DNA from: Lepidodermella squamata
Lineage: Eukaryota > Animalia > Gastrotricha
Reading direction: 5' to 3'
Assembly (NCBI GenBank): GCA_047495785.1
Contig: JBLDXI010000030.1
Location: forward strand, 620,001 to 684,000
Length of the DNA stretch: 64,000 nt
In this document: piece by piece, positions 1 to 64,000 of the stretch
How the letters are laid out: each line of letters starts with the position of its first letter
How positions within the stretch are numbered: position 1 is the stretch's first letter
Program-made: the position numbers and the translations under genes
The notes under the pieces: generated by a model
Database searches by the model: none
Told to the model about the DNA's origin: nothing
The model's input: only the letters and a program-made list of their open reading frames with translations

Positions 1-498
1 CGTCCGTGATGTGTTGAGTTGCGTCGCTGGTGTTGCGTTTGATAGATTAGAGCCTATCCCATTTTCATTAGCATAGAATAGCTTTCTAAACAATGAGTAA
101 TCATCTTCGTTATCAGATTCTTGAGTTTTATTAGGCTCTGTTGGCGTTGAGGGCGATGGACGTTTGTTAGTACTAGAGCGTCTAGCATCCAATAATTTAA
201 TGTCTTTTTGAAGGGCCTGAAACTGTGTGAATAACTCTCCAAATTTTCTCATCGTATCGCTATACGTCATGCCAGGCGGAGGATGTGATAGTTGCAAAAT
301 GTTACCCATTTCATCTGATACTGTTTGTAGTTTGGACATTTCTACAGGGTCCATGAGTGTTTGTTTAAGCATAGCGCGTTTAGTAATTGCTTCCATTGGG
401 GACTGATGGGCGTGTGATGTTGCTGTAGTTGTTGTTGGTTGTGGTTGTGTTGCTGAGGAATATGGCACAATCATGTATCGTTTTGCCGTGGTTTTCAT
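1..498 (-). CDS. Polinton hypothetical protein downstream of PW; partial, open to the window edge
   Basis: My translation from ATG 498 (MKTTAKRYMIVPYSS...) has no stop over 166 codons to base 1. Preceded by an A-rich leader like other element genes. Missed by the ORF track because the stop is outside the window. Confidence 0.75.
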   Translation of the reverse strand, partial: MKTTAKRYMIVPYSSATQPQPTTTTATSHAHQSPMEAITKRAMLKQTLMDPVEMSKLQTVSDEMGNILQLSHPPPGMTYSDTMRKFGELFTQFQALQKDIKLLDARRSSTNKRPSPSTPTEPNKTQESDNEDDYSLFRKLFYANENGIGSNLSNATPATQLNTSRT

Positions 499-510
499 GT
501 TTTTTTTTGT

Positions 511-891
511 TTACTTTCCTCGATTTACTATCGACTCAATTAATGTTGGAATAAGGCTAGTTAGGGATGAAAGTAAGATAGGAATGAATGCCCCTTGTCC
601 ACTTTGAATCAGGCGCTGTCGGCTTTGCTCGATACTATTGCCTTGGCCAACTTTTTTTATGGCGTTTCTATACTGTTTCAATCTGCGCACTGTGTTTGGT
701 GGAAGTTTCTGATTTTTCGCTAGCACATTTAACGCGATTTCCGCTATTATATGAATTACGGAGGATGGTGCAATTTGTAACAATAAACCTCGTTCTTTTT
801 TATTCTTAGCATTAATAATGAGTCGTAAAAAGTGCATCAATCGTTTGGCCTTGGATTTCCGGTGTTTATTGGTGCCGGGGTTGCGTGCCAT
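511..891 (-). CDS. Polinton PW-like small basic virion protein
   Basis: Motifs IAEIALNVL and RQRLIQSGQGAFIPILLSSL (QxGxG putative adenain site followed by an amphipathic/hydrophobic tail); located right after the ATPase. Confidence 0.75.
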   Translation of the reverse strand: MARNPGTNKHRKSKAKRLMHFLRLIINAKNKKERGLLLQIAPSSVIHIIAEIALNVLAKNQKLPPNTVRRLKQYRNAIKKVGQGNSIEQSRQRLIQSGQGAFIPILLSSLTSLIPTLIESIVNRGK

Positions 892-915
892 GAAATTCTA
901 TTGCTAGTACAGCTG

Positions 916-1692
916 CTACTCTGTCGTGGAAAGTGATTTTGCGAATGACACGTCGTTTACATACTTGGGCACGCGCTCCGTGTATGTGTCTGGTAGAAAA
1001 ATGGACCCTCCGGCAAATTCAGCTCCGATCCCGAGAAAATCACGTACCCGATAAAACTCGGGTATATTGTGACGCAAATCTAGCACCAAATACTGGTAAG
1101 GTTTACTGGTAATTTTAGTAAATGCATCAAATATTTGTCTCCAAATTGTAGGCTCGGATTTCATGAGTAGTATTTTAACTGACATCGTTTCCGATCTGTT
1201 GCGATACAAGATGAAAATGTCAGTGTTTGCCGCGATTATGGACGAATATTTTCCCCGCGGATGAACGCGTTGCTGGCTGATCATTATCGAAACGTTACAG
1301 TGGTGTTTAAAACGCGTAAAATAATCCGCAATCAATTCGCTGTCATGTGCTCGCAAAAAATTGTCCTCAATTATCATCAACGACGTGTCACTTGGTGCGA
1401 AATAATCAGCGGTCAGATCGTCGATCCCGTTCAGGAATTCGATTTTCACCCCGCGGGCTTTGTACACATCCTGAGCGAGCTTGTCATGGTAGTCGGGGGT
1501 ATTGACCCCATAGCAATAGACAATTCGATTCGGTCTTGGGACGAATATATCAGCATCTAGCAACATTTGGCGAGTGGTTGTCGATTTTCCTGAACCCGAG
1601 TTCCCGATCAACGCAATCGTGACTGGTAAGTGAATTGAACCAATTATCTCCATTTCCGCCCCTGATTGGTAGCTTGCTGACATGATTGGCAA
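916..1692 (-). CDS. Polinton FtsK/A32-like genome-packaging ATPase (probable start at ATG 1653)
   Basis: Walker A GNSGSGKST, Walker B LMIIED, plus FTRFKHHCNVSIMISQQ and KPYQYLVLDL motifs typical of Polinton ATPases. Confidence 0.93.
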   Translation of the reverse strand: MPIMSASYQSGAEMEIIGSIHLPVTIALIGNSGSGKSTTTRQMLLDADIFVPRPNRIVYCYGVNTPDYHDKLAQDVYKARGVKIEFLNGIDDLTADYFAPSDTSLMIIEDNFLRAHDSELIADYFTRFKHHCNVSIMISQQRVHPRGKYSSIIAANTDIFILYRNRSETMSVKILLMKSEPTIWRQIFDAFTKITSKPYQYLVLDLRHNIPEFYRVRDFLGIGAEFAGGSIFLPDTYTERVPKYVNDVSFAKSLSTTE

Positions 1693-2314
1693 AATTTCTT
1701 TGGATTAATTTTTTCGCTTATCAACCCTTTTCCGAATAGTTTTCGAGCGAAAGCGTGAATATGGCAATCTATAGATGTGCACGGTGCGATGTATGGCGAA
1801 AATATACTTGAAATTATATTTTTCATAGACAAATTTCTCGCTCTGTAGTATAAATAGACTAGCGAAAATTCACCACAAGTTGATGTTAACGGGGATTGCA
1901 CAGGTGCTTGATTTATTTCATAAATTCCACCGCTCCTTGATGATGTAATTTTTAAAAATCGCTCGATCACTGGATTATATTCGCGCATGTTTCGTGCCAG
2001 TGAATCAAACACCTCAGATCTTTCAGCTTCCCCTCCTACGTATACTGCAAGCCAATGTTCCTATACGTTGAAATAATAATAACAACAAACACACACAAAA
2101 AATGATTTAAAATTCAACTTTTTTTATTATTTACAGATCAACTCACTCCTGGAAGAGTACTCGGTTGCGTATTTACAATAAGCCCCGCCGGTCTCGGAAA
2201 ATTCACGCGTAGTAAAGAGTCGAGCTCATCACATGCCAACACATCATAAAACGGTAAGTTGGAAATCCCACATACATCGGACTCTAAGCAAGTATAAAGC
2301 TGAAATGTGTTCAT
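1644..2314 (-). CDS. Adenain-like cysteine maturation protease; exons 2314-2147 and 2060-1644 (86-nt intron 2146-2061), 194 aa
   Basis: Spliced product reads IVNTQPSTLPG|EHWLAVY...FDSL...QSPLTSTCGEF (His/Asp/Gln/Cys catalytic motifs). Intron is GTGAGT...TATAG, phase 0. Confidence 0.92.
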
Positions 2315-2376
2315 ATTTTACCATTCCCATCATAACACGATAATACGATATTATAATCATGCATTTTTTCCATAGA

Positions 2377-3735
2377 TTAAGAGTGCAAGTCTGCCAATAC
2401 TTGCCGGACCGAATTTACTTCAATCACCGCTGGCCCATCCATAAACAATATCAACGAGTGATTCTCGGTTAACACATCGGTAAAAATGAGATTCATCGAC
2501 AAGCTAGCAGATGTGACAGGGTTCCAACAACCCAGGGCTGCATCGTCTGGTCCCAATGCGAAGGGGAAGAATGTCCTCCCGTCTTTCATGAAGTCATCGT
2601 ACGAGATTCCGTTATTTTTCTGGTTATGCTGGAACGGAAACAGGACTTGCATCGTTTGCCAATACGCCTTTGCCGCATCTTTCGTAGCCACGGAAACATC
2701 TAGAGGCGATCCAGTCACGTGTGCTCCATCGAGCATGACACTCATTTGCCTAGACAAATCAGGTAAAATGAACATTATACTTTTTTATTATTATTCTTAC
2801 TTTAATTTTGCGCTGGTGAAGTTGTACGGGTTCAAATTGAATCTCCCAGTCATCTCTGTATCTTTCAAAATACACGCAACCAATACTCGAGGTTGACGCC
2901 CCAGCAAAATATTATTTAGCGTAAAAATGCTGCTTCCAGCCGTTAGCGTTATTGTTTTGATGAAGCTTCGGGACACCACATATCGCGCCGGGGATACAGT
3001 TAATGCTTTCTCAATACCAAGAGCAAATTCTGGTCTGACGCGAATTCTCCGCAAAATTAGACTAAGCGATTTGATGCTAAAGTGATACGTTTTTCCTGCT
3101 GGGCACATTAGAGCCCATTCATCAGACACCCTGGTAAATCTCATACTCATGCTGAGATTGGGAAGTAAACACCGCGGCTGGCACCACAATTCCAAATTTG
3201 GTTTAAAAATCATGGTAAGAGTCCGGGTTTTGCATTTTGCCTTGCGGGTTGCAAATCCGGTGTTAGTATCGCCAGTCACGTCATCAAGTTTGCCTGGAGT
3301 GTCCAGGTACATGCCTTCTAATGACATGAATGTGTCCTTGGTATCGTTGCTCAAGCTCAATAATGAGGAAATGTACGATTTGTAGCAGTACCACGGAATA
3401 CTGTCTGTGACCATGACAGAATTGACCGACATGTCAATATTTTTGAATATACTATGAGCCATGTTAGCAACGATGCCACAGTCCCAATCAGTTGCTAGCG
3501 CATCCGGGGTTTGGTTTTGAAGTTCAATCGTTACTCGAACACAGCTGCGAGACAAGTCTGTGAAATCAGTAGGCGATGCCTGAACATCGATATCAATCGG
3601 TGCGCTATCAGTTAGCGTAGATCTGGGGAAAACTTCCAATAAGTATGAACTTTCTATGCTGTGTTGAGTACTGGGGACTTCAAAATATTCAAAGCATGAC
3701 TTCAAACATTCTTGGCTTGCCGGATGGTGTTGCAT
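2377..3735 (-). CDS. Polinton double jelly-roll major capsid protein (PY); exons 3735-2801 and 2749-2377 (51-nt intron 2800-2750), 435 aa
   Basis: N-terminal ECLKSCFEYFEVPSTQHSIE, NPYNF and NNGISYDDF motifs. Removing GTAAGA...TCTAG joins the two ORFs in frame (FTSAKLK|QMSVMLDG). Confidence 0.92.
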
Positions 3736-3880
3736 TTTAGATGTTGCGTGATTACAGTATCAAAAAAATCAAAATTAATAGGAGATTTTTTGCGCCCCAC
3801 CGCCGTCTACTACGACCTAATTACATTTTTATTTGGTTTACATATAATATATCGTTCTATTTTTTTTATTGCAGCTTTCT

Positions 3881-4372
3881 TCAGCCAAACAACTGGATGT
3901 TACTACTGTTCGACTTGGAGCGTATCTTCTTCCGCCTCTTCTTGTTTCTCGGGTTCGATTTGGTTGACCTGCGAATTCTACGACCTTTGGCTCTTCTTTT
4001 TCGTTTTCGCCCTCTATTACGACCTCGGCCTAGTTGCTCAGATACATTGTGAGCTGCATCACGGGCAAATCCTCGCAGTGCAGTAACGCCGTGATTTTTC
4101 AGCGAGTCTCGAATGTTTGTACCATTTGGTTCTACGAGGTCGTTTGAAATTCCAGCGGAAGCAGTCGATAGATGGCGGAACAGGTATGGTAATAAAGGAA
4201 CCACATTGTTGCGAAAAAAATTCCCAATGTATTGCCCAACTCCTGACCCCATCTGAGGACCAGCGTAGACACTAGGATATACTATAGGGGTTCCCCGGAA
4301 CACATTCATACCTTGCCCTGTCTGAGCTCGCATCAAAAAATATGCGGCATAGTCATCAGGAGAAGCTGGCAT
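3881..4372 (-). CDS. Polinton core/PM-like protein (Arg/Lys-rich, protease-processed)
   Basis: Three QxGxG motifs (QTGQG, QMGSG, QLGRG), an amphipathic segment GQYIGNFFRNNVVPLL and a very basic C-terminus. Lies between penton and MCP. Confidence 0.78.
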   Translation of the reverse strand: MPASPDDYAAYFLMRAQTGQGMNVFRGTPIVYPSVYAGPQMGSGVGQYIGNFFRNNVVPLLPYLFRHLSTASAGISNDLVEPNGTNIRDSLKNHGVTALRGFARDAAHNVSEQLGRGRNRGRKRKRRAKGRRIRRSTKSNPRNKKRRKKIRSKSNSSNIQLFG

Positions 4373-4419
4373 TTTTTTTTATTATTTGCACTAGAGCTGA
4401 TTTGACCAAAACTAATATT

Positions 4420-5520
4420 TTACATGGGACGGGGTCTAAAATGGAGAATCATGATAGCTTTTCCATATTCAAATATCAACGCGTCGCCACCGTCATTGGT
4501 CATTTTGAATTCTAACTCTTCCAAAACTCGGACACTTACTGGGATATAAATAGGTTTCTCAAAAGTAATCGACATGAATTTCACCCTTCCCGCTTGATTA
4601 TGTGGAACGTTTATTTGTCGTAGAAGTGGGACTTTAACGTTTCCGACATTTACCCCTTCTATAACTGATAAGTACACAAACATGGACGCCAGCCCGTTAA
4701 CTAACTGGGGGCCAAACGGTAGAAAGAGATCGCCAACGGAGCCTGGATCCACACTCAGGTGAAATGTGACAAGCTCTTGTAGTTTCATTTCCTCGTCACG
4801 GCTAAGTTCAAATTTATGATGAAGTCGATGCAAAGAAGTGCCGTAGTCTCCATTTGACTCATAAACGCATTCGTCGACGATTTCGCGTGCTAGTATTTTG
4901 TTGAGGTCCTGAGACCCTGGATGGTTTGAGATTTGAGATGTTCGCAAGTGGATATACGGGTATATATGCGCAAATCGCTCAATTATACTATTTCTACCAC
5001 CGCGTGCAGACTGCCCTTCTTGCTTGAAAATTTCATGCTGAACAATTAGAAGGGCCTGAGGATTTCCCATTACGTTTGCCAAATATTTGGGTATAAAAAC
5101 TGCTAGGCGACTGTCCTCTACAGAAATCACGAAACGGTCTCGTGTATTATCGTATCGAATTTCCAACTTGCTTCGGAATTTTGAATTGATTGCACGCATC
5201 ATGTCATTGGCCAAATTGTCATTTGAGGAATAGTATGTCCCACCCACTCTAAATTGGGTGATCGCCCCACATTCGAACGGCCTTTCAGAATTTTCAACAG
5301 ATTCGGCGTATTTATGGAAATCAAGGACGAAGAATGAACATTCGCCCAAGTTCTCGTAAGTGCAGGGTCCTGTATACTGATACAACCCACATTCATATGA
5401 ATTGCTGCTGCAAAGATCGATCGGGCTCTCTAGTCTAATTTTAAAGTTCGAAGCATTGTTGAGTGGGTATTCAGTCATACACGAATTGCTCATGGCATAA
5501 AACCAGAAATCCTGAGACAT
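4420..5520 (-). CDS. Polinton minor capsid protein/penton (PX)
   Basis: N-terminal SNSCMTEYPLNNASNFKIRLESPIDL...YECGL; C-terminal MFVYLSVIEGVNVGNVKVPLLR...FEKPIYIPV...LHFR. Confidence 0.88.
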   Translation of the reverse strand: MSQDFWFYAMSNSCMTEYPLNNASNFKIRLESPIDLCSSNSYECGLYQYTGPCTYENLGECSFFVLDFHKYAESVENSERPFECGAITQFRVGGTYYSSNDNLANDMMRAINSKFRSKLEIRYDNTRDRFVISVEDSRLAVFIPKYLANVMGNPQALLIVQHEIFKQEGQSARGGRNSIIERFAHIYPYIHLRTSQISNHPGSQDLNKILAREIVDECVYESNGDYGTSLHRLHHKFELSRDEEMKLQELVTFHLSVDPGSVGDLFLPFGPQLVNGLASMFVYLSVIEGVNVGNVKVPLLRQINVPHNQAGRVKFMSITFEKPIYIPVSVRVLEELEFKMTNDGGDALIFEYGKAIMILHFRPRPM

Positions 5521-5534
5521 CGCTTTTATTTATT

Positions 5535-5723
5535 TCAACTGCTATTAGTCACTCGGCGGCTTGTGGTTAAATTGACAAAAAATGATTCGATTGACTGGTG
5601 GAAAATCCACGCAATTAAGCTAATAGTGCAAATGAAAATTATTGCTGTGTTTTGACGCTTTTCCATATGACGCCGAAAAAATGCGCTTAAATCGCTACGA
5701 CCGCTAGATGATCCGGTTTCCAT
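5535..5723 (-). CDS. Small single-pass membrane protein of the Polinton, function unknown
   Basis: 62-aa ATG ORF filling the gap between integrase and penton; one hydrophobic helix (AIIFICTISLIAWIF). Confidence 0.55.
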   Translation of the reverse strand: METGSSSGRSDLSAFFRRHMEKRQNTAIIFICTISLIAWIFHQSIESFFVNLTTSRRVTNSS

Positions 5724-5767
5724 TGCTTATACCGCGCGTATTGTACAGAATTTCTCAATATATATCA

Positions 5768-7071
5768 TTAATTATTTTTTGATTTTTCGCTTCTATATAC
5801 ATCCGGATTATCAATAATCGAAGCCAGGGGTTCCCAAGTTGCTTGATTATCCGGGTAGCCCTTCCAGAAGACTTGAACCCTTTTGACCCCATCGCGCCCT
5901 GTTTCACTCGCACCGATTCTGTCTATCAAATAAAATTCCGGAAGTGTCACACAACATAATTCGTGTGCGTAAAATTGTCCAGGTAATTTTAGGGTATAAT
6001 CACTAGTGGTGGAATCCCATTGATTTAGTTGGTACACGCATGGTCCATATTCATCCCCCTCTTTGACAGACCGAATCTTGAAAAATTCCTCGCTCCAGTA
6101 ATTATGCTTGGATCGATCAAATAAGCCGCGTTGTAGAGAAATGCGTACTATTTGTCCGGGTTTAAGCCTACTTTTCACTCTACTCCTCATATTTTCACCA
6201 TTTTTGTGGCGGCGAAATACGTTGTGAAATGCTGATAACAGCTTAGGATCCTCTTCTATTATTTCAAATTTGTTGCCGATTTTCTTTCCAGTTACGTGAT
6301 CTTTTAACGCGTAGAGTTCGGCGGGGGTAAATTTTATGGTACCGTGTTTTGTAGAGTTATACCCCTTAACTAATGATTGTAACATGTGGTGATATACCGA
6401 AGTGTTGTAGGCGACGCAATACCTTGTGAGGCGCACCCGAATTGTTTTATTAAAGGATTCCACACTAGAAGATTTGATGTGTGAATTAGTGTTATAAAAT
6501 CCAATTTTTGATTTTTTCAGGAACTGCTTAACGGCTCCCAGGAACTCAGTGCCTCTATCGAACCAACATGCCAGTGGAGGCTCTCCGGCGTCGGCTATTA
6601 TCGACTTTAGGCCAGCCAATATCGTCTTCGATTGTTTGTCCATCATAGGACGCACCCATGCGTATCGAGTGAACACGTCGATGCAACACAGCCAGTACTG
6701 AATGCCTTGATTTTCTGCTGACATGTCTCTGCGGAAAAGATTTTGTTTATCGGTCGGATTTCTAATTTTTTGTATCATTTGAGTGTTTAAAAATCGTACC
6801 TCACATCCATCAAATCAAGCGCCCAAACTTGATTTTTACCAAAAACTTCAACTTTTCGATACGATTTCCGATTGCGAACGCTTACTGGTCGATAAAGTGC
6901 ATATGCGCGTTGGTCTGATAACCATTTTCGGATTTCCTTTCTTGAGAACTTCGCATTGCCGTTGAATTTAGCTTTTACAGCTTCGTAAAATCGCTCAACG
7001 CCCCCCAAACTACCACCGTTTTCTACCTCGAAATACAAAGGACGTAGCACTTTATCTATATTCTCGACCAT
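5768..7071 (-). CDS. Retroviral-like (rve) DDE integrase with C-terminal chromodomain; exons 7071-6800 and 6728-5768 (71-nt intron 6799-6729), 410 aa
   Basis: Spliced product reads WALDLMDVR|DMSAENQGIQYWLCCIDVFTRYAW, then FDRGTEF and VESFNKT. Chromodomain VQVFWKGYPDNQATWEP. Intron is GTACGA...CCGCAG. Confidence 0.94.
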
Positions 7072-7163
7072 TTTCGCCCCTGTGATAGACTATAATATGT
7101 GTGTGATTTCTTATGTTTTTTTTTTACATAGTCGAATTTTGAGATTGAACACCCTCTATATTA

Positions 7164-7554
7164 ATGGCTTTTTGTGATGAAACAAATGCTGATGGAAGAC
7201 CTTGCACATGTATGCTAACTTTTGACGAAGTGTACATAATAGCCAAAGAGGATATGAATCCTGCGAAGTGTGATTACTGCGAACATTACGCCACATGCCA
7301 CCCTAACTCTTCAACCGACGGTTTGTGGCTTCCAGTTTGTCGCTTTTCTGTCTCACCACTTTTCTCTAATCTATGCAGATAATGAGCAAATTCGCCTGTC
7401 GATCATTCAGTTTATTCGTACATTCGATGATGCCGTGGGTGATGTGTTCATTTTATTCCGGAAACTTACAGCGCAGTGGTGCCAAGTTTACAAAATACTG
7501 GCCACTTACAACTCCAATAATGTTCAATACTTGAAAAAACACCGCCGTGAATAG
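7164..7554 (+). CDS. Polinton accessory Cys/His-rich protein; exons 7164-7320 and 7379-7554 (58-nt intron), 110 aa
   Basis: Removing GTTTGT...pyrimidine tract...ATGCAG joins two ORF-track frames in phase 1 (SSTD|DNEQIRL). N-terminus has C..CxC...CxxCxH...CH. Confidence 0.65.
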
Positions 7555-7648
7555 TTAATACTCGATCGCAATAAATTACTGTACATGATAATCAGGTTGC
7601 TTATTGTTTTTTCGCGTCGATTCGGCCCATGGTGGGTGGGAACAAGGA

Positions 7649-7850
7649 GATTCGGGTAGTTTCGGGTAATCTCAACCCATCGAGTCGATTCGAACAAAGG
7701 TACTGACTTGGTGATTCGGGTAGTATCGGGTACTACCGGGTATTATCGGGTTTTTTCGGGTATTCTCAACGGTCACAGATCGGAATATTTTGGTCGTCAC
7801 ATACTACGTTCAGGTCACAGATCGGAATATTTTGGTCGTCACATACTACT
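7649..7850. repeat. Polinton terminal region: ~10-bp-period (T)CGGGT(A) subterminal repeats and a duplicated 37-bp terminus
   Basis: GGTCACAGATCGGAATATTTTGGTCGTCACATACTAC at 7771-7807 and 7813-7849; CGGGT units at 7649-7670 and 7713-7762. Confidence 0.85.
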
Positions 7851-8360
7851 CGTGCATGAAACGTCGAATCGGTCGAAAACGTAGTGTTCCATTGTATTCG
7901 ACGGATGTAATGGATATACGACAATTTGGTCACTTAATGTGCTACCGATATTAGGCTTCTCATATGCCGTCAAATGATAAATTATTGGAGTCCAGATATC
8001 CAACGCAGGCACTGTGAAGTAGAGTGTGGCAGGATCTGCCCTCATACATTCCGTTTCTGACAATAGATCTGTGCATTTCGGTTTTTCGCATGGCAGCCCC
8101 CATGTTATGGATAGATAAAGAAGTAAAGACAGCTTTTGCTCCACGTCATCGATTCCTACAAAACGGTGGAAGCCAGCACGGATATTCACCTCAACCGGCC
8201 TGCTGCTGTTGGAAGACACTACTTGTTCCAGCAGTAGGTTTTTCGACATAACTGCTGGACAACGTTCAGAGAATTTCAACTCTAACTTGCCAGCCGCCGT
8301 TGACGCAGTTCCAAACGACGCGAGTTTTGCAAACATCAGCAAACTTAGGGGCGATGGCAT
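7851..8360 (-). pseudogene. 5' half of a Cys-loop ligand-gated ion channel gene disrupted by the Polinton insertion
   Basis: Clear paralogue of 14272-15444 up to FDRFDVSCT, the first Cys of the Cys-loop. The frame then runs into the element end (AGT AGT ATG TGA). Confidence 0.88.
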
Positions 8361-9758
8361 GATGTTTATATTATGATGCGATTCTTTTACCGATGCACAT
8401 GTGACGTAGATAAGACGTCACACTCAGAGCACGCTGGCTGACAAAAGGCGTGTTAAATTATTTGCTCATGAATATTCTAAGTGTTTTGCAGTTTGAAGAA
8501 TAAAAATGATGGGGCTCCATGCGAATTTGCTTTAAAATTTAAAATTTAAAAATTAAGGTTTACAGATTGCTGAAAGTAATGTTTTGCCGCGGTTTCCGAG
8601 ATGAATTTAGTCAACAGAAATAGCACAAGAAATATTGGGGTGGAAAATAATGGCATGATTCAACTCATTAAATTTGAGCGATGAACTTTATTCTAACTTA
8701 CGACTTCTTAGTGCCATCTACGTCCTATATTACGTCACTTGCCTAAGTATGGCCGAAATGGGTCTCTTACTCGCTCTATATGCAATGGAATATATTTTAG
8801 AGAGCTCATCTACCAAATTATCAGTAATGTGACATATCACATTTCCCGTATGCGCATATAGGTATAGGTATCGATTAGATAGAAAAACCACGTTCTCGCG
8901 CTTTTCGGGTTTTGTTTTGGCAGACAAAATGCCAGGGTTGCACTTGTTTTAACGGGCTATTCAAATACACGTGTTTGAACACATGATTAAACAATATAAT
9001 CAAAATTCCGGCGGATAGATAGCCTGCTTAATTCTGTAAAAACTATCCGCGGCCGGCGAAATAGAAAGCCACCGATCGTGTTGGAAATTGTCTGTAAAAT
9101 CGTGATTTGGTCATAAAATTTGTGCCTGAGATACCCCCTAGTTTGAGGATCCTACATCGCGCACTGGACAAAACAACCGCTTCACTATTCATAGATTTTG
9201 TATGGAAAGTACGTTCGGCTCTTAAACCTAAATCAAAAACACGGCATTAGGCATTATAATTCGAATTTCATTAACTGGAAGTAGCTGCCGATTGATTGAA
9301 TATGACAAATCAAAAATCAGCTGCTCGATCACTACGTGCGACTTGAATACCTTGACTTGAGGGAGAGCTGAACGTGAGCTCGAATAACGCAAAACATCAG
9401 AATAGCCTTCTCTATTACAGAAAAAAGTCGGGCATGCTGTTCGAGCTCAATTTTAGACTTGAACTTGAGAATCACTAAATTATAATTTTCAGTCTCAGAT
9501 GGATGTGCCAAATGGAAACACGAACCTCAGACTTGGACGCATTGAATGCGTTTCACAGCAAGCAGACGTTACTAAACGCTTTCTTGGATAATTGGCCATC
9601 TTTAATCACAACTGCCAATCATTTAGCCAAACAATATATTTGATATTTCGAACTGGACTTCATTTCAATCAAAAACATCAAAAACTCGGCATCAGGCTTT
9701 AATCCGAATTCCCTCATCAAAAGTAGTTGCCAGTATTATTGATTGAATAGGACAGACA

Positions 9759-12035
9759 TCAACTGCCCACTACGACGGACTTGAATACCCCTGTACTAGT
9801 TGCAACAGAGTAAATCAAAGCTATGCAGAACATGAAAATATTGTTAATATTCATAATTCCGCTAAACTGGAGAAGAAAGTTTGCTAGAATTCCAAATACC
9901 TGCAACGTGAAAGAAGCCATCGAAGACAGTAGCAAAGGCTTGAACCTGTTCGAATTTTCTATTTTCAATCGCTTCATAGAGTTGAATGCCTTGAAGCTTA
10001 ATATGAGACCCGAGAATGAAATGCAAATGTTAATCATAACTAAGCCGATCGAGTAATCCCCGGAATTCGGCGATTCGCAGCTTATCCGTCTCGCGTAGTG
10101 ATAAGTATCGGTATCATAGTCGTAAATGGGCTTTACATCCTCAGTGTCTTCTAGGCTTTCCAAAACAGAGTCGTGTAATATCCAGGCTAAGCTGATAGCC
10201 AAATTTAAGATTAACCAAGATACAGCAAACCAAAGTCGAGACCCCTCTTTGTATACAACTCTTGTCTCGTCAAGATTTGTCGCTGAAATCGAGTATACTT
10301 CAGAGCGAGAGTTACCTCTTCCCCATCCATGCGTTACTGTCATTGGCTCTGGGGCGGTTCTTCTCCGGTGTGATGGGAGAGACTTGCGGATATCGTAAAA
10401 AACTACTAACAAGCAGCCGTTGATTAACGAAACTCCGCTCGCTAGGAACGTGATTTGCATGCGGCAAAAATTAGTTGAGCCCTGCAGTGTAAACAACGCA
10501 GCGGATGTATTGATTAGACAGAACCCAGACGTGAATAAAGTCAAGGTAACCCGATTCTTTGAATGAGCCATGACACGGAGGGCGAGAAGAAGTTGGCAGA
10601 CTGGGATGAGGCTTGAAATGATGCATCCAACCAGAGTAACAGAAAAACCGAGTTTCCCTATTGAAACTTCAATCGATGCTGAATCCTTCGGAAACAAGAT
10701 TCGTAATCCATTCAGTTCTTGCAACGAATATGATCTGAGGTTGTCTAAATTTTCTTTGACCAGAGCAACTTGATGAGTAACTACCAGGCCCATCTTTTCA
10801 AGACTCCAATACACAACAGATTGCGGCTCGAAGTCATATTCAAGCCTCGCTGAATATCGGAATCTTCCATATCTCAAATTGATGAAGTCGAGCCGAGAAG
10901 CACTTTGATTCGCAGCTTGCATCACAGTGTTAGGATCGGTCTGGAAATCACTCAAGCTCATTTTAGATTTACTAAGAATCTCTTCGGTCCCATTCAAAAT
11001 CATCAAAGCCGTTAGAATTCGATCGTAGCAAAGAAATCTAAAGTCTGAATCTGGGGTTTTAGTCCCATTAGTGTATTTTGAGAATAGGCTCTCGAACTCT
11101 TCAAAGGAGTGGCCTAAAGCTGTTCGAGTGTTCGGAGGTTTCAGAACGTCGAACGCAAACCCGATAAAAATGCTGATTTCAAATTGAGCCAATACCATTG
11201 TCCGGTTGCACTTATCACTAATATTGAACGGCAAGTTGAAGATATCGATGTAAGTTGTTAGCTGAAAGATGAAAAGATACCGGGGCCCGGTAATACCGAA
11301 TAAGAAACATTGGCACAGAAATTTCAAAGCCGCACTAGCTTCACTGGATTCCATAGTGAAAACACGGATATCTCTAGCCTTCAACGATAGTATCAGCTCG
11401 TCGTTGAAGTCGTAGCTTCCTTCAAAAACCTGAACTTGGAAACCGTTCTTTAACGCAGCTTGGTAGAATAAATTCGCCGTGTCGTAGTTGAAAGAATTCC
11501 CCGTGTAGAAAATCATGCCGATTTTACGAATATTAGTAACATTGCTTAGAAAGTATGTCCTAGCGTAGATGGCTAGTTCCGAGGGGCATCGAATTCGGTA
11601 CATGTTAGGATAAAGAGTTCTTCTTGCAGTTTGAACCGGAGAAGTACAGGAGCCTGCGACCATAACTTGGTTCAAATGGTGAGCAGCCATTCCCATAACT
11701 CGGCAGGCTGACGAAAGGAAAGGACCCGTGAAAACAGGCGATGCATTTGGGTTATTCCTCAGGTAGTCTATGGTTTCTTTTACTGAAAATCCACCGCCTG
11801 GGCCTTCGTTGCGGAAATCGATCGTGACATGGTACTCGGGAAGTAAGTCGTTGCGTTTGTTAACGATATCAACAACCATTTCCTGAACAGCTTTGCACAT
11901 CATGTTGTCACGTGGTTCGTAACCAGTCGTCATTATAAGGGATAACACTGAGAGTTTTTTGGGCTTCATAGCCATGGCAGAGAACAACAACGAGCTGGTG
12001 AGAAGTAACCACATTACTAGACTAATCGTTCGCAT
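9759..12035 (-). CDS. Class C GPCR, GABA-B-receptor-like (Venus flytrap + 7TM), intronless
   Basis: Signal peptide; VNKRNDLLPEY, FTGPFLSSAC and YPNMYR flytrap motifs; no Cys-rich domain; about 7 hydrophobic helices at the C-terminus. Confidence 0.85.
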   Translation of the reverse strand: MRTISLVMWLLLTSSLLFSAMAMKPKKLSVLSLIMTTGYEPRDNMMCKAVQEMVVDIVNKRNDLLPEYHVTIDFRNEGPGGGFSVKETIDYLRNNPNASPVFTGPFLSSACRVMGMAAHHLNQVMVAGSCTSPVQTARRTLYPNMYRIRCPSELAIYARTYFLSNVTNIRKIGMIFYTGNSFNYDTANLFYQAALKNGFQVQVFEGSYDFNDELILSLKARDIRVFTMESSEASAALKFLCQCFLFGITGPRYLFIFQLTTYIDIFNLPFNISDKCNRTMVLAQFEISIFIGFAFDVLKPPNTRTALGHSFEEFESLFSKYTNGTKTPDSDFRFLCYDRILTALMILNGTEEILSKSKMSLSDFQTDPNTVMQAANQSASRLDFINLRYGRFRYSARLEYDFEPQSVVYWSLEKMGLVVTHQVALVKENLDNLRSYSLQELNGLRILFPKDSASIEVSIGKLGFSVTLVGCIISSLIPVCQLLLALRVMAHSKNRVTLTLFTSGFCLINTSAALFTLQGSTNFCRMQITFLASGVSLINGCLLVVFYDIRKSLPSHRRRTAPEPMTVTHGWGRGNSRSEVYSISATNLDETRVVYKEGSRLWFAVSWLILNLAISLAWILHDSVLESLEDTEDVKPIYDYDTDTYHYARRISCESPNSGDYSIGLVMINICISFSGLILSFKAFNSMKRLKIENSNRFKPLLLSSMASFTLQVFGILANFLLQFSGIMNINNIFMFCIALIYSVATSTGVFKSVVVGS

Positions 12036-12230
12036 TATCTGGACAGCTATTGAATGAAATGGACGTCATTGCAGACTTAGCACAAGATTTATAATTCTAA
12101 TTAGCTGTTTGAATTGTCACTTGTCACGCCGCATGGTCTTAAGAGGAAGAAACTTTACTACCTTAGTCTTGACTAGCTCACGACTGACGGAAAAATCGAT
12201 AGTACAGGCTGCATAAGTTTGCCGTAGTAT

Positions 12231-13931
12231 CGCTCCTTTTGCCCTATAAGGGAACTTTTCTGGTTTTACCCACCCATTTTCAGTTGAGAACGCCTCCTAG
12301 CATATTGCATTATCGCGGCGCGGCTCAGTACTGTTATTATAAGAATGCGCGGCTCGATGCCTTATACTCTGCAGAATAAATTTATTACATAAAGCCTTTA
12401 TTGCAGTAGTATGGCTGTTTCGCAGAGAATATTTGCAAGATAATCGCCAGAAAACGTTTTTTATGCAAGATAAATTCTGAGATTTTTCGACTTTTTCCCT
12501 CGAAATTCAAAACTTTTACAATTTGGTTTCATTTTCTGCTTCATAAGAGTAATGAAACCACCAGTCCCTTCCACCGTCAAGGTCTTCGAGAAGGACGTTG
12601 CATTCGAGGAAGTCAAATTCTGGGTGAATAATAATTTCCCATTACTCAGAATCAAGTTCTCTGGAAATTCGGGTGGAAAACGTTACGCTTACTACAAGTG
12701 CGAATATTTTATGAAGCATGGCTTCTGAGGTGCCCAGCGTCAGCAAAAATCATCGAAAACAGCGATGGAACAGTAGCTTTCGTTTCTCAAAATCCAGAAC
12801 ATAAGCATGAGCAAGATCCAAATGCGACGAGCAGCAAGTTCTTGCGAATTGACAGCACAGCGTCTGCTGTGGTTAACAATTTCCTCAAAAGCTCCAATCC
12901 AATAGCCGATGGAGAGAAGTTGCAGTCATCAATCGCAGCTAGATACAGATCGATGGGTCTCAAGAACACGCCAATGCCCTCGATAAGTCAATTGAGAAAG
13001 GCAATAGCAACACAACGGAAAAAGCAGAGAGCGAGCAGGCGCAAAGTGGACATTCGCCAGAATATGATCCAAATTCCGACTCCAACCCCGACTCCAACCC
13101 CGACTCCAACTCCAACAGTGCGAGTTACCGATCCCGAAAAAAGCGAACCATCAATTGTTGCTAACTTCCTCATTGTGGCATTTCTCGCTTACACTGGCTT
13201 TCGCCTCCTGAGCTAATTAGCAACTTCAAAATGCGAAACCCCAGAGCCCTCAAGTCAGTGTACAAAACATATGCTGCATGTCAGCGCCTTACTTGCCTGT
13301 CAAATATACGCATTGAAATGAATCAGTTTCAAGTATGTCAGTCTGCACTTGTATACCTGGCTATAGGCTATCAACTATCTCTAATATCTCAATAAAGCAC
13401 AGTTTACTTGAAGAGTCACCCGTCCAGTAAAATAACGCTGATTAATCAGGCATCGGTATCAAAACCATACTATCAAATGTGACTGATTGAACGAGAATAT
13501 GGAGCCGTCAAAACTTGAATTTTTGCTTGGAAAGCTTGGGCTGGCAGGGGATTATGCTACTGAAGGTCTTTGTGCCATGAAGCATTCAATGAACAAGACT
13601 TTCGTTCATTTTATGCTTTTTTCCACTTGAATTTCTGCAGAATACCGGGCGCCAACTGCAAGAAAGCCCGGTTGTTATGCAGAAAGCCAAATTTTCTATG
13701 CAAGATAACCGTTTCCAAATAGCTCATCCTGCATAAAGAATGGGGCGCACACGCGTTTTTATGTAAGAGAACTTGCTGATTGCTCGCATCTTATGCGAAA
13801 TAGTAGACAGCGTGGGTAATGCTTCTGCAGCCCGAGAAAAAAATTACGCCGCTCGCAAACATATGAATTAATACGCGGCTGCGATCATACATCGGTTTTC
13901 GAAGAAGTTCCCTTATAGGGCAAAAGGAGCG
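12231..13931. mobile_element. Non-autonomous DNA transposon, 1.7 kb, perfect 27-bp TIRs, 4-bp flanking duplication GTAT
   Basis: CGCTCCTTTTGCCCTATAAGGGAACTT at 12231-12257 and its reverse complement at 13905-13931. GTAT on both sides. Repeated TGCAAGATAA-like subterminal motifs. Confidence 0.88.
12552..13216 (+). pseudogene. Transposon-borne ORF with WRKY/FLYWCH-type zinc finger, frameshifted near 12730, with (PT)n linker and hydrophobic C-terminus
   Basis: Frame from ATG 12552 gives ...RYAYYKCEYFMKHGF*; another frame continues CPASAKIIE...PEHKH (C..C..HxH). 12-bp CCGACTCCAACC repeats at 13076-13117. Confidence 0.55.
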
Positions 13932-14271
13932 GTATCATCCTTAAATTATCTGTTTCATCATCAGGCATTAGGAACTGAAAAAGGGGTTTTTGAAACATGA
14001 CCTATCGTGATGGCGCGGACCTTCGTGTTTCTAAAAGGAAACCAGTTCAATTATGTGAACATTTTACGTGGGTGATGCAACGGAGTGAAATGGTTGAAAG
14101 GTCATACTGCTAATGTTTTTTATCAATTAACTACAACCGTAGAATAAAGTATGGCCCTCATGATACTCTGACATTCTTAATTCTTAGCTTTATTTGGAAA
14201 GCAGTTCATCTACATCATACCCAAAGCCCACGGCAGATTGTGATAAAGCAGCTTTTGGTGATCGCGAGAAT

Positions 14272-15444
14272 TCAAGATAACATGAGGGAGAAAAGAACTG
14301 CGTCAATGATCATTACAGCCATGCCTGCCACTAGAGCCACTGCCAAGTCCAGAAGGCGATGCACGGGTATAACCAGGCATTTGTGTAATTTGACAAAGCG
14401 AGATTTCATTGTCTCTGGGATGCCAGGGCTCAAACACGTGTAGGCTGTTATAAGCACTGCAACGATGAACTTAGCTGCAACCATATACACAAGATAGACG
14501 TGATCTGAAGTTGTTGGCATCATGCCAAAAATTAAGGTGAGAAATACAACGTAGGACAGCACAACTGTCACGCAAAACGCTGACTGGTCCCTGTTCACAG
14601 GTTCGACTATCAAAGAAATGACTTGAAGGAAGAAAAGCGTGATGGTTGGGATGAAAATGTTACAGACGTAGTAGCCACTTTTGCGGCGAAATCGAATTGT
14701 CATATTAATTCGATCATATCTTAACGCGACCTTGCCCTTCGCTGATACATTGCTGTTATACTCGAGTGGCGCGACAACCGACCATATATCACTATCAACG
14801 ATGAAGGTATCGCCAGACGTTGCATCGATATCAAATAATTCAAGTTGAAATGCTACTTCATTGTGGGAATCACTGGATTCGAAAACTAGCGAGCAGGCTT
14901 GTGTATCGAAGGGAAATTGGCGGTAGCTGAAATCAGTACAGGACACGACGAATCGGTCAAAAATAAAGTAACGCATTGTCTTGAATGAGTCGAACGGATA
15001 TACCCAGACTAGGTCACTGAATTTGCGACCGACATCAGGCGACTCGTAAGCAGTCAAATCATAGATTATAGGAGTCCAAATGTCCATCGTTGAAGTTGGG
15101 AGGTAAAGCTCACTAGGATTGAGTATCGAGCACTCTGCTTCGGATAGTAAATCTGTGCATTTCGGGGTTTCGCATGGCAGGCCCCAAGTCATAGTTAGAT
15201 ATGCAAGTAAAGACAGCTTTTGCTGAACGTCGTCGATTCCCATGAAACGAAAGAGGGCCAGCGATATATTTACGACGACAGGACGGCTGTTGTTCGAAAA
15301 CACGGCTTGGTCCATCGGCAGGCTTTTCGATTGAACGGCCGGGCAATATTCAGCGAATCTCGCTTCCAGCCTGCCAGCCGTTGTCATGGCAGTTCTCACC
15401 GAATCAAGCTTCAGCGCCACCAGCAGAACGAAAAGCGATTTCAT
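14272..15444 (-). CDS. Divergent Cys-loop (pentameric) ligand-gated ion channel subunit, intronless
   Basis: Signal peptide, DIWTP, Cys-loop CTDFSYRQFPFDTQAC, pre-M1 FRRKSGYYVCNIFIP, four TM helices, PTTSD M2-M3 loop. Confidence 0.92.
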   Translation of the reverse strand: MKSLFVLLVALKLDSVRTAMTTAGRLEARFAEYCPAVQSKSLPMDQAVFSNNSRPVVVNISLALFRFMGIDDVQQKLSLLAYLTMTWGLPCETPKCTDLLSEAECSILNPSELYLPTSTMDIWTPIIYDLTAYESPDVGRKFSDLVWVYPFDSFKTMRYFIFDRFVVSCTDFSYRQFPFDTQACSLVFESSDSHNEVAFQLELFDIDATSGDTFIVDSDIWSVVAPLEYNSNVSAKGKVALRYDRINMTIRFRRKSGYYVCNIFIPTITLFFLQVISLIVEPVNRDQSAFCVTVVLSYVVFLTLIFGMMPTTSDHVYLVYMVAAKFIVAVLITAYTCLSPGIPETMKSRFVKLHKCLVIPVHRLLDLAVALVAGMAVMIIDAVLFSLMLS

Positions 15445-15693
15445 GATTTTCAGATTTCCATTGTATGTGTACCCTTGTGCAAGGCCGAAGTAATTCTCTG
15501 ACTCGAATTTGTATGCAGATGAATTTCATCGATCAACTATTTATTCGTCATGTCAAATTTCCTGTGAATACGCAATCATCGGCATCGGTAGAATCGGATA
15601 TAAAAACCTAGGGACTATTAGATATATGAGCTCGAAGCTATGAGAGGCAAGAAAGATTTGTGTGCATAAGGTAAAAACACAGGTTTAGGTATA

Positions 15694-15799
15694 CAGGGTG
15701 TTCAAGAAATAATAGCTAGCTATAAATAGCTTTGCTGCGTTTGGCACGCGATTGGGCGTTTTCGAGCTTAAAGTTAGATATTATTTAACGAACACCCTG
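15694..15799. mobile_element. Tc1/mariner-type MITE (106 bp)
   Basis: TIR CAGGGTGTTC...AAATAAT at both ends, flanked by TA. Confidence 0.75.
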
Positions 15800-16814
15800 T
15801 ATAAAACATAAATAGCTAGGTCTTTGGCTGCATTCTCCCATTCATTCATTTTTAGGACCCGAATTAGCGACTCAACAGATTCTCAGATGTGAGCGTGCGG
15901 TCTTTGTAGTTCTCAAGGCGGGCTATCCAACGACATTTGGCGACGCGGTGCCAAGTGCTCCGCCTGGTCACCCGCAAATTTCAATTTTTATTTGAAGTAT
16001 GCGTCTGTCGCCGGTACGAGTTAGTCGGAACTGCAACTTGGAATCGTCAATCGTCATTTCTCCTATGATTGAGGCTAAACAGAGATACATGAAAAGCGTT
16101 TCTGTAATGCTTGGAAACACAGATAAAAATCAGATAAAAGTTTCTGTATGGCGTAGAATCCGAGATTATCCTTAATTGGAGGATGAAATTGGTCTTGTGC
16201 CTGAACGCCAAGCCGAAAATTTTAGAAATTTCAGGGCGCTTATGTCAAAGGACTATTCTTTTCTTTAAAATCTGGCCTTGGCTCACGCGCATTAGTCACG
16301 CACAAGTTAAATTTTCTCAGCGCTGATTTTTAATAAAATTAATACTGCGAAAGTAGTGACAGTAGCCCTTTGACATCTTCGCGCGCGGAAGACATTTTGT
16401 TAAAAGTTTCGACTTGACCTTTAATTTTACACACCGATTGCGCAACCGACGCTTGGGGACGGGGCGGGAATTGGAACCAATAAGGGGCGGGAATTAAGCA
16501 CCTTCAAGGATTATTAAACTCGGTCTTGATCGTGGCAGTAACCATGACCCTGGCGGCGGTGTAATCAGCTCATGAATAATAATGAGCTGTTCAGTGTTTT
16601 TTCATGAATACATAATGGCTAAAATCAGCCGATCGATGACACTAGCTGGAAATTTGTTGCTTCGAGGTTTAAATGAGAGCTATCAACCACTTATTTTTTG
16701 CATATTTCTATCGTTAAAAATTCGGTACGCTGGGCTTAGCCAAAATCATCTGCCGTAGTCGCCTCGGCGGGCGAAACTTGCGAGAGAGGTGCTGGACCTC
16801 CGGTTCAGGCTGCA

Positions 16815-16847
16815 GGTCCGCCGAGTTGTGGGCCGAGAGTTTACTAG
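16815..16847 (+). mobile_element. Possible Helitron 3' terminus
   Basis: GC-rich stem GGTCCGC/GTGGGCC followed about 9 nt later by CTAG|T. 5' end not identified. Confidence 0.3.
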
Positions 16848-17188
16848 TAATCTTTGCTGATCTTTAATATTAAATATTTAATAAAGGCTGATATTTCGTA
16901 AGCTGAGTTTTAATGACTCGACTGTCGTTCTCTAAAATGTCGTTAGGCCGTTAGCTTTGCTATAGATACATTGATTTTCAGCAAAGCCCTAATGTACATT
17001 GAGCCGAAATTGCGTATTAGATTGCGTGAGCCGATACCTTATTTGTTATCAATTACGCCATTGATTTTTATATCCGGTAAAATGTCAACATGCGCCACAA
17101 TGAAGCGGGAAAAGAATTTCTTTGAATGAGAAACTGATTAAACATTTAGCTTTTTCGCGTCTTCTGGCTCCGATATGTGCGGACAATA

Positions 17189-18475
17189 ATGCTCGCAGCT
17201 CTGATCGTTCAATTACTCGTTTCGATAATACGAGCGGCTGAGTACATACCACCAGAGCGGAAACTTGCGCTGACCTTCATTGAAAGATGCAGCTTGTCTG
17301 AGAAAGCGAGGCCAGTTATCAACGCCCAGGATACTTTGGAGGTGTACAGCAGCTTCATACCCTTTCGGTTCTTAAGAATAAACGATCGAGAGCAAACGTA
17401 AATTTCCAATTTTTTACGGGATTCATTAATGCATTTCATCCGTAGTTTTTCCGTGTTCGGCGAGCTTGATATCAGTTGGAAGCATCCATGCATGACTTGG
17501 GAGGTGAATGACACGGGTATACCTCAGATAGATCTGTTCGCTGCTGAAACCTGGCGCCCAATGTTGACGCATTCAAACGGAGCTGATGATGTAGCATATT
17601 GGGGTCCTGAGAAGTAAGTTAACAACATTTTAACGATGATCCATACAATTTTTTGTTAAGCAGCGTAGCCGATAACCACGGCCTGATTTCAGTAACGAAT
17701 GATGGCACTTTTTTCCTACCCATTGTGTCAACTTTCACATCATTTTGTGCCTTGAAGTTAGTTTCCTAATTCCCGTTTAGGTGATAGATAACTCCTTTAT
17801 CGTTCTAGCCTACGGAAGTTCCCTTTTGATCAACAAGTCTGCACTATTCAGATCGAATCCTGGTTTCCTAGATCTAGGATTCGGATGTTCCTGAGAGATA
17901 ACACTTCAGATATTACTGTTATGGCGAATTTCATTACTTCAGCCGACGTTTGGCGACTTGACAGCGCCAAGGCCTCAATGGGGGTCAATATCTACAGCGG
18001 GATAGGCGACCCAGGAGGAAGTGACTTCGACAAGGCGATTTTTGAATTTCGAATGAATCGCAACCCAGCAATAGCTATTGTCAGTCTCTTCATTCCTAAT
18101 TTAGGCCTCGAAGTCCTGCTGTTAGCCTCTGGAATAATGCCGCCCAAATCCACAGATCGGCCGGCTTTTTGCGTTACTGTCGTACTTGCTTATACTGTCC
18201 TGCTGTCCCTAGTGACTCAAGCTTTGCCTTCGACCTCCGATATCTGCTACGCCTTGGTTTTCACGGCCTTTCTACTCTGTCTCGGCGTTGTTTGCGCGTT
18301 GTATACGCTGCTAGCATGCGAACTTGCTAATCGGGAAAATTTCAAAAAACGTGGAATATCATTTGGATGGTTCAAGATTTCGGTAATCAGACTTGTGGAT
18401 GTGATAGTTTTCACCGGTTTAACGATTTTTACTCTATTCGTGAACTTTGCAATTTTTATTCTAATAACTTCTTGA
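17189..18475 (+). CDS. Divergent Cys-loop ligand-gated ion channel subunit, 4 exons (about 17189-17397, 17446-17613, ~17661-17756, 17809-18475)
   Basis: Signal peptide MLAALIVQLLVSIIRA, WRP motif, spliced Cys-loop CALN|LRKFPFDQQVC, M2 DRPAFCVTVVLAY, PSTSD; ~48-52-nt GT-AG introns. Confidence 0.88.
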
Positions 18476-18687
18476 CTGAACAACTTTATGAGATTTTCGA
18501 AAGAGGATGTTGAGCTTTCTACGTGCAATGGCGTCATCAGGCCAAAATAATCACGCTAAATCTGGCAATCATAGTTTTTCGAACTTCAAACTGCGATTAG
18601 AATGCTTAGAATTAGGAATTAGCCAGTTCACCGCCACCTCGACGAACCACAACTTTACCCCTTCACGTGAACCACAACTTTGTCCCT

Positions 18688-21094
18688 TTACGTGACTCTT
18701 AGATTGACGATGGTAGCGTGCATTCTTCGATGAGTTGGTTGCGGAGATTTTATGAATCCGAAGAAGATAGCTGTCACGGTTGATATTGAGTAGACCAGAA
18801 GACCACTGGCAACTAAGGTCGTGCCTTGGTGAGCTCGAGAGGGCTTATCTATTGCCAGAGCCAGTTCTCCGAGAATGACCGCTAGAGTGATGAGCAAAGC
18901 ATTCCATACAGCTATACGATAGGTCTTAACATCAAGCTTGAATCTAGCTCGAAGCCTCGAAAAGCAGGATTTCCGCATGAGAGCAGCTTGAAAGCAAGCG
19001 ATAAATAGCAATATGACCTGAATCGACACCAGCGTTGTTATCAAGTAGTAACTGTTATTTGACCAACAGGACCGAACTTCAATACTGTAGAAAGAGTCGA
19101 GTTCTGAACTGAATTCAGTTTCAGTAAAACTTGATACATAACTCATTGGCTCAACAATTTGCCATATGACGAAAATCAGCGTGCAACTGCTCACAATGAT
19201 CGATACCACTTGAATGATAGTTTTTTGAAGGGCAATCATTGCCACGTGTTTTACCCTTTCGGCCTTAGCGAGGCTGAATGAAAACCTCAACCGCTGACGT
19301 CGACTGATGTAGAAATGCAAACTCATAAAGCGTATCATAGTAGCCATTCGAATGTAAATCGCTGAATTCACCATTGACAATCCAACCACAGTGAAAAAAT
19401 CCCGAATGTTGCAGTAAATTTGAGGGAAATACACCGGGCCGAGCATAATGACATAAACTGAAACATTCAGGAGCAAACAGCCGAGGAGAACAGCGAATCC
19501 ACTGCAAGTGTTGAAGTAACGAGATCCAGCCGTTTTGAGTCTGCCCCTGATAACAGCAATAGCAACGATTCCAATTATGATTTCGATGAAAAATATGAAA
19601 GTAGCCAGAACGCACAGTACATAGATCGCTGTAAGGTCAATAGAACCTTGGATGCTAACAACCGCTGATAGATCCTTCGGTGCTTTGCCATTCAAAGTTG
19701 CCCAATTTACGGGGGACATTAATTCAATGGTTTGGGTGGATATATTTTTAAATGTAGCTCGATTTCCGGTGAAGTTCACGCGAAAAATGAAATCGCTACT
19801 CGACAGTCTTTTTCCAGTTCTCTGAACCAAGAAAGATGTCCCAGTCATTAGCAAAGATTTCTTGTTGAATGATCTCCAATATTCGAAACGACTACCCATC
19901 TCTGCGAAGGTTTGACTAACAATGGCTGAATCTGGATTGTCGCTACGGAAATCTCGGAGACTGAGATTGCGTGGCTTCAGCGCTGCTTCTGTAGCGTTAA
20001 GAAGGAAGAGACCGCTGAGTAATTGACGATTCAACGCAGCTAATTTAGTCGTGTCGAATGGACATTTTTCTATCATTAGGGCTTTAGCTTGTCCGGATTT
20101 GCTGTAGAGATACTCGCTGTCTACTACCGCTAAGACGGCAGGGGCATATAGATGAAATAATGGATCGTTTGTCCAATGGGTGAGAAACAAAGATATTCTG
20201 ATTTGCTGGTATTGAATGGACAGGTCGCAGGCAGAAGCTGTTAAATCAACTCTGTAGCCAACGCAAGCTGAATTCGGAAAAAACAAGACGTATTCCGGGG
20301 CTCGAATCCCTGCTGCGTAGCTGTCACAATAAATCCTCGGGCAATCATCAGGTAGAAAAGTCCCTGATAGAACGAGAATCCTAGCTAGGCCAAGCTTCTT
20401 CACTGCTAAGAATTCATTGTATGACACGCCAACCTCAGCTTGAACGACTTCTATGCCATTCGCCTCGAAAATCGTTGCATTCCGAATGAGAACATCAGCA
20501 GATCTAAAATCCTCGGTATCAGTGGACAGCAACGCGATTTGGCGCCACTTTCCAATGTGAAGGATCGTATTTATAGTGGCATGCTTGATAAAAGTGTTGA
20601 TAGGATCGTCATTCCAGACGTCTTGTGGCCACGTCCACCAGAAACTACCGAATTGGAACTGGACTTGAGACAGTGATAATGACGCTCTTATCGCCTGAAA
20701 TATACGCTGATATCTAACGTCTTCGGTTTTCAGGGAAAGCTGGGGTCCCATGAAGAATGGAGAGAGCGAAGTGTTTTCCCGAATTTCTGACTCAATAGGC
20801 TTATAGAAGCTCACAATGTCCTGGGAGAGGAAAGCAAGTTCCGTGTCGAAATATTGAAGCTGCAAGCGGTGATTTGGCAGAATTCTTAGGTTCGAATTTA
20901 TGCTGTCCACTAAAAATGCCAAGGCCACTTTCGAACACCGTTGCTCTTCTCCTGCGTCTGAGTTGGCAGAAGAACTTCAAAACTTCAAGACCAGCCGTGA
21001 AGACTGGCACAATTATTGAATGATATTTCGAGAGGCAGCTATCCAGGCTGTTCACGAGCGCTAACAAGAAAACTGACCAGCCAGTGAGCAGCAT
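18688..21094 (-). CDS. Class C GPCR (Venus flytrap + 7TM) with an apparent frameshift near 20975; possible pseudogene or sequence error
   Basis: Signal peptide MLLTGWSVFLLALV (ATG 21094) is in a different frame from INSNLRILPNHRL...FMGP...7TM. No intron evident. TTGAAGTT is tandemly repeated at the break. Confidence 0.75.
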
Positions 21095-22149
21095 GTTTAA
21101 AATTGTCAAGTAAAACGATCAAATATCTTAGTAAAAATTGCGAGGTCGGAAAACCGCGTTTAGTCATGATTAATTAGCCGACTATATTTTGAATCGTGCT
21201 TCATCAAAATGAGCAACAAAAAAACGTGGTCATAGGCTCTGGGGTTACAAGCTTTAGCTGAGAATGTTTTAGGAATACTGCAGACTAACTAGAAAACCTC
21301 ATGAAGTTCCGCTAATCATTAAATGCAATTATTGCGGCGTTGTCTAAAGGGCAGGTGAATCGCAAATAGAGGAAAGCTAGCTTGCCTAATTGACCGCTTC
21401 ATTTGATGGCTAGTAAATTTACGTGACTGTCGTTTTGAAGCTGTGATGAACATTACGTGATGAACAGATAGAGGCGAGTAACTAGCTAGCTTCTTGCATT
21501 TCAGGCTATAGATATTTGCTTGAGAAAAGCTTGAGTTGTTTGAGTGACGGGGAATTCCCCGTTGTCGTGGGGCGTCTTTTTTCGTTCCGTCCGTTCGATC
21601 AGACTGCGTTCCGTCGTTGGGACGTTGAGTGGTATGTGTGTGCGAGGTAATAAAAGAACCTACGTGAGCTCAGCCATTAAGGAAGGATGTGAGCGTAGCA
21701 GAAAAAGTGAGTGGTTCCCTCAATTGATGGAACTAGATAATAGAAGAAATTTAAAATTAGGAGTACTTAAAGATCGTTGACAATTGAAATATGGGGTTTG
21801 GCGAAAATAGGACATCGTAAGATTTTTATGTCGCTTTCAATGTCAATGAACGAGAAGTCAAACCAAATCGTATTCCAGGGCTCGTTATTTGGGCTTTTAC
21901 CATCGCAAAAACTGATTTCGAAAAAAGTACGCCTAAAAATTAAGAGTTTTTATTGCATCAATTAATAATCGCTAAATCGATTTTTTCCTTTGACAATCTT
22001 TGACAGTCCTTTGCTGGATTTTTGAAATTTTGAGAAAGTTAGAACTTGGAAGGTGCTTAGAATTATGAATCTTTCATGTTAAAAAATCACAAAGTCAATG
22101 ACTTGACATGTCTATTTGCCTAAAGCTTGAATCATTTCAAATCTGTGGT

Positions 22150-23315
22150 GGGTGTGTTCAAAAAGTCTCAGCGCCACTGAATGCGCATTCTTAATTACAG
22201 GCATTGTTCTCTCATTGCGCAATAGTGTTTCAACGAAACTTTAACTTTTATTTATTTTTATCGCAGTCTAACACGGAAAGCTTATTCACCTTGGGAAATT
22301 TTTTAAATATTGCAATAAATTGTGGGAAAATTGTTAGGAATTTGCGCCCAACAGTCTCTCTTCCATGTTGATTTTTTGGGAACATTTTTGTAATAATTTC
22401 CCTCCAAAAAGCAAATCAAAGCGACCTATCGGATTGTCGAGTGATTTTCAACCCGTTTTTTTCGGTTTACGACGATAGAGAACAATCTAGAATCTAGACC
22501 TCCACAGTGTCGCCGCGATTTTATCGGCATAAATTATACATGCTGCGAGAAAGTTTGGAATCGGTCTCGATCTCAATGAATTTTTGGGAATTGTTCATCA
22601 AACGACTCTTGATTTTAAATTAAAATTAATCACCCTCCCGATAAAAGTAAAGGAATTTTTCAAAATGTTTTGGGAAGGCTTCGAAAATTAGCAGTTGTGA
22701 AATTGAAAATGTGCGATGCCGCCCAAAATTTGTAATTTAATTTTTTCATTTAATTTTCAATTTTTGGAAAAAAAATTAAAAATTGACCTGAGCCTTATGC
22801 GTTTCCCTGAAAAAGGGGAAAGGAAGAAGTGGTACCATTCGGCGTTTCATGTGCTATTTTTTTGCATTGATTAATTAAAGAAATTCATTTATTCAAACTT
22901 GAAAATTGATCAATTTTTAATAGCTGTGAAGTAGAAATGTGCCGTAGAGGCGTGCCAAGGTGTTCCGCAAGGTTTCCGAATAATTTTCCCACTTTGCAGA
23001 CGTATAAACGCTTTGCCGTCAAAAAATTGATAAAAATAAAATTCATATCGAACCATTGTGACTAATCACGACGCACGTGAGTAATCAGGGAAAGTTTCAG
23101 ACTGCTCGAGCAGCCTGAAACTTCGAACAATGCTTGTCCCTCACTGAACGTTCTGAGCATTAAAAAATCGCCTGAAAGCGTAATCAAGAGCATCTGTGTC
23201 CCTTTCCTCTGAAACTAAACAATGCGAATAATCGCTCTGAACATTAAAAAACGCAATTATCGAGTAATTCTGAAAGAACAGCGTTCTGAAGCTCTGAGAC
23301 TTTTTGAACACACCC
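22150..23315. mobile_element. Non-autonomous DNA transposon with 22-bp perfect TIRs
   Basis: GGGTGTGTTCAAAAAGTCTCAG at 22150-22171 and its reverse complement at 23294-23315, with weaker inverted similarity further in. TSD ambiguous (GTGGT/GTGGG). Confidence 0.75.
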
Positions 23316-23433
23316 GTGGGACCAAGATGGGACAAAGACTTGAGTGCTCACCAGATGCAATGTGTTGCAATGCAAATAAAAGCAAAGTTTCAACTTGCAT
23401 CCAAAATATATTTCAGCATAGAACGTAAATAGA

Positions 23434-26400
23434 ATGCATTTATTGTGCTGCCTTTTACTGCTACCTACAATTCAAGCATTCTCACGACGGCAAGTCGTCG
23501 ATCCAAGAAAGGTAATCTTGGCCTAAAAACAGGCTGATGGTTATCAATTACAACGGCGTGATTTTATAGAATTACCACGAATGTCCGATTCCGCAATTGC
23601 AAAACAGCGTTGTCCTTGTTCGAAGCTGGTCGATGGATGAACTCAATGCCACGCCTATGACGGTCAAGGCCGGCACAGAAATAACGATTGAATGTCCTGT
23701 TGGACAGAACTCTACGGCCAACAGTTTTGTTTGCGGCGATGATGGGCGTTGGTCGAATCAAGATGATAATTTCTGTTTGTAACTTTTCGGTGAAACTTTG
23801 TTTAAGGTTTTTGTTTGATACAGGCTCGCGAAATTCGGAATTTCAAACTCAGACTCGGAGAAAACGCGACTTCTTGACTATTTTGGCAAATATCATATGT
23901 AAGCTTCTAAAACTTAGCTTGATTGTTGATCATGTCCCTTTTAGATTGGCAAGATCCAACGTTCTGGATCTGTTATGGCATTCTTACTCGCCCAGCCGAA
24001 ATCTTACAAACCACGACGCCAGCTTTCATTCCTGATGAAGAACTACCTGATGCGAGTGGTGAACCTGACCTGTACGAAGACTCGCAGCCTCCAGACGCTA
24101 CACTGACATCGCGGTTTTTCGAAGCCATCAGAAGCAATGACGTGGTGGAAGCAAGTCGAATTTACAGCGAATCTAACGGTGTCACCAAGGCTCGCGATAG
24201 CCGCAATCAGTCGGCGTTGATAGCAGCAATTGAAACCGGATCGAAAGATATGGTGGAGTTTCTTCTAAAACTAGGCGTGAATATTGAACGAAATTCGTCC
24301 GTGATCACGGCAGGTTAGTTTCAAATTTCAAAAAATGTAAAGATTTTTAAGCTCGGAGTCCCTGAAAATACTCTTGCTAATCATCTCTTTCCCATACCCC
24401 ATACCCCTATTAAGCGATTTTTGCTTATTTTTAGCTAGTTAGATATGTTCTTTTCCTGTGTTCGTTAATCTTTTGGTTATGAAACAATGCCATATTGATA
24501 GTCTTAGGTATATATAATAGCAAAATTTGGATAAAATTCGTGTGCCGATAAAACTTCAGAGAATTGTAAATTAATTTTAAATTTTAAATTAAATTAAAAA
24601 ATTAAATTTCACGCGTTATTGGAAACTTAAAAAAGTCGTTTGCTCTTAAATTAAGAAATTTTACCTGGGTGAAGCGTGAAGCTTTGCTGATTTTACCATT
24701 TCATCCATTTCATCAGTCCACGATGCCCTTATTTCAGACTGGCTTATTCCAATCAAAGTAGCCTTAGTTTAGTTGGAGACCGATTTCTAACTTTTCTAAC
24801 TTATTTTTCTTAGGGGTAGGGGAGTCTTTTTCTTTAAAAATCCTGCAATTTGTGACTAAATGTTTTGTTCAATTTTACAGCCAAGTCGGGAAATCCTGAA
24901 ATCGTCAAGCTGATGATGTACTCGAATTCGAAGCTCCAGGTGGCTGAAGACGGGCGAACTGCGTTGCACTGGGCCTCGGAATTGGGTCACACCGCCGTAG
25001 TAGATCTCCTCATTGATCACGGCGCGGACCCCAGGGCAAAAATGAGCTTGGAAAATGACGAACAAACAGCGGTTCATGCAGCGGTCCTACATGGCCACAT
25101 CGAGACGCTCAGTCACCTCCTCGACAAAAAGCCGTGTCTCGTAAACTTGACCAATCGATTGGGTGAAACTCCTCTCATACTCGCCGCACGACTTGGCCAC
25201 CTTAATATTGCCGGAAAGTTGGTGCGAAGGTACAACGCTTCCCTCGACAATGAAGCCGCAGAAGGCGAGACGGCTCTTTTCGTTGCCGTAGACGCTGGCC
25301 ATCTTGCTGTGGTCAGACTATTGGTCTCTTCAGGAGCAAACTTGACAACAAACAGAACAACAACACTTCACATCGCCGTCACACGAAATCACCCTTCGAT
25401 CGTCGAGTATTTGTTGGAAAATGTTCCTAATGCCCTTCGTCTGCAAAATAAATGGAATGAGACTGCGTTACATGTAGCAGCTGCGAATGGTTGGGAAAAG
25501 ATGGTTCGCCTTCTGGCTGGGAAGAACTTGCCTTATGTGATAGATTCACTTGGCCGGACGGCCTTGCATTCCGCTGTGGCTAATGGCCATCTGGCGATTG
25601 TTCGTCTTCTTACGAGCAAAGCTCCGTCCTGGCTGAGGGCCAGAAGCTATTTGCGTGATAATGGGGATACGCCTTTGACCTTGGCAGTTCGAATCGGAAA
25701 TCTCGAAATTGTTCGAGCTTTGCTAGATCCGGATTTTCGAGTTCGAATCTCAGAACGAACTGCAACAATGAAGACTCCGCTTCAAGTTGCAGTGCTGGCT
25801 GGGAAAACTGATATTGCGTGTTTCCTCGCCAGAGCGAAGGCTGGTGCTAATATGACTGTTGATGAGGCAGGGCAGGATCTGAAAACTCCGCTGATTGTTG
25901 CGGCTGGTCTTGGCTATAGCGAAATCGTTCAGTGCCTTGTTGAGAGTGGAGCGAATATTACGGCCATCTATGGCATTGGAATTGGCAAGATTACTGCAGT
26001 TCATGCTGCTGGTAAGTTATCGGGTTATCCTACGGATTTCGTGACCCTCAAAATCAGTCACTGTGATCTAATTTGAATAGAGAGCTTTTACCAATTTACA
26101 ATCCAATTTGAGATTCAATTTTTCAATTCATTTGGATTTTTAACGATACCTTTTTAACAATAATTCCTTATCATTTTCGCAGCCATGAACGGATCGGTCG
26201 ATGCTTTGAAAATTTTGGTTCGATCAGGCGGGGAAATTGCTCTCAATGCGTTAGATGGAAATGGTTCATCGCCCCTGTTGAGAGCGATCGCTGCTAAACA
26301 AAACTCGGCTACCCACCTACTTGTTGATCGGGGCGCGAATATTGATGCGAAAACCCCTCAAGGCATCACGCCGCTGCTGAAAGCGGCTGAAGATGGGAAT

Positions 26401-26702
26401 TATGACATTGTCGAGTTTCTCCTAAGCAAGAAAGCTGATATCGAAGCCAGGGATGCTGATTTTAGGACCCCACTCATAGCAGCCGCAGGTATGCCTAGAA
26501 AATTCTTAATTTGAGATACTACTCTTTTTTCGAAAAAATGTCTATAGCTTCTGGGCATCTCAATACAACCCGTTTGCTGGTCGAAAGAGGGGCTGATGTA
26601 ATGGCTGTGACTTCCATCGGGTCGACAGCCCTCGATTTAGCTATTGCTAAGGGCCATGCGGATGTTGAGGATTATCTAATACGCCACGTTACCCATCGCT
26701 AA
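23434..26702 (+). CDS. Secreted Sushi/CCP + furin site + ankyrin-repeat protein, copy 1; exons 23434-23511, 23570-23774, 23824-23898, 23945-24313, 24881-26011, 26183-26488, 26548-26702 (772 aa)
   Basis: Signal MHLLCCLLLLPTIQA; Sushi ECPIPQLQN...IECP...FVCGDDGRWS...C; RRKR; acidic linker; about 16-18 ankyrin repeats. All junctions are GT-AG and phase-compatible. Confidence 0.85.
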
Positions 26703-27000
26703 ATCTAATCTAGAATCAGTCCTAATCTATCTACATATTCGTTTTCCCTATGCGTGATTTTCCCAGGTCAGCCTTTAGAATTTGACTTATTTCTTTGTTC
26801 TTTTCTACGAACGTTGTCTGTGAAGCGTTTGAAAAAATTGATTGTGGTGAAAATTAGCAACTTTTTGTCGGAATTCCTATGGAACGTTTTTCAGTCATTT
26901 CTAGTCCGAATCGCGGCTGTAAATAAACAAATGCGAGAAGTAAAGAGAAATAAACAAGTGCATTTTCCCGTTCGCTTTTTTCTAGAGAGGTTTTACACGA

Positions 27001-29879
27001 ATGCTTCAGCTCATTTGCTTCCTGCTGGCACTGACCCTGCAAGTTTATGGCCATCATGTAAGTTCACCAGCAAGATTCTATTAAACTTGACTGTATATCT
27101 TTCTGCACAGGAAGGCGTGGAATGCCCGATGCCAAAATTGCGAAATGGAGTTGTGATCGTCCTGAGGCGGTCGTCAACAGATGTAGTTCACGTCACACCT
27201 ATATCGGCTGAATTCGGTACTGAAATCACGATTAAGTGCGACGATGGTTATGAAGAGAGAAACGCATCAGTAAACTTGTTCACTTGTGGCCAAGATGGAC
27301 GCTGGTCGAATGAGGATGACATTTCTTGTTAGTCATTTTCCGATGATTCACCGTATTCCCATTTCTTTAATTTTACAGGCGTCATCGATTCATCTTTGAG
27401 TAGACCTCGACGTGGCCTTCCAACATGGGGTAAGCAGTTCTGAAAATTCAATTAGACCCATTTATCCAAGAAATGGGTGAATCGAAAACCTGCTGAATTT
27501 TCTTTATTTTTTTCGATGATAAATTGCAGATCCCATGTACATGCTATGCGGTCGTTTCAACATCAGGCGTCCCGAAACCGAGCAGACAACAACACCAACA
27601 TTTATTCCAGACGAAGAATTTCTCGATGAAAGTGAAATGGACTACTACGACGAAGATACCGCGCCTCCGAGCTCTTCCTTAACATCTCAATTTTTCGAAG
27701 CCATCAACAGAAATAATCTGGAAGAAGTCAGTAAAATGTATGGCGACTACAATGGCGTCGTTAAAGCTCGGAATGACCTGAATCAATCAGCCTTGACTGC
27801 CGCAATAGCTGCCGGGTCTAAAGATATCGTTGAATTTCTCCTCAATCTCGGCGTGAATGTTGAACGCAATTCTTCTTTGATTGAAGCAGGTCACTAACCA
27901 GGATTTATTTTCTGTATTTCCATGGTTAAAAGCTCCTTAATTACTTAACACTTGAGTGTTTGTCTTTTCCAGCAAAATTTGGCGATCCTGAAATAGTTGA
28001 AATGCTGATCTACGCTGATGCGAAGCTTCAGGTAGTTCATGACGGCCGAACAGCTCTGCACTGGGCCTCGGAATTAGGTCATGCAGCCGTAGTCGATCTG
28101 CTCATTGATCACGGCGCCGATGTTCGGGCTCAAATGGACGATGAGAAAAGCAACGGCAGCACTGCAATTCACGCTGCTATTTCGCATGGGCATTCCGAGA
28201 CTTTCACGCGGCTGCTTGACAAGAAGCCGTTTCTCATGGAATCGGTGAATAGATTCGGCGAGACACCTCTCCTTCTAGCCTCACGCCTCGGTCATCTCAA
28301 AATTGTTGGAACGTTGCTGAAAAAGTCGAATGGTACAATTGAGGCTAGGACTAAAGATGGCGAAACTGCGCTACTGGCTGCCGTGGATGCTAATCAACTC
28401 CCAGTCGTCAAATTTTTGCTTTCGAAAGGCGGAAATGTGTCGGCTGTTAAAAACGACAGTAGTACGGCGTTGCACCTAGCTGTCTTGAGAAATCACACGT
28501 TAATGGTCAAATATTTACTGAAAGCTGCTCCTCACTTGCTCAGTAAACAGAACGACAAAAACGAAACTGCTTTACATTTGGCTGCTTCGAATGGACTGAT
28601 TGAAATGGTTCGTCTACTTACGGAGCAGGATTTGCCTTTTCTGATTGATTCACTTGGTCGGACGGCCTTGCATTCCGCTGTGGCTAATGGTCATCTGGCG
28701 ATTGTTCGTCTTCTTATGACCAAAGCCCCGTCCTGGCTGAGGGCCAGGAGCTATTTGCGTGACAATGGGGATACGCCTTTGACCTTGGCAATCCGAAGAG
28801 GGAATCTCGAAATAGTTCGAGCTTTGCTAGAAACAGATTTTCCAGTTCGAATCATGGATCGAACTGCTTCCATGAAGACCCCGCTTCAAGTTGCAGTTCT
28901 GGCTGGGAAAACTGATATTGCGTGTTTCCTCGCCAGAGCGAAGGCTGGTGCTAATATGACTGTTGATGAGGCAGGGCAGGATCTGAAAACTCCGCTGATT
29001 GTTGCGGCTGGTCTTGGCTATAGCGAAATCGTTCAGTGCCTTGTTGAGAGTGGAGCGAATATTACGGCCATCTATGGCATTGGAATTGGCAAGATTACTG
29101 CAGTTCATGCTGCTGGTAAGTTTTGTATTTCACCCTGGTGAAACCTGGTGAAACATGAAACATGGATAAGTGGGAATGGCCTTTGGGTGGACCTTGGTTA
29201 AGGTGGCCTCATGGCAATAGGAAACAGTAAGCTCTTATTCAGTCTCTAATTTTTCCATTGTTCAGCCATCAACGGTTCTGTCGAAGTCCTGAAAGTTCTA
29301 GTGAAGCATGGCTGGAAGAATGTGCTCAATGCGAAAGATGGTTTCGGATCAGTACCGCTGTTCACAGCGATCAAGTCACAACAGAACGCGGTCGCTCGCG
29401 CGTTGGTCGAACTCGGAGCAGATATCGAAGGTAAAACCGTGCGAGGTGTCACGCCGTTACTGATAGCAGCCGACGAAGGAAATTTCGAAATGGTAGAATA
29501 TCTCCTCGGCAAGAAGGCTGATATCGAAGCTAGGGATGATTACTCCAGAACACCTCTCCTAGCAGCTGCAGGTTTGTGAGAAAATCATGAAATGCCGAAA
29601 ATACCTTTCAATTTTGCAGCATCTGGCAATTTAAACGTAACCCGTCTGCTGATTGAAGAAGGAGCGAATGCCCTGGCTACAACCAATCTCGGCTACTCGG
29701 CCCTTCATCTGGCTCTAGCTTACGGCAAGAACGATGTAGCTGAGTACCTACGCAGCGCCAAGCCAGAGATAACTTCGCTGACTACTACCGACACATTGGC
29801 GACAGTTAAGCTGAACAATATTAATGCCATGCTAAAAATTGTGCTTCCGAGCCGTAGAATGCTAACCACGCTTGGCTAA
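27001..29879 (+). CDS. Secreted Sushi/CCP + furin site + ankyrin-repeat protein, copy 2; exons 27001-27057, 27111-27327, 27379-27429, 27530-27889, 27973-29115, 29266-29571, 29620-29879 (~797 aa)
   Basis: Signal MLQLICFLLALTLQVYG; Sushi ECPMPKLRNG...IKCDDGY...FTCGQDGRWS...C; RPRR; same intron positions and phases as copy 1. Confidence 0.85.
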
Positions 29880-30122
29880 TTAGGGCATCATCGCAATTGT
29901 GAGAATAAAATTAGTCAGGATTGAGTTTGAGAGTCTCCACAAATTTGACCTAATTACAGACATCTTTAATTTCTTACAGAATTCCCTGTCTCAAACATTT
30001 TCAAGATTGATGCTTGATATGTCCTGGTTTCGGACATTTTCAGCAGATTTGACCTCATTTTGGACATTCTCAATTTCTCAATGAATTTTCACTCAAACAA
30101 AATTTTCACAAAACTGTTAGAC

Positions 30123-32831
30123 CTAGCCCACAGCTAACAAAGTTTCGGACGATTCTGAAGCCATTACGGACCTATCATGAATCAATCGCCTGTTGCGAAC
30201 GGAATTTCGGAAAGTTCGAATTGAACTTTGAACCCAGCCGCGTTGTTTTTCGGTTTGATAATCCCCCCTTTTTTCACGCATGCTCAACCGTTTATCAGCC
30301 GAAATAATCTCCGAGTTCACTGCCTGTGCACGTTGCATAGTTGCTTCAATCCCTGACTGAAAACGAAAGTTCGAGTTGCAAACTCCGATCAGGGTCGAGG
30401 TGGCAACGTGCATAGGTTTTTCCCATTTTTTTTATTTTTTTTTTTATTTTTTTTTATTTTAAAAATCAAATCTCACGGTAAAAAATAATTATTTTGAATT
30501 TTGTGTCACTTTGTAACCAAACCGAGCCCGGTAATTTGGGCATCGCCATCATAGTCATTAATTAGCTGTTTAGCAATTTGAGCCTTTTGCAAATCCTTCT
30601 CATCAGCCCCGTTTTCCAGCAAATAATTCGCCACATCGGTGTGGCCATTAACAGCTGCCCAGAACAGCATTGAATTTCCATTCGAATCCAACTCGTGCTC
30701 AATCAATTTCGTCACCGATCCGGCCGAGTGATTCGTATGTTCACGCTTCAACGCTTCGTCCAGCAAAAATCTCGCAACAGCAAGATGGCCGTTCGCCGCG
30801 GATGAAAATAACGCAGTCATGCCCTGTTGTTGCGTTTTGAAATACGTGATTTTCGCGCCATTTTCCACTAAAATTCGACAATTCTCCAAATGGCCATGTC
30901 TTGCGGCTAACATCAACGCCGTTACGTTTTGCTCGTCGTTAACATCCGCGCCTTTTTCAATGACTTCTTTACATAAATCGGCGAAATTTGACTTGAGAGC
31001 TGCCGCTTTTAGGACGTTAATCCCGCTGTGATTTTTCGCGTTTACCGACGCGCCGTTGCTAAGCAACAACCGGCAAATTTCAGCGTGACCGAAATATGCG
31101 GCTTGAATTAGGGCGGTTTCCCCGGTTGAGGAGGCATGGTCCAACTCGGCGCCGTTTTCTAGTAGGATTTTGCATATTTCGAGGTGGCCATTTTCGGCGG
31201 CTAGTGTTAACGCTGTGAAGCCACGTTCGTCTGTTTCGTTGACGGGGAATTTTTGTTCGGTGAGGAGATACTGGCAAATGGCGGCTTGGCCTCGTTGAGC
31301 CGCTAACATGAGGGCGTTGTGGCCGGGTGTGTTTTTCTGTAGAAGATCGGCGCCTTTTTCTAGGTAGAGCTTCATAAGGTCCAAATGGCCATTCCAAGCT
31401 GTGTTCAGGTATAACGAAGTACCTTGAAAAATCAAAAATTTTATATTAAATTTGTTTCAAAAGTAAATAAAAAAAATTGATTCGCTTAAAGTTCCAAATT
31501 TTTCAAAATTTAAAATATAAAAATTATTTTAGCAAAGAAATTTGGAAATATAATGTTATAAGTAAAGTTTGAGAAAATAAATATAAAAATTCAAGTTAAT
31601 TTAAAAATGTTCGAAAAAATATAAAAAGTTGGGATTTCATTGATCAATATTTTTTCAGATTGGTTATGGGTTACCGACCTGGTTTTATTAGGCCAACAAT
31701 TTCAGGAAATTTTCGAATTTTTGAAATTTATTTGAATCTTGAATTTTTTTGCAAATCCTTTCTGATTTTTCTAAATTTATCTGATTCTGCGAATTCGAAA
31801 ATCGAAAATTTGGTGATCTCGTCTCTCTAATTAATATAGACCCGCAAAATTTAGGTTCCCCAGCTCTTGCACACCCATTTTATTACCTTGGCTATTAGCC
31901 CACGCCAGATTAGCGCCTTTTTCCATCAAAATACGGCAAACATCGTAGTTTCCACTCGTTGTAGCATAGGCCAACGGCGTTCCATGCTGCGACGCATCCG
32001 AATCCTCCATATTGGCTCCGTGATCGATTAAGAGCTTAACAAGTGCCGGCTGGCTGGCTTTCGGCTGGCCGTAACACGCGATTATGAGCGGAGTTGCATT
32101 TTCGAGGTTGCGAAAACTCGCTCGGAAATTAGGATAAGCGCCGTGTTCGAGCAATTTTTCAACGTGCGCTAGATTTATCGGATCGGCACTTACAGCTTCG
32201 ATTAATTCCATGTTCGTATTCTTCAATGACAAAATTATGAAAAAAGAATATCAGGAAATTTATAACACATCTTCCTTCAGGGAAATATAAGAAATAATTT
32301 GTTTCAAAGATTTTAAAATTGGAATTTTGAAAATTTTGAAATTACTATTTTGAATTACTACCTATGCACTATTTTGAAAATTTTGAAAATTTAATTTTAA
32401 ATTTACGGAACTCTCAAATTCAAAATTTTCAAAATTTTCAAATATATTTTCAAAATTTTCAATCTAAATTCAAATATTTCAAAAATGATTTCCAAAATTA
32501 TGAAACTAACACGAAGTGACGCTCCCAATTTGAAGTTGTCATTCAATGCCTGAGTTAGCCTATCAACAATGGAGCTCGCATCCAAATCGACAGCATCCAG
32601 AGCCAGCTCTTCATGGTCGACATTGTCGCCCTGCGCCACCGTAGCTTGGCTTAGCAGCTTTCTGACATGCTGATCGACAAGAGCCTCCAGCACTGATTTG
32701 AGAGCTCGGCCAGCTTCGACAATTTCGAGCAGTTCTTGGTACTCAGCCAACGCCTCAACATCAGGCTCGCCGTGCTCATCTTCCTCCTCAGAACTGAACA
32801 AAATTTCTTCTTCACTTGAAAATGAGCCCAT
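30123..32831 (-). CDS. Intracellular ankyrin-repeat protein; exons 32831-32511, 32220-31887, 31422-~30520, possible last exon ~30355-30123 (3' end uncertain, may stop at 30506)
   Basis: Multiple TAL..AA..GH ankyrin repeats. Acidic N-terminus MGSFSSEEE (MGxxxS, possible myristoylation). First two introns are phase-compatible. Confidence 0.8.
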
Positions 32832-34067
32832 TTTTCCTAAATAGAAAAATTAGAAAAAATTAATAAAAAAATAAAAAAAAAGGAAAAATTGTAATTTTCT
32901 AATATAAAATAGAATTAATAGCTAAAATTAATTTATTTTGGAAAATATAAAAATCACAGAACTGGAAAATGAGCTAATTTTTTGCGACTACAACCGGTTA
33001 TATTTTTTGCGGTATAAAATCAACATAAATTTAAGAGATTTTCTAAGCTTTTGTTTGTAACACAAGTTTAAACAAATTGAGAAATGATTTTCACAAGACC
33101 AAGAGTTGGGCATTCATTAAAGGCATCTCAGAGTAAAGGTGGTTTCGTTTTTTTCTCCCCCTCTCTCCCACTCTCTCTCTCTCCTTCGCTCATTTCTATT
33201 AATATTAAGGTATACTTTTTTACACCGGCGTGGCAGCAGGCACTTGATAGTTATTATTGCAGCAATTACTAATATAACGGGTTAGTACTAAGTAATGCGA
33301 ATAACGTGCGGTGGCTATGATGTGGTCGCTCGGTCGTAGCTTTCCGTGGCAAAAGTTGCGATTAGCTGCCTGGCGTGTGCGATGATGATGATGACGGAAA
33401 AAATTACTAACCACAACATGATGGTGTGTTTGTATGTACTACTCTGTAATCTACAATTATATAACCATTAAAACGCGTCATTTTGCTAATTTATATAGAG
33501 TATAGGCCTAATTAGGGTATAATTTCTATTAATAAATTACCAACATAATTTCCGGTTGGGACAGTTTTGATTGCACTGAAAAAACAAATAGCCAGCTGCG
33601 CAAAATTTAAATAAAACCAATATTCTGGAAAATTGAAATGAAAATTTAGAAAAATTATGATTTTAAATGTTGATTATTCCGGAGAGGGTAATAAATTATA
33701 ATAAATTTACCTATTAAAAAGGAAACCTCCTGCCGAAAATTCCCGGCTAAACATCAGGTTTGAAAAAATTCGAAAAAATCCTCAGAGAGTTATCTCAGAG
33801 AGGGCTATTTCTGATTACTGATGCAAATTTTGAGATTTTTTTTATTTTTACTTAATTCTTGGCTATTTTGGGATTTTGGGCACTCATTTGCATATTCACC
33901 GACCTCATTAGTCGCAATATTCAATGAATATTGAATGGCTATTGCGGCACCCTATAAACTCATAAACTCACCGCTGGAGTTGCCCTGGAATTCACTGGAG
34001 TATCCGAGGTAACGATCGAAAATGATTCCGGAAGTATCAACCATCAACCGCATTAACTTGATTTCTC

Positions 34068-34631
34068 CGTGGGGCGTCAACTCATCCGCGGTCAACTCGT
34101 CCGCGACAACTCATCCGCGACAACTCACCCGTGGACAACTCATCCGAAATTAAATAAATATTTAAATAATTATTTTTAGTGACAACTCATCCGGTGACAA
34201 CTCATCCGGTGACAACTGGTCCGGCCCGGCCGAGTTGTCGCGGATGAGTTGTCACTAAAATTAAATAATTAATTATTTTTTAATTATTTAAATTCTGGGA
34301 CAACTCGTCTACGGTCAACTCATCCGAAATTCGAAATATAACATTTGTTGGTAAATTCAGGATGAGTTGGCGCGGATGACTTGTCCGTAGACGAGTTGTC
34401 CCAGAATTTAAATAATTAAAAAATAATTAATTATTTAATTTTAGTGACAACTCATCCGCGACAACTCGGCCGGGCCGGACCAGTTGTCACCGGATGAGTT
34501 GTCACCGGATGAGTTGTCACTAAAAATAATTATTTAAATATTTATTTAATTTCGGATGAGTTGTCCACGGATGAGTTGTCGCGGATGACTTGTCACCGGA
34601 TGACTTGTCGCGGACGAGTTGACATTTCACC
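34068..34631. mobile_element. Palindromic (foldback) MITE built of GACAACTCATCCG units, 564 bp, 8-bp TSD
   Basis: Left half is the reverse complement of the right half; GATTTCTC at 34060-34067 and 34632-34639. Confidence 0.88.
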
Positions 34632-34949
34632 GATTTCTCAATTTTTTATAGGTACTATGAATTCTTTTTAATCTTAATGAGTTTCATTCAAACGAGGGTT
34701 TTTCGACGACAAATTCTATAATTTGAAGGCTGAAATAAAGCATTTCTTCTTCATTAATTTGAAATTTTGAAAATTCAAGGTTTTTCACCATTAAATTCGA
34801 AGTCTGAACTGATGAAAATTAGCATATTTTACTCAATATTTTAGCGTTGTCCAACTTTCGAAGTCGATCAAAGCAAAATGTATCACGCAAGCTATTTAGC
34901 AAGCATTATGAGTCCGACTTTTGTCAAATTGTTCCAATCAATCTCATTA

Positions 34950-36731
34950 TTACTGCACCAAGCAAATGTAGCTGCTGTGAGCCGGCACATACTGCGCCTC
35001 TTTCGTCGAAAACAGCAACTGAGACCGGTAGCCCATCGGGCAGCTCGTGACGCCAGTCGCCGGGTTGACGGCATTCTTCGACGTCTGTGTTTCATAAATC
35101 GAATAGAACCCACCGACTAACGCGCCTGGAACCGGCGTGAAAAACGCGTAGATATACTCACAGCCGTAGTTGGCCACCAAAATCACGTGTTGGGCTCCAA
35201 GGACAGTATGATCAGTTACATTGGCGCCGTAGTCGCGGAACGTTGGCTGGCATTGCGCGTCTCGAAGGCATTGGTACTTGTAGTCACCCATGAATTGCCT
35301 GTCATTAACGCGCCGCTGGAAGCCGAAAAACGCGCCCTGAGGATCGACCGACCCGTTACGGCACATGAAGAAGTACCCGGGCAGTGACGTAGACGGTTGC
35401 TGCTTCCAGAATTCTGGGCCCTCCCTGCACTCCGGCTCTGGGAACAAATCCGCAGGCCCACCACCGATTTTCAGCTTCTCATAGCCCAACGGGCAGTCGT
35501 AGACGTTATTCATCGGATTCGGAATGTCCGTAGTCAGCGAAACATCAGCCTTGTAATAAGTCCCACCGAAGTTCGATTTTCCGAGCTTCCGGTACTCGAC
35601 GTTTTCGGGGAGCTCCGTGTTGCAGTTGACCACGCCGTCGTAACGATTGACAGACGCTAAATGGCTGCAATAAGCACCACCGTCGACTACGGCTTCGAGG
35701 TTTTTGCGTTTCTCCTCGATTTTCGGGTCGTTCGGGAAGAATTGTGGGGTCAAAAGCTTAGTGATAGGTATCAAACGGAAGTCGATTGGCATAGGGGTCT
35801 TGCGAGAGTCTTCCAGCCATTTCGCCGTAGTATTGTAAGGACCTTGTTTGGTCGGTGGCGGTGCTCCAATCTTTAAAAAAAGTTCATTTCTGAAGGCAGT
35901 TCATCCTATCCAACTTACCGAATGAAGGGTAACACTTGAAGCCAACTCAGTGAATCTATCAGCAACTTGGGTCTCCTTCTCATCTTGGTAGTTGAAGGTC
36001 GCTTTGATGAATGCGAAACCAGCCGCTGTCTCAACGTCAAAGCTCGAAAATTCGCGCTCAGCCCTTGCGTAGTTCTCACTCGTGAAGGTCGCCCGTTGCC
36101 AGAACAGACTGCCGGCTCGCATCGACGAAACAACATGCGTGCCGAACTTCCTAAGAACAGCAAAGTATTGCTGAAGAGCTTCGTGTGATGTGGTATCAAG
36201 GGACAGTAGCCGAATCGCCTCGACAAAAGCTGGATCGAGGTTTGTTGGCTTCAGGGGGAACTTCAACTCGGCGCAGTAGACAATGCAGGATGAGGACGCG
36301 TCGACGAACATGTTCTTGTAGTTGCTCGTCTGCTCGACCGTATGCATGTAACCCTCGCCAGCTCGGAAGCTGAATACTTTACCCAATTCGATCCCGCCCG
36401 AAATCTGCCTACCCATCGAGTTCCTGTAACTCTCCCCGCCTGAAACTGTGCTAGCCTCGTAGGCCAGTTGGCAGGCTGTGCATTCGACTACATCGGTGAA
36501 GTCTGGGACTGTGTGCTTGCCATCGGCGGTCAGTTGGTTGGATTTGTAGCTCGTCATGTCTAGGACGCTTGAGACGAACCCGGCATCGATTGGTTCGGTG
36601 ACTGGCCGAGGGCTTGCTCGAACAATGTCGTAGCCACGGCCGAGGAACCCGATGTTCGGGAGCCGTGGCAGAACACTTTCTGCCGAAATCACTTGGCTCA
36701 GAAGAAAGGTCACTAATATTTTAAAGAACAT
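34950..36731 (-). CDS. Secreted MACPF pore-forming protein with MPEG1/perforin-2-like C-terminal domain; exons 36731-35919 and 35870-34950 (577 aa)
   Basis: Signal peptide; LGRGYDIV and FGTHVVSSMRAGS MACPF motifs; FGGTY...NPMNNVYDCPLGY and GGFYS...NPATGVTSCPMGY resemble MPEG1 P2 repeats; 48-nt phase-0 intron. Confidence 0.88.
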
Positions 36732-37421
36732 TCTTGAAGTATGTAATGGGAAAATTTGAGCTCAGCAACTTGTATGGCGCATGGGCCCACAATTAGCCGT
36801 TTAATCTGTAAATTTGCATAAAGATAGCATTGGTGAACTCTTTCAAAGGTCACACTCATAAGAGATGGGTGGAGCGTATGCGACAAATATCTTGATAAAT
36901 TCGCAATCCCAACCTGAACTGTAGAGAGCAAGTAAGGTAAGGACCAGCGAAATTTTGAGCAACCTCGAATTAATTACGAATAATGTTTACGATTTAATTG
37001 GAATAAACCTCTTATTGAATGTTAAAAATCATTCAACCCTAGTCCTAAACCATAACCCAGAGAGCAAAGTAGGACAGCCGAACTGGTTAGGATAAGGAAA
37101 ATCGACATAAGGGTCCCCCCTTTGGTCTTAGACTGAGTTCACCTTGCGGACCGATTGATCCCTACCATCCCTAGCGGTACTTCGCATAACCTCCAATCCT
37201 AATCCTATCCCTGAATCATTTTCAGATAATCTTAAGCTGGAACACTCCTAGTAAGAAAAAGTGGACACTGAGCAACTATTAGGATTTGAAATTCCTAAGT
37301 CCTAATTACGACCAGAAATAATAATTCGCGAATAAATTTCTCAAAACAATCAAAACCGTTGTAAACAAAGGCTATGCATTGCTTTATTCGTGAAGTGAAA
37401 ATATTATGTCAATTGTCGTGT

Positions 37422-40400
37422 TTAATTCCTTCGATGGCGTCTCGTTGGTGATTGGCTTTGGTTCCTGTGTTCACGATGATGCCGCCGCCGTCTCCTCCGA
37501 TGGCTCCTATTCACAGCCGTCACAACCTCCTCAACCACAGACCTCCTCCGCGCAGCCGGCTGATCCGTCACAGCAGCCGGCCGTTCATGCGTCATCATAG
37601 CAATCTGATCCGCAATTCTCATCAATTCCTCCTCGTTGTCAACACGGAAAGACGGCTGCGGCATAGGGATCCTACTACCCTCCTGGAAAACATCGTCATC
37701 GCGAAGGCCGCGATGTTCCGTAAAAACGTCATCCTCAGTCAAACCAGGCCGGTAAGAAGTCGCAGTTTGCCTCATCATCCTAACTGGTAGAGAAGGCTGA
37801 GGCAATGGCGGTGGGGGTGGCGGCAGGACCTGCTGCTGTTGTAACAGACTCCTATCTAAAATCCCGTTTCGTATCAACCTCTGCTCTCGGTCGATATGAG
37901 CCGATGGGGTGAAAACTACATTCGCGGCAAATTTCAACTCGACCTTCTTAGCCGGGGTTTCCAGCGACGCCGAAGTACGCCCAGCTGAATAATAATCGGC
38001 AGTTTCTTCGGTGCCGACAACAGAAGCTTTCTTCTTCTCCTTCTCCTTCTCCTTCTTCCGTTTCTCCCTCTCCTTTTTCATCGCTTTGTCCCTCTGATGC
38101 GCCTCGAACAATTTCGGATCTATCGGCCCGAAAAATGAGAGGAAAACAGGTAGGAACAGTATGGCGTGTAAAGCCGATATCGCAACGGCGAGGCTGAGAG
38201 ATAGGAAGTAGACCTGGTAGATGTACATGCCGGTTGTAGCCATCGCGAGTACGGACATGACAGTTCCAGAGGCGGCTGGGATCAACGCATGGCCAACTTC
38301 TGTCAGGGCGTGGACGGTTTTTTCGTGCCGGGAATGCCCAGGGGCGGTCATGTAATCAAAGGCCATGTGCATGACGAAGTCGACTGAGTATCCTACGTTG
38401 ATGATAAGCATAGTGAGAGAAATTAGGTCGAGATCCACGCCAACGTAAGGTAGGAAGCCGATGAGACCGAAAACTTCTGATAGCAGCATTACGGCTATGT
38501 AGAAAACCAGGATGATGTGCGGGACCATGAAGGCAGCTTTGGGAGATGTGAAACTGGTAATTCAGAGGGATAAGAGGACTGAATAACTTACCAACTATGA
38601 TTGCACATCCGACAGTTATCATGATGTAGTAGACCGATATATAAGTCGTATTCCGTTTCATTTCGTATTGCCTGCAAAATAGCTAAAAATGTTGAACGCT
38701 TAATCGAAGCAATTTTACCCGTAGTCTTGATCAAAAATCATCAGTTCGAGATCTCTGTACTGTTCCCGGAGCTGAGTTGCCAACCGCCACTGAGCCACCT
38801 GTCTGTCATTGGTCGTCATATCAACCGCAATAACGTGCCCACGGGTTTTGCAAACCCAACTGCGGTCCTGCTTGCACCACTTCACATCATCTTCCAGCAG
38901 CCATTTGCGGTTCTTTTCAACTGCCCATTCGTCGTGGAGGATATCAAAGAATACGTCTCGGTTGCCCTGGGCCATTTCGTATTTCGTCTCATTCTCGCGT
39001 AGGTAGTCGAGATACTCACGCAGCCACCATCGGGTCATGTTTTTACTGGGATGGAAGAAACCGCTGCTCTCCAGCTTACGGAAAACAGATTCAAACTTTT
39101 CCTGGACTTCTGGCTTCCAAAATTCAGCAACTTGTTTCGATTTGCCGAAAAACACGCGAACCTCGCGGAAGTTGTTGAAAGCCTCGTCATTCTCCTTTAG
39201 AAATGCCGCCTCAGGCGTGTAGTATGGGGCCAAGTTCTGTGGCCTCAGGCCATAATGAAGATTGATACAGCCGTAAGTGCAAAATGCGACGTAGCCAATG
39301 AAAATGACAATAGCCAAAAAACGAGCGGGTGTTTTGATGAGCAGAACCGCGTAGCTATGCGCGAGCCGTTTCAGCGCACTCTCGGCTTCGACTTCCTCAT
39401 CGCTGATTTCGGACGGCGTTTTCTCTTGTTTATCGCCTTCTTCTTCGTCATCACCCTCACCTAGCCTATGGAATCCATCTTTTCGCATCGACCTCGCATT
39501 TGCAGCGCAGCATATCACATAGCACAATGTGCTCGTAAAAATAGCTGCAATTTTAAATTAAAAAATTGTAAATTAAAATTAATAAATTAAAATTACTTTC
39601 ATTGGTCCGCCTGGGAGCTCGAATGCAGCAACAGCATGAATTGCGACCTTTCGGTTCAGCCATAACGAAAAAAGTTAGGCATGACGCAAAAATTGTCAGC
39701 TGAAGTACGAAATCGAACGTCATCAAGACAAGTGTGTAGAGAGTGAATTCCGAAATGATTTGGTAAGGCGCCTTCGACCCGACAGCCTCAGATATAATAT
39801 TTGTCACAGCTGTAATGAAAATCGCCGTCCCAGCCTCGTGCATCGTCGCTTTCATCCTTTTTGGCCTAGGGTCTTTCACCGAAGTTTGCCGCAGAGCCGT
39901 GACGACAACGAACATATCGTCGAGACCGATAGCTAGGATCAAAAACGGAACCCCAGCACAGGAGTAAGAGAATGCATACCCAAGATAGGTCATCAGTCCT
40001 ATCCCTCCAGCATTAGCTAGTAGCGTTGACATGATACCAATCACCCCCAACCAAGGCTTGGAAGTCACAACATCATTTGCGGTCATAGCAGCACAGGCCC
40101 ATAGGGCAACAGCGACTATGGTGGCCAGGAATTTCGGAATCAAATTTAACAGCTTGCTCTCGCCGTATGTCACAATTCTTGACTCGAGGTACCACCTAAC
40201 AGATATGCCGTGATTCGGCTCGAAGTTTTCCTTGTTCAATCGCGGCAGTAGCCGGTCGAGATTGTCACGCCAGCGATTGTAAAGCTGGCCATTTTCGCCA
40301 GATGATTGGAAACAAATTTGAACCGACGACCGAAGGGTTTTGACAGTTGTCGCGTAAATGTTGCCATCGAATGAGTTCCTCGTGATTTCAACGCGACCAG

Positions 40401-41883
40401 CGACTTGGGACAACACTTTTGTGTTATCGATGTAAGGAAACGGCATTTGGCTAACGATCAACGCCCCTCGAACGTCTGATGTATTAATGGATTTGATTGT
40501 CCAGTCTGAGCAGGCAGAATTAGGATCGGATATGTTAGCGGGTTTGCACAGCTGCTCGAGGTTGAAATCCTCGTAACCCGGCCCGGCGTTGATTTGTTCT
40601 CGAACGTATTTTTCGACCTCCAAAAGGCGGTTGAACATGTTGACGCTGATGAAACCGTTGACAGCCATGCTTTTGCATCGAGATTTTGTCGTCGCGTTTG
40701 CGTTCGGCTCGCTGCAATACGCTGGCTGTTTAGGCGTGACAATGTAAGCGAATGTAAAGCCTCGACAGTCGCAATCTGTCGTGCATTTGAAACGACTTGG
40801 CGGCTTCGATGGCTTCGTTGTGGGCTTTGGCGTAGTTGAAGTTGCGTTGGTCATGTTCGAATCTCCTGTAGTTGGAATCGGAGTGGTAGTTCGCCGCCTT
40901 CGCGTACTTGGGCCAGTATAGTTTGCAGCTTCTGTAACGTTCACTGTTGTTGGCAGTGATGTTGTAGTAATAACAGGTTTGGGTGGTTTCGTTCGAGCAG
41001 GCACGCCATCGCAAGGGCAATTGTCGGAGAAGTAGTAAACCTAAAGGAAAAAGAAAAAGCCTTAAAATTGAGAACTAATCAACAGCATAGGAGCATTTTC
41101 TCTCGAACTGGTGTACTTCCAAGTTCAACCATTTCCCCAAAAGTTCAACAGCCCTAGACCTAACCCTAACCCAACCTCAGTTTCTGTTTCTAACCTCGAA
41201 CCTAATCTCTCATCTCTTATCCTAGCTTAAATAAGAACCAATCCACCCAACCCTACTATGGCTTAACCCTCAACCTAAAACTGAAGTTCAAAAACCAGCC
41301 CATATTCCAAACCTCAACCCCATCCCTAACTTTGTCAGGTTTTGATAGCTTAGGAAATACTCACATAGGAACCATCACCAACGAAAGCAGAATCTGGATC
41401 GAGAAAATCTTGATCTGTAACAGGCTTTAATCTGATCTTCGCCAAGCCAGAAGCACATCCGAAGCCTAACCCAAGGCCGATCAGTAAGGTGATGTACGGA
41501 AATCGACCCATGAAGTAGCCGTACTTTGAAAACATCCATTGAATGCCTCTCTGAAGCATTAAGGTCAATTTCGCGAATGAAAACTTGACCTTCTTTTTCT
41601 CAGGCTTTGCTTGATCTTCCGGCGGATGATCAGTAGCAACAGGTTGTTCAGGAGATACCTCACCAACAGCTGGCTGGTCATGGTTTTGCGCTGAATCGTA
41701 ATTCGATGTGGTTGAAGATGATGACGAGGTGGAGACGGGTGAAGCCTCAGGTTGATTTTCTATTGCAGTTGTTTCAATTTGGACTTGCTCAGGAACTACA
41801 GCAACGACGAACGCTGGCGGCCGCGATGATCTTGGTTCAAGGGGCGAGTGGAGAACAGGGGTAGGCGGGGCTTGGGTCGCCAT
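37422..41883 (-). CDS. Patched-related (PTCHD/PTR) sterol-sensing-domain membrane protein, multi-exon
   Basis: SKPWLG, VPFLILAIGLDDMF (GxxxDD), GTAIFITAVTN and GYSVDF motifs; two luminal loops and multiple TM segments; GT-AG introns between the ORF segments. Confidence 0.92.
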
Positions 41884-42084
41884 TTATGTCCACGTGTGCG
41901 AAATTAAGCCAATTTATATACGAATTCACACCGTGCTTTGTCTACGCTATGCATACTACGCATTGATGAAAAGCTGTTGTTGTTTTGTTCTTTGCTCACA
42001 GTACTTGGTGAATAAACATCACACATGCGCTTTACAGGCTTATATAAATACTTGGTACCAAAGTACTGTAATACATAAACCAGG
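41852..42084. repeat. Patched-related gene start and upstream region, duplicated at 44957-45174
   Basis: Colinear shared blocks such as AATTTATATACGAATTCA, TTTTGTTCTTTGCTCACAGT, GGTGAATAAACATCACACAT and CTTGGTACCAAAGTACT. Confidence 0.85.
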
Positions 42085-42644
42085 TGCGTGCTTTCACTAT
42101 AATTTAAATAAAAAACCAAGGAGGAGAATCATCCGAATGGAACAATCCTCCTCGAATTATGAAATAGAAATTCATTTTCGTCTTATTTTCTATGATAACA
42201 ATTCAAAGCTACAATGGAGACTTCGGTTGATCATGAAATGAGTTGGATCATTTCAAGATCAGATGTAAAATGTAAAAGAAAAGTTGAAGCGACCACGTCT
42301 CATTTCGTTTCGAATTGTTTGTAAGATGTGCAAACTACGCCACATTCTACAAGTAATCTTTCCTACCCATGTCAATCTGCGCTAATTTTCGCGATCCTGT
42401 TGTTTTCTATGGATTTGGTGCTAGATGCTAATTGATTAGCACAAAGCTATATAATATAATAGTTGCTTTAATCTGGAATCGACACTATGATCGTTATAAA
42501 TAAACGCACGGCCGATCGATCTACCATATTTAGACATTTCGGAAGTTTGTTTTGCATTGAGCTGAAAGGCAAACGAAATGTACAGATCATTGCTCAAACA
42601 TCAGATCGAACATAATATATACTTCACCTTTTGGTTTTCACACC

Positions 42645-43825
42645 ATGATGGGCTGCTTCCCCTTTATTTTTAGCGTTCTAGTTTCAAGCGTCATGGCTAA
42701 TGAAACTTTCGTGCCAATGGAAGAGCGAATTATGAGGTATTTCTCTGAAAAATGCACACTTTTCAGCAGAGGAAGGCCTGCCTCAACATGGAAGCCGGTC
42801 AATGTCAGCGTCGACTTCTGGCCATTCCGCTTCAACTTACTTGAAGAACGAACTCAACACTTTTCCGTTATGGCCTCGCTACAACTGTCATGGAACCATG
42901 AATGCGTGTCATGGGACCCAGGTCAATGGGGCGGGGTAGCCTACATAGCAGTAAAGGCTGGGGATGTATGGCGACCAACGTTACACATGACAAATGGAGC
43001 TGAAACTATTCCAATATCATCATTTCTTAATGATTTCTCTAAAATTGAGTACTACAGTGACTCAATAGTAACGCTGATTCTCTATGGCGAATTCAAAGCA
43101 TTCTGCGCTCTGAAGTAAGTTGGCTCAAAGGCATTAGGTATATATATATATATCATTTCCCATACCAATTTAGCTTGGAGAAGTTTCCTTTTGATCAGCA
43201 AAATTGCCCCATCAACTTTGATTCGTACGATTATTCCGAGCACACAAAACTCACAATTGGCGCCTCTTCAACCTTCATCCAAGATGAAGCAAATCCTTTC
43301 ATCAGCACAGTTGATGCCTGGGAACTTGTATCCTACTCAAATAGCACATTCGCAGTATCCAACGAGCTGATGTCTCAACAACGCGTGTCTTTTCACTTCT
43401 TGTTAAGGAGGAAACCAGCGTTGTACATCATCAACATATTCCTACCTACGCTGTGCATGAGCGTTCTACTTTTCGGCGCCGTTTTCATCCCAGCCGATTC
43501 ACCAGATCGATCTGTTTTCTGCGTGACGGTGCTTTTAGCTATTTCCGTCCTCCAGGCTGATATCAGCAGTCAGATACCGGTGACAAGCGAAATTCCATAC
43601 GCACTCGTATTCCTGACCGCGCACTTTTTTGCCGCAGTATTCTGCGGCATTTACAGCTTGTTTGCTTGCGAAATGTCCGATTGGCCACGAATGCAGATTA
43701 AACTCGCAATTTGCGGTAATTTCAAAGTTCGCCGGTTAAAAATTATCGATATTGCTGTTTTCAGCTCCATCTTCTTCTTGCTATTGCTAACTGATACAGC
43801 GATACTCGTCAAAATGACAAACTAG
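42645..43825 (+). CDS. Divergent Cys-loop ligand-gated ion channel subunit, 2 exons (intron 43115-43173)
   Basis: Signal peptide, DVWRP, CALN|LEKFPFDQQNC, LRRKPALYIINIFLP, M2 DRSVFCVTVLLA, PVTSE. Confidence 0.92.
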
Positions 43826-44229
43826 TAACAAACTTATGAGTAATTCCAAAAGTCCGAAGTCCGAGAACCATCTCATCAAAAGTGACCGACTTCAAGAAAG
43901 GATCGCGTAACGATCATCAACTCTGTTCAAACCCTGAAATTGAAGTTCTTCATATTTTTTCAGGCGCTTCGATCAAATAGAGCTAGCTCGCAGTTTTTTC
44001 AACGTCCGCGTGTTAGAACGGCTTTTGAACTTCGCTTTAATATATTATTATGCAGCGTCACAAAGCACTGCATAAAATGTTAACGTTTCCACAGCGAATT
44101 TCAAATACTTATCGGAGGCATATTCGAGGCTTGGCCTTAGTCAGGAAAAGCGCGTCCAATATATAGCGCCAAGCATAGAAATGTTAACAGTAAAACGTAT
44201 ATTATTTTTTTTTATCATAGAGATCCGAT

Positions 44230-44280
44230 TTCGGCGACTGATTACGAGTTAGAGTCCTAACTCAGTAATCTGTCGCCGAA
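44230..44280. repeat. Short hairpin, probable MITE remnant
   Basis: TTCGGCGAC-TGATTAC-GAGTTAG ... CTAACTC-AGTAATC-TGTCGCCGAA near-perfect inverted repeat. Confidence 0.6.
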
Positions 44281-44591
44281 AGAGTTAGGACTAAATAGTT
44301 CAATAGCATTTTTCACAATGATGCGAATGAAAAATAAGCGGTTTCAGGTCATCAGTAATTCTTCGAAAAGTTCATCTTGCATTGGGTTTCCTCTCTGGTT
44401 AATCTGATATCTCTCTGGATTTTATTGCTCTCATTATCGTGAAGCGCTTCTATTGCGCGGTCGTCCGCTTGTAATCACTGACGCTATAAACATGCGCCTT
44501 TGTACCATGGCTCCTTATTTTGGTTATTTTATTTTCGATTAATAAAACATAAATGTTGCTGATGGGTAATATTGTTTTCCTTTCAGAAACA

Positions 44592-44780
44592 TCGTTAGCG
44601 TCGTTGAATAACTCGGATTCAGGCCTGTTTGCATCCATTTCAAGGTGATAGGTGAAAAGTAAAAAGTATTTTGTTTCTACCTCTCCATTCACGTTAAAAA
44701 AGCCGTTTTTTAATTGTCACCTATAACTGTGAAATGGATGTAAACAAGCCTAAATCCGAGTTATTCAACGACGCTAACGA
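44592..44780. mobile_element. Hairpin MITE with ~80-bp inverted arms
   Basis: TCGTTAGCGTCGTTGAATAACTCGGATT... and its reverse complement ending at 44780. Confidence 0.7.
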
Positions 44781-44956
44781 CATGATCGCACACACGAAGT
44801 AGCGATGACAGCTTGATACAGGCTGAAAATTCCGGCAACAGTCGGTTTGCGTGTTTTGGGCAGATTCACCTTGACGTTCTGTTGAGCAACAAAAATTGCA
44901 AAAACACTCTCGATTCTTGATCTGTAGCTGGCTTCAATCTTATCCTGGCCAAACGC

Positions 44957-45174
44957 AGAACAGGGTTGGGCGGGGCTTGGGCCGCAATATGTGCGAAATT
45001 CAGCTAATTTATATACGAATTCATGCAGCTATACCTACATACATACTACGTATTGATGAAATGCTGTTGTTGTTTTGTTCTTTGCTCACAGTGCTCGGTG
45101 AATAAACATCACACATACGCTATACAGGCTTTTATGAAGGCTTGGTACCAAAGTACTTCAATGCATTAGCCAGG
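44957..45174. repeat. Second copy of the Patched-related 5'/upstream segment; ATG lost
   Basis: Aligns with 41852-42084; GTCGCCAT has become GCCGCAAT. Confidence 0.8.
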
Positions 45175-45309
45175 ATTTTCGAGAAAAACTAATGATAGCG
45201 AGACATCCGATTTGGACAACCCTCATTAATTTGAATTTTAAATAGTTTATTTTAATTCTGTCAAACCTTTTATTGACGATTGAAGATTTATTTATTTATT
45301 TTAGGAATT

Positions 45310-45606
45310 ATGTTGTCTTTTGCTGGTAATAATTCTGACGAAGATAAAATTCCTGTCATCGCATTTGACCAATTATCCGAGCAGCAAATTGTTATCCCGA
45401 CCAATCACGTGACCTTAGCCAGCCTGCAGCTCGAAGCGACGGACGCTCAATTTTCGCCGCCTGTCATCAATGCCTCCGACCGTTTAAAAGCTCAAAAAGC
45501 AGCTAGTCAACGCAACATTAGACTATGGGCCAGCTTTACCATAGCTTCTTTCGCCATAGTAGCAGTCATTGTTTTCGTTGCTTTCTACCTATCATCGCCA
45601 AAATAA
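45310..45606 (+). CDS. Small single-pass membrane protein, TLASLQ family copy 1
   Basis: VTLASLQL, SQRNIR, then a C-terminal TM helix; paralogous to the next two ORFs. Confidence 0.7.
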   Translation: MLSFAGNNSDEDKIPVIAFDQLSEQQIVIPTNHVTLASLQLEATDAQFSPPVINASDRLKAQKAASQRNIRLWASFTIASFAIVAVIVFVAFYLSSPK

Positions 45607-45810
45607 AACGTGGATGAAAGATGAATGATGCCTTCCATTCATTTTTTAGTCAGAGGTAGTGACAAATTATTACGTCATGTCGTTACACATGATATTGTAG
45701 TAAAAAAAAAACTATACAATATCACGCCAGAACAAAGCCCATTACCTATCACGAAAAAGCCGGGAGCACTTGAAAATATTTTTTTTGGACTGAAAGTTTT
45801 AACTCAAACT

Positions 45811-46146
45811 ATGTATAAGGCTTGGCATGATGATGAGGAGCCAGTTTGGCCGAACAATGACAACGATCAGTCGAACGATTATTCAATCAGGGATTTCTCG
45901 TCGAATTCTCAGCCAACTTTGGCGTCACTTCAGCTAGCTGTAGGCGGGGATGCAAATTCAACCGCAGAAATTGCAGCTCGATCTCGAGAAGATATAGTTT
46001 CGAATCAAAGGCGGGTGCGAATCTTCGCAAGTATCATCATTGGATCTCTAACTCTGGTGGCCGTAGTGATTTTCGTGGTTTTCTACATGCAATCCAAATC
46101 GACAGCTACAGATGCCCCTGTGACGACTACTACGACTAAGAAATAA
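45811..46146 (+). CDS. Small single-pass membrane protein, TLASLQ family copy 2 (probable start 45811; ORF open from 45625)
   Basis: PTLASLQL, SNQRRVR, TM IIIGSLTLVAVVIFVVFYM. Confidence 0.7.
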   Translation: MYKAWHDDEEPVWPNNDNDQSNDYSIRDFSSNSQPTLASLQLAVGGDANSTAEIAARSREDIVSNQRRVRIFASIIIGSLTLVAVVIFVVFYMQSKSTATDAPVTTTTTKK

Positions 46147-46290
46147 ACCTTGATAATACATTTCTTATGCGACGTGAATTACAAGCCAAAAATTATGGCA
46201 GCTAAATAAATAAGAAGAGCTAATTACGCGCAGCTCTCATTTGCGAACATATCATTACTTAATGCTGTATTATTTGAAAATTGTAAACTT

Positions 46291-46593
46291 ATGGCTTTTA
46301 TTGACGGTGCTAAGCATCAGCTTAGTGATTCCGGTGATATTCAACCCGTTGCAGCCAGCGATGACAAACAGCTATCGGCCATTGCTATGCTAGCTGCAGA
46401 GTCGACCCTGGCTAGTCTGCAGCCGAGTGCTAGCAATACTATTCAGTCGAACCGATCGGCGCGAATACGCGGTAAACTAGTCGCGAATCAACGAAAAATT
46501 CACATAATAACCGGCTACCTCATCGCTGGTCTTGCGATCATTGGCGTAACGGGTTTTTTCATCTTTGGATTCGCTAAAAAGACATCGTCCTAA
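46291..46593 (+). CDS. Small single-pass membrane protein, TLASLQ family copy 3
   Basis: STLASLQP, ANQRKIH, TM IITGYLIAGLAIIGVTGFFIFGF. Confidence 0.7.
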   Translation: MAFIDGAKHQLSDSGDIQPVAASDDKQLSAIAMLAAESTLASLQPSASNTIQSNRSARIRGKLVANQRKIHIITGYLIAGLAIIGVTGFFIFGFAKKTSS

Positions 46594-46663
46594 TTCAGCT
46601 ATTTTCCCCGGTTCAAATTATTCTATGTTTTATTTAAGCAGTATTCTGGTGATCAATAAAAAA

Positions 46664-48276
46664 CTATTGAACTATAACAGAGCCAGTGTTAAGCCGTCGA
46701 TACGCTGCGTTGCGCATCATGTTTTGAACGAGCCCGAGGGCCATGATGAAAGAGCATAAACTTGTACCGGATAGCAGGATGAAGCTCCATTTGAAGCAGC
46801 CCAAGCCGTAACAATATATTTCGTGAGGCTGGTAAATTCCAGCTTCGTAGATTGCACTGAATGAGAACGTGAACGGGAATCCTGAACAAAACCTTATAAC
46901 TCAAGCCCAATTAATGGTTCAAATATGATACCTAATGCTGCTGAAGTGACTAAAGCAACTCCCCAGTTTGAACCGAGATGCTTTGACCCGAATAACTCTC
47001 CAAGAATTGTCGGGGTCTGGCACCAGGTAAAACCCGTCGCCAGGCCAACTGCGATATCCGTCATGAGAATGACCACTAGCCTATCGCCATAAAACGCCGA
47101 AATCAACAAAAACAGAGTCTGCAGGGCATACGGCACGAGGAACACAACAGACCGCGGCCAGACATTGCGATGCGCTATCCAATCGGAAATTATTCCAGCC
47201 GCAAATTTCGCAACAGCCTGCATCGCAGTGGAGAGGGAAGTCACCAACATGTTCTGTTCGTTCAAATCAAATGATCGAAGATAGGACGGTAGATTCGCTT
47301 GGTAAACGATCTGGGAGCAGCCGCTCAGAACGAACTGGAGTAGGATGAAGTAGAAATTCCAATGGTAGATCACCTTTGTCACCGGGGTTTCGTGGAACGG
47401 ATATTCAGAGAAGTCACTAGGAGGTTTGTTCGGCTCATGTGACAGAATTATCTCTGCCGAATCTTCAGAGTCCTTGGTTAACTCGACCCCAACAGCCATT
47501 GTGCCATAATTTTCACTCTCTGATTCGTCGTCATTCTTCTTAGACTTGGCGACGTCAACATTTCCGACAAAAACGAAGGCCAGGCTGAACATGACCATAG
47601 AATAAATGCCAATTGCTAGGAAGTAACCCGCCAGATTCTGCTTACCCTCCTCGCCACTTTTCGTGTGGCCATTCGTGAAAAATGAGTTGTAAATTATCGA
47701 AAGCATCGTAGGGCCAACGCTAAGAGCTGCATCAACTATCCCGATGACTTTCCCGCGTTGTTCAAAGTCAAAATTCTCGGCATTTGGTAGAATGATTGCC
47801 ATGTACATGAAAGACCCGGATAGACCGACTAGAAAGTAAAGAAACTGAACAAGCCACTGTTCCCTGGCGAAGAACGGCACCCAATCTGGGATGCCGCCCG
47901 TTCCAAGCCATAGGAAGAACAGCCCTATCGCGGCGAGTATTGTCGACACCAGAACATTCATCTGCGTGCCGTATTGTTCGTAGAGGAGCCCAGCCGGGAA
48001 GCCGAGGGTCCCGCCAACCCCGCCAAGGGTTGAAACGAGATTTGCGTTGGTCTCTGTTTGGTTGTAGATGCCCCTCATAGCGTTTTGCCACGTGTTTTGC
48101 CATACTGAGGCTGCGGCGGATGCGCTGAGGCATGCGACGACTAGGCTGACCCATTTACCGGTTGTTCGATGGTTGTTTCTTGCGGAGAGCAGCGGGAACC
48201 ACCGCGTGGCATAGCGCCATTTCTCAGCACTAGAATCCAGGCAAGATTTAGCCTTATTCCAACATCTCGCAGACAT
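46664..48276 (-). CDS. Major facilitator superfamily transporter (nodulin-like/MCH1-type); short last intron near 46905-46858
   Basis: About 12 TM segments, GLLYEQYG, GIISDWI and ELFGSKHLGSNWG motifs. Last exon AIYEAG...CYGLGCFKWSF...VQ* ends at 46664. Confidence 0.85.
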
Positions 48277-48382
48277 TTTGAAGATAGGAAAAACAGGAAA
48301 GTAATGTGAGTTCTTATTCTTTTTATTATCTTATCAGTATAATTATATATCAGCTGTCGCGAGACATTGTATAGATAAAAGG

Positions 48383-49766
48383 TTAGCTTCGGGTTAGTGC
48401 TACGCTGTTTCGTAATCTTAGCACAAACCCAGGCCTAACAAGTTGGACTATTGGAACTAGAGCCATTTGCAGCATGCAGGCCATTACAGCTGATTTGTGG
48501 AACCAAGATGAATACGCGTGATAGCCAAAGCTGGAGTAGAAAACGGGGAATATGAAGCAGAGCATCATCGGGACGTTGAATACGCTGTAGAGGGAGACGG
48601 AAATGACAGATTGACGGGCGAAGAATAGCTCTTTGATTCGCCAATCGTTTGACTGGCTGCTTTTGGATGTTGTGTTTGTAGATCCCCTTTGTTCCATCGA
48701 CACCTTTGCACCTCGAATTTTCGTGAAAATTAGCCTAAAAATGAAAAATGAATACGGTTTTCTATGAAATTAATCTGAAATTTCAAATTTATTCTACGAA
48801 TTATGATTTAAAAACAAATGAATTTTCGAATTTTTTAATTGTCTTAAACTAGGTCAAACCAGTAATTGTAAGACATCGCCGAGCCTGGACCGACAAAAAT
48901 TAACGAGAGGAAAATTAGCTGAAGTAGCGAAGAGTCGATGTCACCGGCTAATTTGTTGTAGAACGCAGCGCAGACTTGAGTTGTGCCATTAGCAATTATT
49001 CCGTTGTTCGCTGTAGCGGATGGGATGGCTTTCACTGTGAAGCTCAATAAAGGATAGATGGACGTGAAATACACAGCAATGCCGCAGATCAAGAACAAAA
49101 CCAAACATGCTGAGGATATCTGAAAATTGTCATTATAAATTATGCATTTTATTTTTAAAAAATTTTTAAAAATTCTGAGTAAGCTAGAAAAAATTGAAAT
49201 TCGCTGGATTATGACGAAATTTCAAAAATTTCAAAATTAAATTTAAAATTATTTCGATTGATAAATTTAAAAAAAATTAATAGCCTACTTTATCTCACCT
49301 TTTTCCAGTTGCTTTCAATCATTGGTGTTTTGGACAGGACACAAACTCGGCGTTCATAGCTGATCAGAGCCAAAACACAGACCGCGAAACAACCGATGGT
49401 ACTCATCAGCCAAAGTAAGGCTGAACACGCCGATGAACCAGCCGTCCAGTTGCCATCGGGCAGAGTGATCAATAGCATGATGCTGTAATCAACCGCAAAC
49501 GCCATGTTGCTAACGTTCAAAATCGTGACAAGGATCAAAAATGATCTCTTCACAGCTCGTTTGTGATAAACGATGATGTTTGTTGTATTTGATACGACAA
49601 GTAACAGGGTGACAAAAATAACTGGCAGGGTGTATGCCAGCCGGTCGATGACTGTTATCGCACTCAAATCGTGGATCCAGCCGACAAAGTACGGCCTCGG
49701 TGCATCGAAACCAGTTTCTGGGAGGTTCAAAACTATCCAAGAATCTTTAATGCAGGTCAAATTCAT
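48383..49766 (-). CDS. Divergent rhodopsin-like (class A) GPCR, 3 exons
   Basis: W..G...C in ECL1/TM3, ISYERR (DRY-like), LIFVGP in TM5, FNVPMM in TM6; seven hydrophobic segments across ORFs 49290-49766, 48844-49104 and 48383-48703. Confidence 0.8.
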
Positions 49767-50131
49767 CGTGTTTTTCGCAGTTAGGATCTTAGATGAACTG
49801 AAACTAGCAGACTAGCCCGAATTTTGAAACCAGGTAGGGCTAATTCAGAAGCTTGCCAGACTGTTTTCACGCATAAATGCGATCCTCGTTCATTGGGACA
49901 AATTTCCGGCTTTAACCAAATCAATAACACAATTAGGATTTCAAGTTGTTTATGGTAAGTTGAACCATCCTTTCCAGGTTTGTCCTCCAATAACGTTTGA
50001 TTTACTAAAGCTGAATGCTGAATGCTGAAAATATTTGATTTTTTTTATTATTGCTGCAACCGACAATTTTTATTGATGAAGCTATTATTGAAACACACTA
50101 TTCAATTTTAAATTCATCGCAAGTAACTAGG

Positions 50132-51518
50132 TCACTTTTTGCATTCCAAGCTAGGCAACCCAATACTTGTGTATCGCTCCTCGCATTCGTCCGATTCCAA
50201 TAAGTGTAAATTAAGGAAAAATCGGTTGAGATGCAGCAAATCGGGCCGCGTGAAGGCGAGTTCGTTGACGACCCCGATCGAAATTCGCTCCCATTCAGGT
50301 AAAAGTTCCTCGATGACACAGTCGAAACACCGCCGCCTGAACTGCGCGTCTCTTTCGTCCGGGAACGTGCTTTTCAGGTACCAGTCCAAAATAGCTCGCA
50401 ATCGATCGGCAATCGATTTTATTTTTTCAATTTTCTTGAGCTGACGAGGATTAGCGTCACATACTAAGAAAAATTGGTAAAAAATTGAAAAAAATCGAAG
50501 TAATTAATTGAAATTTTTGAATTTGAACTGAAAAGAAATGAAAAATTTAAAATTGTCGAATGACATTTTTTTATGAAAAATTTGGCCGTCAGAATTAGAA
50601 AAATCCTCCTTAATTGTTTTGATGCGCGTTTTAATTTTTAACCTCGAAAAAATGTTGCGGCTTGAAGCAGAGAAAATTCAACGAAAGTTGGGTGCCATTG
50701 GGCCATGACAGCTCTCATTTTGCCAACAGGACCAAACAGGCGTTTATGCATCGGAAATTGTTCAACGAAAATTTGCTCAAATTCGCCATTCATCGCAAAT
50801 AAATGCCCAGCACAACTTGGCAGTGAAGATTGCAGGACGATCATAGAAATTAGAGAGCGGGAAAATAAATGGCAAACATCGCAGTTAGGTATCGAAACAG
50901 CTAGAGATCGAAGCGTTTTAGCCAGAGTGGCGCCGGCTGTTAACATTTCTCCAAAACAGTCCATCGAATGGGCCCAAGTTGAAGAATCTCTAAAAAAATT
51001 CAAAATAAAAATTCTTCCTTAAAATTTTTTCCTGATTTATTTTTAGAAAATGTAGAATTTTTCATTTAAATTTAAATTTATTTATCTGGTAATTTTATTA
51101 TTAATTCTGAAATTTACGTGAAAGTTTTTTGGCCAGACCAATCGATCGATTCGATTGTCGATAGTTCAGAAGCGGCTGCTAGTACGATTTTCAAAATTTT
51201 CTCAGCATTCGCGAGTTCAGGCCTCAGCGTCGCCTCCGGCAGGCGGCCCGTTGAAAATTGCTCATAAACTTTGAAACACGTGTCCAATTTGCAGCGAATG
51301 CAATAACGCGGTCGATTTGTGAGCGATGACTCATCGCCAGGTCGCGTGTTGGGTGGTGCAATTTCGCATGACCCACCGCCGCCGACTATGCAGGTCAAGT
51401 TATCTCGGCCATCTTTGTAGTGCCGAATAAAATTGAGGCAATCAACACAGAAAGGCTGAGATGCGGCGTCCGCCAGGCACACCCAGCATTTAAAACGGTC
51501 GCAGGCTTGAACAGACAT
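50132..51518 (-). CDS. Divergent nuclear-receptor-like protein 1 (C4 zinc-finger DBD + short helical domain), 3 exons
   Basis: CWVC...CVDCLNFIR...C...C...CIRCKLDTCF; downstream exons paralogous to the next gene (LQSSLPSC, ELAFTRPDLLHLN). Confidence 0.72.
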
Positions 51519-51691
51519 CGCAACAACTAGAATTCATCTGCGATTATTTTGGAAAATAATCCATAATAAACAGTGTCTATTATTTCCGGGTCGATTTAAA
51601 AAATGCCCTAAAAAAGGACAAAAAAGAGACAACAAGCTGTGTTGCGTAATTTCTATAAAAAAATTAGCCTCCTTAACTATTTTTTGAAATT

Positions 51692-53281
51692 TTATTTCAT
51701 TTCAATGCTTGGCAATCCGATAGCACGGTAGCTCTCTTCACATGCGCCAGCATCAAATCGGTGAAGTTGGATAAAATTTTTATTAAGGTGGATAAGGTCA
51801 GGCCGGCTGTTAGCAAGTTCGTCAACTATGCCCAAGGCCGTTCTTTCTAACTCGGGCACCAGCTGATGCAGGACCAGGTAGAAGAACTGCCGCCGGTTGT
51901 TGTAGTCGTTTTCGTTGTTGAAATTGCGACGGAGAAACCAGTCGTGAATAGCCTCCAAGCTATCGGAAACATTCCTGATACCGGTTAAATTCTGAACCTG
52001 CCACGAATGCGTCCCGCTTGCTGTAAAAATAATTAAAAATTCAGCCAAAAATGAGAAAAATTGTAAATTATTTTTTAAAAGAGAATTGAATTTGTTTAAT
52101 TGAATTTTCAAAAATATTAAAATTGAAGAAATTTCAAAATTTTCCTTAACTAAAAATTGTGCAATTTTTTAATAAAATTTGATAAAATTTACTTCGAAAA
52201 AACGTCGTGGCTACAAGAAGGCTGAACTCGATGATAGTCGGTCACCAATGTTCCATAATAAGCGACAGCTTTCGTATGCCACTAATTATCCGCCCATGTA
52301 TAGGAAAGTAGGACATAAAGCTAGGCAGAAAACCCTGGCTCATGGCGAAGAAGCGATCGCCACAGCTGGGTAGTGAGCACTGCAGGATAAGGATTGGTAA
52401 AAGGGAGCGGGAAAACAAGTGGCAAAAGTCGCTGTCTGGCAGCGATGGGGCGAGAAAGCGAAGGGAACGAGTGAATACAGCACCGGCTTGCAGCATATCG
52501 GCGAAACCAAGCATGGTCTGCGCCCAAACGGTGACATCACTAAAGAAAAAGAGAAAAATTGGATAATATTATCTCAAATCTTTGATGACTGAAAGCTGAA
52601 AGCTGAATGCTGAAGCCAAAATCATCTAAAAATATTTTACCCAAAAATTGGAAAAATTGAAAATTTCAGAATTTGTTGCGCGCAATATTCTTCCCCAAAA
52701 ATCGCATAAATTGTTGTAAAATACCCCTAAAAATCGAATTCAACCCTGAAGTTTCGACTTTCTTATTTCTGTAAAACTTTAAAATTTCTCAAAAAGTGAT
52801 CGAAAAAGGAAAGAGTGTAAAATAATTCATAATTTCCCAAGTTTGAAACATTTTTTCCCTCAATAATTTACCTGTGACATTTTGGTTTTGGCCATTTGAT
52901 TGCCTCTACAGCTGATAAAGTTGAGATTGCTGGCGTCAACATTTGCAAAACTTGCTCCGAAATAGTCAATTCGGGCCGAGAAATTCGGGTCGCAACAGCC
53001 CCAGTTTTACTCGTCACTCTTTCAACCTGGAAGCATCGATCTAACCGGCACCGGATGCAGTTGCGGCGGCGCTTCGATCCGCCCATGAAAAGTGACCTAA
53101 AATCGATTAGGCAGTTGCCAAAGCCAGCTTCGCATTTGTAAGAGCTGTGAAAGGCCTTGTGATGGTCGAAAAACTCAGCGCATTCGCTGCAAAATGGCGA
53201 CGAATTTGGCGATTTTTCACTAGAGGAACTTGCAAAATCCGACAGGCAAATCAGGCATCGAACGAAACTACAAGAAGTCAT
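51692..53281 (-). CDS. Divergent nuclear-receptor-like protein 2, 3 exons
   Basis: CLIC...CSECAEFF...C...C...RRRNCIRCRLDRCF; LQCSLPSC and ELANSRPDLIHLN. Confidence 0.75.
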
Positions 53282-53489
53282 TCTTAAGGTTTTTACGGGG
53301 AAAAAATTGAAAAACAGACTTTTATGAGATTGATGTGAGAACTAGCTAAAGACCTAATTAAGGCCAGTTTTTTAATTAGTGCAAATTACGTAACAGCTGG
53401 GCGGAAAAGTTTTCTTGATGTCCTTCTAGTTTTTCATTCGTGTGAGTAAGCGATTAATTGTATTTACTTTAAATTAATTAATTAAACTT

Positions 53490-54200
53490 TCAAAGTCATA
53501 AGTCCGATAACAAGGTAGCGTTCTCCGCATTCGTCAGCATTCAGCCAGTGAAAAATCGGTTCAGATGAACGATCAGGCCGAAAATTGGCTAGCTCGTCGA
53601 TGACGCTGAAAGCTGCCTACTCGAATTCCGGAACCTATTGCAGGAGGACCACATTGAGCAAATGCCACGATCTAAAATTTATAATAATTTATTTGTGAAT
53701 AATATTTAAGAAAATTCAGATTTTATCCAATTTTAAGAAATTTACAATTTTTTTATTTTAATTTTTAACAAATCTTTACAATTTTTAAAATTGGAAATTT
53801 TCGGCATTTTTCAAGATTTTGTGCGGTAAAATTACCTATAAAAAATGTTATTGCTTGGAGTAGGCTGAATTCAGTATATTTGGCCGCCACTCAGCCATAA
53901 CGGCCAATATTTTTCAAATCGCATCAAACAGTCGTCGATGAATCGGGAAATAAGCGACAAAAATCTATGCAAATTCTTGGCCCATGTCAAAGAAATGTTG
54001 TGAACAACTCGGCAGCGAGCATTGAAGGATGACGATAGGCACGAGAGACCAAGATAATAAATGACACAAATCGCTATTCAGGATTAAGTTGTCGCCAGAG
54101 CTATATTGATTGAATTGATCGAACAAAATCAGCGCCAGATTGCATCATTTCACCGAAAGCAATCACCGAATTGGTCCATACTGATTGATTCGTCGCTAAT
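53490..54200 (-). pseudogene. Third, degraded nuclear-receptor-like paralogue
   Basis: PIVILQCSLPSCSQHFFDMGQEFA* and LLQ*VPEFE*AAFSVIDELANFRPD, with in-frame stops and frameshifts. Confidence 0.75.
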
Positions 54201-55195
54201 CAAAAACGAAAGAAAAATCGAAATAAAATCAACATTTTATATATTGGGACTTTCGAGTATTTTCGCCGAAACCCGAAATAACTTTTCCATCCTCCATCCG
54301 GTGACCTCAACATTCAGAATTTTAAAGTTAATTTTTTAAATTTCAAATGTCTAAACAAAAAAAGGTTTTCATTTTGATAAAAATTACTGACTTGGCCATT
54401 TGATCGATTCGAAAACTGATATGCGAATCAAAGATCAAATTGCATTTTTCATGCCTGTTTACGTGAGCTTGTTCAGGCCAAAATTAGGCCCCTTTACCAC
54501 GCCAGCAGTTATTGGATTTTTTTCAGATTTCATAAAAGCCACAGTCGATGTCGCTTTAGACGCGATCAAATTTGTCGTATTCTAGAATTTTGCTGCTGTT
54601 TTTCACGATAGAAAGATGGCCATCATTTTTTACTATTTTTCGAGTTTAGAAAAATTCGATGAAATACGGTATATAATATCCAGTTTCCAGTTTCAGTAAG
54701 CCCATGGAGTAAAAACCATTTTTTTCCGATTTCCCGACGACTTTATTTGTAAAAATCATGAAAATAAGTGCGAAGGCACCACAGTCCACAGTAGAAAAAG
54801 TTAGTGTCGAGTTGAATGACAATAATATCAGTTGAGGTAGCATCAGATAAGAATCGCACCCATGAATGAAGTTGCTTTGAGCTATGAGAGGTAGGTACAG
54901 CTACGTCTCATTGTTGAAAGCTAAAAAGGCAATTCTAAACTTGTTGCCACCGGCTAGATTCCCTAAGGTTAAGGTTAATAAGATTTCTGTTTCACATGAG
55001 AAGCCAATATTAGATGGATTATTGAGATGAGTTTTCATGACGTAAGGTTATATAATAATAATATATAATATAATATATAACAATAATATATAATAAGGTC
55101 TATAATAAGAGGAAAATTCTACATGTTTCAAGCTTAAATGAGTGACTTTTGAAGTCTGAATTATTTCTAATTTAGCTGCTTGTTGTTTGCAGGTA

Positions 55196-55462
55196 CTAGG
55201 GCGTCGGAGCCAAAATGGTAACGGCGTAGCATTTAGCACTGCAACGGCCAAAAGCGGAGTTGCAGGCGAGAATAGCAGGCGGAGTAGCGGATGACGCCAC
55301 AACTGTTCCAAAAATTGCACCAGCAGCGCCGTAGCAAGCCACAACTAAAAAGGCACAACCAGCTTGACAGATGCCGTACAAAGCAGGGCCGCCAAGAACA
55401 GGCGTGGTCAATTGCAAAGCGATTGCGAGAGCGATGACCAAAATAATGTTGTGTTGAGTCAT
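55196..55462 (-). CDS. Small secreted 6-Cys hydrophobic peptide, copy 1
   Basis: Signal peptide plus GPALYGICQAGC...ACY...ACNSAFGRCSAKC...APTP; intronless; close paralogue at 61351. Confidence 0.88.
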   Translation of the reverse strand: MTQHNIILVIALAIALQLTTPVLGGPALYGICQAGCAFLVVACYGAAGAIFGTVVASSATPPAILACNSAFGRCSAKCYAVTILAPTP

Positions 55463-56691
55463 AATCGTTTGCCTTGGGCGGTGTTGCAGGTAACCTTTAT
55501 TGGTTATCTGATGGCTTGAGTAAAACCTATAATATGATTACAAAACGATAGCTATATAACCTGTCAAATGATGTGTCAATGGCTGAAACTACAAGAAACT
55601 CTGCGCTTTAAAATATATGTGAAAAGAAATGTGAAAAAGGATGAATGAAAAAAATGGAAGATAGCGTCCCTTTTTAAATGGTGGTGGAAGGATCTCGATC
55701 GAAAGTGACACGTCAGCATGGAACTCTCTGGAAAGTTGCCGATTAATCATTTTATGCAGTTAATGGATTTGTTGCTTGGTATCAAAAATATGACGCAATA
55801 AGAATTAGTCAATAATTTATTCTTCCATGCCCCCTGCGCATCCAATATTGTGGCAAATTGCGATGATTATTTCAAAAGAATGTTCGCTATCTCAACCGCG
55901 AACAAGCGGTTGATAAATAGTTCTCATGTCAATGGCTGAAGTTACAAGAAACTCTACGCTCTAAAATAGATGTGAAAGGAAAAAAGGATGAATGGACTTC
56001 CCCGCTACCCGCCCGTCAACCGCCTCAAATACGCTTCGGCAGATACATAGTCGCATTTATTCAATGTAGTCTGGCGGTACTTGATTCTAAATCATCTTCC
56101 AAAAAACAAGTTTTCATTGCAACCAATGCGTCGCAACGAAAAAATCAGTCGTGGCTACGACTCTTATGCGACCAGGTTATACAGGTTACCAGAAGCAATT
56201 AGAAGCGACTGCATTTCTCAACTACATAAATAGCTCGATAAAATTTGGATGCCTCTGTTAAACAAAATACTGCTAAAATATATCGAAATTAATAAGGAGG
56301 AAATTTATACTCTGTATCTAAAACGCCTCTATTTTATAGCCTGTTCTCAACATTTTATCGATGAAAGTGTTCAACAGCTGAATATAGAATATAGCTGACT
56401 AATGCACCCGACTTGAAAGGCTCAAGATCTTTCTAAAATCAAGCACAGGATGCCAATTTAACACTTGAAACTTGTAGATACCGGCCAAAATTCCATAAGG
56501 GAACATCACTTGTAATATTCACATGGTAGCATTGTTCGGCAGAGTTGGCCAGATGTGAAACGGAACGACACGGAGGAACCTTATCATTAAGGCCACAAAG
56601 TGGCAAATCATTAAACGCTTTAAGCTTTAAGCTTAAGTAATTGAACGTTGAAGTCCAGAGGAAAATCAGTCTTGATTTGTTTCATTGTGGA

Positions 56692-56885
56692 TCAAGGCAC
56701 CGGAGCCAAAATGGTAACAGCGGCGCATTTAGCACTGCAAATGCCGAAAGCGGAGTTGCAGGCGATGATTGCAGGCGGAGCAGCGGCTGATGCCAAAAGT
56801 TGCACCGGCAGCTCCGTAGCAAGCGACAGCCAAGCCGGCACAGCCAGTTTGACAGAGGCCGTACAATGCAGGGCCGCCTTTAACT
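56692..56885 (-). pseudogene. 6-Cys peptide copy 2; frameshifted and 5'-truncated
   Basis: GGPALYGLCQTGC... with an ~11-nt deletion after ATFG and no signal peptide; C-terminus ...TILAPVP* is in another frame. Confidence 0.8.
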
Positions 56886-56911
56886 AGCCTCAGCGCTTCG
56901 CTAAGGACCAT

Positions 56912-57061
56912 AATTTATTTATTTATTTATTTATTTAGAAGCTATGACACCCAAGAGATGGCAGCTTGACAATGTTTGAAGGAAAAAGCAACAGATAATT
57001 TCAGGACAGGTTCAGATTTAGGACAGGAAACAAACACAGTAAGAGGAAACAAAGAAGGTTT
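56912..57061 (-). mobile_element. Short 5'-truncated retroposon (LINE 3' end or SINE) with (TAAA)n tail
   Basis: (TTTA)n at the left end; GGACCAT duplicated at 56905-56911 and 57062-57068. Confidence 0.65.
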
Positions 57062-57075
57062 GGACCATTCATCGT

Positions 57076-57369
57076 TCTGAACTGAATTAAGTTTCAGTAA
57101 AGCTTGATACATAACTCATTGGCTCAACAATTTGCCAGATGACGAAAATCAGCGTGCATGCTGCTACAACTATCGATATCCCTTGAATGATAGCTTTTTG
57201 AAGTGCTATCATTGCGACATGTCTGCCCGTCTCAGACTCTGTGACGCTGAATGGCACCCTTTTTCGTACACTTCGGCTGACGTAGAAATGCAAATTCATA
57301 AAGTATATCATAGTAGCCATTCGAATGTACAACGCTGAATTCGTCATCGATAATCCGACTACAGTGAAC
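57076..57369 (-). pseudogene. Fragment (TM3-TM4-ECL2 region) of a class C GPCR paralogous to 19101-19395
   Basis: FTVVGLSM.NSA.YIRMATMI...HVAMIALQK...WQIVEPMSYVSSFTET matches the 18688-21094 gene, followed by a stop. Confidence 0.85.
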
Positions 57370-57452
57370 AAAATTAAAAGATTTTCCCTTTTATTCTTTT
57401 CAGAGCTGGAAAACCTGCAGGATTTCCTACGCGCCGATTTTGAAATTTCCTA

Positions 57453-58321
57453 CACAGGAAAAAAAAGGCATGAATTCAGGCTTTTTGCTAACATTAGCGA
57501 GCTCACACGCGATCCTTGTAATTCGGGCCCTATGCGTATCCTTTTTCAGGCATTTTTTTGAAAAGGCATTAACCGCATGAACGTTTTTTACAGGCCCTGA
57601 ATTCGTGGGTTTTTAGTTTTATGGATGTGTGAATATTTAAATGAGGGAAAAAAATAGAGAGCAGAAAAATGACACATTGGCGGGGATTCGAACCCTAGTC
57701 TCTAGAGTTTCAGGCGATGATTCTTACCACTTTACTACCAATGCTTAGATGAAAAACTAATGCTCACATCGCCTAATCATCACCTTTTTCTGTTGGACTT
57801 GTGCTTTTTTTTAAATGAAAAATTTTCGGCGCCGAAAAACTGGCATTTGGGCCGATGCGCCGCAGCTTTTTTAGCACCGAAATGCTGAATTCCAATCTGA
57901 ACTGTAACTATGATGCAATCTGGGTTATTTAGGATCACTCGACTCTGTCAAATTAACGATAATTGATATCATTTTGATCATCGTGAAGTGTTTTCTGCTC
58001 GATCCAATGCTATGAGATATTAAACTTGATCGAAATTGGGTGGATACCTCGTCTCGATGCTTATTTTAGCCCGAAAAGTTCAGTAACTGAAGAATAAACA
58101 TCAACGCAGTGTGTTCTTTCAATTGAAATATAATGCGCATTGAAAGGCATGAAAATCAAGCACATGATTTACAAGCTTTCATAAAAAAGCGTGAATTTGG
58201 GTCGCAAAAGTCCTTGTATTTCATGCCCCCAAGTTAGGGCTCGATTTTTTTCCCCGAATTCATGTCGCGCGCTGAGATTCATGCCTTTGAGAACTGAATT
58301 CATGCCTTTTTTTTTCCTGTG
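57453..58321. mobile_element. Non-autonomous CACTA/CMC-like DNA transposon (CAC...GTG, TA 2-bp TSD), nested in another repeat
   Basis: TIR CACAGGAAAAAAAAGGCATGAATTCAG at both ends; GGCATGAA subterminal motifs; TA on both sides; ATTTCCTACGC motif in both flanks. Confidence 0.82.
57673..57744 (-). pseudogene. tRNA-Gly-derived sequence inside the CACTA-like element
   Basis: Minus strand reads GCATTGGTAGTAAAGTGGTAAGAATCATCGCCTGAAACTCTAGAGACTAGGGTTCGAATCCCCGCCAATGTG. Acceptor stem and A/B boxes retained; anticodon stem broken. Confidence 0.75.
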
Positions 58322-58753
58322 TACTAAAATACCACTTCCTTCAACTTTTGACTGTTTCCTTACCCAAAATTATTTTATTTTTCCCAAAATTTCCTACGCA
58401 CCCGGTGCGTCATTTCTGCAAGTTTTTCAGCTCTGATTCTTTTTCGAACGAGAACCCCACATATTTGATCGGCGTAGAATTGCTAACATTTTATTATGGT
58501 TTAAAAACCGATAACATTTACAAAAGTCACTTTTGAAGGGATAGGGGTGACTTTTTAGAAAAATTGGAGTGCGGACGAAACATAAGTGGGCCTGGAATTG
58601 TGCATCATGACACCCTGAAAGTTCCGAAAGTAGTTTTGAGCCCGTGATAATTTCTATTTTTCTATTTTCGAGGAGTCTGTTACGCAAATTACGAACAAAC
58701 ATCGAAAAAGTGATAATCGGAAAAATCAATCGCTTGAACCTTATTACCGCTTT

Positions 58754-60890
58754 GAACTTGGCAGTGTGTTTTCATCAGCACCAACTTCCACTTATCCGAG
58801 AAGTCTCATCATTTGTTATGGATTGTTATGGACCAATACTAGTCGGTAGTAACAAAAATTACATTTGCATCACCTTCCGTTGGCGTGCTGCCAACTTTTG
58901 CTGCTAAGTTCAGCTTTTACCATGTAAAATGGGTGCATCGATTTGGGACCCCATTTGTTATATCTGACAGCAGCGCATAACAAACGTGAGAATTTGTTAT
59001 ATAACGTAACAAATGACGCTGATTACGATGGTGCTTTTTATTTTACCATCAGCATCACCTGGACAGGTGTGGATCGAAAAAACCAGGTATGGTGGCTTAC
59101 CTGAGCAGGTAGGGTGCGTCTCATGACCTCGAGATAATTTTTTTCGGATTCTCCGTCGTAAATTACTGGTATTCACAAAATTGTATGAATTTCTGATACA
59201 CATAACTCACGAAATGAGAAATACAATGATATTACACAGAGTTGCAATTTCAGTGATTTGTTGATGTCAGTCTATAATGAGAGTTACTCGCTTGAAAGCG
59301 GAAACTTGGATTCTTCAACATTGTACCGTGTGTCTAATAATGGGTGCAATAGGGTAAAAAATGATGCAGAATTCAACCGTGCTATTGTCTAATCAATAAA
59401 ACTTATTTCTACGTGGCTAATTGATCACGTGACCTAGAGCCGCTTAATCAAGTTTCTGATGGGTGCGAATTTAATTATTTTACCCTATTTTTTATAACTG
59501 TCAGCACATCATAAAAAACGTGGTATTTTGTCCTATATGGTAATAATTGGCGCTGAAAACGCTGGTGATGTTTATTTTACTATCAGCACCTTCTGGACAG
59601 GTGAGGATTGCTAAGAACAGGTAAGGTGTCTTCCAGCGAGCATCAAGTGAGACTCTATTCTGAATTCGTTTCAAGGCAATTTTATTGAATTTTATGAAAT
59701 TGATGAAAGTTATGAGGTTCTACTGTTGTTCTACATGTTGATCCGATGTCCTGAAAGAAGCCGAGTGGACCTACATGTTTGTTTTGTTTCCATAACCGTC
59801 GTAGCCGAATTTCCGAATTTCCGAAATTGATGAGCAAGAAAAGTAAGAAACTCGAGGTGAATAATGTGAGTATAGGCATACATCTTTGAAATAGATATTA
59901 ATTTTCGTATCAGAAATCAGAATAAACCATAGCACTTGCTGATCTGAAGTATTCCAAAATTTAAGAGTATCAATAAACAAATTAAATAATTATTCCTCAA
60001 AGAAGGTAACGAATATTATTGACTTTCTCGCACGAAAAGGTCATATTAACAGAATAAAATATTATAGGTAATCATAAAATTAACATCACCAACGTTTTTC
60101 AGGGCTACTTTTTATCTTCTAGAATTAAAATTCCACATTTGTTACGTAGCGCTGTCAGTTAAAAAAATATCGTAATCTAATTCATTTCAGACCCATTTTA
60201 AATTTGAATAGCCGGCTACGTATCACGTGGTCAATTAACCGCCAAGCCGTCAATTATATTCTTTAGACAATAGAGATGTTAATTTCTGCATCATTTATTA
60301 CCCTAGTGCACTCATTAAAATGTGAAGTTGATGTAAAATAATCCAAGCTTTCGCTGCCAAGCAAGTAATTTTCATTGCAAACGGCCATAATCGACATTGA
60401 AATTGCAACTTTAGTTAAACTCGCTTTTATTTCTGGAGTTATATGAATCGAAAGTTCGCAATACTTTGTGAAACATGGTAATTTACCACGGAGAATCCGA
60501 AAAAAATTATCTCGAGGTCATGAGACGCACCCTACCTGCTCAGGTAAGCCACCATACCTGGTTTTTTCGATCCACACCTGTCCAGGTGATGCTGATGGTA
60601 AAATAAAAAGCACCATCGTAATCAGCGTCATTTGTTACGTTATATAACAAATTCTCACGTTTGTTATGCGCTGCTGTCAGATATAACAAATGGGGTCCCA
60701 AATCGATGCACCCATTTTACATGGTAAAAGCTGAACTTAGCAGCAAAAGTTGGCAGCACGCCAACGGAAGGTGATGCAAATGTAATTTTTGTTTCTACCG
60801 ACTAGTATTGGTCCATAACAATCCATAACAAATGATGAGACTTCTCGGATAAGTGGAAGTTGGTGCTGATGAAAACACACTGCTAGGTTC
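58754..60890. mobile_element. 2.1-kb foldback element with ~800-bp inverted arms
   Basis: 58761-59156 is a near-perfect reverse complement of 60488-60883; degenerate inverted similarity continues to about 59570/60080. Confidence 0.85.
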
Positions 60891-61350
60891 CGTTGGGTAC
60901 CTTATTTCAGTTTTCCCACACGTTTATTGGCAAAAGCGCGAATATAAGTGAAAAATATATCACAGCAGATTCATTGAAGATTGAAGTCATCACTTAAGGT
61001 TATTGAGTTGAATATATATCAATTGAGATAGCATCAGGCATCAGATGAGGATCGCACCTGACTGGAGGGGCTCAAGACCTTTCCGATATTGAGCTTGCCA
61101 GTTATGGAGGGCTGATTCGACACTTGTAGCTAACGCTAGAATTTCTCAAGGTTTTACTCCTTTATGGAAAGTAGGAAGGTATTCTCTATTTTACACAAGT
61201 AATAAGTAGCCAGTATATGTGTATACTCAAGGGGGCAAAGTAAGTGGCTACTATGATTATGGCCACCGATTGGCGAATTCTACATGCTTTAAGCTTGAAA
61301 AGTACAGATCAGTCTTGAATTAGCCGTTTGTTCATTGCAAATCATCAGAG

Positions 61351-61617
61351 TTAAGGCGTAGGAGCCAAAATGGTCACGGCTGCGCATTTAGCACTGCAAA
61401 GGCCAAAAGCGGAGTTGCAGGCGATGATTGCAGGCGGAGTAGCTGCCGACACGGTAATTGTTCCAAAAATTGCACCAGCGGCAGCGTAGCAAGCCCCGAC
61501 TAGGGCAGCACATCCAGCTTGACAAATGCCGTACAGCGCCGGCCCGCCTTGGACAGGTGTAACCAATTGCACTCCGATTGCGAGCGCGATGACCAAAATA
61601 ATCTTGTGTTGATTCAT
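61351..61617 (-). CDS. Small secreted 6-Cys hydrophobic peptide, copy 3
   Basis: MNQHKIILVIALAIGVQLVTPVQG plus GPALYGICQAGC...; flanks also duplicated relative to copy 1. Confidence 0.88.
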   Translation of the reverse strand: MNQHKIILVIALAIGVQLVTPVQGGPALYGICQAGCAALVGACYAAAGAIFGTITVSAATPPAIIACNSAFGLCSAKCAAVTILAPTP

Positions 61618-63190
61618 CTTACCTTTGCCTTGGATGGTACAGCAGGTAACCGTATTGGGTTATCTGACGGCTTATTTAAGCATTAAGACCTAATCATAAT
61701 TACAGGAAGTTGGAAATAAAAGCTGATCGATTTGCTATTGGCAGAAATACAAGATACTCTACACTCTACGATACATGTGAAGTAAAGAGCGAAAGAAGGG
61801 GAATAGAAAGATAAAGCTGAAGGATACATGTGTAAAAAACGAAAAAGAAAAGAGGAAAAAGAAAAAATGTGGATAGGCGGGCCTTTGTAAATGGTGGTGG
61901 ATCGAAAGTGACACGTCAGCGTGGAACTCGCTAGAAAGTTGCCGATTAATCATCAATCAAGCGGTTAGGGGATTGCTTATATGCTTATATTATTATATAA
62001 CGCAATATAGCTTGCTATATTATGAGTTAATAATTCATAATTTCCACTCCCCCTGCGCTTCTATTATTGCGGTGTATAGTGTATAGGCAACGCGATGCAT
62101 AATCGATTTTTAGGAAGATTCGCATCTAAACATTTTCGCTTTATCTGAAACCGCTTAGTTTTCGATGGTATTCTCATTTCTTTTCAAGCCAACTTTTAGG
62201 AAGCTAAAGGTAAAGCAGCGTAACTAACGCAATGCTCCGCAAACTTTTATTTATTTACACTCTAATTTTCTTTGGAAAATTCATTGTTGTTGTTAATTCA
62301 TTGTTCTTCATCGCGATTGCGCATTTTTGCGGTTGCTTGCACGGAAAATTGCGTACATTGGACCCCATTCCAACCATTTGCTTCGAAGCTGAGAGGGGGA
62401 AGATGAAGAAATGATCCGAGAACGTACGCTGTTCTAGGCAGTCGATCGTGTCTTGTAAATAAAACAGTTCTATGATGTTTACTTAACGATTTGACTGTTG
62501 CGATTTTTGTTGTTAGTTTTATAAAGTATGCGGCATACAGTTTTCAAGCTATATTTTTTGAACCGAAGATGATACGAAGGCCCTCTTTCTTTTTTGCAAA
62601 ATGAAGCTTGCGTTTCAGGAAAGTTCAGAAGCTCCATCCACACACAAAATAATGTCCAAGTTTGCTCTCTACGAAACATCTTGGCAATCAGCCATTCGCT
62701 CATAATCTGCCTGTCGCTAACGGAACGGTGGGCACCAGGCCCGGCTTAGGAAAACCGTGGCAGCCTTCAGCCTTCAGACTCGCAGCGACCACCCATGCCA
62801 CTTGTCAATGCTGCTCGGACGCTCAACCGAGACAAAGGAGTCCGGACAAAGGCCCGACTGCTGGAGCAACTAGTGGCAGTTCAACTATCGCCAACAATCC
62901 CCGCTCCGAAAGCTGGCGCCTGCAGCCAGAATCTCGTTGCCAGAATTAGTGCCAGAACTGCCAGCTGCCAGAACTAGGCGTGTGCCAAGGACAATTTTTC
63001 TTCAATCCAGTTTCGCTTCCTTCCCTTCGATTTTTCATGAGCTTATCCAGGGCAAACATTAAGTCCCTTTATTAGACACTGATTGCTGTTTCACAATGCA
63101 AGAATGTGACAGCTAGACATCAAAAATTAGACGGAGCAAAGTTCGAAAATTCAAACATACTTTGATGTTTTTGGTGGTGAATTACAAATA

Positions 63191-63369
63191 GGGTAAACAT
63201 TTCTTCATCCGACCAATGTCTTATCCGACAACCAAACATGTGACTAAAACCTGCCGATTTGCTTTTCCATATTTTCAAAAAAATTTAGTCGGATGATTTT
63301 AGTCACATTTTTGATTGTCGGATGAAATAAGACATTGGTCGGAGGTCGGATGAAAAAAGTCACACCCTA
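63191..63369. mobile_element. Small palindromic MITE with (A)TCCGAC repeats
   Basis: Inverted TTCATCCGACC/GGTCGGATGAA and CCGACCAATGTCTTAT arms; TACAAATA duplicated at 63183-63190 and 63370-63377. Confidence 0.7.
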
Positions 63370-63974
63370 TACAAATAGGAAATAGGGGATAGGACCCAAA
63401 CAATATTACATGCCGCGCAAAATTTGAAGCGTTTAAAAATAGCATTGGTTACTTGATTGCATTTGTCTATCACTTGTTTATTATCATCTTATAAAGTCTA
63501 GATTAGTATCAATATAAAACACAGAGATCTTTAACTACGTTTTCAACGGGCACGATAAAATCCCTGATTATAATCCCTGAAATTATAGTCACATTTTTTA
63601 ATTAAATCGTTTTGAAGAGCCTAACATTCATCGATAGTATGAATATCTTTATACAATTTCGTGTCGTCACCGAAGTATTCAGGTTTAATACTATAATTAG
63701 GAAAGAGACACTTGAGATAGCATCAGATAAGAATCGCACCTGACTGGAAGGGCTCAGGATTGAGCACAGCAGTTATTAAGGGCTGATTCATCACTTGAGT
63801 AGCCACCGGCTAGAATTCCACAAATTTAACATCCACAAGGGAACCTAACTTACTGTAATATGGACATAAGAGGAAAAAGAATGACGCGAGTATTTCCAGT
63901 ATTTCTGCTTAAATTAAGCTTGAATAAGTGAGTTTTCAAGTCAGTCACGATTTAGCTGTTGGTATCATTGTAGA

Positions 63975-64000
63975 TCATGGCGTCGGAGCCAAAATGGTAA
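63975..64000 (-). CDS. 3' end of 6-Cys peptide copy 4 (continues past the window)
   Basis: ...TILAPTP* with a downstream flank (GCATCAGATAAGAATCGCACC) shared with copies 1 and 3. Confidence 0.75.

Follow-up and report, generated by a model that had tools for sequence, protein, structure and literature searches.

Gene content, boundaries and insertion site

The window, that is, the whole stretch of DNA analysed, comprises 64,000 nucleotides (positions 620,001-684,000) of Lepidodermella squamata contig JBLDXI010000030.1. Its first 7.85 kb are the right part of a Maverick/Polinton (adintovirus-like) element. Coordinates below are those of the window, and the genes of the element and its right border are as follows.

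1-498, minus strand: open reading frame (ORF) past the PW-like gene, 166 stop-free codons, open to the left edge, putatively PZ-like by position
511-891, minus strand: small conserved Maverick gene adjoining the ATPase gene, presumably PW-like (tblastn matches in 13 loci)
916-1653, minus strand: packaging ATPase of FtsK/A32 type, single ORF (tblastn E-values to 6e-22)
1644-2060, minus strand: maturation protease exon 2, with His, Asp, Gln and Cys present (homologue alignment)
2147-2314, minus strand: maturation protease exon 1, abutting exon 2 in homologues L077 and L011
2377-2749, minus strand: major capsid protein exon 2 (homologue alignment)
2801-3735, minus strand: major capsid protein (double jelly-roll) exon 1 (Atlas and structure model)
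3881-4372, minus strand: basic gene, putatively core-protein-like by position and composition (matches in 3 loci)
4420-5520, minus strand: likely minor capsid (penton) gene, single ORF, putative by position (homologues between the integrase and capsid genes in many loci)
5535-5723, minus strand: small ORF with a hydrophobic stretch (ORF list)
5768-6728, minus strand: rve integrase with chromodomain, exon 2 (Pfam)
6800-7071, minus strand: integrase exon 1, with the first catalytic Asp (homologue alignment)
7725-7850, no strand assigned: terminal inverted repeat on the right side, 126 nt, ending in ACTACT
7851-8408, minus strand: Cys-loop ligand-gated ion-channel gene of the host, 5' half, interrupted by the insertion (paralogue match)

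The Polinton/adintovirus identity proposed in the first-pass annotation is borne out, the rve integrase, packaging ATPase, protease, double jelly-roll capsid and terminal inverted repeat all having been found, and the gene order is that of Maverick locus L011. Integrase exon 2 is matched by the Pfam models rve (7.7e-6, under the gathering score) and Chromo (5.4e-7) and has 7288 relatives; 36 of 39 conserved columns of the integrase are kept. The protease matches 12 of 17 conserved columns, including the His, Asp, Gln and Cys, the packaging ATPase 19 of 38 and the capsid 8 of 17. Word-based protein searches returned no match for the capsid or the protease, Pfam names neither, and a PDB sequence search and a single-protein viral scan also gave no match. 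When folded from its single sequence, the capsid reached a pLDDT of only 30. However, it scores 0.97 against PF21738 clusters (Atlas), and a structure model with a pLDDT of 72 (below 50 over the read-through insert) matches virophage and PBCV-1 capsids, the best match being the Sputnik capsid (E 1.5e-15). The divergence of the ATPase and capsid would fit either a divergent lineage or slow decay. The left-edge ORF has no homologue among the Maverick loci compared and occupies the same place as its counterpart in L011; for the ORF at 5535-5723, neither Pfam nor the Maverick loci hold a homologue.

Three sequencing runs (X1, X2 and X3) matched, none of them recorded as RNA, and X3 shares next to no words with the window. 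Run X1, which may be the source sample, contains one copy of the element at 80% identity or more in its contigs. Depth over 7725-7807 is 293 in X1 contigs, compared with 145 for the element body, and this doubling points to a left copy of the terminal repeat outside the window. The two repeats are near-identical, since both merge into one contig in X1. Of the two junctions that bear on the 6-bp target-site duplication expected of a Maverick, the right lies at 7850/7851, as set by paralogous empty sites, and pieces of host repeat begin at 7851 in contig matches; the left is outside the window. The interrupted half of the channel gene is 56% identical to residues 12-197 of a whole paralogue at 14275-15525, so that, judged by sequence comparison, the Maverick is inserted in a host ion-channel gene. 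The earlier description of the element as intact holds for the nine genes in view, across which no further stop or frameshift occurs, whereas pPolB and the left end lie beyond the window. An X1 contig extends about 1940 nt to the left of the window, which is shorter than the 1146- to 1477-codon ORFs of relatives. The terminal repeat, the ion-channel insertion and the spliced opposite-strand RNA described below are additions to the first-pass annotation.

Inserts in the integrase, capsid and protease genes

Three core genes of the element are each divided by one short insert.

2061-2146, minus strand: likely protease intron, 86 nt, GTGAGT..TAG, between codons (homologue gap)
2750-2800, minus strand: likely major capsid intron, 51 nt, GTAAGA..TAG (homologue gap)
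6729-6799, minus strand: likely integrase intron, 71 nt, GTACGA..CAG (homologue gap)

Host-type introns had been claimed for four genes, including a small accessory gene. All four spans were located, with GT..AG ends and lengths of 86, 51, 71 and 58 nt, but the claim is likely to hold for the integrase, capsid and protease and not for the 58-nt accessory segment. Each core insert contains the in-frame stops ascribed to it, the integrase insert does lie five codons past the first catalytic Asp, and the protease insert immediately precedes Glu-His-Trp, as described. The core inserts are AT-rich, with GC contents of 0.22, 0.22 and 0.31 against 0.38-0.56 in the 45-nt flanks. The X1 DNA contig carries all inserts without a differing letter.

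Comparison with homologues places the inserts precisely. For the integrase, with the break marked X, the 9 positions around it are filled by exactly 9 residues in 92 of 97 homologues. In the capsid, 25 of 38 rows have exactly 13 residues over 13 positions, the remaining 13 rows having no cover there, and the alignment shows a 17-column gap in 15 of 15 homologues. For the protease, 22 of 28 rows fit a between-codon break exactly, four are one residue shorter and two are partial. Intact homologues used as queries recover the insert lengths (71 nt, 17 codons and 86 nt) among the matches listed. At these lengths, GT..AG ends are expected by chance at 0.2-0.4% of positions, or 3-5% if a 6-nt slide is allowed; on the latter basis, the chance of three such fits is approximately 5e-5. 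Because of their GT..AG ends, their stops and the exact gap relative to intron-free homologues, the three inserts are likely spliceosomal introns, putatively of U2 type. Host introns of similar size, as noted previously, are also predicted here: three such candidates in the window measure 47-50 nt, with donors GTAAAA, GTTTGT and GTAAGT.

Among the loci compared, which are distant (about 30% identity), any split of the gene is found in 0 of 93 for the integrase, 0 of 31 for the protease and 2 of 38 for the capsid, the capsid loci having been picked via unbroken integrase motifs. Both split capsid loci are decayed, and their breaks lie at sites other than that of the capsid insert. Sense junctions of the three core inserts were not found in any contig of runs X1 and X2. 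Two contig ends in X2, at 2750 and 6778, were considered as hidden sense junctions and rejected, as their positions do not fit.

Probable spliced RNA from the opposite strand

The RNA evidence consists of contigs of one run from one study (X2), whose RNA status is a guess backed by the splice joints alone. This run, from a different study than X1, includes portions of each of the four inserts, at 99+% identity. On the strand that does not encode the core genes, it shows four GT-AG joints, none of which occurs in the X1 DNA contig.

1626-2136, plus strand: antisense RNA intron 1, 511 nt, skipping protease exon 2 (X2 joint, depth 11.6)
2254-2375, plus strand: antisense RNA intron 2, 122 nt, skipping the protease start (X2 joint, depth 11.6)
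2763-3874, plus strand: antisense RNA intron 3, 1112 nt, skipping capsid exon 1 (X2 joint, depth 15.7)
4184-6520, plus strand: antisense RNA intron 4, 2337 nt, skipping the greater part of integrase exon 2 and the penton gene (X2 joint, depth 20.3)
7164-7382, plus strand: 72-codon Cys/His-rich accessory ORF, complete when unspliced (ORF list)
7321-7378, plus strand: proposed fourth intron, GT..AG, 58 nt, doubtful (bridged unspliced by X2 contig 16)
7570-7575, plus strand: AATAAA, likely to serve the plus-strand RNA as poly(A) signal (the only intergenic plus-strand AATAAA)

The four joints point to an RNA of five exons that has no long frame. Canonical in form and seen in a probable RNA run, they are direct evidence of processing of the element's RNA by the host spliceosome. 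Two of the eight antisense splice sites fall within core inserts. The protease insert holds an AATAAA (2128) and, on the other strand, an acceptor of the antisense RNA (2136); in the capsid insert, likewise, an AATAAA stands at 2789 and an antisense donor at 2763 on the opposite strand. Cover by X2 is slight or absent over the penton gene, protease exon 2 and the greater part of both capsid exon 1 and integrase exon 2, a pattern that carries no weight on expression. One X2 contig stops at 7598, a weak hint of a poly(A) site after 7570-7575.

The proposed accessory intron fares poorly. It has a GC content of 0.43 and no homologue, and the first frame is complete without its removal. Its excision is not seen in X2 contig 16, which spans 7205-7598 without a gap at a depth of 20; the strand of this contig is probably that of the accessory ORF, and contigs drop rare forms. 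The fourth insert is probably not a regularly used intron. The accessory ORF itself has no family or homologue, its best Atlas score (0.88) being a lead at most.

It is conceivable, though doubtful, that the plus-strand RNA is an mRNA and has no regulatory role, the mRNA being either of the accessory gene, with a long leader, or of a 162-codon frame crossing the third joint. The RNA does cross the 72-codon ORF and appears to end past an AATAAA, and its longest open stretch is 170 codons. However, that stretch is the reverse of capsid exon 2, many starts and stops lie upstream, and the accessory ORF belongs to no family.

Interpretation and alternative explanations

The explanation held with considerable confidence is a single-copy Maverick whose integrase, capsid and protease genes each carry a likely true spliceosomal intron, and whose opposite strand is spliced in a probable RNA run. 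If the three inserts are introns, as is likely, the core proteins would be made only by way of the host splicing machinery. The introns would have been gained after the lineage split from intron-free Mavericks, would be tolerated on account of the element's nuclear transcription, and would be removed constitutively once the core genes are on. The plus-strand RNA would be a single polyadenylated transcript of five exons, probably non-coding, that reads through from the left arm, on the strand where L011 and other relatives have a long ORF, and ends at the poly(A) site ahead of the right repeat. Its splice sites may be drawn from the T-rich faces of A-rich spacers and introns, and the RNA may help to keep the core genes quiet.

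A regulated switch appears unlikely. It would involve intron retention that depends on tissue or stage, or else cleavage at the AATAAA of the capsid and protease introns, gating integration and virion making with the aid of antisense pairing over splice sites. All three core introns contain stops, the two AATAAA lie in an A-rich setting like that of signals after three other genes, and the one in the protease intron is the first signal past the capsid stop. Furthermore, two of eight antisense splice sites fall within the sense introns, which total 208 nt (P 0.026 under a uniform distribution). However, stops and AATAAA are expected in AT-rich introns, and the uniform null is too easy because T-rich tracts attract acceptors. 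The five host intron candidates contain no AATAAA, and they are informative solely in that respect. In the third-intron control of the Drosophila P-element, a stop-bearing intron in a transposon enzyme gene is retained tissue-specifically, giving a repressor. The stop-bearing intron is common to both systems, whereas regulated retention is a feature of the P-element and only an analogy here. In a two-strand version of the switch, which we also regard as unlikely, quiet-state antisense RNA from the polymerase arm would use sites inside the capsid and protease introns, whose stops and poly(A) signals would curtail sense expression, while the active state would splice the same introns in sense. 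In that case the introns would not be passengers; they would serve a latent animal virus as control elements with a dual use.

It is improbable that the inserts are introners, that is, copies of an intron-generating transposon that landed after integration, as in the dinoflagellate Mavericks described in the available part of PMC11957031. Introners form multi-copy families of near-identical introns with repeats at their ends. A 33-nt likeness links the protease and capsid inserts (a score reached by 10 of 500 shuffles), and the protease insert has a 4-nt repeat overlapping its two ends, but the likeness is an A/T-rich tract, five of six insert pairs show nothing, the insert lengths differ and no terminal repeats were seen in them. 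Least probable of all is a dead copy with inactivating, never-spliced inserts and cryptically spliced antisense read-through as its sole RNA, since the joints on the opposite strand only, the single copy and the divergent capsid and ATPase are set against three independent inserts with exact GT..AG ends (~5e-5), nine genes in view without further lesion and near-identical terminal repeats.

Comparison with known systems and significance

The Maverick described here shares with animal Mavericks and adintoviruses an rve integrase, a packaging ATPase, an adenain-type protease, a double jelly-roll capsid and a terminal inverted repeat. It differs from those described, as far as the available text of the sources goes, in its three split core genes, intronless core genes being a described trait outside the definition, and in the spliced opposite-strand RNA that crosses the core module. 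That core genes are usually single ORFs, as stated earlier, agrees with the accessible portions of the literature, which ascribe "intronless ORFs" to intact vertebrate Mavericks and call nematode core genes "intronless", introns being confined to cargo genes (PMC8097293, PMC8502044, bioRxiv 10.1101/2022.07.12.499685). The searched main-text passages of 10.1101/2023.08.22.554363, PMC11296320, PMC11244446 and 10.64898/2026.07.28.741278 mention no core-gene introns; supplements may hold intron annotations. The Maverick type itself is known; the split core genes depart from the descriptions cited, and the probable spliced RNA opposite them is new here.

According to the excerpts available, Maverick surveys count elements as intact when their ORFs are intronless, and they rely on prokaryotic gene callers, the stated reason being that such viruses lack introns. 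Consequently, intron-bearing elements would be filed as decayed and missed, which would bias counts of active elements and host ranges. ORF callers would indeed split the integrase, capsid and protease genes, as predicted. Introns in the capsid and protease genes would make the expression of virion genes dependent on the nucleus and on host splicing rules, a constraint that could limit horizontal transfer. The opposite-strand joints offer a testable handle on how integrated Mavericks stay quiet.

Dinoflagellate Maverick-like elements with introners (PMC11957031, PMC12166617) resemble the present case in having intron-type sequences inside full-length elements. In the parts of these papers at hand, however, introners are multi-copy transposon families, not presented as spliced core-gene introns, whereas the Lepidodermella inserts are single and mutually unrelated, and they interrupt core genes of an animal element that are open apart from them. 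Adenovirus, a related DNA virus, uses host splicing and is transcribed from both strands, according to the available text of PMC7851563. In the giant virus Faustovirus (PMC6247863, in part), the double jelly-roll capsid gene is reported to be in pieces and to undergo complex splicing, whereas the Lepidodermella capsid gene has one short, likely GT-AG intron and belongs to an integrated element.

Element Architecture and Boundaries

The stretch from 1 to 7850 of the window is the right arm of a Maverick/Polinton element, whose genes are arranged as follows:

1-7850, minus strand: integrase, small hydrophobic ORF, likely penton gene, basic protein, major capsid, protease, packaging ATPase, two more ORFs

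The same order is found in another Maverick locus (L011), where long ORFs on the opposite strand come next. At E values up to 0.001, 7288 relatives of the integrase were found, the best of them with 43% identity. The major capsid model (insert read through with X, folded with 15 homologues; pLDDT 72) matches the double jelly-roll capsids of virophage and PBCV-1. The term "intact" applies to the genes in view only, because the polymerase and the left end lie beyond the window.

A single 9692-nt contig of the DNA run X1 spans 1-7754 at a depth of 145 with zero mismatched letters. The window carries one extra homopolymer base relative to the contigs at 500 (both runs) and at 7607 (X1), both intergenic. 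The X1 depth of 293 at 7725-7807 is expected of a terminal repeat with two copies; within it, two exact 37-nt repeats 42 nt apart lie at 7771-7849. The last letters of the element, up to 7850, are ACTACT, and host-repeat pieces follow directly. At this junction, the host repeat is a Cys-loop ion-channel gene broken at residue 197 of its intact paralogue; 7851-9000 is multi-copy in X1.

One contig of the second run, X2, continues past the end of the repeat at 7850 into flanking sequence that matches neither side expected of this site, which hints at a second insertion. This hint is weak because the repeat is partly shared with another family: an X1 contig with two differences has 7746-7787 in common, pointing to a likely second family of elements with a similar end.

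Likely Introns in the Core Genes

The first-pass annotation had claimed four introns:

2061-2146, minus strand: protease insert, 86 nt
2750-2800, minus strand: major capsid insert, 51 nt
6729-6799, minus strand: integrase insert, 71 nt
7321-7378, plus strand: insert in the 72-codon Cys/His-rich accessory ORF at 7164-7382, 58 nt

The three core inserts hold up as likely introns by their ends and their register with homologues; the fourth is doubtful, since an X2 contig, probably of that strand, runs through it. Each core insert starts with GT, ends with AG, is AT-rich and contains an in-frame stop. With X placed at the break, the flanking pieces are in register with 92 of 97 intron-free integrase homologues, in 22 of 28 protease rows and in all 25 capsid rows covering the site (13 more do not reach it). 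Read in frame, the capsid insert lies opposite a 17-column gap in 15/15 homologues and is the lowest-confidence inner region of the structure model. Intact homologues used as queries recover the insert sizes: 71 nt for the integrase, 17 codons for the capsid and 86 nt for the protease. GT..AG ends are expected by chance in 0.2-0.4% of placements, or 3-5% when a 6-nt slide is allowed, and at about 5e-5 for all three. One such pair is possible at the protease site, one at the integrase site and two at the capsid site, with lengths of 51 and 60 nt; the 51-nt pair is the one that fits. Three of the five host intron candidates in the window are clean, frame-keeping predictions of 47-50 nt.

No sense-strand junction of the three core introns was found in any contig of X1 or X2. 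Sense transcripts of the core genes would probably be spliced constitutively whenever made.

The fourth insert has a plausible acceptor and a plausible donor, the latter identical over six letters to that of one host intron candidate. It is not AT-rich, and the 72-codon frame is already complete without splicing. No homologue of the accessory ORF was found among the loci searched. X2 contig 16 crosses the insert ungapped at a depth of 20. Minor splicing is possible, as contigs lose rare forms.

The proportion of conserved columns matched is 36/39 in the integrase, 12/17 in the protease (catalytic set included), 8/17 in the capsid and 19/38 in the ATPase. By its predicted proteins, the lineage is divergent; slow decay of the element is also possible. 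Core introns common to distant Maverick loci were not found among 93 integrase, 31 protease and 38 capsid loci, so the introns look lineage-specific. Any split at all occurs in 0/93, 0/31 and 2/38 of these loci, respectively, and both split capsid loci are decayed elsewhere. P0001, an unbroken 401-residue integrase with 43% identity, is far nearer than every other match and has similar residues at the intron site; it comes from a lone 3.4-kb contig, which fits intronless DNA or spliced RNA.

Probable Spliced RNA from the Opposite Strand

Host splicing acts on opposite-strand RNA of the element. X2 comes from a different study, and its RNA status is a tool's guess; 22 of its contigs were placed on 600-7900, all with at least 99% identity. 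Four plus-strand GT..AG joints, running opposite to the core genes, skip 1626-2136, 2254-2375, 2763-3874 and 4184-6520. All have canonical donors and T-rich acceptors, and none occurs in the X1 DNA contig. The implied exons, if one molecule, are approximately 1156-1625, 2137-2253, 2376-2762, 3875-4183 and 6521-7598, with no open stretch longer than 170 codons. Contig 16 is probably part of this RNA, given its overlap, equal depth and end 23 nt past AATAAA. The RNA is probably read-through that starts in the left arm and ends at a poly(A) site ahead of the right repeat.

One plus-strand acceptor falls within the protease intron and one donor within the capsid intron; two other acceptors fall in intergenic spacers. 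Thus, 2/8 antisense splice sites lie in sense introns, which occupy 3% of the span (P 0.026 under a uniform null, weakened by T-richness). AATAAA signals are present within two of the introns. Silencing of the core genes by the plus-strand RNA, or truncation of sense RNA by the intronic signals, is possible but of low probability. Nothing in these data supports the comparison with P-element splicing control.

X2 also contains fold-back (opposite-strand) joints at 3095-3188 and 4852-5013 (depth 2-3), probably library artefacts, and an 1109-nt contig (depth 33) covering 1-740 plus 370 nt leftward of the window.

Comparison with Published Elements

In the literature searched, subscription papers, repeat databases and supplements apart, nothing was found on core genes of animal Mavericks that carry spliceosomal introns, nor on a spliced antisense RNA that crosses such genes. 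Among exceptions to intronless genes, the faustovirus capsid gene is reportedly spliced. ORFs of intact vertebrate Mavericks are intronless (PMC8097293), nematode Mavericks have introns in cargo and none in core genes (10.1101/2022.07.12.499685), a large protist survey presumes the absence of introns (PMC10120064), and endogenous mavirus-like elements are without them (PMC8547959). Further exceptions are cryptophyte elements, in which a small gene carries group I introns (PMC12220804), and dinoflagellate elements, which contain introners (PMC11957031; PMC12166617). Adenovirus splices on both strands, rarely inside coding parts (PMC7851563).

Host Neighbourhood

Genes beside the element (ion channels, class C GPCR) mark the host as an animal. 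At 9759-12065, 14272-15525 and 18688-20976 lie genes of the Cys-loop channel and class C GPCR-like types that have no introns, next to intron-bearing paralogues at 17150-18475 and 42561-43825. ORFs at 34950-36761 resemble, by eye, a MACPF-domain gene, and two near-identical ORFs for small secreted Cys-rich peptides are located at 55196-55537 and 61351-61659.

Follow-up and report, generated by a model that had tools for sequence, protein, structure and literature searches.

Tandem genes predicted to encode secretory-pathway proteins with one Sushi module and a long ankyrin array

The ankyrin fold normally works inside cells, and a secreted location for it is unusual. In the 64,000-nucleotide stretch of DNA analyzed here (the window, to which all positions refer), two adjacent genes, G1 and G2, appear to place a long ankyrin array behind a signal-peptide-like N-terminus and a Sushi/CCP domain. 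Do these exons belong to a single protein, and, if so, on which side of the membrane does the array reside? The best explanation, which we judge on sequence evidence to be probable, is that G1 and G2 are tandem paralogues whose seven exons are spliced to give one secretory-pathway protein, with an array that is likely N-glycosylated and a precursor that is likely cut by a convertase.

Gene models and the Sushi module

The predicted genes and their neighboring polyadenylation hexamers are as follows:

23434..26702, + strand: gene G1, predicted, 772 aa, intact open reading frame with GT-AG introns; seven predicted exons at 23434-23511, 23570-23774, 23824-23898, 23945-24313, 24881-26011, 26183-26488, and 26548-26702
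27001..29879, + strand: gene G2, predicted, 797 aa, intact open reading frame with GT-AG introns; seven predicted exons at 27001-27057, 27111-27327, 27379-27429, 27530-27889, 27973-29115, 29266-29571, and 29620-29879
26922..26954, + strand: two AATAAA hexamers (at 26922 and 26949), 3' of the G1 stop codon
29904..29909, + strand: AATAAA, 25 nt past the G2 stop codon

All 12 predicted introns (six per gene) are bounded by GT-AG and measure 46-567 nt; intron 1 is in phase 0 in both models, and all the others are in phase 1. The predicted order of elements is the same in both proteins: a signal-peptide-like N-terminus, one Sushi/CCP domain, a mini-exon with RRKR or RPRR, an acidic linker, and 17 ankyrin repeats. 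The first-pass annotation had described precisely such a pair of tandem seven-exon genes, with a single Sushi domain, the dibasic motif on its own mini-exon, and about 16-18 repeats. All of these features are found in the DNA at the positions given, and the architecture, whose exon joins are predictions, is probably real. Searching Pfam, we found that the region ahead of the repeats (~170 aa) matched only Sushi and ankyrin families. The Sushi module itself is encoded by exon 2:

23570..23774, + strand: G1 Sushi/CCP exon 2, 17.5-18.1 bits against Pfam PF00084, under the gathering score of 20.7
27111..27327, + strand: G2 Sushi/CCP exon 2, 32.3-33.3 bits against Pfam PF00084, over the gathering score of 20.7

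Both copies display the CCP pattern, with Cys-Pro at the start, four cysteines, and Gly-Arg-Trp-Ser before the last of these. The codon for the fourth cysteine is split over the exon 2/3 junction (T followed by GC in G1, with the same junction cysteine in G2), and an unspliced reading of the end of G1 exon 2 supplies it as TGT. A profile built from the two copies gave PDB matches at E<=1 to 35 sequences, almost all of them from CCP proteins (best E 7.4e-4); a single-sequence AlphaFold model of the domain was poor (pLDDT 57.9). The Sushi exon is of phase 0-1, rather than the classical symmetric 1-1, and does not support the suggestion that the family arose by exon shuffling.

Synonymous sites are saturated between G1 and G2, and pN lies well below pS in four to five of the seven exons, including exons 2, 4, 5, and 6. 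For the Sushi exon, pN is 0.24 vs a pS of 0.79, and for exon 4, 0.22 vs 0.74; such low pN at saturated pS indicates that both exons are coding and constrained. Part of the array has been homogenized between the copies:

25795..26018, + strand: gene-conversion tract, 224 nt shared without a mismatch with 28899-29122; its end lies 7 nt inside intron 5

Positions 25543-25794 are ~90% identical to their G2 counterpart.

These comparisons also bear on the idea that the locus holds decaying duplicates or an assembly artefact, with an architecture that serves no function. We found no relative with the same architecture in the searched collections, which fits this idea, provides no comparative support for our own, and marks how far the description of the family as “undescribed” holds. 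A variant copy in an independent DNA run, moreover, differs in exon 4 by 28 changed codons, 16 nonsynonymous vs 12 synonymous, as decay might produce; yet 12 synonymous of 28 still exceeds the neutral expectation. The same run spans 29 of the 30 bins of the G1/G2 locus, introns included, both reading frames run uninterrupted for 772 and 797 codons, and pN is well below pS in most exons at saturating divergence, all of which make decay or artefact very improbable.

One transcription unit or two genes per copy

In the models, the Sushi and ankyrin exons are bridged by a short third exon:

23824..23898, + strand: G1 predicted mini-exon 3, 75 nt (25 codons), phase 1-1, with RRKR at 23856-23867
27379..27429, + strand: G2 predicted mini-exon 3, 51 nt (17 codons), phase 1-1, with RPRR at 27402-27413

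The main rival explanation dispenses with this bridge and posits two genes per copy: a small secreted single-Sushi peptide (exons 1-2, ~92-95 aa) and a leaderless cytosolic ankyrin protein starting at ATG 23932 in G1 (inside “intron 3”) or ATG 27535 in G2 (in exon 4). If trans-splicing takes place in the organism, the two might be expressed in the manner of an operon. We consider this unlikely, but several features speak for it. Translation continued past the donor of exon 2 yields the fourth cysteine and soon afterward a stop (TGT TTG TAA in G1, TGT TAG in G2), so that a stand-alone Sushi peptide is also encoded. Both candidate ankyrin starts are in frame, the one in G2 lying only 5 nt past the exon 4 acceptor; against this, they occupy non-homologous positions in the two genes. 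The short intergenic spacers of this window are likewise compatible with closely packed units: 298 nt separate the stop of G1 from the ATG of G2, with AATAAA only ~50-80 nt ahead of that ATG. However, neither G1 nor G2 has an AATAAA in the interval from the stop of the Sushi exon to exon 4.

Exon 4 of G1 provides a further test. Its 100 conserved codons are without an in-frame ATG past the acceptor, and four out-of-frame ATGs precede the first in-frame one, at 24250. These conserved codons lack a start of their own and therefore need an upstream exon, and a trans-spliced exon 4 would meet the four out-of-frame ATGs first.

The mini-exon itself yields evidence in both directions. Poor conservation, as two genes would predict, is evident from identity at 4 of 15 aligned residues and a pN of 0.5 between G1 and G2. 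An open in-frame middle exon, whatever its content, is also common by chance, arising in 71-80% of shuffles. We counted 20 formal GT-AG paths that preserve the frame in G1 and 30 in G2, among them a direct splice from exon 2 to exon 4. With so many paths, and with open middle exons so common by chance, the boundaries of the mini-exon are not fixed. Open middle exons that restore the junction cysteine and carry R.[KR]R are, in contrast, rare, and this counts against two genes: they appeared in 2 of 20000 shuffles for G1 and 5 of 20000 for G2, P-values that are post hoc since the R-x-K/R-R motif had been singled out from the sequence before the shuffle test. On the same side, the two mini-exon regions are unalignable as DNA, and the Arg codons of the motif differ between the copies (cgg/aga, cgc/cgt). 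Each protein has a single such motif, and it lies in the homologous linker of both; cleavage by a furin/kexin-type convertase at this predicted dibasic site is likely in G1 and G2 alike.

Weighing these points, we find it likelier that the Sushi and ankyrin exons are united in a single transcription unit than that they form two genes. The sequon excess and conservation presented below would also go unexplained in a cytosolic ankyrin protein.

Location of the ankyrin array

The elements of the two proteins that bear on location are listed here:

23434..23484, + strand: G1 N-terminus resembling a signal peptide, 17 codons with a hydrophobic core, Ala in position -3 and Ser in -1 (heuristic only)
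27001..27051, + strand: G2 N-terminus resembling a signal peptide, 17 codons, Val in position -3 and Gly in -1 (heuristic only)
24031..24096, + strand: G1 acidic linker, including a Tyr between acidic residues, downstream of a conserved Thr-Thr-Thr-Pro
27607..27669, + strand: G2 acidic linker, Tyr-Tyr with Asp and Glu flanks
24196..26699, + strand: G1 ankyrin array, 17 repeats encoded by exons 4-7 (range includes introns), 12 N-X-S/T sequons
27772..29876, + strand: G2 ankyrin array, 17 repeats followed by a ~40 aa non-repeat tail, 12 sequons

The putative signal peptides were judged by hydropathy, inspection, and the -3/-1 residues only. Within the first 30 aa, the highest hydropathy over 10 residues was 2.62 in G1 and 2.99 in G2, and the n-region of both is without basic residues. 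An in-frame stop lies upstream of the ATG in each gene, at a distance of five codons in G1 and six in G2. A MACPF gene in the window, 5 kb off, has a similar leader-like N-terminus.

In neither protein does a 19-residue window attain transmembrane (TM)-like hydropathy, one ankyrin helix pair excepted, in agreement with the earlier reading that a TM helix is absent. On no formal splice path does a middle exon exceed 75 nt, which leaves no room for such a helix. The array is readily recognized, with exon 5 matching Pfam Ank_2 (PF12796) at E 1.8e-65 in G1 and 1.6e-77 in G2, and each gene has a degenerate N-terminal cap besides its 17 repeats. Past the Sushi module there are four cysteines in G1 and three in G2, without a clear disulfide pattern. 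The acidic linkers may carry sulfotyrosine and O-glycans.

N-glycosylation sequons, noted as abundant in the first-pass annotation, number 14 in the whole G1 protein and 13 in G2, vs shuffle means of 5.4 and 5.3. Within the ankyrin region, each gene has 12, where 4.15 were expected in G1 (reached in 1 of 5000 shuffles) and 4.38 in G2 (2 of 5000). The resulting observed/expected ratios, 2.87 and 2.73, were reached by none of 120 control ankyrin proteins (median 1.03, maximum 2.34), and a neighboring leaderless ankyrin gene in the same window has a ratio of 1.45. Of the 12 sequons in G1, 10 fall at repeat positions 3-5 or 28-32, which correspond to the inter-repeat loop. The altered turns GANLT, GANMT, GANIT, and GGNVS, to which attention had already been drawn, are indeed present, and the form G[AG]N-x-[ST] makes up 3 of 4 such turns in G1 and 3 of 3 in G2, vs 24 of 991 in the control proteins. 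Outside the converted tract, seven of the ten G1 sequons are also sequons at the aligned G2 position (null rate 0.24, binomial P 0.0027), four of them with changed residues.

A luminal or extracellular array is the best reading of this excess and conservation, and its N-glycosylation is likely, as far as sequence can indicate. The interpretation with which we started is supported in part: in its joined Sushi-ankyrin unit, as the likelier arrangement, and in its luminal or extracellular array. Its “pro-domain” role for the Sushi module, its immune, recognition, or toxin-like function, and its origin by exon shuffling stand as suggestions, and cleavage at the dibasic motif as a prediction.

Proposed maturation and known architectures

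Under the explanation that we favor, exons 2, 3, and 4 would be joined in one transcript, and signal-peptide cleavage would accompany entry to the secretory pathway, where the ankyrin array would be N-glycosylated. A furin/kexin-type convertase could then cut in the short variable linker, so that the ankyrin solenoid, with its acidic tail, would be released from the Sushi module. The product may serve as a soluble extracellular or luminal binding scaffold that holds a protein ligand in its long ankyrin groove, while the Sushi module might provide a further element for binding or targeting. The broader proposition, that an animal lineage has truly extracellular N-glycosylated 17-repeat ankyrin binders derived from Sushi-headed precursors by convertase maturation, is more tentative, and we hold it at somewhat below even chances. 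If true, an ankyrin solenoid has been put to work outside the cell, in a naturally occurring, secreted counterpart of DARPins used for recognition or as a toxin, in which tandem duplication was accompanied by gene conversion that homogenizes part of the array while the remainder diverges.

Latrotoxins had been named as the secreted exception among ankyrin proteins. This is too narrow, given Toxoplasma gondii RON9 (PMC3299665) and the signal-peptide ankyrin proteins that are common in bacteria; latrotoxins and RON9 are both precedents. Latrotoxins, as described in PMC8630228, are found outside the cell and contain long ankyrin arrays, and their precursors are matured at two furin sites. G1 and G2 would share with them the combination of a long ankyrin array and a furin-type motif in an animal protein (predicted for G1/G2). 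Unlike latrotoxins, they have only a leader, one Sushi domain, and a linker ahead of the repeats, and a post-repeat tail of 0-40 aa. Membership in the latrotoxin family was rejected, as Pfam recovered only Sushi and ankyrin families, with ~170 aa before the repeats.

RON9 is described in PMC3299665 as a secretory-pathway protein that has a signal peptide and PEST repeats, a C-terminal part holding six ankyrin repeats together with a Sushi domain, and a C-terminal TM segment. It and its coccidian and Cryptosporidium orthologues resemble G1 and G2 in that a single Sushi/CCP domain occurs alongside ankyrin repeats and a signal peptide. Compared by architecture only, G1 and G2 differ from the apicomplexan protein in being animal, in having 17 repeats, in placing the Sushi before the ankyrin repeats, and in lacking the C-terminal TM segment. 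A RON9-like rhoptry neck protein was rejected on this domain order and the absent TM segment.

Both precedents lend some weight to a further possibility: that the proteins enter the secretory pathway but are stored in a gland or in granules, to act on or in the cells of another organism, the dibasic cut being their activation. The two furin sites and long ankyrin arrays of latrotoxin precursors (PMC8630228) speak for it, as does the presence of signal peptide, ankyrin repeats, and Sushi in a protein of a secretory organelle in the case of RON9 (PMC3299665). Latrotoxin chains are also among the solved structures matching exon 5 (E 1e-47), and the MACPF gene with its leader-like N-terminus lies 5 kb away. 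That match is, however, generic to ankyrin arrays, with Ankyrin-1 and NOMPC scoring far higher, and G1 and G2 lack a pore-forming or helical N-terminal domain (Pfam leaves only ~170 aa before the repeats), a C-terminal inhibitory domain, and a TM segment. We therefore regard a venom-like effector as unlikely and rank it after two genes per copy.

Several other protein classes share features with the single secretory-pathway protein that we prefer. Bacterial signal-peptide ankyrin proteins (periplasmic or secreted), several of whose N-termini were among our collected matches, likewise combine an export leader with ankyrin repeats. In these, however, the leader directly precedes the repeats, and they are without a Sushi domain, a convertase site, the N-glycan sequon pattern, or introns. 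Notch-type type I receptors have a leader and a disulfide-rich N-terminal module with C-terminal ankyrin repeats, and Notch is also furin-cut. A Notch-like receptor with cytoplasmic ankyrin repeats was rejected because it requires a TM helix; none is present, and no splice path accommodates one. Finally, the solved sequences closest to the repeat array are the membrane-binding domain of Ankyrin-1/2 and NOMPC (E 1.7e-85 and 1.3e-78), long superhelical ankyrin solenoids that, unlike G1 and G2, are cytosolic and carry neither leader nor Sushi.

Gene models and domains of the predicted proteins

The window is eukaryotic and contains Cys-loop channel, class C GPCR, Patched, MACPF and MFS genes, whose introns are few and short. 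From a six-frame ORF list and the raw sequence, we assembled seven-exon models for two tandem paralogues, referred to here as G1 and G2, and then confirmed them by script. In both models, exon 1 encodes a putative leader and exon 2 a Sushi domain, exon 3 is a mini-exon, and exons 4–7 encode a linker and an ankyrin array. The two models, and a neighboring ankyrin gene that served as a same-genome control, are as follows:

23434–26702, + strand: G1, predicted seven exons, CDS of 2319 nt, 772 aa
27001–29879, + strand: G2, predicted seven exons, CDS of 2394 nt, 797 aa
30506–32250, − strand: leaderless conventional ankyrin-repeat gene, tail-to-tail with G2

Neither predicted model contains an internal stop. 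All 12 predicted introns are GT–AG, with lengths of 46–567 nt; in both models intron 1 is in phase 0 and the remaining introns are in phase 1, and an in-frame stop lies five (G1) or six (G2) codons upstream of the ATG. A strong acceptor-like sequence also precedes each start codon: TTTCAG at 23411–23416, 17 nt upstream in G1, and TTTTTTCTAG at 26976–26985, 15 nt upstream in G2. The AATAAA hexamers of G1 are located only ~50–80 nt ahead of the G2 ATG. Together, these acceptor-like sequences and the close AATAAA would be in keeping with trans-splicing of a spliced leader and with G1 and G2 forming an operon-like pair, if the organism trans-splices.

The ankyrin repeats in exons 4–7 were recognized by Pfam with E-values as low as 1.6e-77. 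Segmentation gave 17 repeats per protein behind a degenerate capping unit, in agreement with the roughly 16–18 counted in the first-pass annotation. The nearest solved sequences to the array were ankyrin-1, NOMPC, and ankyrin-2; latrotoxin structures also matched, but only as generic ankyrin arrays. Pfam recognized the proposed Sushi domain in exon 2, at 32.3–33.3 bits for G2 and at 17.5–18.1 bits for G1, the latter under the gathering score of 20.7. The Sushi exons of the two genes are 51% identical and have in common four cysteines, a Cys-Pro start, and a tryptophan. A profile built from both copies matched PDB sequences weakly (best 7.4e-4); of the 35 at E ≤ 1, almost all were complement-type CCP proteins. 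A single-sequence AlphaFold model of the Sushi domain was poor (pLDDT 57.9), and its Foldseek rows, only FN3-type at E > 0.2, were taken as meaningless.

The claimed lack of a transmembrane helix was borne out, with TM-like 19-residue windows absent except in one ankyrin helix pair. A hydrophobic stretch across exons 3–4 of G1 was considered as a transmembrane helix and rejected (mean hydropathy ~1.0, central Gln-Asp-Pro, no counterpart in G2). On inspection of the two models, neither C-terminus resembled an ER-retention or GPI signal.

At the end of exon 5, 224 nt of G1 (25795–26018) are identical to 28899–29122 of G2. The identical tract stops 7 nt into intron 5, and the ~250 nt upstream of it are ~90% identical. 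Because synonymous divergence is saturated in the remainder of the two genes, this tract indicates a recent gene conversion inside an old duplication. Variant copies were found in the only sequencing run covering the locus, which is of DNA since it covers introns. This run carries a second version of G1 (23405–24340), identical over 23587–24037 and 8–11% different in exon 1 (changed codons: two synonymous, four nonsynonymous) and in later exon 4 (12 synonymous, 16 nonsynonymous). The same run also holds a 3%-different version of the N-terminal part of G2, with an in-frame 3-nt deletion at 27641. These variants are either highly heterozygous alleles or recent extra copies, a close paralogue in the case of G1.

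Predicted joining of the Sushi and ankyrin exons

Indirect evidence favors the placement of the Sushi and ankyrin exons in one predicted gene. A real alternative is that they belong to separate genes, such that the Sushi exon ends alone and an ankyrin protein starts elsewhere. Indeed, when the exon 2 donor is read through, the fourth Sushi cysteine is followed by a stop codon in G1 as well as in G2; yet no AATAAA was found from this stop to exon 4 in either gene, and such hexamers do follow both final stops (26922 and 26949 in G1, 29904 in G2). Similarly, in-frame ATGs from which an ankyrin protein might start are present at 23932 (G1) and 27535 (G2), but the constrained first 100 codons of G1 exon 4 have no in-frame ATG past the acceptor, and four out-of-frame ATGs come earlier. 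Although synonymous sites are saturated between the paralogues, the Sushi exon (pN 0.24, pS 0.79) and exon 4 (pN 0.22, pS 0.74) are constrained.

Frame-keeping GT–AG paths are plentiful (20 in G1, 30 in G2), and an open middle exon appears by chance in 71–80% of shuffles. However, the predicted mini-exons of both copies restore the fourth cysteine (codon split T/GC) and carry an R-x-K/R-R site, a combination reached in only 2 of 20,000 shuffles for G1 and 5 of 20,000 for G2; this test is post hoc, because the motif had been chosen beforehand in the first-pass annotation. The mini-exon regions of G1 and G2 are unalignable as DNA, and their arginine codons differ. A single gene is further favored by the luminal-protein marks of the ankyrin arrays, for which exon 1 is the sole leader available.

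The claimed R-x-K/R-R occurs exactly once in each protein (RRKR in G1, RPRR in G2), at a homologous place between the Sushi domain and the repeats. On its C-terminal side, Thr-Thr-Thr-Pro is retained in both proteins, as is an acidic stretch in which tyrosine is flanked by acidic residues. Mucin-type O-glycosylation and tyrosine sulfation are Golgi modifications, and these two elements appear to resemble their respective sites.

Glycosylation sequons in the ankyrin arrays

The reported abundance of N-glycosylation sequons (N-X-S/T) was confirmed: each ankyrin region has 12, compared with an expected 4.15 (G1) and 4.38 (G2), counts matched in 1 and 2 of 5000 shuffles, respectively. Since ankyrin repeats have a position-specific composition, we added a comparison with 120 ankyrin proteins, the best-scoring matches of the exon 5 protein search. 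The observed/expected ratios of G1 (2.87) and G2 (2.73) were above those of all 120 controls (median 1.03, maximum 2.34); by raw sequon density, three and four of the 120 equaled or surpassed G1 and G2, respectively. The ankyrin gene at 30506–32250, located 1 kb downstream and with an apparent start that lacks a hydrophobic leader, had a ratio of 1.45.

The sequons are also retained between the paralogues. Outside the conversion tract, 7 of 10 G1 sequons align with G2 sequons (P = 0.0027, against a null rate of 0.24 predicted from non-sequon Asn and Ser/Thr), and four of these seven use different residues, for example N-A-S versus N-G-T. Positions 3–5 and 28–32 of the repeat, which form the exposed inter-repeat loop in the canonical ankyrin fold, hold 10 of the 12 G1 sequons. 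The proposed alteration of the ankyrin turn was likewise evident: G-A/G-N-x-S/T accounted for three of four matched turns in G1 and all three in G2, versus 24 of 991 in the controls, and none of the 120 controls had three such turns.

Taken together with the gene models, these observations suggest a possible route for the proteins. The exon 1 leader would direct co-translational entry into the ER, where a disulfide-bonded Sushi domain and an ankyrin solenoid would fold, with N-glycans, judging from the sequon statistics, on the solenoid loops. A late-Golgi cut after the dibasic site, suggested by the motif, would then free an acidic-tailed 17-repeat solenoid whose groove, going by the fold, may bind a protein ligand. 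Ankyrin repeats are a textbook intracellular binding scaffold, and to our knowledge the spider latrotoxins are the only well-studied extracellular ankyrin repeats in animals. If true, a second animal setting, unrelated to the first, would show that the ankyrin fold tolerates the secretory pathway, and engineered ankyrin binders would have a natural counterpart. Such a finding would also point to a gene class that would be mislabeled by ORF-based or domain-rule-based annotation that equates ankyrin with cytosolic.

Relatives, precedents, and genomic neighborhood

Protein, profile, and metagenome searches recovered no relative sharing the linker or the Sushi–ankyrin combination. In a word-indexed search for longer proteins, exon 4 had no match and exon 5 had 1384, the best 120 of which were 25–35% identical and none of these carried PF00084. 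In an exhaustive search, a HMMER profile of exon 4 matched 4745 of 1.84 billion representatives; the best 150 all matched through the ankyrin part, and none spanned profile positions 1–27. Scanning metagenomes, we found no relative with exon 4 patterns and 80 generic ankyrin loci (26–42% identity) with exon 5. A local Sushi profile, which recovered exactly the two Sushi exons when run on the window as a control, had no match among 272 collected ankyrin proteins or in six-frame translations of the 80 metagenome loci. Literature searches on secreted ankyrin proteins, on ankyrin repeats combined with a signal peptide and a Sushi domain, and on secretomes yielded no animal family of this architecture, and one on extracellular ankyrin gave only N-glycosylation papers. 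This lack of relatives is weak evidence, because the source organism seems poorly sampled; for a Patched-like ORF of the window, we found one relative at 56% identity and next a frog protein at 25%. Among the Atlas neighbors of an ion-channel ORF, Nematoda or Mollusca were most frequent, and Rfam gave no match.

The principle of a secretory-pathway ankyrin protein already has precedents. Latrotoxin precursors are described as processed at furin sites (PMC8630228), and Toxoplasma RON9 is described with a signal peptide, six ankyrin repeats, a Sushi domain, and a C-terminal transmembrane segment (PMC3299665). In light of these precedents, we do not rank the G1/G2 type as wholly new.

Several other features of the window were observed. 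At 34950–36761 (− strand), 5 kb from G1 and G2, there is a gene with a MACPF/perforin domain whose N-terminus is leader-like; together with G1 and G2 it may form a cluster of secreted defense or attack genes. At 1–6814 (− strand), long ORFs follow one another, the last of them (5768–6814) coding for an integrase that has rve and chromo domains. The adjoining ORFs, of 262–369 aa, had no Pfam match, and one (916–1704) has a P-loop-like motif. Based on the integrase, the sole part checked, this region looks like a large Maverick/Polinton-type DNA transposon. Cys-loop ligand-gated channels are represented in the window by four genes or fragments (7839–8417, 14272–15525, 17792–18475, and 42561–43825), and there are two class C GPCR-like single-exon ORFs (9759–12065 and 18688–20976), the second of which resembles a fragment at 57087–57449. 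Finally, two paralogous Cys-rich ORFs on the − strand (51114–51533 and 52868–53341), with no Pfam match at E ≤ 0.001, have a CxxC spacing that recalls the zinc fingers of nuclear receptors.
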